A stretch of DNA of 52,843 nucleotides from Nemertoderma westbladi (lineage: Eukaryota > Animalia > Xenacoelomorpha). Below the pieces are notes generated by a model. The model had not been told where the DNA came from. It searched no databases and saw only the letters and a list, made by a program, of their open reading frames with translations. This document shows, one piece after another, positions 1-52,843 of this stretch; positions within the stretch are counted from its first letter, which is position 1; each line of letters begins with the position of its first letter. The position numbers and the translations under genes are program-made. The stretch is from positions 1 to 52,843 of the forward strand of contig JAUCBJ010006092.1 of NCBI GenBank assembly GCA_032718475.1. Direction: 5' to 3'.

Positions 1-189
1 ATTTAAGCATCCGAATTCAGCCTCCCGGGTGTAGATCCATCGGGTGAATGATCGCGCATGGGCTGACTTCGGCTAATGTTTTGTGTATTAGCATAAAATA
101 TTGTCGTATGCTAAAGGTGTTTTAATTAACTAAAAGACATATAAATTTTGGCAGGTTAAACTGCTAAAGGTCTTCAAAAGCGCGAACAG

Positions 190-2451
190 CTACTGCAGTT
201 CATCTCTCTTAACCACTGATCACCCTGTAATTGAATGCTACTGCAGTTCATCTCTCTCAACAACTGATCACCCTGTAATTGAATGCTACTCAGTTCATCT
301 CTCTCAACAACTGATCACCCTGTAATTGAATGCTACTGCAGTTCATCTCTCTCAACAACTGATCACCCTGTAATTAAATGCTACTGCAGTTCATCTCTCT
401 CAACAACTGATCACCCTGTAATTGGATGCTACTGCAGTTCATCTCTCTCAACAACTGATCACCCTGTAATTGAATGCTACTGCAGTTCATCTCTCTCAAC
501 CACTGATCACCCTGTAATTGAATGCTACTGCAGTTCATCTCTCTCAACAACTGATCACCCTGTAATTGAATGCTACTCAGTTCATCTCTCTCAACAACTG
601 ATCACCCTGTAATTGAATGCTACTGCAGTTCATCTCTCTCAACAACTGATCACCCTGTAATTGAATGCTACTGCAGTTCATCTCTCTCAACAACTGATCA
701 CCCTGTAATTGAATGCTACTGCAGTTCATCTCTCTCAACAACTGATCACCCTGTAATTGAATGCTACTGCAGTTCATCTCTCTCAACAACTGATCACCCT
801 GTAATTGAATGCTACTGCAGTTCATCTCTCTCAACAACTGATCACCCTGTAATTGAATGCTACTGCAGTTCATCTCTCTCAACAACTGATCACCCTGTAA
901 TTGAATGCTACTGCAGTTCATCTCTCTCAACAACTGATCACCCTGTAATTGAATGCTACTGCAGTTCATCTCTCTCAACAACTGATCACCCTGTAATTGA
1001 ATGCTACTGCAGTTCATCTCTCTCAACAACTGATCACCCTGTAATTGAATGCTACTGCAGTTCATCTCTCTCAACAACTGATCACCCTGTAATTGAATGC
1101 TACTGCAGTTCATCTCTCTCAACAACTGATCACCCTGTAATTGAATGCTACTGCAGTTCATCTCTCTCAACAACTGATCACCCTGTAATTGAATGCTACT
1201 GCAGTTCATCTCTCTCAACAACTGATCACCCTGTAATTGAATGATACTGCAGTTCATCTCTCTCAACAACTGATCACCCTGTAATTGAATGCTACCGCAG
1301 TTCATCTGTCTAAACAACTGATCACCCTGTAATTGAATGCTACTGCAGTTCATCTCTCTTAACAACTGATCACCCTGTAATTGAATGCTACTGCAGTTCA
1401 TCTTCTCTCAACAACTGATCACCCTGTAATTGAATGCTACTGCAGTTCATCTCTCTCAACAACTGATCACCCTGTAATTGAATGCTACTGCAGTTCATCT
1501 CTCTCAACAACTGATCACCCTGTAATTGAATGCTACTGCAGTTCATCTCTCTCAACAACTGATCACCCTGTAATTGAATGCTACTGCAGTTCATCTCTCT
1601 CAACAACTGATCACCCTGTAATTGAATGCTACTGCAGTTCATCTCTCTCAACAACTGATCACCCTGTAATTGAATGCTACTGCAGTTCATCTCTCTCAAC
1701 AACTGATCACCCTGTAATTGAATGCTACTGCAGTTCATCTCTCTCAACAACTGATCACCCTGTAATTGAATGCTGCTGCAGTTCATCTCTCTCAACAACT
1801 GATCACCCTGTAATTGAATGCTACTGCAGTTCATCTCTCTCAACAACTGATCACCCTGTAATTGAATGCTACTGCAGTTCTTCTCTCTCAACAACTGATC
1901 ACCCTGTAATTGAATGCTACTACAGTTCATCTCTCTCAACAACTGATCACCCTGTAATTGAATGCTACTGCAGTTCATCTCTCTCAACAACTGATCACCC
2001 TGTAATTGAATGCTACTGCAGTTCATCTCTCTCAACAACTGATCACCCTGTAATTGAATGCTACTACAGTTCATCTCTCTCAACAACTGATCACCCTGTA
2101 ATTGAATGCTACTGCAGTTCATCTCTCTCAACAACTGATCACCTTGTAATTGAATGCTACTGCAGTTCATCTCTCTCAACAACTGATCACCTTGTAATTG
2201 AATGCTACTGCAGTTCATCTCTCTCAACAACTGATCACCCTGTAATTGAATGCTACTGCAGTTCATCTCTCTCAACAACTGATCACCCTGTAATTGAATG
2301 CTGCTGCAGTTCATCTCTCTCAACAACTGATCACCCTTTAATTGAATGCTACTGCAGTTCATCTCTCTCAACCACTGATCACCCTGTAATTGAATGCTAC
2401 TGCAGTTCATCTCTCTCAACAACTGATCACCCTGTAATTGAATGCTACTGC
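190..2451. repeat. 48-bp tandem array, about 47 copies
   Basis: Unit TACTGCAGTTCATCTCTCTCAACAACTGATCACCCTGTAATTGAATGC, near-identical copies; on the minus strand each unit contains an acceptor-like ttcaattacag|G. Confidence 0.97.
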
Positions 2452-2972
2452 ATTCATGAGTTTTATTTTATAAGAAACATATGCCACCACGAGCCCTGGT
2501 GTCTCTTAAATTTAACGATTTGAGGATATAGATGTTATTACACTGTTATATAAATAAACTATAATCTGGACTTATTATAGTATAAATTAGATTAACCTGA
2601 TAGAACTATCTATCATATTTCATTAAATGACTTTCATGGGATTGATGTTTTATTTAGAATTGTGATTCTAACATTAAACAAAGATTTTGGATTAGTTAAA
2701 ATAAATCTCAGGACACATGTTTTTTTAATTAATTTAAAATAATAAATAAATAATTAAATAAATAATTTTTAATTTTTTTAAATTTTGGTTAATTCCTGGG
2801 CTTAATTTCTTATAGAGTACTAAACAGCATTGGGTATAAACGTAGTTTGTACGACGACGGCGGCGACGCGACCGTCTCTTTTACCAATTAATCCCTTTGT
2901 GGGTTGCGACCACAAGGCGTAACCACGTCTACTGCCGAATATATTAATTAATTGATTGTTTTGGTTACTTAC

Positions 2973-3056
2973 TTGTATTGCTACTGGTTATGTTTGATAT
3001 TTGCATATCATACATCTCACATCAAACAATGACATCTGGCTTTGTGGATAGATACT
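2973..3056 (-). other. Possible non-coding exon of a minus-strand transcript
   Basis: Minus strand: branch-like gctaat, then ...cataatttag| acceptor and CAA|GTAAGT donor; 84 nt with stops in all three frames. Confidence 0.35.
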
Positions 3057-3962
3057 CTAAATTATGTATATTAGCGGGAAATGTATTATTTATGTATAAA
3101 TATTATATCCCTTTGTACATTTACATTATTTCGAATAATATTAGTAGTATAATAAGAAAATGTTATATTGGTGTGTATCATATTTTTTTTAAATCGGGAT
3201 ATGAGCTATTATTTGCAACGACTCACCCATGGTGGGGGATTTAAATTTTCATGGCATCAAGAGTCCCTCCATATCTACAAATATCTACAAAAAGCGACTG
3301 ATCTCTACAGAAAAGTTGATTCTGTACAGAATGCCTGATCTCTATACAAATCTTTTGAATCTGTATTCTACAACAATTGGGCGCTGCAGTCTGACACAGA
3401 TTTTGTTACCGTGTGCAAGAAATTGGTATTATAGTGTTAATTCGCATTGCTGTAGGAATATAGATATCATCTATTATTCTGTTTGGTGTTTGTTGGTACC
3501 GGTACTGTCAGCATGGGAAAACCATTAAAGTGTTGTGTTACATTTGACTGCTCATATTACTTATTAAGTAATTTTCATATTATTATAAAACAATGAGCAT
3601 TTGGGATGTAATGTTTCTAATATAAGTTAATGGAACGGCCCATTCAATTTATTTCAAGCAGTTTGTTTAGGGAAAATATTACGTACTGAGTTGGAGTACA
3701 ATCATTGGATCTAAAAGAAATTAAAATGCATTCTGGTTCTTCCTCTTGGGAATTCACGGATGGATTATTTTTATAAATAGAAAACCCCAACAACTATGGC
3801 CATATAGCTAATCTTAACCGTATATAGTAGTATTATTAGTAAAGGGGATTGATCTCTCACCTTCCCCTCCACCCCCACGCTACACTTTTAAACAAAATTA
3901 AGAATTACTATAAAATTGCGTAAATAAATATTGAACAGAGGCACAATAATGTATTTACTTAC

Positions 3963-4051
3963 AGTCGTAAATATCCGGATAATTCCTCATATCATCAGCC
4001 TTACTGATCGCATCACACCAGAATGTGTCGTGTTCGCGTTGTTAGTGGAAC
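3963..4051 (-). other. Possible non-coding exon of a minus-strand transcript
   Basis: Minus strand: aatgttcag|G acceptor and GACT|GTAAGT donor; 89 nt with stops in all three frames. Confidence 0.3.
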
Positions 4052-4150
4052 CTGAACATTTGTTCCACAGCATTACTGAGCGCATCACACCAGAATGTGT
4101 CGTGTTCGCGTTGTTAGTGGAACCTGAACATTTGTTCCACAGCCTTACAA
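4011..4150. repeat. 72-bp direct tandem duplication (2 copies)
   Basis: ttactga.cgcatcacaccagaatgtgtcgtgttcgcgttgttagtggaacctgaacatttgttccacagc occurs twice in tandem. Confidence 0.9.
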
Positions 4151-4188
4151 GCTTTACAAGCCTTACAAGCTTTGCTTTTTGCTACAGA

Positions 4189-5125
4189 GTGGGGCGAGCC
4201 ACGAAAGTAAGCGAGCTTATCATACGGGTATCCCCCATCTCAATCGGTGTGTCTGTAGATCTCTCGTTCTGTAGATCCGTGTGGGGCGAGCCACGAAAGT
4301 AAGCGAGCTTAGCATACGGGTATCCCCCCTCAATCGGTGTGTCTGTAGATCTATCGTTTTGTAGATCAGACGTTTTAAACGTTAATAAATCAGCTAATAC
4401 TCAATGAAATCTAACCAAACTTGGTACACATGTTGTTTGGCAAAAGTTTAGAAATTGTCCAAATAGAATTTGAGTGGGTCCTTCAGGATGAGCGCAACGA
4501 GGCTATTGAAGGAGCTGAGTATTGTGTTGAACAATGGTTGTAATGAAGACGAGTCTGTGTTAACTATACTCCTAATAACGAGTATTGTTTTGACCATTCT
4601 CGTAAACCACATGGTTTAACATATTTGACGATATGTCATTTTATCCAATACTGATAATAGAATGTTGTAAGGTATATAGTTGGTTTCCAGGTTGTACAGG
4701 ACGAACCCAACGAGTTTAGCAGTGGATACGAGTATCCATCTGCCACAAATCAGCAATTAATTACTCGCACAGTTTAGAGAATTTCCATAGTTATAAAGGT
4801 CGACAGTCTGCGTTAAAGAAAATTAAATTGAGTCAAAACAAGACGAGCGAAACGAGGCTAAAGAAGGGGACGAGTATTGTAAAACTAAAAATATCATACT
4901 TAACTTAAATAGCCCTAGTTAGTTGGTTTACAAACGACAGTTAAGGCGTGTACAGTAAGGGCAAACTGAAATGGACCTCTATTTATTACAACCAGTTTAA
5001 CGCAAACTGAAAGCATCACTCTTTGATATTTTGGGAATGACGGTTTTCGTATATCCAATGGGAATTAGTCCATTATCCATCCTTATATAGACTCTCTCGT
5101 GCTGCGCGAAGGCCCCACAACGTGT
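4189..5125 (+). mobile_element. Non-autonomous Helentron/DINE-1-like (HINE-type) element, subfamily A, with duplicated ~91-bp 5' end
   Basis: Starts GTGGGGCGAGCCACGAA and ends CGTGCTGCGCGAAGGCCCCAC..CGTG; the same termini occur in other copies in the window. Short subterminal inverted repeat GTGGGGC/GCCCCAC. The class assignment is inferred from architecture. Confidence 0.6.
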
Positions 5126-5546
5126 ATGTTTGGTTGAAAACATATATGGTATTATATGTGAGATATTCACTATTCAGTTACTCAATATTGCGGAAGTTCG
5201 CCATTTTTGTTACCATTGTTTAATCAAGTCGTTCTGATACTATCTTGCTTAGCCTGACCGATATCAAATCATTTACCAATCAATGTTATAGGATTACAAC
5301 CCAAGGTGTAGGTTTGGGGAAGAGCTCAAAGTGACGTGTAATGCGATTATCATATGGGAGAACTCATTCAGGTCGGCATACTGCTGGGATCTAAAGATAG
5401 ATGCAATGGCGAAGAAACGAGTCTTCCAGACATAAATGTCTCAGACCCGCATTATTTTAAATAAATACAAAGTAAACGTAAAACAGAAAACAGACGCGGG
5501 CGAAACGAGCGAAATTGAAAAAAAACGTATCGAAATTTTGCAATAT

Positions 5547-6345
5547 GTAACATTGTGTGTTACAGGTGGTTACAGTGTGTGTAACATTGTGTGTCACAGG
5601 AGGTTACAGTGTGTGTAACATTGTGTGTTACAGGAGGTTACAGTGTGTGTAACATTGTGTGTTACTGGGGGTTACAGTGTGTGTAACATTGTGTGTTACT
5701 GGGGGTTACAGTGTGTGTAACATTGTGTGTTACTGGGGGTTACAGTGTGTGTAACATTGTGTGTTACAGGAGGTTACAGTGTGTGTAACATTGTGTGTTA
5801 CAGGAGGTTACAGTGTGTGTAACATTGTGTGTTACAGGAGGTTACAGTGTGTGTAACATTGTGTGTTACTGGGGGTTACAGTGTGTGTAACATTGTGTGT
5901 TACTGGGGGTTACAGTGTGTGTAACATTGTGTGTTACAGGAGGTTACGGTGTGTGTTAGATTGTGTGTTACTGGGGGTTACAGTGTGTGTAACATTGTGT
6001 GTTACAGGAGGTTACAGTGTGTGTAACATTGTGTGTTACAGGAGGTTACAGTGTGTGTAACATTGTGTGTTACAGGAGGTTACAGTGTGTGTAACATTGT
6101 GTGTTACTGGGGGTTACAGTGTGTGTAACATTGTGTGTTACTGGGGGTTACAGTGTGTGTAACATTGTGTGTTACAGGAGGTTACAGTGTGTGTAACATT
6201 GTGTGTTACAGGAGGTTACAGTGTGTGTAACATTGTGTGTTACAGGAGGTTACAGTGTGTGTAACATTGTGTGTTACTGGGGGTTACAGTGTGTGTAACA
6301 TTGTGTGTTACAGGAGGTTACAGTGTGTGTTAGATTGTGTGTTTT
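5547..6345. repeat. 34-bp tandem array, about 23 copies
   Basis: Unit GTAACATTGTGTGTTAC(AGGA/TGGG)GGTTACAGTGTGT with two interspersed variants and an internal GTAACA...TGTTAC hairpin. Confidence 0.95.
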
Positions 6346-7507
6346 TAGTATATTTTAATGTAAATCAAGAATACAAAACTTTATAACTAATAATTAACAA
6401 GATAAGTTAACTAACAAGTAAGTCGAATAAGGATAAGAAGTAGTAACAAGTTTTCAACTAATAAGTGTTAACTAAAGGACAAACGACACGTTTTATAGTA
6501 AATCTCGGGTGTGGAATAGCACTAGAACATTCTATACATTCTACGACATTCCATGAGCTCACATTTGTCCAATAAGTTATTTAGCACCTTGGTCCAACTA
6601 AACAGTTCTATCAGGTGTACACACGCTATTGGTTCAACTACTTTAATTCAGATAGAAATAAGGAAAATATATCGAAATGTTTAATTTTTTTACGTAAAGC
6701 AAGTGTACAAATAGTTATCTAAATGAAATAATTCCACATTATCAGTTAAGTTGTTGCGCGTTAAGTTAGGGGGAGACAGAAATGCAAGCCAATAGAACCC
6801 GAAAGGGCCGTTGTACAAATGTGGCAAATCAATTGTTAATCAACTATTATATTAACTGTAAAATCAAATAAAATTGTATTAATAGCATTTAAATGATTAT
6901 CGAGAATCACACAAATAATAATAATTAAAATGTAAAATTATAAAGTTCACTAAGTTAATCAAATGCCACCTGTGTTGAGCTGCAGACAATTGATTGTAAA
7001 TTGTTTTTTTAATTATTCATTTGTAACAATTGATTGTTATCGATTATTCAAGATTTTCACTATGACTTCCATTATTTAGCAGGCCATTCGCATGCCAATT
7101 AGGTAATTCTATACCTGAGAGGCCAACCTTTAATACCGAGAGTATAGTATTGTTGTAATCGTTTGGTAATAAGGCTTCCAGCTGTCCCTTAATGGATTAC
7201 CTACATAGGATACCTTAATTATACTTTAAGCGTCATCCTCTCTCGAATTTCGGTACCATACAGAACTGGTTAACGTATCAATTGTTGTTCATGAACAATT
7301 AATTCTATCTGAAAGACTGCTCGTTCAGAGGTTTGCATTTCGCGAAATATCATAATGGAGGAAAGTAGAAAACTTGATGATGATTTGGTTTCACCCGCTG
7401 TTTGTTAGTGTGGGGTTGGTTTGGTTACCTTTATAATATTGATATACCTTGTAGGCCTATGTTATACACTATTTCTGCTGAATGTCATCTCAAGACCTTA
7501 TTCTGAC

Positions 7508-7587
7508 TGGGGCGAGCCACGAAGTTGGCGGAGCCTTAGCGAATTGACACTGTTAGGGGGTGGGTCAATTTATGCAAATAGTTGTCG

Positions 7588-7619
<32 letters not shown>

Positions 7620-9003
7620 GTCGTCGTCGTCGTCGTTACGATTTTGACATGCTAATAACTTTGTCGGATTTAAAGCTGCCAAGTTGAAAATTTGTAGGTA
7701 TCAATATGAGCAAAAGTTGAGATTTTTGAGAGACTTTCAGACACCATCAGTGCAATGGTCTCCCGCTAGAGGGCCACATGTCTAAACATTAAATGCCCTC
7801 CCATTTCTTTGCTTTTAATCCGTTTAAGCTGAAACTTGGCAGATATGTATTAGACCATTAGCTGTGACTTTCAAAGGAGGCGAATCCATCTGCAGTTCTC
7901 CAGTCTGCCGCTAGAGGGCCAAAGGTCTGAAAGTGAAATCGTTGTCGCCGTTACGATTTTGACATGCTAATAACTTTGTCGGATTTAAAGCTGCCAAGTT
8001 GAAAATTTGTAGGTATCAATATGAGCTAAAGTTGAGACGTTTGAGAGACTTTCAGACACCATCAGAGCAATAGTCTCCTGCTAGAGGGCCACATGTCTAA
8101 ATGTTAAATGCCCTCCCATTTCTTTGCTTTTAATCCATTTATGCTGAAATTTGGCAGATATGTACTAGACCATTAGCTGTGACTTTGAAAGAAGGAATTG
8201 AATTGAAGGCTAATCCGTGTGCAGTTCTTCAGTCTGCCGCTAGAGGGCGAAATGTTTGAAAGTGAAATAAACCAGAAACTATATAGAAATTTGAAAAGCA
8301 ACGCAAATCGCATTGCAATAATAATGTTAATTATCAAGATTAAGATTCCCATTGTCTGATTTGTTGTGACACTGCTGTTGGCGCGGGGGGGGGGGGGGGG
8401 GGGGGTGGATCATATATTGCAAATAGTTGTCGTCGTTGTTTATTGTTACGATTTAGACCTGCTAATAAATTCGTTCGTTTTAGTTGAAAAATAATAGGAA
8501 AAAATTTGAGTTTTGATATACTTTGAGACACAATCAGTTCAACAGTCACCCGCTATAGGACTACTTTATGCCTGAAAGTGAATAGATTCTCCCGTGTCAT
8601 TGATTTTAATCAGTTTAAGCTGAATCTTGCCATATATTCTGGACCACATGCTGCGTCTTTGTGGGGGGGGGGGGGGGGGGGAGATTTAATCGGTCTGCCG
8701 CTATACGACGAAATTTCTGAAAGTGAGATCCGTCTCTCATTTCGTTATCCGTTATTCAAGATGAAACTTGGCCGATGTACGTATGTACTATTCATCCATA
8801 GGCTGTGTCTTTGTGGGGCTGGAGACCCTAATCCATCTTCAGTTCTCACTATACCGCTAGAGTCAGAAATGTCTGAATAGAAATGAAAGAGGTAAAAAGT
8901 GATTAGGCGAAATCTGCTTAAAATTTGCTAATACAGTAATACTTTCGAATTAGTACTTAAATTAAATTTAAGTCACGTGCTGCGCGAAGGCCCCACTTCG
9001 TGT
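7508..9003 (+). mobile_element. HINE/DINE-like element, subfamily B, with (GTC)n microsatellite and 315-bp internal repeats
   Basis: 5' TGGGGCGAGCCACGAAG, (CGT)n at about 7582-7636, internal unit GTTACGATTTTGACATGCTAATAAC at 7635 and 7950, 3' CACGTGCTGCGCGAAGGCCCCACTTCGTG. Confidence 0.65.
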
Positions 9004-9276
9004 AGTTTTAACGTCAATAGTTTTATACTAGTTTAGTAGTAAATAATAGTTAGTCAGTCTTTCGATAGTATTTTTGGACTAATCTTAAAGTATGTTACAG
9101 TATTTCGAACCCCATTTTAGCCTTATCATCATTTACACTTAAGATTAACAATATAAATAAATACCTTGTTTATATATACCTTATACCATTATGTTTATTA
9201 TTACTGAATTCCGGGTATATATCGCAAGCGCAGTTACCATCCCCCCTAGTTTATTTCCAAACTTGATAAATTGTTT

Positions 9277-9406
9277 GTGGGGCGAGCCACGAAGTTGGCG
9301 GAGCCTTAGCGAATTGACACTGTTAGGGGGTGGGTCAATTTACGAAGTTGGCGGAGCCTTAGCGAATTGACACTGTTAGGGGGTGGGTCAATTTATGCAA
9401 ATAGTT

Positions 9407-9451
<45 letters not shown>

Positions 9452-9466
9452 GTCGTCGTCGTCGTT

Positions 9467-9522
<56 letters not shown>

Positions 9523-10661
9523 TACGATTTTGACATGCTAATAACTTTGTCGGATTTAAAGCTGCCAAGTTGAAAATTTGTAGGTATCAATATGAGCAAA
9601 AGTTGAGATTTTTGAGAGACTTTCAGACACCATCAGTGCAATGGTCTCCCGCTAGAGGGCCACATGTCTAAACATTAAATGCCCTCCCATTTCTTTGCTT
9701 TTAATCCGTTTAAGCTGAAACTTGGCAGATATGTATTAGACCATTAGCTGTGACTTTCGAAGGAGGCGAATCAATCTGCAGTTCTCCAGTCTGCCGCTAG
9801 AGGGCCAAAGGTCTGAAAGTGAAATCGTTGTCGTCGTTACGATTTTGACATGCTAATAATTTTGTCGGATTTAAAGCTGCCAAGTTGAAAATTTGTAGGT
9901 ATCAATATGAGCAAAAGTTGAGATTTTTGAGAGACTTTCAGACACCATCAGTGCAATGGTCTCCCGCTAGAGGGCCACATGTCTAAACATTAAATGCCCT
10001 CCCATTTCTTTGCTTTTAATCCGTTTAAGCTGAAACTTGGCAGATATGTATTAGACCATTAGCTGTGACTTTCAAAGGAGGCGAATCCATCTGCAGTTCT
10101 CCAGTCTGCCGCTAGAGGGCCAAAGGTCTGAAAGTGAAATCGTTGTCGTCGCTACGATTTTGACATGCTAATAACTTTGTCGGATTTAAAGCTGCCAAGT
10201 TGAAAATTTGTAGGTATCAATATGAGCTAAAGTTGAGACGTTTGAGAGACTTTCAGACACCATCAGAGCAATAGTCTCCTGCTAGAGGGCCACATGTCTA
10301 AACGTTAAATGTCCTCCCATTTCTTTGCTTTTAATCCATTTATGCTGAAATTTGGCAGATATGTACTAGACCAATAGCTGTGACTTTGAAAGAAGGAATT
10401 GAATTGAATTGAATTGAAGGCTAATCCGCGTGCAGTTCTTCAGTCTGCCGCTAGAGGGCGAAATGTTTGAAAGTGAAATCTTTCTCCCATCTCGTTATTT
10501 ATGATCCGTTCAAGCTGAAACGTAGCAGATATGTAGTAGAAGTCGGCCTGAGTCTTTGGTGGGCAGTAAACGGTCTGGAGTCCTCCAGTCTGCCGCTAGA
10601 GGGCGAAATGTATAACTAAGTATAATTAAGTCACGTGCTGCGCGAAGGCCCCACTTCGTGT
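9277..10661 (+). mobile_element. Second subfamily-B HINE/DINE-like element (3 internal 315-bp units, longer (GTC)n)
   Basis: Near-identical to 7508-8270; units start at about 9521, 9836 and 10151; same 3' terminus. Confidence 0.65.
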
Positions 10662-11234
10662 TAACTCATCCGTATGCCTATCTTTATAGGAGTAAGGGAG
10701 AAGGGGATATAGAGTGGTGGTTTCTCAATACTAGGGTTGTTTCTACACAAATGTTTTCATGTACCAACTGTGGAAGTAATAATGAAATTGTACTTGATCA
10801 CATTCCTCTGGAAATTTGAATCGCTCCAGATATTGATTATATTTTTTGGTATTGTTATCGAAATAATGTACTTTTCGTCTTGTGTGCTCTGCTTTCGATG
10901 TATATATATTATATGTAAATGAGTTGGTATAAAGGTTGCATCGTTCTGCTTGGAACATGTGGGATCCTCTAACAATCAAAGCTTTTCCCGGAGTATTCGG
11001 TAATGGATGTACCGGTCCGGGAACGGCCGGTACCTACACATGTTCATATCATCGTTATTGGGATGCGGAAACAACGTTTCAGGAAGTCGAACTACACTCT
11101 TAGTAAATTGTGATCTCTTATTTTGTGTTCTATTGTGAATAATATCTTCACTTCCTTTAATTCTAAGTGGTTACGGATATGTCAAACTAAGTTCAAATCG
11201 ATCTTATATTAAAGTCATATTTAAAATTTCGCAC

Positions 11235-11390
11235 TGTTGTGTCCCTCGACAAGACACTTTAGACATTAGTGCCTACGCCAACCCAGCGTAATAATGGAAC
11301 CTGGCTTTGGGTAATGATAATAAAAGCGCTTTGAGTATGCTGAGCGTAGAAAAGCGCTATATAAATAACCAATATTATTATTATTATTAA
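11235..11390 (+). mobile_element. SINE fragment with L2-type 3' tail
   Basis: gtgtccctcgacaagacact central-domain-like motif, then aaagcgctttgag...gtagaaaagcgctatataaat and an (ATT)n tail. Confidence 0.55.
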
Positions 11391-12199
11391 TAATATTTAA
11401 TATTTAATATTTTTCCTTTGATTCACTAAGAGTTTGGCGTGGTTTTGTGCGTTTCTGCTTATCCTTAATTATTAATAACGGATGATGTGTTGTAGTTCCT
11501 TGGGGTGCGACAAATGAGGCATTCTGACAAGGAAAACGACTCAGTGGAAACTTTCATAAGGAAGTTACTGAAGGGGGATTATTAACGGCTGAATTATAGT
11601 CCTACCTGTTGCCTGTGGGATTTATTGATTGTTGAAGTGAATAAATATAATAAAATCCTCAATATTAATAATATTATTGCGCTCAGAGCAAAATAGAAAT
11701 ACCACATACAAATACAAAATACAATTAATAATAGAAATAGAAAGAACAAACTGAAACTTAAAGAAAATCTTTGTAGTTTTGCGATGAATTCTCTCTAAAA
11801 TAAACTTTTATTACATATTATATTATTTATTATAACAAACAGTATTATTATATAAAATTAACAAATAGATCTGTGATACGGATCAATCATAATAAATTAT
11901 CCCTTAGGTTCGTCTCCACAACATACTCTATGGCACATCTCTCTTTCCTTCTATCACAGATTACTCGCACATCAGTTTAAAGAACTGACAGATCTAGTTC
12001 CCAATATCTATTAATAAGGTTAAAAAGAAATTGGTCGCTTGTAATAAGTGTTAAAATATTTCATTATAGACCAAAATGACCTACCATATTCCTCAATAAT
12101 AACTTCATGATTCCCTCTATGTATCATGAACATTGTCACTTTATTAAAGTGCCAATCACAGATGGATGAAAGTGATGGACGATATTGACCCACAGTCGT

Positions 12200-12410
12200 A
12201 GGTGGCCCATATGGGCGAAGGTGATCCATGGTCGAAGGTGGCCCATGGGCGAAGGTGGCCCATGGTCGAAAGTGGCCCATGGGCGAAGGTGGCCCATTGG
12301 CAAAGGTGGCCCATAGGCGCAGGTGGCCCATGGGCGCAGGTGGCCCATGGGCGAATATGGCCCACAGATAAGGTGACTCATAGATAAAGGTGACCCACAG
12401 ATAAAGGTGG
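12200..12410. repeat. GC-rich ~19-bp minisatellite, about 11 copies
   Basis: AGGTGGCCCATGGGCGA-like units; accounts for the overlapping ORFs at 12020-12415. Confidence 0.9.
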
Positions 12411-12678
12411 TACAATACAGCAGTGATGTCCTAAGATAATTTGATTTATTTATGGCCCCTACGGCAGTAATAATTAATTAGTGTGGTGAGGAAATGTGAG
12501 ATGAAAATAATATCATTGTTAGGCGACACGAAAAATCGTGTCGCATCTATATGATGATGCGACTGGGGTTGGGAATTTAATGAATATCATTTGTGGCATA
12601 TTTTGTCATTTGCTTCATTATTCCTAGGTCGGGTTACTCGTTAACAACTTGAAGAACAAGAAGTTCTTAATTGATGAA

Positions 12679-12746
12679 ATGTTTGCCTTGTACTGTCTTA
12701 CATTGACAGTTCTGGTACATCTACTGTCTGCTGCAGCTCAGGAAAC
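12679..12746 (+). CDS. LGIC coding exon 1 (signal peptide)
   Basis: ATG at 12679 gives MFALYCLTLTVLVHLLSAAAQE-, a hydrophobic core ending in an AxA cleavage motif; donor AC|GTAAGT at 12747. An upstream acceptor (ttcattattcctag|, exon start 12628) implies a further 5'UTR exon upstream. Confidence 0.75.
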
Positions 12747-15700
12747 GTAAGTTATATAATATATAATTTTCTTGGTTTTGCCATTTTCTAAACGCTCTCT
12801 ACATTTGTCGGATGCGAAACTGTACCAAAATGCGAGAGAACTTTATCGATGTTCTGTTCCCCACACGGCATTCTTACAAACTCCCAATGTTCTACGCATG
12901 TCCTTAGATCATCATAATGATGATGGGGTGATGATAACTCCACCTACTGGCTCCAGAAGTCGAGGAAATCATGCCTAGTACCTAACTGATCTAGACTTTG
13001 CTGATGACTTAGGAGTACTCTCAGAAACATTAGAGGGAGCCCAACGGCTCCTCAGCTCATTAGAACATGCTGCTTCTAGTGTTGATCTTCTTATTAACTC
13101 CAGAAAGACCAAAATTTTGACAGTTAACTTTGAAAGTCCTCAGCAAGTCTCTGATCGGATCAGCATAAGCTCAAAGGATGGTATGCTTGAGCATGTGGAC
13201 GACTTCTGTTACCTGGGATCATGGATCCGGAAGTCAGGTGAGGACCTTCGAATACGTAAGGGAAAGGCATGGGCAGCCTTGAATAGGCTTTCCAGGATTT
13301 GGAAGTCAACGAGAATTAATCGGAAACTTAAGGTGCGATTATTTAGAGCAGCAGTAGTTCCAGTACTCCTCTACAGGAGTCCATGCTGGGCTCTAACTGC
13401 TGAGGACACCAAATCTCTGGATGGCACATTCACAAGAATGCTACGCCGGGTTCATTGTGTCAAGTACAATGCACACATCTCCAACCAGACACTATATAAC
13501 ATTGGAGGTGTCTCATTGGTTCCCTCAAGCTTGACACTAGAACAAAATCGCCTCCGCTTTGCAGGACATTGCTTTCGCCGTGAGGACCAGCCAGTGCATA
13601 ATCTTGTACTTTGGCAGCCTCATGGAGTGAATAAGCATGGTGGACAGCCCATGAATTTCTTGAGACGCATCTTAAAGGACACTGGCCTTGAAGATGCGGA
13701 TGATAAGCAAATGTCATGGGTGATACGGAGTTGTGGCGGTGCAATTTTGTTGACAAGCCGGCACAGCATTCTTAAAAATGCAGCTGCAATGCAGCATGCC
13801 GATCCTAGTAGTAGTAGTACAAACACCCTGTGTTCAAATATTAACAATGGGTGTACAACATAGAGTGGAGTACAACATGGAATGCACCGCATTCATGGTC
13901 AATGTGCTGGATTACCCGAATAGGAACAGCCTATTCGGTTCTCTGTTCAGTGCATGGTGGCTAGTCAGATTATCTTTGTGGCAATAAGAAACTCCAAAAC
14001 ATGGAATAGCCGCCATTCTGAGAATATTTTATACTACAATCTAAACCTTAGGGATATCGCACTGACGCCCTGACGTTGAACTGAGCCGCCTTTACTTACA
14101 CCTTGTGGTGAATATCTAGACTATCACTGACTGCTCACGTGTCTTGGAGGGTCTACTTCTACTACTAATTCAGCACATACATATATCGTCCCACACTATT
14201 AGGATGCATTGGCAGAGGATGCACTCCACAGTTCGTAATATTCCATGTCAATTCCCAATTAATTTAATTTTTCTTTTAATTAGTCCCAATCTAGACTAGA
14301 AGTCATTTTAGGAATGATACTGGTTGACTATCACATTTCACATTCCAATTCTTTAGAGATAAATTTAAAATTTGTAGACATACAATTTATCTGTCTGTAC
14401 AAATTACCTGTCCTCTCTCTTGATCTATCGTAGATGGCCTGTTTTTGAAATCTATTTAATAAAGCAGTTGAAATCAGAATCAAGCAATCAAAATTCATAG
14501 TGTTACATTTGTGAAATAGAGATGGTTTTGTCTGATAACAGTTATCTTGGATGTCATTTCCAACGTTATTTGGTTTTAATCGCATCGATTAATGGGTTCA
14601 CGGCATGTGTCTAAGAGGACATGGTTATTACAGACTCCATACGACGAAATCCTGTCCGCGTCTAGTCTCTGGGTTCTGGTTAGGGTACTGGTAACTGACA
14701 GAAGTATGTAACTGAAGTATGGTACTGACAACCGTAGACTTTTAGACAGCACGTTTTTGTTTGACCAGCAGACAGACATCTACCTGCGGACAGACAAACG
14801 GACATGCAAATTTTATGACATCAGGCTTCCGCCTTCAAGGGATTGTGACAGTCAGACAGATATGCGTATAGGGCATCGTTACCATGGTACTATTAAACGG
14901 GTACCAATGGTACCAGGTATAAAACGTGTAACATTGTAAAGGCTTCTATCTCTTGGATGTTACCTGTAAAGTTTGATGGGCGGCACACTTACAACGAAGT
15001 TTATTTGTGAACTTTTTCGGTTATATTTATATTTCGAATAAACTTAATATTGCATTTGGAAAGTTGTTTGAATTAATTATGTGATTTTATCATCATTGTA
15101 TTTAACATATTATGTCCTTCGTAAAAGCCGTAAGAAAATAAAGTTTTTTTGTGAATTATAATTCATAATTGTCACTGTGAACATGATGCGTCACTTACGA
15201 AATTACTGAAGTGGAAATTTTGATTAAATGATGCATCGCGACATTTGATGAAGATAATCAGGATAGATGACACAGTGCTGTGTGTATAGGGGAAATCAAT
15301 AATTAGTTATATAATGTGTCCAAGCAATATTAATTAATAATTGCTTTTATAATTATATTATTATTAGTTTGATATTAATTATAGCGGTATAAATAATAAA
15401 TATGTCTTGTATTGCTTTAGTTATCAAATAATTTAGTGATTTAACATCCGTTCACCTTCACACCATGATGAACCGCTTTATCGCTTTACTGAACAAGATA
15501 ATCACCATATCTGTACACTTCGATTTATCAAACTACGCTGTAGTAATTGGATGTAGCTGTGTTTAGTTGTGTTCCTTGTAAATATAAAATCATGTCAATG
15601 TGCTTAGTATGGGTTCACTTCAAGTTCGAGTTTTTTTTACCTCACTACTACTATAAAGCTCTTGACACTGACTGACTATCTCTATGTTGTCTACCACAAA

Positions 15701-18700
15701 CTATTTCCACATCAGTAGTATTAGTGTGACAGCACTCACTGGACCACACACCTGTAGCGTGTGCTGTAGCGTGTGCTGCAGCACACCTGTAGCGTGTGCT
15801 GCAGCACACCTGTTGCGTGTGCTGCTATTCTAACATCATTCACCAACTAAACTCATAAAATAACCCGCTGATATGTTAAGAACAAGCAAAGGAATCTATC
15901 CATCGGATTATCACACCACAAGTTTGTATACACAGCGGTGCCGGTACCGGTACTACAACTAATACTATTTTATTAGGAGATTTCCCGAATGTAAACTACT
16001 GCAACAGAGCAACCAGTTCTACATCCACAGAGCTACAATATAGTTCAATAATATATCTGCTTAATATTCACCGAATTAACCCTCCTTTTTTTCATGGTGC
16101 CTCATAATCATAGTTGTTTCCTTGGTTGGTCGTTGGCGTTTCCACTGTAGCAGATTTGATAACAACCATTGAAACCCCCTGGGGTGCCATCATCAAATAT
16201 GTATGGGGAGATTCTGTCTGAAGTAGGCCCGCCCTTTAGAGATTGTGCCGCGAGCCTACATCTCCTAATTAGGTGTCTGTTTATTTTGAAAGAAATTCAG
16301 CTTGTAAGAAATTCAATTGGGTGCCACCACGCCTATGAAATGGCGAGCCATTAGTGAATTACTTTATAGTGACAGTTTTTTTTTTCTTATACATCCCATT
16401 TTCTAATTAGCGCTTGACACATAACTTGAGAGAAAACAAACTACAACAACATTTTAGAAACCGAATTTATAATACTGGACTTTGTACTGAATATCTCGAG
16501 AGCAGTTTTAAATTTTTTCAACCTTGGTATATAGGCCATCAACAATCCAGTCTTAGTATTCTGTATGTGACTATCATTTCAGTAGCATTAATAGTTATAC
16601 TTCTACATTACAAACTTTATTAAATGAGTCGGCGCGGTCGTGCAAGCTCGGACTGTGGAAATGAGATCCTTCCAGGCTTCCCGATTCTCCATAGTTGCCG
16701 CAATTTCGTTACTCTCAGGTTCAGTATCTCTTTCAAGCTGGTCTATATGCCATAGCTGGTCGACCATGTGGTATGCTTTCCTTGTGTTATGTTGGTTTCC
16801 AGAAAAGTAGATCTGGTGATATCTCATGTCCATGTGGTCCTCATGTATACTTATCCAGTAGTGCCCACTAAATCTTAATCTGCGTTCACGGAGGGTGGTT
16901 GATACTATGGAAGCCCAACGCGTGAACAGCAAACTTCACAATTACTTTGGGGGTGTGTGTGTGTGTGTGTGGATGACGGGATTGCACGTCAACCTCACAC
17001 ATGCATGGGGGGGGGGGTGGTGTTTGTGTGCGTGACGTACTTCACGTCACACTCACACATACGTTTGCCATCTTTGTGTACATTTGTTCGTGGCCACTGT
17101 TTGGTCAATTTGACATCAACTTCTCGTCTACCACACACATGGACCGGTCAATCAATCAATCAATCAATAGAGCTCGTATAATTTCGATTTACGCAATATA
17201 TGACATGATTGTAAACATTATAGTTATAGCATTACAATTTTTCAATCTTACAATGTAACGTTTATTTAGCTAAAATTTGTAATGTTTGTGATAGTAATGT
17301 AATAGTATAGTAGATGTAGATTTTAAATGACAAACAAGAACAGTAGCATAGCTAGTGTTGTTCTATTTTGCCGTTGTGGCGCGTAGATATAAAGAGAAGG
17401 GTTCATGCCATCATAATATTCGTTATTTCTAATTTCGGGTTAAATTTAGTTCTGTTTTTTCCCATTTATGTCTATTGTAAATATATATAAAACTAATAAT
17501 AATTATTGTAATGTCTAGTATTATAGCAACGTGTGGGCACACCATTATACAAAATTAATTAATAAACTTTCATGCTATTTTACTGATAGAAGAGAGAGGA
17601 TAATGACAGGACAATATTATTCATTGATGAAGATGAGGTTAATGTTATTTCGTGTGTGTTCATTTATTAATATTAATATTCAAATATAAGTATATGTGTT
17701 AATTCAGGTTGTTTATTAAATATGTCTTGTACTTCTTGCTAAAGATTTCTTGGATTTATTATTTTTTAAGTCAAACTTTATTGAATTCCATATTTTTGTG
17801 CATATTCTAAGGATTTTTGTCAATTGATTACGATATGTTTTATATTGTTGTTGATTTTGTAGGATTCTTAGATTGAGTGGCGTAAAGTTTATTCTTTTTA
17901 TTGTAGATTTTACAAGTGCCGGTGTCATCCAGGGTTTCCGTGGAATCTCATTCTTTATTAAGTTTTTTTTGGTAGGTGTTTATTTGTAATAATCTCCAGA
18001 TCGTTCTAGAAATTTTCAAATTTCACCTCTAGTGGGATTGAGTGGTCTTTGTATGTCCAGTTCAGATTTTTTTGTAAGTCAGAAAGAAATCTGGGTTGTT
18101 TAAATTTAGAGTCATAAATATAAGTTGTCTGCGGGGGTGTAAAGTAGCACGAATATTTCTGTATTATAAAGAATGTTATTGGCCGTGGCCTTTACTACGT
18201 TGTCTTCAAGCTAAAAATATAAAAACAAACAATATAAAGAATAGCATAATATTCCCAAAGGACGGTGTAATGCAATCGACTTTCCTATAAAACTACGTGG
18301 CTGCTGGCTAGAATTAATAACATTTATTATTAATGTTTAATCTACCTGCTTTTATTATACATTCCTCAACAGAACTCCCACTGCAGGTAAAGTACTCAAA
18401 ATAATAGTTCTGTGAACAATACTTCACAAAATTCTTTACTTCCTATTTATTTTTATTACCAAAGTTTTTTATATCCTTAAATAGCAACTTATTGAGGCTC
18501 TGCTTCTAAGTTGACTGGTTGCTTCTGCTAACGGTCGTTTCTGTCATCCCGGGTTACCATTCAACAGGAATGTCGGACTGACGATTTGGGTCGCATATTA
18601 AACTAGAAATTTGATCTGTTCTTCATGTCTTTCTAGTCTTCTAATTTGGTTTGTGAATATCAAACACCAAAGAAACTTAACCTTGTTTTATTTTTGTCAT

Positions 18701-21700
18701 AAAGTTAGGGAATTGATTTTTTTTACAATTTATGTAAAAATGCTAATTTTCTAATAATTATTCTTAAGAAGGACAATTATAGTGACTTATGGTTATTATT
18801 CTTAAGAAGGACAGTTATTTAATGGTGAAAAATTATGTTTGCTCTGATCTTCAGTCGGGGTTTCTTTCGAATTCGGCAATATATTGTAAAATCATCCCTT
18901 GTTATTCATTATATAAGATTTTTTTATTGAAATATTAATTCACGAGCTTTACACTCAGTTTTATACAAGACGAGAGTTTCTCTCAGTTCGATTGTGTTGC
19001 GGATAGTAGAAATAAACTCATTCACTTTGCAACCATTTCCCCCTTCTTCACCTAGAACTATATACATGCTTTGTTACCCATGCGATAAGTCCCCATTATA
19101 GAAATGGGTGAAAGTTATTAATATTGTATTCAGTCAGCCTTGAAATTAGTTGTGCGGTGTGTAACTGATTTATCAATAACTTACATGCATAATACATAGT
19201 GTTACGTAGTAGGTGTTTATATATACAAATCCTTTGTTAGAAATGTATATGAATGTATAATTGCAATCTATGAATTACAACAAAGGTATTCTGTGTGCCT
19301 GCGTGTCTATATTGTTGTGAGAATAACACTTAGCCGCCACAGACCAACTCATATATATATAACTTTATACATTATATAAAAAAGATACCAATCAATATGT
19401 AGTCTAGTTAAGGTACATCATATCAAACAAGCAAACCAGTAGTGTTTTGGTTCCCTGTAATTTAACTGGTACTAATTTTATCGACCCCAGAGGATGAACG
19501 ACTGTGTGGACCCTGGCGGGGCTGAACCTACAACCAATAGATTGCAGGCCCTGTCTAGGAGGAAACTAAAGGTAAATACGGTAGTACTGAGTGCCTAGGC
19601 ACCAAGTACTATGGTAGTATTAACCGCCTAGGCAACGGGAATACCCTCAGGCACCAAGTACTATGGTAGTATTAACTGCCTAGGCAATGGGAACTACCCT
19701 CAGGCACCAAGCACTATGGTAGTATTAACCGCCTAGGCAACGGGAACTACCCTCAGGCACCAGGTACTATGGTAGTATTAACCGCCTAGGCAACGGGAAT
19801 ACCCTCAGGCACCAAGTACTATGGTAGTATTAACCGCCTAGGCAACGGGAATACCCTCAGGCACCAAGTAATATGGTAGTATTAACCGCTTAGGCAATGG
19901 GAACTACCCTCAGGCACCAAGTACTATGGTAGTATTAACCGCCTAGGCAACGGGAATACCCTCAGGCACCAAGTACTATGGTAGTATTAACCGCCTAGGC
20001 AACGGGAATACCCTCAGGCACCAAGTAATATGGTAGTATTAACCGCCTAGGCAATGGGAACTACCCTCAGGCACCAAGTACTATGGTAGTATTAACCGCC
20101 TAAGCAACGGGAACTACCCTCAGGCACCAGGTACTATGGTAGTATTAACCGCCTAGGCAACGGGAATACCCTCAGGCACCAAGTACTATGGTAGTATTAA
20201 CCGCCTAGGCAACGGGAATACCCTCAGGCACCAAGTAATATGGTAGTATTAACCGCCTAGGCAATGGGAACTACCCTCAGGCACCAGGTACTATGGTAGT
20301 ATTAACCGCCTAGGCAACGGGAATACCCTCAGGCACCAAGTAATATGGTAGTATTAACCGCCTAGGCAACGGGAATACCCTCAGGCACCAATTACTATGG
20401 TAGTATTAACCGCCTAGGCAACGGGAATACCCTCAGGCACCAGGTAATATGGTAGTATTAACCGCCTAGGCAATGGGAACTACCCTCAGGCACCAGGTAC
20501 TATGGTAGTATTAACCGCCTAGGCAACGGGAATACCCTCTCATCTGTAAAATAATGCAGTGGCAGTCTGTGTATCCTTGTTTGAGTGGTGGCAGTCTGTG
20601 TATCCTTGTTTGAGTGGTGGCAGTCTGTGTATCCTTGTTTGAGTGGTGAGCATACCTGGTGGATTATTTATTTACGAGATCGATTTTACGTGATACATCC
20701 TATAGGTGGCGAATTAATTTTTAGGCTTGCTGCTCATCAAGATTCCCATTAAAATTACATATTTATTTAAATCGAGGTTGACATGTAAATGTTTTCACAT
20801 GGGGGGGGGGGGGGGGGGGGGGGGGGGCTGGAAGCAAATGCGCCTCAATGTTAAATTCTCAATTTAGGGAAATGAGCAGGTTACAGTGGCACGTTATTTT
20901 AACCAAAACAATAAACTAAACACAATAGAACAGGTTAAAGTAACCAAAACAATAAACTAAACACAATAGAACAGGTTAAAGTTTTATTTTTTAAATTAAT
21001 CAGCTGTTACTTACGTCGAATTTCCCCTGGAGAGGTATGCATTTTTATTGCGTCCAGTTCCCCCCCCCCCCCCCCCCGCCCCTATCTGTAATTATCATAC
21101 CGAGATGAGTAATTCTACCATCGTTTTCAAGTCTACTCCATTTTCGCTTTCTGTCTGTTGGCCAATTACACCATGACGAAAAAGTTATTAAATTTCGATA
21201 CAAGATATATATATATTTCATTAATTGAGTGATCGGTAGTAAACCAACCTCCCTTGGGAAATCTTTACGAGAGAATTGTTCTATGTGATATAATAATATA
21301 CAATATTTATTACAATAATATTTTATTTTTCATACCTAGAATCGATAGTGACTCATCAACAACAGTCACAACTACAACAACATCAACAACACCAGAAACT
21401 CCTGATCCAGTCGAATCTGCAGAATATATTGACGATTATTATGAATACAACGAATATGAAGAGTATGTAAATAATTAGTTGTTGTTGATTAAAATTATCT
21501 GTAATTATATATATAAAATATATATAAAAGTCAGGTCAGGTCCCCAGATCCTGCTACCACTATGGCAGTAATGTGGTACTACCTGTAGCTGTCAGCCCAG
21601 TAGGGCAGGCCCGGTAAGCATAGCCTATTCATTATTAAGTTGATCAAGAGTGGGTTGGTTTAGCCCCGTCAACTAAATAAGTCATTGAGGGCTATAGCGC

Positions 21701-24700
21701 CTAGGGCACCATTGAAGGCAAAGGCTTGATACGCATCTGCATTAGAGATGATACACGCCCCGCCCTGTCTATACTGGATGCTCCTCTACCAGTGCTAGGT
21801 CTCTACCAGTGTTAGGTAACCTAACCCAGGAGGCACACTTGGTTCAAGGTGTAACAAAAGGACCCCTACATTCGGCAGCAGGGCTGTAGGCCATGGATAG
21901 GCGGAAGGTAATCAACCAACGGCTAGACATGCTGACAAGGTCGGCGGAAGGTAATCAACCAACGGCGACCTACTGCGAAGACGCTTGTAGGAGGTGCGCC
22001 CACAAGCGGTTTACTCCCACAACTGAAAGATATGAGTATGAGAACCCTCCAGGAGAAATACCAGCTCGGTCGTCGCCCGGGTCAACAAGGACCGCGTCCC
22101 TCAGTGGTACACCAGGCTGGGGTCGATAAATTGGCTACTGGAACAGAAGACAGAGAAGAAAGAATTACCAACCTGTTGAAATGTAAAAAGACACTAAAGA
22201 TTGCTACAATGAACGCACGCACTCTGAAAGCACATACCAAACAGGGTGACATGGTCGCTCTGGCAATGGAATATAACATCGACATCATCTGCATCCAAGA
22301 ACATTGGATTTGTCATGAAGACACTGCCATGAAGTACAATGACATTGGAAATGGATGAACGTTAGTAACAAGCTCAGCAGTAAGAAACTCGGCCAATGCA
22401 TCAATTTGTGGATTAGGAATTCTGTTAAGCCCATTTGCACTTAAGACCCTAAACAACATCGAATCTATAAATTCCAGGGTTATGATTGCAACATTTGATG
22501 GGAATCCCAAGGCAACAGTTATATGTTGCTACAGTCCAACCAATGCCTCAGAGCCAGAACAAGCAGTCAAGTTTTATGAAGAACTGACTGGACTTATAAA
22601 GGACATTCCGAAACACAATGTTAAAGTCATTGCTGGTGACCTGAATGCGCAAATTGGCCCAGAAGACATCAAGGGTTACACCTATAACACCAGTTCTAAC
22701 AGAAATGGGTACTTACTTTTAGACCTAATGGAAGAATGTGAATTGATACCAACAAACAACACATTCGAAAAGAGTAAGGGGAAGCTTTGGACCTTTCAAT
22801 ACCCTAATGGAACCAAAGCACAACTGGATTACATCCTTATAAACAAAAAGTGGAGAAACAGTATGGTCAACTACGAGGCATACAGCTCGTTCAACCTAAT
22901 TGGTTCGGACCACAGAATTGTGACTGCAGAGATCAGACTCAGTTTGAGAGCCAGCAAACCCAGGACAAGCAAGCAAATCAACTATGACTGGGAGAAATTC
23001 AGAACTGATAATGCTGTAAAGGATGCTTACACAGTAGAAGTTCAAAACCGCTTTGAAGCACTTCAGTCAATGGATGAAGACCAATCCACCGATTCAATAT
23101 ACCAGAATATAATAACAGCCCACAAGGAATCAGCTAAGAGGCATTTCCCCAGAAACCCAAACGAAAACAGTATGTGCCATGGCAAAACTCTGAGGTTACT
23201 TGTAAGAGAGAAGATCTTAAGATAGCCTACAAAGTTAAAACCGAACAATCAACAACCGAAAACATTAACAAGGTTGAGAAAGCTAAGGACGATCTTAAAT
23301 TGGCCTACAACATCAGCCAGGAAAAGTACATACAGGATAAAACTGAAGCAATTACAACTGCTCACATACAGCAACAATCATGACTTACCTGGCAAACTGT
23401 AAATGAGGTATCTGGTCGGAAAAGTTGTGCAAAGGGGTGCCTCAAAGCCGATAGTCCTGAAGAACGTGTTGTGAAGTGGAAAAATCACTTCAGCAACTTG
23501 CTTGGGCAGACCAAACATCGAGGTCAGCCCTACAAGGAAAATATATGACAAGACACTACCTATAGAAACAGGGGACTTCACACCTGCCGAACTCCAAAGA
23601 AGCATCAAAAGCATGTCCAATAATAAAGCGAGTGGATTAGATGAAATCCCAGTGGAGGTATGGAAAACCGGAGTGCTAAACAGACCATTATTGAATGTTT
23701 GCAACCGGTTGTTAAAAGGGAAAAGCCACCACCAATTTGGACTAAAGGTCAACTAAAGCCTCTCCCCAAGAAAGGAGACCTCGGCATACCAACAAACTAT
23801 CGTGGGATCTGTCTGCTTGTGGTAGCTGCCAAAATATACAATAAAATGATTCTATATAGGATTAGGCCTCACATAGAGAAACTACTGCGTAAGAGTCAAA
23901 ACTGATTTCGACCAAGTAGATCAACAATAGCTCAGATACTTGCACTACGGAGACTGATTGAAGTAATTAAGTCAAGTAATCTCCCTGCAGTCATGACTGT
24001 TGTGGACTTCAAGAAGGCATTCGACTCCATCCATTGAGGTAAAATGCTTGAAATCTTAAGAGCTTATGGAATACCAGAAGTAATTGTTGCTGGCATTGGA
24101 TTGTTATATTGTGACACAGAAGCGCAGGTACTCTCACCACCCTCGCTGGCGTACTGCAAGGTGACACATTAGCACCATTACTATTCGTAATTGTGCTGGA
24201 TTACGCAATGAGGACGGCCACAAAGGGTGAAGATCTGGGATTCACACTTCAAGAACGCAGAAGTAGTAGATATCCGACAACTACAGTCACAGACACCGAC
24301 GTTGCGGATGACATCGCCCTGCTCTCTAATACGCTAGCAGATGCACAGCTAAAGTAAAGTAAAAAGTAAATTTTCTTCAGCCGCTAGGCCAGGGATTACG
24401 CACAAAGTCTGACGACTGATTTCCAGTGCGGTCCCCCCAGAACTTTACTCCCCAGAGGAAACTCCAGTACTCATTTAGCTACCACTTAAGGATGCAAGGC
24501 AGAGATGCGCCCTGGCTGGTCCCTTTAAAGCATTCATGCCGACACGAAAACTGCCCTGGCCCATATGAGGATCGAACCCACGACCTACGGGAGATATGAA
24601 TTCAATGCAACCACTACACCAAGGTGGAACCTTCTACTAAATAAAGTGGAGAGGGCTTCTAAGGAGGTTGGATAGCATATAAATTCTACCAAGACCAAAT

Positions 24701-27700
24701 TCATGACCTTTAATGTTGATGGAAACTTGACAACCATTGATAATAATCAACTAAGGAAGGTCGACGACTTCCAGTACCTTGGATCATGGATAGAGAGTAG
24801 CAAAAAGGACATAGAAGTTAGAAAAGCAAAGGCTTGGGTAGCTCTATCAAAAATGGATTCCATCTGGAAATCAGATCTCTCCAGGCACCTGAAGACTAAG
24901 TTCTTTCGAGCCACAGTGGAAAGTGTATTTTTATACGGGGGTGAGACCTGGACACTGACTAAACATCAGCTTGAGACAACACATGACAAACGCCGAGCTT
25001 TATGGTACAATACCACCTGTATCAACCACCCTCCGTGAACGCAGATTGAGATTCAGTGGGCACTGCTGGCGAAGTAAAGACGAGGTCATACCAGATCTAC
25101 TTCTCTGGCAACTTACTCATGGAAAGCGTAATCGTGGACGACTGGCCATATATAAATGCACATGGCACATATATAGATCAACTTGAAAGGGATACTGAAC
25201 TTGGGAGAAACGAAATTGTGACAACCATGGAGAATCGGGAAGCCTGAAAGGATCTCATTTCCACTGTCCGAGTTCGCTCGACCTAGTAGTAGTAGTAATT
25301 ATATATAATTATACCATATACTTAATTAAATACAATCTTAATCATTATTATTTTAACTTTACATTAAAAAGTAGTTGAATTATAAATTGTTGCGGCAGCC
25401 GAATATTTTATTACCTAACATAGAAGTAAATGAATTCAATATTATTTTGTAAGTGTAAGTCACTCAATAAGTCAGTTTAGCAGGATGAAGAGAGATATAT
25501 TTAAATTGAAGTTCAACAATTATTTAGGGATGTATTATTCAATACAGATTGAGAGATTGATGGTACTGATATACTGCATTTCGCTCTCATTGATTTAAGG
25601 ATATAGTCGATACAGACGGAGAGATTGATGGTACTGATATACTGCATTTCACTCTCATTGATTTAAGGATATAGTCGATACAGACGGAGAGATTGATGGT
25701 ACTGATATACTGCATTTCGCTCTCATTGATTTAAGGATATAGTCGATACAGATGGAGAGATTGATGGTACCAATATACTGCATTTCGCTCTCATTGATTT
25801 AAGGATATAGTCGATACAGACGGAGAGATTGATGGTACTGATATACTGCATTTCGCTCTCATTGATTTAAGGATATAGTCGATACAGACGGAGAGATTGA
25901 TGGTACTGATATACTGCAGTTAGCTCTCATTGATTTAGGAATGTAGTTGATACAGATGGAGAGATTGATGGTACCGATATACCGCAGTTCGTTCTCATTA
26001 ATTTAGGGATGTAGTTGATACAGACAGAGAGATTGATTGTACCGATCCAATATACTGCAGTTCGCTCTCATTGATTTAAGGATATAGTCGATACAGACGG
26101 AGAGATTGATGGTACTGATATACTGCATTTCACTCTCATTGATTTAAGGATATAGTCGATACAGACGGAGAGATTGATGGTACTGATATACTGCATTTCA
26201 CTCTCATTGATTTAAGGATATAGTCGATACAGACGGAGAGATTGATGGTACTGATATACTGCATTTCGCTCTCATTGATTTAAGGATATAGTCGATACAG
26301 ACGGAGAGATTGATGGTACTGATATACTGCATTTCGCTCTCATTGATTTAAGGATATAGTCGATACAGACGGAGAGATTGATGGTACTGATATACTGCAG
26401 TTAGCTCTCATTGATTTAGGAATGTAGTTGATACAGATGGAGAGATTGATGGTACCGATATACCGCAGTTCGTTCTCATTAATTTAGGGATGTAGTTGAT
26501 ACAGACAGAGAGATTGATTGTACCGATCCAATATACTGCAGTTCGCTCTCATTGATTTAAGGATATAGTCGATACAGACGGAGAGATTGATGGTACTGAT
26601 ATACTGCATTTCACTCTCATTGATTTAAGGATATAGTCGATACAGACGGAGAGATTGATGGTACTGATATACTGCATTTCACTCTCATTGATTTAAGGAT
26701 ATAGTCGATACAGACGGAGAGATTGATGGTACTGATATACTGCATTTCGCTCTCATTGATTTAAGGATATAGTCGATACAGACGGAGAGATTGATGGTAC
26801 TGATATACTGCATTTCGCTCTCATTGATTTAAGGATATAGTCGATACAGACAGAGAGATTGATGGTACCGATCCGATATACCGCAGTTCGTTAATTTATT
26901 TAGGAATGTAGTCGATACAGATGGAGAGATTGATGGTGCCAATATACTACAGTTTGATCTCATTTATTTAGGGATCTAGTCGATACAGATGGAGAGATTG
27001 ATGGTACCGATATACTGCAGTTCATTCTCTTTGATTTAGGGATGTAGTCGATACAGACAGAGAGATTGATGGTACCGATCCAATATACCGCAGTTCGATC
27101 TCATTGATTTAGGGATGTAGTCGATACAGATGGAGAGATTGTTGGTACCGATATACTGCAGTTCGCTCTCATTTATTTAGGGATGTAGTTGATACAGACA
27201 GAGAGATTGATGGTACCGATCCAATATACCGCAGTTCGATCTCATTGATTTAGGGATGTAGTCGATACAGATGGAGAGATTGACGGTACCGATATACTGC
27301 AGTTCGTTAATTTATTTAGGAATGTAGTCGATACAGATGGAGAGATTGATGGTACCGATACACTGCAGTTCGTTCTCATTGATTTAGGGATGTAGTCGAT
27401 ACAGACAGAGAGATTGATGGTACCGATCCAATATACCGCAGTTCGCTCTCATTGATTTAGGGATGTAGTCGATACAGACAGAGAGATTGATGGTACCGAT
27501 ACACTGCAGTTCGTTCTCATTGATTTAGGGATGTAGTCGATACAGACAGAGAGATTGATGGTACCGATCCAATATACCGCAGTTTGCTCTCATTGATTTA
27601 GGGATCTAGTCGATACAGACAGAGAGATTGATGGTACCGATACACTGCAGTTCGTTCTCATTGATTTAGGGATGTAGTCGATACAGACAGAGAGATTGAT

Positions 27701-30700
27701 GGTACCGATCCAATATACCGCTGTTCGATCTCATTTATTTAGGGATGTAGTCGATACAGATGGAGAGATTGATGGTACCGATATACTGCAGTTCGCTCTC
27801 ATTAATTTAGGGATGTAGTTGATACAGACAGAGAGATTGATGGTACCAATATACCGCTGTTCGATCTCATTTATTTAGGGATGTAGTCGATACAGATGGA
27901 GAGATTGATGGTACCGATATACTGCAGTTCGCTCTCATTAATTTAGGGATGTAGTTGATACAGATGGAGAGATTGATGGTACCAATATACTGCAGTTCGC
28001 TCTCATTGATTTAGGGATGTAGTTGATACAGTTGGAGAGATTGATGGTACCGATATACTGCAGTTCGCTCTCATTAATTTAGGGATGTAGTTGATACAGA
28101 TGGAGAGATTGATGGTACCGATATACTGCAGTTCGCTCTCATTAATTTAGGGATGTAGTTGATACAGATGGAGAGATTGATGGTACCAATATACTGCAGT
28201 TCGCTCTCATTGATTTAGGGATGTAGTTGATACAGATGGAGTGATTGATGGTACCGATATACTGCAGTTCGCTCTCATTTATTTAGGGATGTAGTTGATA
28301 CAGATGGAGAGATTGATGGTACCAATATACTGCAGTTCGCTCTCATTGATTTTGGGATGAGGTCGATACAGATGGAGAGATTGATGGTACCGATCCAATA
28401 TACCACAGTTCGTTAATTTATTTAGGAATGTAGTCGATACGGATGGAGAGATTGATGGTGCCAATATACTGCATTTCGTTCTCATTTATTTAGGGATGTA
28501 GTTGATACAGACAGAGAGATTGATGGTACCGATACACTGCAGTTCGTTCTCATTGATTTAGGGATGTAGTCGATACAGACAGAGAGATTGATGGTACCGA
28601 TCCAATATACCGCAGTTCGATCTCATTGATTTAGGGATGTAGTCGATACAGAGAGAGAGATTGATGGTACCGATATACTGCAGTTCACTCTCATTTATTT
28701 AGGGATGTAGTCGATACAGATGGAGAGATTGATGGTACCGATACACTGCAGTTCGTTCTCATTGATTTAGGGATGTAGTCGATACAGACAGAGAGATTGA
28801 TGGTACCGATCCAATATACCGCAGTTCGATCTCATTGATTTAGGGATGTAGTCGATACAGACAGAGAGATTGATGGTACCGATATACTGCAGTTCGCTCT
28901 CATTTATTTAGGGATGTAGTCGATACAGACAGAGAGATTGATGGTACCGATCCAATATACCGCAGTTCGATCTCATTGATTTAGGGATGTAGTCGATACA
29001 GATGGAGAGATTGATGGTACCGATATACTGCAGTTCGCTCTCATTGATTTAGGAATGTAGTTGATACATATGGAGAGATTGATGGTACCGATATACTGCA
29101 GTTCGCTCTCATTGATTTAGGGATGTAGTCGATACAGATGGAGAGATTGATGGTACCAATATACTGCAGTTCGCTCTCATTCATTTAAGGATCTAGTCGA
29201 TACAGATGGAGAGATTGATGGTACCAATATACTACAGTTTGATCTCATTTATTTAGGGATCTAGTCAATACCGATTGAAGCGATTGATGGTATGGATACA
29301 CTGCATTTCGTTCTCATTGATTTAGGGATGTAGTCAATACAGACAGAGAGATTGATGGTACCGATCCAATATACCGCTGTTCGATCTCATTGATTTAGGG
29401 ATGTAGTTGATACAGATTGAGAGATTGATGGTACCGATATACTGCAGTTCGCTCTCATTGATTTAGGAATGTAGTTGATACAGATGGAGAGATTGATGGT
29501 ACTGATATACTGCATTTCGTTCTCATTGATTTAGGGATGTAGTCAATACAGACAGAGAGATTGATGGTACCGATCCAATATACCGCTGTTCGATCTCATT
29601 GATTTAGGGATGTAGTTGATACAGATTGAGAGATTGATGGTACCGATATACTGCAGTTCGCTCTCATTGATTTAGGAATGTAGTTGATACAGATGGAGAG
29701 ATTGATGGTACTGATATACTGCAGTTCGCTCTCATTGATTTAGGGATGTAGTCGCTACAGACGGAGAGATTGATGGTACCAATATACTGCAGTTCGCTCT
29801 CATTGATTTAGGGATGTAGTTGATACAGATGGAGAGATTGATGGTACTGATATACTGCAGTTCGTTCTCATTGATTTAAGGATATAGTCGCTACAGACGG
29901 AGAGATTGATGGTACCAATATACTGCAGTTCGCTCTCATTGATTTAGGGATGTAGTTGATACAGACAGAGAGATTGATGGTACCGATCCAATATACTGCA
30001 GTTCGCTCTCATTCATTTAAGGATCTAGTCGATACAGATGGAGAGATTGATGGTACCGATATACTGCAGTTCGATCTCATTTATTTAGGGATCTAGTTGA
30101 TGCAGATGGAGAGATTGATGGTACCAATATACTGCAGTTCGTTCTCATTGATTTAAGGATATAGTCGCTACAGACGGAGAGATTGATGGTACCAATATAC
30201 CGCTGTTCGATCTCATTTATTTAGGGATCTAGTCGATACAGATGGAGAGATTGATGGTACCGATATACTGCAGTTCGATCTCATTTATTTAGGGATCTAG
30301 TTGATGCAGATGGAGAGATTGATGGTACCAATATACTGCAGTTCGTTCTCATTGATTTAAGGATATAGTCGCTACAGACGGAGAGATTGATGGTACCAAT
30401 ATACCGCTGTTCGATCTCATTTATTTAGGGATGTAGTCGATACAGATGGAGAGATTGATGGTACCGATATACTGCAGTTCGTTCTCATTGATTTAAGGAT
30501 ATAGTCGCTACAGACGGAGAGATTGATGGTACCAATATACTGCAGTTCGCTCTCATTGATTTAGGGATGTAGTTGATACAGACAGAGAGATTGATTGTAC
30601 CGATCCAATATACTGCAGTTCGCTCTCATTCATTTAAGGATGTAGTCGATACAGATGGAGAGATTGATGGTACCAATATACTGCAGTTCGCTCTCATTGA

Positions 30701-33700
30701 TTTAGGGATGTAGTTGATACAGACAGAGAGATTGATTGTACCGATCCAATATACTGCAGTTCGCTCTCATTCATTTAAGGATGTAGTCGATACAGACGGA
30801 GAGATTGATGGTACCAATATACTGCAGTTCGCTCTCATTGATTTAGGGATGTAGTTGATACAGACAGAGAGATTGATTGTACCGATCCAATATACTGCAG
30901 TTCGCTCTCATTCATTTAAGGATGTAGTCGATACAGATGGAGAGATTGATGGTACCGATATACTGCAGTTCGCTCTCATTGATTTAGGAATGTAGTCGAT
31001 ACAGATGGAGAGATTGATGGTACCGATATACTGCAGTTCGCTCTCATTAATTTAGGGATATAGTTGATACAGATGGAGAGATTGATGGTACCGATATACT
31101 GCAGTTCGCTCTCATTGATTTAGGGATGTAGTCGATACAGACAGAGAGATTGATGGTACCGATCCAATATACCGCAGTTCGCTCTCATTGATCTAGGAAT
31201 GTAGTCGATACAGATGGAGAGATTGATGGTACCAATATACTGCAGTTCGATCTCATTTATTTAGGGATCTAGTTGATGCAGATGGAGAGATTGATGGTAC
31301 GGATATACTGCAGTTCGTTAATTTATTTAGGAATGTAGTCGATACAGATGGAGAGATTGTTGTGGTACCAATATACTGCAGTTCGCTCTCATTGATTTAA
31401 GGATATAGTCGATACAGACGGAGAGATTGATGGTACTGATATACTGCATTTCGTTCTCATTGATTTAGGGATGTAGTCGATACAGACAGAGAGACTGATG
31501 GTACCAATATACTGCAGTTCGTTCTCATTTATTTAGGGATGTAGTTGATACAGATGGAGAGATTGATGGTACCGATCCGATATACCGCAGTTCGATCTCA
31601 TTGATTTAAGGATATAGTCGATACAGACGGAGAGATTGATGGTACTGATATACTGCAGTTAGCTCTCATTGATTTTGGGATGTAGTTGATACAGATGGAG
31701 AGATTGATGGTACTGATACACTGCATTTCGTTCTCATTTATTTAGGGATGTAGTTGATACAGATGGAGAGATTGATGGCACCGATATACTGCAGTTCGAT
31801 CTCATTTATTTAGGGATCTAGTTGATGCAGATGGAGAGATTGATGGTACGGATATACTGCAGTTCGTTAATTTATTTAGGAATGTAGTCGATACAGATGG
31901 AGAGATTGTTGTGGTACCAATATACTGCAGTTCGCTCTCATTGATTTAAGGATATAGTCGATACAGACGGAGAGATTGATGGTACTGATATACTGCATTT
32001 CGTTCTCATTGATTTAGGGATGTAGTCGATACAGACAGAGAGATTGATGGTACCAATATACTGCAGTTCGCTCTCATTGATTTTGGGATGTAGTTGATAC
32101 AGATGGAGAGATTGATGGTACTGATACAATATACCGCAGTTCGATCTCATTGATTTAAGGATATAGTCGATACAGACGGAGAGATTGATGGTACTGATAT
32201 ACTGCAGTTAGCTCTCATTGATTTTGGGATGTAGTTGATACAGATGGAGAGATTGATGGTACTGATATACTGCATTTCGTTCTCATTTATTTAGGGATGT
32301 AGTTGATACAGATGGAGAGATTGATGGTACCGATCCGATATACCGCAGTTCGATCTCATTGATTTAAGGATATAGTCGATACAGACGGAGAGATTGGTGG
32401 TACTGATATACTGCAGTTAGCTCTCATTGATTTTGGGATGTAGTTGATACAGATGGAGAGATTGATGGTACTGATATACTGCATTTCGTTCTCATTTATT
32501 TAGGGATGTAGTTGATACAGATGGAGAGATTGATGGCACCGATATACTGCAGTTCGTTCTACAAGGCTACGATGGCCGAGTATCTCCAAGCGACTTAACA
32601 AAGAAACCAACAAATGTTACCATATCCATATATGTTACCAATCTTGGACCCATTTCCGAGCAAAACATGGTAAGTTTACTTTCGATTTCGTGGCTGTTTC
32701 ATTAGAAAAATTTATGCTAGCAGTATGATGCCAACAAAGTTAGGGAACACGAAATATAAATGCAGAGCTGGACTTTTAATGAAATTGCTCAAAGAGTTAT
32801 TAACAATAATTATAAGATGTGCTAGTATGCCAAAGTTCCATATATTAATTTGTTTGCGAATAATATTTCCCAATTATTACACGTGTGTATTTAACGAATC
32901 TTTTAGAAATTCTCACCCATAATAAATCACTCAGCTCCATTCTAATGAATAAATGTTTGTTATCCCTAGAATTTTGGTGTGGATTTTTACTTGAGACACA
33001 CGTGGGTGGATCCAAGGATGAACTGGACTAGACTACTGGTCGAGAACAATCTGACGGTGGAAGGACGGCCACCATACCCTATCAGTAAGTGATGACCGGT
33101 AGAAGGACGGCCACCATACCCTATCAGTAAGTGATGGTCGGTAGAAGGACGGCCACCATACCCTATAAGTAAATGATGGCTGGTAGAAGGACGGCCACCA
33201 TACCCTATCAGTAAGTGAATCTCGGTAGAAGGACGGCCACCATACCCTATCAGTAAGTGATGGTCTGTAGAAGGACGGCCACCATACCCTATCAGTAAGT
33301 GATGGTCTGTAGAAGGACGGCCACCATACCCTATCAGTAAGTGATGGTCGGTAGAAGGACGGCCACCATACCCTATCAGTAAGTGATGGTCTGTAGAAGG
33401 ACGGCCACCATACCCTATCAGTAAGTGATGGTCTGTAGAAGGACGGCCACCATACCCTATCAGTAAGTGATGACCGGTAGAAGGACGGCCACCATACCCT
33501 ATCAGTAAGTGATGGTCGGTAGAAGGACGGCCACCATACCCTATCAGTAAGTGATGGTCGGTAGAAGGACGGCCACCATACCCTATCAGTAAGTGATGAC
33601 CGGTAGAAGGACGGCCACCATACCCTATCAGTAAGTGATGGTCGGTAGAAGGACGGCCACCATACCCTATAAGTAAATGATGGCTGGTAGAAGGACGGCC

Positions 33701-36700
33701 ACCATACCCTATCAGTAAGTGAATCTCGGTAGAAGGACGGCCACCATACCCTATCAGTAAGTGATGGTCTGTAGAAGGACGGCCACCATACCCTATCAGT
33801 AAGTGATGGCCGGTAGAAGGACGGCCACCATACCCTATCAGTAAGTGATGGTCGGTAGAAGGACGGCCACCATACCCTATCAGTAAGTGATGGTCGGTAG
33901 AAGGACGGCCACCATACCCTATCAGTAAGTGATGGTCGGTAGAAGGACGGCCACCATACCCTATCAGTAAGTGATGACCGGTAGAAGGACGGCCACCATA
34001 CCCTATCAGTAAGTGATGGTCGGTAGAAGGACGGCCACCATACCCTATCAGTAAGTGATGGTCGGTAGAAGGACGGCCACCATACCCTATCAGTAAGTGA
34101 TGACCGGTAGAAGGACGGCCACCATACCCTATCAGTAAGTGATGGTCGGTAGAAGGACGGCCACCATACCCTATCAGTAAGTGATGGTCGGTAGAAGGAC
34201 GGCCACCATACCCTATCAGTAAGTGATGGTCGGTAGAAGGACGGCCACCATACCCTATCAGTAAGTGATGACCGGTAGAAGGACGGCCACCATACCCTAT
34301 CAGTAAGTGATGGTCGGTAGAAGGACGGCCACCATACCCTATCAGTAAGTGATGGTCGGTAGAAGGACGGCCACCATACCCTATCAGTAAGTGATGACCG
34401 GTAGAAGGACGGCCACCATACCCTATCAGTAAGTGATGACCGGTAGAAGGACGGCCACCATACCCTATCAGTAAGTGATGGTCGGTAGAAGGACGGCCAC
34501 CATACCCTATCAGTAAGTGATGACCGGTAGAAGGACGGCCACCATACCCTATCAGTAAGTGATGGTCGGTAGAAGGACGGCCACCATACCCTATCAGTAA
34601 GTGATGGTCGGTAGAAGGACGGCCACCATACCCTATCAGTAAGTGATGACCGGTAGAAGGACGGCCACCATACCCTATCAGTAAGTGATGACCGGTAGAA
34701 GGACGGCCACCATACCCTATCAGTAAGTGATGGCCGGTAGAAGGACGGCCACCATACCCTATCAGTAAGTGATGGTCGGTAGAAGGACGGCCACCATACC
34801 CTATCAGTAAGTGATGACCGGTAGAAGGACGGCCACCATACCCTATCAGTAAGTGATGGTCGGTAGAAGGACGGCCACCATACCCTATCAGTAAGTGATG
34901 GTCGGTAGAAGGACGGCCACCATACCCTATCAGTAAGTGATGGTCGGTAGAAGGACGGCCACCATACCCTATCAGTAAGTGATGACCGGTAGAAGGACGG
35001 CCACCATACCCTATCAGTAAGTGATGGTCGGTAGAAGGACGGCCACCATACCCTATCAGTAAGTGATGGTCGGTAGAAGGACGGCCACCATACCCTATCA
35101 GTAAGTGATGACCGGTAGAAGGACGGCCACCATACCCTATCAGTAAGTGATGACCGGTAGAAGGACGGCCACCATACCCTATCAGTAAGTGATGACCGGT
35201 AGAAGGACGGCCACCATACCCTATCAGTAAGTGATGACCGGTAGAAGGACGGCCACCATACCCTATCAGTAAGTGATGGTCGGTAGAAGGACGGCCACCA
35301 TACCCTATCAGTAAGTGATGGTCGGTAGAAGGACGGCCACCATACCCTATCAGTAAGTGATGGTCGGTAGAAGGACGGCCACCATACCCTATCAGTAAGT
35401 GATGGTCGGTAGAAGGACGGCCACCATACCCTATCAGTAAGTGATGACCGGTAGAAGGACGGCCACCATACCCTATCAGTAAGTGATGACCGGTAGAAGG
35501 ACGGCCACCATACCCTATCAGTAAGTGATGACCGGTAGAAGGACGGCCACCATACCCTATCAGTAAGTGATGGTCGGTAGAAGGACGGCCACCATACCCT
35601 ATCAGTAAGTGATGGTCGGTAGAAGGACGGCCACCATACCCTATCAGTAAGTGATGGTCGGTAGAAGGACGGCCACCATACCCTATCAGTAAGTGATGGT
35701 CGGTAGAAGGACGGCCACCATACCCTATCAGTAAGTGATGACCGGTAGAAGGACGGCCACCATACCCTATCAGTAAGTGATGGTCGGTAGAAGGACGGCC
35801 ACCATACCCTATCAGTAAGTGATGGTCGGTAGAAGGACGGCCACCATACCCTATCAGTAAGTGATGGTCTGTAGAAGGACGGCCACCATACCCTATCAGT
35901 AAGTGATGACCGGTAGAAGGACGGCCACCATACCCTATCAGTAAGTGATGACCGGTAGAAGGACGGCCACCATACCCTATCAGTAAGTGATGGTCTGTAG
36001 AAGGACGGCCACCATACCCTATCAGTAAGTGATGGTCTGTAGAAGGACGGCCACCATACCCTATCAGTAAGTGATGACCGGTAGAAGGACGGCCACCATA
36101 CCCTATCAGTAAGTGATGGTCGGTAGAAGGACGGCCACCATACCCTATCAGTAAGTGATGGTCGGTAGAAGGACGGCCACCATACCCTATCAGTAAGTGA
36201 TGGTCTGTAGAAGGACGGCCACCATACCCTATCAGTAAGTGATGACCGGTAGAAGGACGGCCACCATACCCTATCAGTAAGTGATGGTCGGTAGAAGGAC
36301 GGCCACCATACCCTATCAGTAAGTGATGGTCTGTAGAAGGACGGCCACCATACCCTATCAGTAAGTGATGACCGGTAGAAGGACGGCCACCATACCCTAT
36401 CAGTAAGTGATGACCGGTAGAAGGACGGCCACCATACCCTATCAGTAAGTGATGACCGGTAGAAGGACGGCCACCATACCCTATCAGTAAGTGATGGTCG
36501 GTAGAAGGACGGCCACCATACCCTATCAGTAAGTGATGGTCTGTAGAAGGACGGCCACCATACCCTATCAGTAAGTGATGGTCGGTAGAAGGACGGCCAC
36601 CATACCCTATCAGTAAGTGATGGTCTGTAGAAGGACGGCCACCATACCCTATCAGTAAGTGATGACCGGTAGAAGGACGGCCACCATACCCTATCAGTAA

Positions 36701-39700
36701 GTGATGGTCGGTAGAAGGACGGCCACCATACCCTATCAGTAAGTGATGGTCGGTAGAAGGACGGCCACCATACCCTATCAGTAAGTGATGACCGGTAGAA
36801 GGACGGCCACCATACCCTATCAGTAAGTGATGACCGGTAGAAGGACGGCCACCATACCCTATCAGTAAGTGATGACCGGTAGAAGGACGGCCACCATACC
36901 CTATCAGTAAGTGATGGTCTGTAGAAGGACGGCCACCATACCCTATCAGTAAGTGATGACCGGTAGAAGGACGGCCACCATACCCTATCAGTAAGTGATG
37001 GTCGGTAGAAGGACGGCCACCATACCCTATCAGTAAGTGATGGTCTGTAGAAGGACGGCCACCATACCCTATCAGTAAGTGATGGTCGGTAGAAGGACGG
37101 CCACCATACCCTATCAGTAAGTGATGACCGGTAGAAGGACGGCCACCATACCCTATCAGTAAGTGATGGTCTGTAGAAGGACGGCCACCATACCCTATCA
37201 GTAAGTGATGGTCGGTAGAAGGACGGCCACCATACCCTATCAGTAAGTGATGGTCTGTAGAAGGACGGCCACCATACCCTATCAGTAAGTGATGGTCGGT
37301 AGAAGGACGGCCACCATACCCTATCAGTAAGTGATGACCGGTAGAAGGACGGCCACCATACCCTATCAGTAAGTGATGGTCTGTAGAAGGACGGCCACCA
37401 TACCCTATCAGTAAGTGATGACCGGTAGAAGGACGGCCACCATACCCTATCAGTAAGTGATGGTCTGTAGAAGGACGGCCACCATACCCTATCAGTAAGT
37501 GATGGTCGGTAGAAGGACGGCCACCATACCCTATCAGTAAGTGATGACCGGTAGAAGGACGGCCACCATACCCTATCAGTAAGTGATGGTCGGTAGAAGG
37601 ACGGCCACCATACCCTATCAGTAAGTGATGACCGGTAGAAGGACGGCCACCATACCCTATCAGTAAGTGATGACCGGTAGAAGGACGGCCACCATACCCT
37701 ATCAGTAAGTGATGACCGGTAGAAGGACGGCCACCATACCCTATCAGTAAGTGATGACCGGTAGAAGGACGGCCACCATACCCTATCAGTAAGTGATGAC
37801 CGGTAGAAGGACGGCCACCATACCCTATCAGTAAGTGATGACCGGTAGAAGGACGGCCACCATACCCTATCAGTAAGTGATGGTCGGTAGAAGGACGGCC
37901 ACCATACCCTATCAGTAAGTGATGGTCGGTAGAAGGACGGCCACCATACCCTATCAGTAAGTGATGACCGGTAGAAGGACGGCCACCATACCCTATCAGT
38001 AAGTGATGGTCTGTAGAAGGACGGCCACCATACCCTATCAGTAAGTGATGGTCGGTAGAAGGACGGCCACCATACCCTATCAGTAAGTGATGACCGGTAG
38101 AAGGACGGCCACCATACCCTATCAGTAAGTGATGACCGGTAGAAGGACGGCCACCATACCCTATCAGTAAGTGATGACCGGTAGAAGGACGGCCACCATA
38201 CCCTATCAGTAAGTGATGGTCTGTAGAAGGACGGCCACCATACCCTATCAGTAAGTGATGGTCGGTAGAAGGACGGCCACCATACCCTATCAGTAAGTGA
38301 TGACCGGTAGAAGGACGGCCACCATACCCTATCAGTAAGTGATGACCGGTAGAAGGACGGCCACCATACCCTATCAGTAAGTGATGACCGGTAGAAGGAC
38401 GGCCACCATACCCTATCAGTAAGTGATGGTCTGTAGAAGGACGGCCACCATACCCTATCAGTAAGTGATGGTCGGTAGAAGGACGGCCACCATACCCTAT
38501 CAGTAAGTGATGACCGGTAGAAGGACGGCCACCATACCCTATCAGTAAGTGATGGTCTGTAGAAGGACGGCCACCATACCCTATCAGTAAGTGATGGTCG
38601 GTAGAAGGACGGCCACCATACCCTATCAGTAAGTGATGGTCTGTAGAAGGACGGCCACCATACCCTATCAGTAAGTGATGGTCGGTAGAAGGACGGCCAC
38701 CATACCCTATCAGTAAGTGATGACCGGTAGAAGGACGGCCACCATACCCTATCAGTAAGTGATGGTCTGTAGAAGGACGGCCACCATACCCTATCAGTAA
38801 GTGATGACCGGTAGAAGGACGGCCACCATACCCTATCAGTAAGTGATGGTCTGTAGAAGGACGGCCACCATACCCTATCAGTAAGTGATGGTCGGTAGAA
38901 GGACGGCCACCATACCCTATCAGTAAGTGATGACCGGTAGAAGGACGGCCACCATACCCTATCAGTAAGTGATGGTCGGTAGAAGGACGGCCACCATACC
39001 CTATCAGTAAGTGATGGTCTGTAGAAGGACGGCCACCATACCCTATCAGTAAGTGATGGTCTGTAGAAGGACGGCCACCATACCCTATCAGTAAGTGATG
39101 ACCGGTAGAAGGACGGCCACCATACCCTATCAGTAAGTGATGACCGGTAGAAGGACGGCCACCATACCCTATCAGTAAGTGATGGTCTGTAGAAGGACGG
39201 CCACCATACCCTATCAGTAAGTGATGACCGGTAGAAGGACGGCCACCATACCCTATCAGTAAGTGATGGTCTGTAGAAGGACGGCCACCATACCCTATCA
39301 GTAAGTGATGGTCTGTAGAAGGACGGCCACCATACCCTATCAGTAAGTGATGACCGGTAGAAGGACGGCCACCATACCCTATCAGTAAGTGATGGTCTGT
39401 AGAAGGACGGCCACCATACCCTATCAGTAAGTGATGACCGGTAGAAGGACGGCCACCATACCCTATCAGTAAGTGATGGTCTGTAGAAGGACGGCCACCA
39501 TACCCTATCAGTAAGTGATGGTCGGTAGAAGGACGGCCACCATACCCTATCAGTAAGTGATGACCGGTAGAAGGACGGCCACCATACCCTATCAGTAAGT
39601 GATGGTCGGTAGAAGGACGGCCACCATACCCTATCAGTAAGTGATGGTCTGTAGAAGGACGGCCACCATACCCTATCAGTAAGTGATGGTCTGTAGAAGG

Positions 39701-42700
39701 ACGGCCACCATACCCTATCAGTAAGTGATGACCGGTAGAAGGACGGCCACCATACCCTATCAGTAAGTGATGACCGGTAGAAGGACGGCCACCATACCCT
39801 ATCAGTAAGTGATGGTCTGTAGAAGGACGGCCACCATACCCTATCAGTAAGTGATGGTCGGTAGAAGGACGGCCACCATACCCTATCAGTAAGTGATGAC
39901 CGGTAGAAGGACGGCCACCATACCCTATCAGTAAGTGATGGTCTGTAGAAGGACGGCCACCATACCCTATCAGTAAGTGATGACCGGTAGAAGGACGGCC
40001 ACCATACCCTATCAGTAAGTGATGACCGGTAGAAGGACGGCCACCATACCCTATCAGTAAGTGATGGTCTGTAGAAGGACGGCCACCATACCCTATCAGT
40101 AAGTGATGGTCGGTAGAAGGACGGCCACCATACCCTATCAGTAAGTGATGACCGGTAGAAGGACGGCCACCATACCCTATCAGTAAGTGATGACCGGTAG
40201 AAGGACGGCCACCATACCCTATCAGTAAGTGATGGTCGGTAGAAGGACGGCCACCATACCCTATCAGTAAGTGATGGTCGGTAGAAGGACGGCCACCATA
40301 CCCTATCAGTAAGTGATGGTCGGTAGAAGGACGGCCACCATACCCTATCAGTAAGTGATGGTCTGTAGAAGGACGGCCACCATACCCTATCAGTAAGTGA
40401 TGGTCTGTAGAAGGACGGCCACCATACCCTATCAGTAAGTGATGACCGGTAGAAGGACGGCCACCATACCCTATCAGTAAGTGATGGTCGGTAGAAGGAC
40501 GGCCACCATACCCTATCAGTAAGTGATGACCGGTAGAAGGACGGCCACCATACCCTATCAGTAAGTGATGGTCGGTAGAAGGACGGCCACCATACCCTAT
40601 CAGTAAGTGATGGTCGGTAGAAGGACGGCCACCATACCCTATCAGTAAGTGATGACCGGTAGAAGGACGGCCACCATACCCTATCAGTAAGTGATGGTCT
40701 GTAGAAGGACGGCCACCATACCCTATCAGTAAGTGATGGTCGGTAGAAGGACGGCCACCATACCCTATCAGTAAGTGATGACCGGTAGAAGGACGGCCAC
40801 CATACCCTATCAGTAAGTGATGGTCTGTAGAAGGACGGCCACCATACCCTATCAGTAAGTGATGGTCGGTAGAAGGACGGCCACCATACCCTATTAGTAA
40901 GTGATGACCGGTAGAAGGACGGCCACCATACCCTATCAGTAAGTGATAGGTCGGCGGCCGTGTAAGTGATGTAAATGATGTAAGTGATAGGTCGGCGGCC
41001 GTGTAAGTGATGTAAGTGATGTAAGTGATAGGTCGGCCGGCCACTTATAGAAGTAAAAGTGTCTAAGTCTGTACTCCCAGATATTCCCATTGGCGATATC
41101 TCCTTTGCAGAAGTGAAGGCTGCTGCAAAGAGCATTAAGACCAATCGTGCCAGTGGAGTAAATGGTGTTCCCCCTGAGGTCTTTAAAATACCTGAGTGTT
41201 TAAAGCTCATCTATCCCATCATAGTAGACATGTACCGAACAACAAGAGTCCCACAAGAAATGAAAACAAATAAGTTGGTGTCAGTTCCCAAGAAGGGCAA
41301 CCTAACACTCTATGGTTCTTTTCGGGGAATCTCATTGATCTCGATTGCTGCAAAGCTATACAATAGGATTCTATTAAATCGCATCAGGGATCCCATTGAG
41401 AGACTGCTCCGTGGAAATCAGAATGGGTTCCGTAAAGGTCGTGGGACCATGGAGCCCATCTTTTTTCACGATATTATATTGAAATTTGGTTTTTTTGTTG
41501 TTAAAAATATATTAAATCTTCTAAAAAATATTCGCCGCAATAGAAACGGAATTTATTTAAGTTTACATAAAACTTATTAAAACTTCCAAATGCACAGCTT
41601 AGGATTGGCCACCACTACTGCATCACAGCAGAGTACACGACAAAAACGAAATTTTTAGATTATCTAAGAAGAGCAATTCTAACATGTCCGTCCGATGCAC
41701 TATGTGTATTACTTATTCGTTTTTTTATTCAACGAATGAGTAACAATCACAGTTACTAGCTACACAATTATACCGATAACTGCCTCTAGCCAATTGCACC
41801 GCAATTAATCACCTCGAATTTCCCATACCGTCAACACGCTCCCCCTCAGAATAGATGACATCCAACTTTTCGACACAACAAATTCCATCTATGTTACTTA
41901 CTCTGCCTCGTCTACGTTAAATGAGTTCGTATGTAGGTCAGGTCGCAAGAGAATTAAAAAATCAAGTTACCAGAAAATGGCTCTTGAAAGGAATCGCATG
42001 TGCCCTGATTGCGTGAACGCTGTAGGCATACGGATGGTTACCGTTCCACTAAGCTAATTTATCACATCTCGTTCAGCTGGTGCTGGTCTGAGTGGCATTC
42101 TCTCTTACATAACTGCTTTGCAATGGTCATACCAGTAGCACTAGGGTGTATACCAGCAGCACCAGGCTGTATACCTATTTATGTATCTCCGGCTTTATAC
42201 ATATACCAGTAGCATCGGGCTGTATACCTATACCAGCAGCACCAAGCTGTATACCAGTAGAACCAGGCTGTATACCTATACCAGCAGCACTAGGCCGTAT
42301 AGCAATACCAGCAGCATCAGGCTGTTTACCGATAACAGCAACACCAAGCTGTATACCAGCAGCACCAGGCTGTATACCTATACCAGCAGCACCATGCCGT
42401 GCTGCTGCACGTGCTCCAGAACATGCTGCTTCTAGTGTTGGTCTTTTTATTAACTCCAGAAAGACCAAAGTTTTGACAGTTAACTTTGAAAGTCCTCAGC
42501 AAGTCTCTGATCGGATGAGCATAAGCTCAAAGGATGGTATGCTTGAGCATGTGGACGACTTCTGTTACCTGGGATCATGGATCCGGAAGTCAGATGAGGA
42601 CCTTCGAATACGCAAGGGAAAGGCATGGGCATCCTTGAATAGGCTTTCCTGGATTTGGAAGTCACCGAGAATTAATCGGAAACTTAAGGTCCGATTATTT

Positions 42701-45700
42701 AGAGCAGCAGTAGTTCCAGTACTCCTATATTGGAGTCCATGCTGGGCTCTAACTGCTGAGGACACCAAATCTCTGGATGGCACTGTGGTAGTTCCCGTAA
42801 ATAACATACAGTACGGAACTATGTTGGTGGTGGTGTTAAAATATATACAGTAAGAAAACTTACAGTTAGCTTGATTAGGTCGTTGGACACAGATATGTCC
42901 GGTGCTGTACAAAGGCAGCACAGCAGTAATCAGACATAACTACTAGTCTCAATAAAATGACAGATATTTTATTATTTTGTTATCTTGGGTTATTATCATA
43001 TAACCACACAGGCACATTCACAAGAATGCTACACATCTCCAACCAGACACTATATAACATTGGAGGGGTCTCATTGGTTCCCCAAGCTTAACACTAGAAC
43101 AAAATCGCCTCCGCTTTACAGGACATTGCTTTCACCGTGAGGACCAGCCAGTGTATAATCTTGTACTTTGGCAGCCTCATGGAGTGAATAAGCATGAATA
43201 AGAGTGCATAATACAGCCCATGACTTTCTTGAGAAGCATCTTAAAGGACACTGGTCGTGAAGATGCGGATGATCTAGCAAATGTCATGGGTGATAGGGAG
43301 TTGTGGCGGCGCAATTTTGTCGACAAGCCGGCACAGCATTCTTAAAAATGCAGCTGCAATGCAGCATGCCAACCCTAGTAGTACCAGGCCGTATACCAGC
43401 AGCATCAGGCTGTATACCTATACGATTAGCACCACCAGGCTGTATACCAGCCACACCAGGCTGTATACCTCTACCAGCACCACCTGCTGTATGACAAATT
43501 AACGTTTTTACTTTATATGACCTATTTGGTGATTTGTTTTACTTTTTACGTAATTTATTTTTAATTAATTTATTCATTCAAAGACTTCACTTTTAAATCA
43601 ATGAATTTCCCAGCACTGTTGAAACTACTGCTACTTATTTTGTGTTTCTCTATGATTAAAGGAATTTCTTTGAATCTTTGAAATGTAACTATACCTATAC
43701 TGTACAATTATTATCGATTCATTAAACGATATTAATTTTAGTGAGATATTTTGTTGCATGTTTCCAGCTCCAGTTTAGATTCGTGCGTACTGTATGCATA
43801 TTTGGCGCTGCATAATTTTAATTTAGTGTAATTCATTTTATCAGCTTAAGCAACTTCCAAGTATCTGTTTCAATTGTGAGGCGATAGACGGAACTAATAT
43901 TCAATAATTATTGTACTACCAAATCCTGGGTTTATTATTACGAATGATTACTGGCGGCGTGGCGTGTTATTTAAATTAATTTAATTTACTTTAATTAATT
44001 TAATTATTATTATTAATGTAGCATACGGTACCATTAATATAGCATACGGTAGCATTAATATAGTATACGGTAGCATTAATATAGCATACGGTAGCATTAA
44101 TATAGCATACGGTAGCATTAATATAGCATAAGGTAGTATTAATATAGCATACGGTAGCATTAATATAGCATGCGGTAGCATTAATATAGCATACGGTAGC
44201 ATTAATATAGCATACGGTAGCATTAATATAGCATACGGTAGCATTAATATAGCATACGGTAGCATTAATATAGCATACGGTACCATTAATATAGCATACG
44301 GTACCATTAATATAGCATACGGTAGCATTAATATAGTATACGGTAGCATTAATATAACATACGGTAGCATTAATATAGCATACGGTAGCATTAATATAGT
44401 ATACGGTAGCATTAATATAGCATACGGTAGAATTAATATAGCATAAGGTAGTATTAATATAGCATACGGTAGCATTAATATAGCATACGGTAGCATTAAT
44501 ATAGCATACGGTAGCATTAATATAGCATTAATATAGCATTCGGTAGAATCAATATAGCATACGGAAGCATTAATATAGCATACGGTAGCATTAATATAGC
44601 ATACGGTAGCATTAATATAGCATTCGGTAGAATCAATATAGCATACGGTAGCATTAATATAGCATACGGTACCATTAATATAGCATACGGTAGCATTAAT
44701 ATAGCATACGGTAGCATTAATATAGCATACGGTACCATTAATATAGCATACGGTACCATTAATATAGCATACGGTAGCATTAATATAGTATACGGTAGCA
44801 TTAATATAACATACGGTACCATTAATATAGCATACGGTAGCATTAATATAGTATACGGTAGCATTAATATAGCATACGGTAGAATTAATATAGCATAAGG
44901 TAGTATTAATATAGCATACGGTAGCATTAATATAGCATACGGTAGCATTAATATAGCATACGGTAGCATTAATATAGCATTCGGTAGAATCAATATAGCA
45001 TACGGTAGCATTAATATAGCATACGGTAGCATTAATATAGCATACGGTAGCATTAATATAGCATACGGTAGCATTAAATAGCATACGGTAGCATTAATAT
45101 AGCATACGCTAGCATTAATATAGCATACGGTAGCATTAATATAGCATACGGTACCATTAATATAGCATACGGTAGCATTAATATAGCATACGGTAGCATT
45201 AATATAGCATACGGTACCATTAATATAGCATACGGTAGCATTAATATAGCATACGGTAGCATTAATATGGTATACGGAAGCATTAATATAGCATACGGTA
45301 GCATTAATATAGCATACGGTAGCATTAATATAGCATACGGTAGCATTAATATAGTATACGGTAGCATTAATATAGCATTCGGTAGCATTAATATAGCATA
45401 CGGCAGCATTAATATAGCATACGGTACCATTAATATAGCATACGGTACCATTAATATAGCATACGGTAGCATTAATATAGCATACGGTACAATAAATATA
45501 GCATACGGTAGCATTAATATAGCATACGGTAGCATTAATATAGCATACGGTAGCATTAATATAGTATACGGTAGCATTAATATAGCATTCGGTAGCATTA
45601 ATATAGCATACGGTAGCATTAATATAGCATACGGTAGCATTAATATAGCATACGGTACCATTAATATAGCATACGGTAGCATTAATATAGCATACGGTAG

Positions 45701-47928
45701 CATTAATATAGCATACTGTACCATTAATATAGCATACGGTAGCATTAATATAGCATACTGTACCATTAATATAGTATATGGTAGCATTAAATTTTATAAT
45801 TATTATTATCACCTGGAAAACCCTCAACTATTAATGTTATTACGAATTATATATAATATAATTCGTAATCATTGTTTACTCAAGTTTTTACTTACAGTTA
45901 TTAAATTTAATTACAGTTATTAAATGTAATTACTGTTATTAAATTTAATTACAGTTATTAAATTTAATTACAGTTATTAAATTTAATTACAGTTATTAAA
46001 TGTAATTACTGTTATTATATTTAATTACAGTTATTAAATTTAATTACAGTTATTAAATTTAATTACAGTTATTAAATTTAATTACAGTTATTAAATTTAA
46101 TTACAGTTATTAAATTTAATTATAGTTATTAAATTTAATTACAGTTATTAAATTTAATTACAGTTATTAAATTTAATTACAGTTATTAAATTTAATTACA
46201 GTTATTAAATTTAATTACAGTTATTAAATTTAATTACAGTTATTAAATTTAATTACAGTTATTAAATTTAATTACAGTTATTAAATTTAATTACAGTTAT
46301 TAAATTTAATTACAGTTATTAAATTTATTTACAGTTATTAAATTTAATTACAGTTATTAAATTTAATTACAGTTATTAAATTTAATTACAGTTATTAAAT
46401 TTAATTACAGTTATTAAATTTAATTACAGTTATTAAATTTAATTACAGTTATTAAATTTAATTACAGTTATTAAATTTAATTACAGTTATTAAATGTAAT
46501 TACAGTTATTAAATTTAATTACAGTTAATAAATTTAATTACAGTTATTAAATTTAATTACAGTGTTTTATATATTTGTTTTATTTATTGTTCCAGAACAT
46601 GTTAGCTATTCATTTTTTTTTATTATGTTCTAGTACAAATATTTTTAAAACGTGTTTAAAGTCAATAAAAAAAATTGAAAATTGATGTTAATGTTAACAT
46701 GCTTTAAAACGATTTCAGGGTTTGTCTTTTTGCAGTATGTGTATGTTTGTGCAGTGTGCAGTGTATGTTTAAAAAATCTCACCTTTTGGTCCTGTAATAA
46801 TGCCAACAAATTTTCAACACGACACAGCGTTAAATCCGACAAAGTTATTAGCATGTCAAATCGTAACGAAGATAACGTCGCGGCGTCAACAACTATTTGC
46901 CATTATTGTCCCACCCCTAACATTGTCAGTTCACTAAGGCTCCAGCAACGTCGTGGCTCACCCCGCAAAGCGCGAGCTGTATAATCTTAGCACAGTACAG
47001 CCGGCTCGCTGTATTATTTACCTGTACTTTACGTACAGGTCTATAAACATGGATAGGGGCCTAAATATAAATAGGCCAGGTACAGTACCGTGAGATTTAG
47101 CCATAGTCAGATAGTGCAGTAGTGCTGCATTGCACTGACTACTGCTTCCTGAATACGGGCAGATACGTCCCACATACGGTAGGCTACGGGAACTATTTCA
47201 AATACGTACACATACGGCAAAAAGACAAACCCACGATTTCATGCGTTTTAAATAAATTCCAGATTTTCTCCACCAATGTCCAATGTCTTCTGAAATGTTC
47301 TAGAACAAAAATTATTTGTTCTAGAACATGATTTTATTTAAAAAGAATAGCTGACTTGTTCTGGAACATTTTCTATACAAAAAGTAATAAGATTTAGCTA
47401 CTGCAAAATATTTGTAGAAAGAAGTAGGATATCGTAACCAGTGTGGAAATTAATAGCTAAACCTACCTAAATCACTCGCTACCATAAAATTTAGCACAAT
47501 AATTTTTCATTGTGTCCTCTGATTTTGACTTTTTATATTACAGTTACATACACAAAAACAATTCTTAAGATCAATCAAAAAATTTTCAAATTTTCCTTAT
47601 AAATACCAGAGTAATGCCGTTTCAATTACCATGAGATCTTATTAATTGTAGAAATGTTAGTGGGGTGGGGGGGGGGGGGGGGGGGGTAGTCTTAATCAAG
47701 TCATTGAATTTTAATAGCCATGAAATGCTATAATCCTTGAATCAATACGACATTTGGCTCGATCGGTGGTAAAAAAAATTACTAAATACCATAATTAATT
47801 CCATTTTAGGTACAGATTATATTGGCCGGATGTGGTTGGTTGATTCATACTTCCCCACCGAAGTGGAAGCTCATATCCACGATGTAACGACCCCGAACAA
47901 AGCTCTTTGGATCTACACGAGTGGCAAG
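12679..47928 (+). CDS. Multi-exon gene (5' part, 5 coding exons) for a divergent anion-selective-type Cys-loop ligand-gated ion channel subunit (GABA-A/GlyR/GluCl-like); partial at 3' end
   Basis: join(12679-12746,21340-21462,32504-32669,32970-33084,47810-47928) = 591 nt, open throughout, all GT-AG, intron phases 2,2,0,1 matching. Protein: MFALYCLTLTVLVHLLSAAAQET-IDSDSSTTVTTTTTSTTPETPDPVESAEYIDDYYEYNEYEE-DVVDTDGEIDGTDILQFVLQGYDGRVSPSDLTKKPTNVTISIYVTNLGPISEQNM-NFGVDFYLRHTWVDPRMNWTRLLVENNLTVEGRPPYPIS-TDYIGRMWLVDSYFPTEVEAHIHDVTTPNKALWIYTSGK. By eye it matches the GlyR/GABA-A extracellular-domain motifs GYDxRxRP, V..IY..SLGPISE..M, FLRQxWxDPRL, WxPDxFFxNE and AHFHEVTTxNKLLRI. Family assignment is by recognition, not by a search. 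Confidence 0.9.
12900..13820 (+). mobile_element. 5'-truncated RTE-clade LINE (family B), RT C-terminal part with (TAG)n tail
   Basis: LDFADDL at about 12991-13011; VDDFCYLGS, LFRAAVVPVLLY..CWALT and RLRFAGHCFR motifs; ends ctagtagtagtagta. Confidence 0.9.
16625..16910 (-). mobile_element. 3' fragment of RTE family A LINE
   Basis: VSTTLRERRLRFSGH and IDQLERDTE..NEI..TMENREAWKDLISTVR, matching 25020-25280 in the opposite orientation. Confidence 0.85.
17720..18000 (-). mobile_element. Degenerate CR1/L2-group LINE remnant
   Basis: KPWMTPALVKS...YKTYRNQLTKILR resembles the endonuclease-RT linker motif of CR1/L2-like elements. Confidence 0.45.
19445..19550 (-). mobile_element. tRNA-derived SINE fragment (Nin/Meta-like central domain)
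   Basis: Reverse complement reads ...gtaggttcagccccgccagggtcc...tcatcctctggggtcgataaaattagtaccag, a B-box-like element followed by a conserved-domain-like motif. Confidence 0.45.
19597..20538. repeat. 52/53-bp tandem array, about 18 copies
   Basis: Unit GGCACCAAGTACTATGGTAGTATTAACCGCCTAGGCAACGGGAA(C)TACCCTCA. Confidence 0.95.
21340..21462 (+). CDS. LGIC coding exon 2 (Thr/Ser-rich plus acidic Tyr-rich N-terminal extension)
   Basis: Acceptor ttttatttttcatacctag|A, donor GA|GTATGT; 123 nt, phase 2-2, joins exon 1 and exon 3 in frame. Confidence 0.75.
21530..25296 (+). mobile_element. Near full-length, inactivated RTE-clade LINE (family A): APE endonuclease plus RT
   Basis: APE motifs IATMNARTL, IICIQEH, YSPT, AGDLNA, QLDYIL, SDH; RT motifs KASGLDEIP, PKKGDL..PTNYRGI, VDFKKAFDS, GVLQGDTLAP, ADD, FQYLGS; multiple stops and frameshifts; (TAG)n tail. 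Confidence 0.93.
24351..24630 (-). mobile_element. tRNA-derived SINE inserted antisense into the RTE RT domain
   Basis: Minus strand has A-box TGGTGTAGTGG, B-box GGTTCGATCC and a (CTTTA)n tail; it interrupts the RT frame between ...LADAQL and L..LNKVE. A related tail is at about 51940-51980. Confidence 0.85.
25519..32560 (+). repeat. 68/73-bp tandem array, about 100 copies, made of the exon-3 acceptor plus the first ~57 nt of exon 3
   Basis: Unit CTCATTGATTTAG|GGATGTAGTTGATACAGATGGAGAGATTGATGGTACCGATATACTGCAGTTCG(C/T)T; the last copy continues directly into the unique exon sequence CTACAAGGCTACGAT. Confidence 0.95.
32504..32669 (+). CDS. LGIC coding exon 3 (N-terminal helix, GYDxR motif, beta1)
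   Basis: Acceptor ctcatttatttag|G, donor ATG|GTAAGT; encodes DVVDTDGEIDGTDILQFVLQGYDGRVSP...NVTISIYVTNLGPISEQNM. The phase-0 intron after this Met matches the known GABA-A/GlyR intron position. Confidence 0.92.
32970..33084 (+). CDS. LGIC coding exon 4 (loop D region)
   Basis: Acceptor tgtttgttatccctag|, donor ATCA|GTAAGT; encodes NFGVDFYLRHTWVDPRM...EGRPPYPI (compare GlyR DYRVNIFLRQQWNDPRL). Confidence 0.92.
33057..40947 (+). repeat. 42-bp tandem array, about 188 copies, made of the 3' end of exon 4 plus its GTAAGT donor
   Basis: Unit GTAGAAGGACGGCCACCATACCCTATCA|GTAAGTGAT(GGTCG/GACCG/GGTCT); the first copy is the coding end of exon 4 (VEGRPPYPI). Confidence 0.96.
41045..41460 (+). mobile_element. 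RTE LINE internal fragment (RT N-terminal part)
   Basis: RASGVNGVPPEVFK, VPKKGNL..FRGISL.SIAAKLYNRILLNRIR and NQNGFRKGRGT motifs. Confidence 0.88.
42418..43383 (+). mobile_element. 5'-truncated RTE family B copy, interrupted by a solo LTR
   Basis: Nearly identical to 13062-13815 on both sides of a 227-bp insert; ends ctagtagta. Confidence 0.9.
42784..43010. mobile_element. Solo LTR (227 bp)
   Basis: TG...CA termini (TGTGGT...ACCACACA), perfect 5-bp target duplication GGCAC (42779-42783 and 43011-43015), internal AATAAA; the empty site is visible in the paralogous RTE copy (gatggcacattc, about 13420). Confidence 0.8.
44016..45790. repeat. 21-bp tandem array, about 84 copies
   Basis: Unit GCATTAATATAGCATACGGTA. 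Confidence 0.97.
45893..46562. repeat. 19-bp AT-rich tandem array, about 35 copies
   Basis: Unit ACAGTTATTAAATTTAATT, containing the palindrome ATTAAATTTAAT. Confidence 0.97.
46588..47368. mobile_element. Possible MITE/foldback element with ~60-bp imperfect terminal inverted repeats
   Basis: tgttccagaacatgttagctattc...atgttctagtacaaata (46588-46645) is the reverse complement of tatttgttctagaacat...gaatagctgacttgttctggaaca (about 47310-47368). Confidence 0.5.
46830..46965 (-). mobile_element. 5' fragment of a subfamily-B HINE-like element
   Basis: taaatccgacaaagttattagcatgtcaaatcgtaac and cgtggctcacccc are reverse complements of the 7508-7675 head. Confidence 0.65.
47810..47928 (+). CDS. LGIC coding exon 5 (loop A to loop E region)
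   Basis: Acceptor ttccattttag|GT, donor AAG|GTTAGT; encodes TDYIGRMWLVDSYFPTEVEAHIHDVTTPNKALWIYTSGK (compare GlyR [33 protein letters not shown]); phase 1 matches exon 4. Confidence 0.9.
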
Positions 47929-48317
47929 GTTAGTGTCGGGGGTTCAAAACGTTAATACTGTGGCTTTATACTGAATTGACAGGCAACCAATTCCTTTTTC
48001 TTCTATACTGATTGGTACATTGTCTGTTTGCAGTGGAATTTTGTAATTACTGTAAAATTAATATACTAGAAGCTCTTTACAATAATCTAACTTACTGGAT
48101 GTTAACGGTGTGCTTATTAGTTTCGAAGTATCAACATTTAACCTTGGCGTAAATCCACCGAAATTCCCCGAGGGACATATAACAAGAAGAAACCATATTA
48201 TTTCCTTATTTAACTTCTTTGAAGTGTTCTCCCGAGATAAATGTTTTATCTCAAGTTTATTTCCATTCATCTATCTTATTATTTGAGTGAGGCATTTTAT
48301 CCAACAAATGCGTCTCT

Positions 48318-51300
48318 CTGTGTCGGATCTGTTGGTTCTATAGTGTGGTTACTGTGTCGGATCTGTTGGTTCTATAGTGTGGTTACTGTGTCGGATCTGT
48401 TGCTTCTATAGTGTGGTTACTGTGTCGGATCAGTTGCTTCTATAGTGTGGTTACTGTGTCGGATCAGTTGCTTCTATAGTGTGGTTACTGTGTCGGATCT
48501 GTTGCTTCTATAGTGTGGTTACTGTGTCGGATCTGTTGATTCTATAGTGTGGTTACTGTGTCGGATCTGTTGCTATTATAGTGTGGTTACTGTGTCGGAA
48601 CTGTTGCTTCTATAGTGTGGTTACTGTGTCGGATCTGTTGCTTCTATAGTGTGGTTACTGTGTCGGATCTGTTGCTTCAATAGTGTGGTTACTGTGTCGG
48701 ATCTGTTGCTTCTATAGTGTGGTTACTGTGTCGGATCAGTTGCTTCTATAGTGTGGTTACTGTGTCGGATCAGTTGCTTCTATAGTGTGGTTACTGTGTC
48801 GGATCAGTTGCTTCTATAGTGTGGTTACTGTGTCGGATCAGTTGCTTCTATAGTGTGGTTACTGTGTCGGATCAGTTGCTTCTATAGTGTGGTTACTGTG
48901 TCGGATCTGTTGCTTCTATAGTGTGGTTACTGTGTCGGATCAGTTGCTTCTATAGTGTGGTTACTGTGTCGGATCAGTTGCTTCTATAGTGTGGTTACTG
49001 TGTCGGATCAGTTGCTTCTATAGTGTGGTTACTGTGTCGGATCTGTTGCTTCTATAGTGTGGTTGCTGTGTCGGATCTGTTGCTTCAATAGTGTGGTTAC
49101 TGTGTCGGATCTGTTGCTTCTATAGTGTGGTTACTGTGTCGGATCTGTTGCTTCTATAGTGTGGTTACTGTGTCGGATCTGTTGCTATTATAGTGTGGTT
49201 ACTGTGTCGGATCTGTTGCTTCTATAGTGTGGTTACTGTGTCAGATCTGTTGCTTCTATAGTGTGGTTACTGTGTCGGATCTGTTGCTTCTATAGTGTGG
49301 TTACTGTGTCGGATCTGTTGCTATTATAGTGTGGTTACTGTGTCGGATCTGTTGCTTCTATAGTGTGGTTACTGTGTCGGATCTGTTGCTATTATAGTGT
49401 GGTTACTGTGTCGGATCTGTTGCTTCTATAGTGTGGTTACTGTGTCGGATCTGTTGCTTCTATAGTGTGGTTACTGTGTCGGATCTGTTGCTTCTATAGT
49501 GTGGTTACTGTGTCGGATCTGTTGCTTCTATAGTGTGGTTACTGTGTCGGATCTGTTGCTTCTATAGTGTGGTTACTGTGTCGGATCTGTTGCTATTATA
49601 GTGTGGTTACTGTGTCGGATCTGTTGCTTCTATAGTGTGGTTACTGTGTCGGATCTGTTGCTATTATAGTGTGGTTACTGTGTCGGATCTGTTGCTTCTA
49701 TAGTGTGGTTACTGTGTCGGATCTGTTGCTTCTATAGTGTGGTTACTGTGTCGGATCTGTTGCTATTATAGTGTGGTTACTGTGTCGGATCTGTTACTTC
49801 TATAGTGTGGTTACTGTGTCGGATCTGTTGCTTCTATAGTGTGGTTACTGTGTCGGATCTGTTGCTATTATAGTGTGGTTACTGTGTCGGATCTGTTGCT
49901 TCTATAGTGTGGTTACTGTGTCGGATCTGTTGCTTCTATAGTGTGGTTACTGTGTCGGATCTGTTGCTTCTATAGTGTGGTTACTGTGTCGGATATGTTG
50001 CTTCTATAGTGTGGTTACTGTGTCGGATCAGTTGCTTCTATAGTGTGGTTACTGTGTCGGATCTGTTGCTTCTATAGTCTGGTTACTGTGTCGGATCTGT
50101 TGCTTCTATAGTGTGGTTACTGTGTCGGATCTGTTGCTATTATAGTGTGGTTACTGTGTCGGATCTGTTACTTCTATAGTGTGGTTACTGTGTCGGATCT
50201 GTTACTTCTATAGTGTGGTTACTGTGTCGGATCTGTTGCTATTATAGTGTGGTTACTGTGTCGGATCTGTTGCTTCTATAGTGTGGTTACTGTGTCGGAT
50301 CTGTTGCTTCTATAGTGTGGTTACTGTGTCGGATCTGTTGCTTCTATAGTGTGGTTACTGTGTCGGATCTGTTGCTATTATAGTGTGGTTACTGTGTCGG
50401 ATCAGTTGCTTCTATAGTGTGGTTACTGTGTCGGATCTGTTGCTTCTATAGTGTGGTTACTGTGTCGGATCTGTTGCTTCTATAGTGTGGTTACTGTGTC
50501 GGATCTGTTGCTTCTATAGTGTGGTTACTGTGTCGGATCTGTTGCTATTATAGTGTGGTTACTGTGTCGGATCAGTTGCTTCTATAGTGTGGTTACTGTG
50601 TCGGATCTGTTGCTTCTATAGTGTGGTTACTGTGTCGGATCAGTTGCTTCTATAGTGTGGTTACTGTGTCGGATCAGTTGCTTCTATAGTGTGGTTACTG
50701 TGTCGGATCAGTTGCTTCTATAGTGTGGTTACTGTGTCGGATCTGTTGCTTCTATAGTGTGGTTACTGTGTCGGATCTGTTGCTTCTATAGTGTGGTTAC
50801 TGTGTCGGATCTGTTGCTTCTATAGTGTGGTTACTGTGTCGGATCTGTTGCTTCTATAGTGTGGTTACTGTGTCGGATCTGTTGCTATTATAGTGTGGTT
50901 ACTGTGTCGGATCTGTTACTTCTATAGTGTGGTTACTGTGTCGGATCTGTTGCTTCTATAGTGTGGTTACTGTGTCGGATCTGTTGCTATTATAGTGTGG
51001 TTACTGTGTCGGATCTGTTACTTCTATAGTGTGGTTACTGTGTCGGATCTGTTGCTTCTATAGTGTGGTTACTGTGTCGGATCTGTTGCTATTATAGTGT
51101 GGTTACTGTGTCGGATCTGTTGCTTCTATAGTGTGGTTACTGTGTCGGATCTGTTGCTTCTATAGTGTGGTTACTGTGTCGGATCTGTTGCTTCTATAGT
51201 GTGGTTACTGTGTCGGATCTGTTGCTTCTATAATGTGGTTACTGTGTCGGAACTGTTGCTTCTATAGTGTGGTTACTGTGTCGGATCTGTTGCTTCTATA

Positions 51301-51351
51301 GTGTGGTTACTGTGTCGGATCTGTTGCTTCTATAATGTGGTTACTGTGTCG
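48318..51351. repeat. 34-bp tandem array, about 89 copies
   Basis: Unit CTGTGTCGGATCTGTTGCTTCTATAGTGTGGTTA. Confidence 0.97.
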
Positions 51352-51707
51352 TCTGCAAATAAATGATACTGGACAGTAATTGAGCAGAGTAGGCCAACAT
51401 TTGTTAGTATCACACAAACAAATGTAAAGTGGATCATGTTTGAATATATCAATATCTATGGTATCCAATGTTGCCATAGATGTAACAATACCAATGCTGT
51501 TGCTTTGCCATTACCTTTATCAAAACTTTTCGGCCAAAGTGATACCTGGAAATTTGGTAGTGCTGTGACACCATAGTGTTATGGAAGTTCACAATTCAAA
51601 AATTTACTATTCTTGCCCCCCCCCCCCCCCCCCCCCCTCCCCCCTTCAAGTTCATGCTTATTTACTTCAGCGCTCTAGAAACCTTTATAAAAATGTTCAT
51701 ATCAGCA

Positions 51708-51830
51708 CATATTATGTATCACATATTATGTATCACATATTATGTATCACATATTATGTATCACATATTATGTATCACATATTATGTATCACATATTATG
51801 TATCACATATTATGTATCACATATTATGTA
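51708..51830. repeat. 14-bp tandem array, about 9 copies
   Basis: Unit ATCACATATTATGT. Confidence 0.95.
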
Positions 51831-52068
51831 CCTACTTTGAAAATTTCAAAGAGTGCGAAGACCAGTTTTAACTTTTCTGAAACAAAAATTTGCACATCTG
51901 CGAATTTAAAGGCGCTAAATTTTCTGCCATTCGATTGTAAGGTAAAGTAAAAGTAAATTTTCTTCGACCGTTAGGCCAGTGAATGTTACAAAAATCCATT
52001 GGTTTAGTCAAATAGTCACACACCCCCGCTCTGTGCAGCTAATTAATGGTATAAACAGTTCGTATAAA

Positions 52069-52617
52069 CACGTTCGTGGGGCCTTCGCGCAGGACGAGGC
52101 TCGTTTATCAGATACTGATTAAAATTGAGCAATTCTATCCCAAAATCGGTACTTAAGATATTTAAATAAATAAATAAGAAATTTAACCAAACTGCCAATA
52201 AGAATAAATCAAAGAAGACTCCCTCGCTTCAACCTCTGCACCACCCCAACCCAAAGGAGCACAGAGGATTATTGAAAGGCCGAGGTATTAACTGGAAATT
52301 TGTGTTTTAAAAGTAATATAATATTTTTAGGTGTGGAACCAAACCAATTTGTAAAAATTATTAAAACTTACCTTATGCCGATAGTATTGATACTGAAGTA
52401 TTAATTTATTGGGTCAACACCTCAGAGGAATTATTATTTATTAGCTAATGATTTTAACTTGGAAAATTTCTAAACTTTTGCCAAACAACATGTGTACCAA
52501 GTTTGGACAGATTTCATTAAGATTTGGCTGAGTTATTAATGTTTAAAATTTAACACGTGAACAAAAGACACACCGATTGAGTTAGTTCTACCTGTATGCT
52601 AAGCTCGCTCGCCCCAC
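52069..52617 (-). mobile_element. HINE/DINE-like element, subfamily A, reverse orientation
   Basis: gtggggccttcgcgcag at about 52076, tttgccaaacaacatgtgtaccaagtttgg at about 52478 and gctcgccccac at about 52607 are reverse complements of motifs in 4280-5125. Confidence 0.65.
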
Positions 52618-52843
52618 ACACCAGTGCTTAATGGGGTTAAGATAAGATTCTTACCTTCTTGTACTCAGTGTAACTCCAACGCTAAAGACATATTATTGTT
52701 TACCACTTTGGTTTTTGCGAACACAGTTTCCTCTGTTCCTCAGTAAATCAATCCTAATCTCGTCCAATTCAGACTCACCGGATTGGGAGACCGGGTATTA
52801 GTATCGGGTATCCTACCAACGTAGTCGCATTCTATCCGACACG

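Follow-up and report, generated by a model that had tools for sequence, protein, structure and literature searches.

The window analyzed here is 52,843 nt of contig JAUCBJ010006092.1, read on the forward strand, and all positions follow its numbering. It carries part of a gene that, judged by its sequence, encodes a GABA-A/glycine-receptor-like Cys-loop channel subunit. We placed five coding exons on the plus strand and found no additional exons within the window. Exon 1 (12679 to 12746) is predicted; it is signal-peptide-like, has a phase-2 GTAAGT donor, and was the better of two candidates in a scan of positions 1 to 21340. Exon 2 (21340 to 21462) encodes a Thr-rich, acidic N-terminal linker and ends in phase 2; its 5' end is a prediction based on the reading frame and the AG context. 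Exon 3 (32504 to 32669, 166 nt) begins the Cys-loop ligand-binding domain and is followed by exon 4 (32970 to 33084, 115 nt) and exon 5 (47810 to 47928), the end of which is predicted at an AAG|GTTAGT donor. When joined, the five exons read openly for 197 codons with no stops.

Homology to the Neur_chan_LBD family came from single exons. Exon 3 matched Pfam PF02931 with an E value of 1.1e-4, which is below the gathering cut-off, and GABA-A/glycine receptor chains were matched at E values of approximately 1e-4. For GABA-A gamma-2, the E values were 5.4e-4 (exon 3) and 1.6e-4 (exon 5), and tblastn gave colinear matches on exons 3 and 5. A HMMER search of representative proteins returned three matches, two of them vertebrate GABA-A-like proteins (about 40%) and one an unrelated repeat protein, and a word-based search of proteins with exon 3 gave no match among seven candidates. 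Exons for the Cys-loop and the four transmembrane helices were not found within the window. They are probably located downstream of it, because the spliced contig described below continues for approximately 350 nt past exon 5.

Evidence from RNA comes from a single assembled contig, found in one run (X4) that is labelled "DNA?". The run search listed no match registered as RNA, which says nothing about expression. This 904-nt contig joins the end of exon 2 to 32504 to 32669, skips 300 nt with GT and AG ends, continues through 32970 to 33084, and enters the start of exon 5. Its loose end before 32504 is window sequence 21433 to 21462, its loose end after 33087 is 47813 to 47842, and it has no differences from exon 3. 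A first-pass annotation had left it to be checked whether transcripts use exons 3 and 4; this contig contains both. The same annotation described the two exons as separated by a normal 300-bp intron, and that description was correct: both exons are bounded by AG and GT ends, and intron 3 (32670 to 32969) has GT and AG ends, is free of arrays, and is skipped by the contig.

The outward-facing junctions of this exon pair lie in two long tandem arrays, confirming the first-pass claim that approximately 100 and 188 junction copies flank exons 3 and 4. Array 1 (25519 to 32560, plus strand) comprises 102 units of approximately 68 bp, each made of about 13 nt of intron end and the first 55 or so nucleotides of exon 3, and exon 3 is its terminal copy. 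Tandem Repeats Finder (TRF) reported 25542 to 32560 with a period of 68, 101.7 copies, and 87% matches. Unit splitting at 102 anchors gave spacings of 68 bp (73 times), 73 bp (20 times), 66 bp (three times), 70 and 71 bp (twice each), and 69 bp (once). The array is diverse, with 69 distinct units among the 101 upstream ones and a mean pairwise identity of 0.876, and it contains higher-order repeats of 481, 549, and 209 bp. We found no gradient of identity to exon 3 along array 1 (Spearman 0.15, p 0.13).

The first-pass annotation counted about 100 acceptor copies, but not all of these units keep an acceptor. The AG at the homologous position is kept in 67 of the 101 upstream units and lost in 34 (TTTAA|G in 29 units and TTTTG|G in 5), and its G is the eighth most variable of the 68 columns. 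Therefore, the acceptor AG is not conserved in the array 1 decoys. Five of the seven units nearest exon 3 lack it (hypergeometric p 0.047, from a test that used 35 losses where the corrected count is 34), and at least five AG-less units also occur in 18 of the 95 seven-unit windows of array 1. At most, this hints at selection against near decoys. The acceptor of exon 3 itself has its context (32461 to 32503) inside the last repeat unit, and this context is largely exon-derived. It has a CTGAT branch-point-like motif about 30 nt upstream (the predicted branch point), a 43-nt AG-free zone, and the best pyrimidine count. The outer edge of array 1 (25510 to 25549) is likely the original intron 2 end and acceptor, with the AG ending at 25527; stranded 7 kb upstream, it carries a decayed exon copy and the intronic part of a microhomology of 9 nt.

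Array 2 (33055 to 40947, plus strand) comprises 188 units of exactly 42 bp, each consisting of 30 nt of exon 4 end and 12 nt of the donor side, and exon 4 supplies the first copy with its final 30 nt. TRF reported 33055 to 40954, with a period of 42, 188.1 copies, and 96% matches, and all 187 spacings between the 188 anchors are exactly 42 bp. There are only 11 unit types (mean pairwise identity of 0.965). GT is kept in 188 of 188 units, and TCA|GTAAGT is kept in 185. The units are in frame, yet an in-frame stop lies just past each donor. At the outer edge (40939 to 41042), which is likely the original intron 4 start, small secondary repeats of the donor core with periods of 41, 23, and 9 precede a high-copy LINE fragment. 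Long minus-strand open frames over array 2 were rejected as by-products that a stop-free 42-bp unit would create. The analysis supports the first-pass view of two independent junction amplifications, in each of which the functional exon is the terminal copy.

Could both arrays, or much of their length, be assembly artifacts? All runs were seen as contigs, and the long form of array 2 appeared in one run alone (X1), from which the window DNA may itself derive. However, summed unit depth in X1 was approximately 135 times (array 1) and 350 times (array 2) that of a single-copy contig, which as a rough guide agrees in magnitude with 102 and 188 copies. A separate study (X2 and X3) also contains array 1 together with its variant letters and outer junction, and the outer junction is identical in X1 and X2 contigs. 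The 69 distinct units of array 1 and its nested higher-order repeats also count against an artifact. We therefore give this explanation hardly any credence. The ratio of array 1 depth to a single-copy contig was approximately 135 in X1, 86 in X2, and 32 in X3, although summed contig depth does not equal copy number.

Array 2 length appears to differ between haplotypes. In X3, one unbranched 659-nt contig runs through the exon 4 donor, one full unit of the common type, and 13 nt of a third before ending with 30 letters that do not fit array 2, and that run has no high-depth array 2 contigs. Judged from this contig geometry, rather than from letters or long reads, X3 carries an apparent haplotype with approximately 2.3 copies, compared to 188 in the window. 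Although X2 and X3 are listed as a single sample, they differ at six intron 3 sites. Contig cover was absent from X2 in array 2 beyond 33082 and from X3 at 40922 to 41040; such contig holes prove nothing.

Although 187 almost identical donors and 67 acceptor copies with an AG lie nearby, splicing of the main mRNA appears regular. The only X4 contig on 32436 to 33126 is the spliced form and uses the innermost sites only, as the first-pass annotation had expected from exon definition; this is one contig from one run, and minor forms are invisible in contigs. Because contigs drop rare forms and targets of nonsense-mediated decay (NMD) are invisible, low-level use of distal sites may escape notice. 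The annotation also raised NMD-targeted splicing at the copies, and a premature stop follows use of 66 of 66 distal acceptors and 187 of 187 distal donors tested. Any distal splicing that leaked through would thus end at a stop and likely be removed by NMD.

These data bear on a proposal from the first-pass annotation that selection maintains the arrays as a field of decoy splice sites, in which copy number tunes productive versus NMD-bound splicing or U1/U2AF are sequestered on the pre-mRNA. The intact GT of every donor copy, with the exon's own donor 9-mer in 185, and the unproductive outcome of every distal use tested would fit such a role, and intronic tandem-repeat length is known to affect splicing in humans (PMC10078293, excerpted text). 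However, donor conservation is expected anyway when an array is young and has 11 unit types, one-third of the acceptor copies (34/101) have no AG, X3 apparently has approximately 2.3 copies, and the sole mRNA contig uses the inner sites. Tandem repeats are also common here, making up 47% of the window in 11 arrays, and a literature search with one wording found no precedent for intronic tandem-repeat decoys acting with NMD. We regard this proposal as highly improbable. Instead, since the observed mRNA is spliced at the innermost sites only, both arrays are likely to be tolerated without being useful.

How might the arrays have arisen? Each was likely founded by a single slippage-type tandem duplication across its own junction. 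For array 1, the intron end and an exon point 69 nt downstream share eight of nine letters in register, a score reached by 1.1% of approximately 20,000 random window pairs. We interpret this as the scar left when microhomology guided a duplication of 69 bp, later shortened to 68 bp. The microhomology at array 2 is weak, with a score of 5 (p 0.29) that is not above chance. Subsequent unequal exchange or slippage probably produced the higher-order repeats of array 1 as well as array 2, which is homogeneous and presumably young, with a length that seemingly varies by haplotype. The mirror-image layout emphasized by the first-pass annotation is present, but it would require no special process. By geometry, a tandem duplication across an acceptor should leave the intact exon on the 3' side, and one across a donor should leave it on the 5' side. 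The intact exon is then necessarily the inner terminal copy, and growth goes into the intron.

A related question is whether the founders fell on junctions by chance. Two of the eight large arrays touch known junctions and the other six do not (edges checked by eye). With uniform seeding of eight large arrays over a window with nine known or predicted junctions, 0.10 junction arrays are expected and the probability of two or more is 0.004; this value is post hoc and is not a valid enrichment test, because the feature itself was the reason for choosing the window. Even so, arrays at two of nine junctions exceed the uniform null and leave room for biased seeding. Junctions might be preferred seeds, for example through slippage or breaks linked to transcription or splicing, or in-frame stop-free duplications might survive early selection and then expand, giving arrays that are neutral once long but nonrandomly placed. 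For 11 of 12 crossover points tested, the putative 69-bp founder of array 1 keeps the frame and contains no stop, the 42-bp unit of array 2 is a multiple of 3, and use of the second donor is stop-free with the letters of X3. Conversely, both units being multiples of 3 has a one-in-nine chance, and the outer edge of array 2 bears a stop, so its founder probably bore one too. Taken with the choice of window, this makes biased seeding unlikely.

A broader version is very unlikely. It would make junction-spanning duplications a biased kind of mutation that recurs in invertebrate genomes rich in repeats, with in-frame stop-free founders surviving early selection and the branch point and pyrimidine tract rebuilt from copied exon. 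Arrays would then swing from approximately 2 to 190 copies within one species, their length acting as a heritable dial on the channel mRNA lost to NMD.

Our preferred reading, which we consider probable, is that both arrays are "mirage" minisatellites: units that copy a junction, founded by a slippage-type event, grown by ordinary minisatellite turnover, and tolerated rather than useful. This is likely a known kind of harmless repeat that is unusually long here. It extends a little-known repeat class to arrays much longer than the examples we compared. If the short haplotype is real, then long and short alleles in one species provide a natural test of the cost of decoys on expression, and the scaling of first-donor and inner-acceptor choice could be examined from 5 to 25 decoys up to more than 100. 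Such arrays can also mislead gene annotation and read mapping, and junction arrays have been proposed as a route to intron gain (PMC3087553, excerpted text).

Repeats of this kind have been named before. The original Adh mirage paper is reportedly that of Canestro et al. 2002. A literature search, conducted mostly without subscription papers, found no genome-wide mirage survey. The first-pass annotation knew of no named system, but mirages in amphioxus (lancelet) and donor variable-number tandem repeats (VNTRs) in humans are both named in the excerpted sources cited below. The amphioxus mirages occur at both 5' and 3' boundaries, in Adh3, the globins BflGb6 and BflGb9, troponin C, and PGBD5 (PMC3087553 and PMC3902484). 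As there, the arrays here are head-to-tail tandem copies across an exon-intron boundary (at the acceptor of exon 3 and the donor of exon 4), with minisatellite-size units that fall within the 10 to 72 bp of Adh3. In each array, only the terminal copy belongs to the real exon and the rest are intronic, as the spliced contig indicates; AG and GT are kept in many but not all copies (67/101 acceptors and 188/188 donors), and edge units are divergent. In amphioxus, splicing is normal and haplotypes differ in length; here, the main mRNA looks regular in one contig and array 2 apparently varies in length. Unlike BflGb6, with three to six units, this locus has 102 and 188 copies (7.0 and 7.9 kb), and two neighboring exons lie between an acceptor array and a donor array.

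The human donor VNTRs include those of F7 intron 7 (IVS7, 37-bp unit), 6-16, CBS intron 13, lamin B2, and PDGF. The most upstream donor is used in F7, lamin B2, and PDGF, and the next two pseudo-sites are used as well in 6-16 and CBS (PMC1557585, in part). Array 2 resembles them in that its first unit spans the exon-intron boundary and is followed by identical donor pseudo-sites, its length is polymorphic (apparently), and its most upstream donor is used (in one contig). It differs in having 188 copies, compared to 5 to 9 for F7 and a maximum of 25 for 6-16, and in a unit that is mostly exon (30 of 42 nt) where that of F7 is mostly intron with 4 nt of exon. Pseudo-site use like that in 6-16 and CBS might escape notice in the contigs here. 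By analogy with F7, the first donor would be chosen at exon 4.

For array 1, the closest comparison is human CBS c.844_845ins68, a 68-bp duplication of an intron end and exon start where splicing strongly favors the inner (downstream) site, giving normal mRNA (PMC2630376, in part). Array 1 likewise duplicates the junction of intron and exon start, and its inner site is the one used in the spliced contig, but CBS has one extra copy compared to approximately 100, the genes are unrelated, and the equal length of 68 is a coincidence. By analogy, the inner acceptor would be chosen at exon 3, probably assisted by exon definition over exons 3 and 4, which form a compact pair, as well as by the acceptor context of the terminal unit, which is among the best in the array. 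What this locus adds to these systems is copy numbers far above those of the compared published examples, the putative microhomology scar of array 1, and acceptor signals made from copied exon.

Tandem Repeats Finder and splitting into units both confirmed the anatomy given by the first-pass annotation, in which an exon pair lies amid tandem copies of its own junctions. Array 1, upstream of exon 3, was called at 25542-32560 (period 68, 101.7 copies, 87% matches). Splitting it on an internal anchor gave 102 units, mostly of 68 bp with variants of 66 to 73 bp, each joining ~13 nt of intron end to ~55 nt from the start of exon 3. Array 2, downstream of exon 4, was called at 33055-40954 (period 42, 188.1 copies, 96% matches). 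Its 188 anchor-split units, all spaced by exactly 42 bp, carry the 3'-terminal 30 nt of exon 4 and 12 nt starting at the donor. The description of these units as splice-site copies holds for the donor side, with GT in 188/188 and the exon's own TCA/GTAAGT in 185/188. It holds only partly for the acceptor side, where AG is kept at the homologous position in 67 of 101 upstream units; the others have TTTAA/G (29 units) or TTTTG/G (5 units). Array 1, with 69 distinct sequences among 101 units (mean identity 0.876) and exact repeats of higher order (481, 549, and 209 bp), looks older; array 2, with 11 unit types (identity 0.965), looks young. At one synonymous site each, exon 3 differs from 100/101 array 1 copies (region of 32537) and exon 4 from 187/187 array 2 copies (33059). 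Therefore, there has been no overwriting between exons and arrays in either direction. On the minus strand, array 2 has two stop-free frames of 2,685 and 2,725 codons (32990-41210) that could be miscalled as a gene.

The host gene lies on the plus strand. Exons 2 (21340-21462), 3 (32504-32669), 4 (32970-33084), and 5 (47810-47928, end predicted only) form, with a predicted exon 1 (12679-12746), a 197-codon open chain whose introns measure 8,593, 11,041, 300, and 14,725 bp. Exons 3 and 4 matched Pfam Neur_chan_LBD below the curated cut-off (E 1.1e-4 and 0.053), and the best solved relative of exons 3 and 5 was GABA-A gamma-2 (E 5.4e-4 and 1.6e-4). Because word-based protein and HMMER searches found no close relative, the gene is predicted to encode a divergent Cys-loop subunit. 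In intron 1, a perfect 29-bp triple repeat (20559-20652) ends in a donor-like GTG/GTGAGC. It was ruled out as coding exon 1 because joining it to exon 2 gives a stop in the gene frame.

The arrays are real, and their inflation during assembly is highly improbable. Run X1 possibly represents the source DNA. In its contigs, summed depth over the units relative to a single-copy contig was ~135x for array 1 and ~350x for array 2; this measure gives no copy number, but its order fits 102 and 188. Array 1 and its variant letters were also present in X2 and X3, runs from a separate study, and its outer junction was seen in X1 and X2 contigs. In X3, a single unbranched 659-nt contig of flat depth, with 10 differences from the window, passes donor 1, then a complete unit of the commonest type, then 13 nt of a third unit; its next 30 letters are incompatible with array 2. 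Many identical units should break a contig, if we infer assembler behavior correctly, so array 2 in X3 likely has about 2.3 copies, as read from contig geometry rather than from letters or long reads. Counting against this reading, the records give X2 and X3 as a single sample despite different intron 3 haplotypes (0 versus 6 differences; at each of the 6 intron 3 sites where X3 departs from the window, X2 agrees with it). We consider a 2-versus-188 length difference in array 2 likely.

Which splice sites are used was addressed with run X4. None of the six runs listed by the search was recorded as RNA, and X4 was guessed to be DNA. However, its one contig on 32436-33126 (904 nt) covers no intron, so X4 behaves as a transcriptome. 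The match begins at 32504, preceded by the exon 2 end as a loose end; intron 3 (300 bp) is omitted at GT..AG, and exon 4 is followed by the exon 5 start as a loose end. In the main mRNA, splicing is therefore at the innermost acceptor and at the first donor. With RNA support of one contig from one run, and with rare forms lost from contigs, other copies may see minor use. A stop was met from 66/66 AG-bearing upstream acceptors tested (one further AG-bearing copy fell outside the count) and from 187/187 distal donors, and each alternative site tested is predicted to be unproductive. In the X3 haplotype, a synonymous change lies 2 nt before the exon 4 donor and, 7 nt into the intron (33091), another change abolishes the in-frame stop after donor 1. 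Therefore, second-donor use there would add 14 residues, stop-free.

Array 1 likely retains the original intron end at its outer edge (AG ending at 25527). This intron end shares 8/9 letters, in register at period 69, with the point in the exon at which the unit stops, a score matched or beaten by 1.1% of random window pairs; the array 2 match was at chance level (p 0.29). Array 1 may have begun with a 69-bp founder duplication, in frame and stop-free for 11/12 crossover points, so either acceptor would at first have yielded protein. Because of the duplication, the working exon 3 acceptor lacks the old intron upstream, and copied exon sequence supplies its predicted branch point and most of its pyrimidine tract. 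The mirror-image architecture in the first-pass annotation is present but needs no special cause, because acceptor duplication leaves the whole exon 3'-terminal and donor duplication leaves it 5'-terminal.

The terminal array 1 unit ranks top in pyrimidine count and has a CTGAT ~30 nt upstream as well as an AG-free zone of 43 nt; the -30 motif and AG-free zone occur together in 6/67 AG-bearing positions scored. This hints, without significance, at selection on that unit. A single upstream copy, at 32295, matches the real acceptor letter for letter over -45 to +19 and is unused in the X4 contig. Five of the seven units nearest exon 3 are AG-less (p 0.047), as equalled in 18/95 windows elsewhere. 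A decoy splice-site field maintained by selection is a very unlikely account.

Biased seeding of arrays at junctions is unlikely too, if less so. Uniform seeding predicts 0.10 junction arrays (P of at least two, 0.004), but this feature was the reason for choosing the window, so this is no enrichment test. Eleven arrays occupy 47% of the window, with LINE fragments in between, and 6/8 large arrays touch no known junction: 189-2457 (period 48), 5546-6343 (34), 19597-20539 (52), 44012-45790 (21), 45887-46563 (19), and 48318-51351 (34), all mutually unrelated. An acceptor-like YAG is present in the 34-bp unit at 48318 and in the 19-bp unit, but no exon was found after either array. Decayed non-LTR retrotransposon pieces (12979-13860, 21900-25200, 41032-41577, and 42400-43300) gave endonuclease and reverse transcriptase matches below Pfam cut-offs; the piece from ~41045 is very high copy in all three genomic runs. 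At least two copies of a dispersed repeat (7584-8300 and 9289-10616) combine a (GTC)n tract with 315-bp internal units. Neutral tolerance of the arrays is the best reading and a probable one.

The first-pass annotation knew of no named system, but this kind is already known as a mirage in amphioxus, at both 5' and 3' exon boundaries (PMC3087553), with troponin C and PGBD5 among further examples (PMC3902484). The arrays here show the testable defining features of a mirage and appear to work like one. In human F7, the downstream identical donors of the IVS7 VNTR are functional and only the most upstream is chosen, and similar donor VNTRs occur in 6-16, CBS, lamin B2, and PDGF, with 5 to 25 copies across the set including F7 (PMC1557585). 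CBS also has a 68-bp junction duplication, in which splicing favors the inner site (PMC2630376). In humans, splicing can change with the length of an intronic repeat (PMC10078293), so a dosage effect is possible. This case contributes greater length, a paired layout, RNA evidence that inner sites are used, the likely 2-versus-188 length difference, and an acceptor with upstream signals from exon copies.
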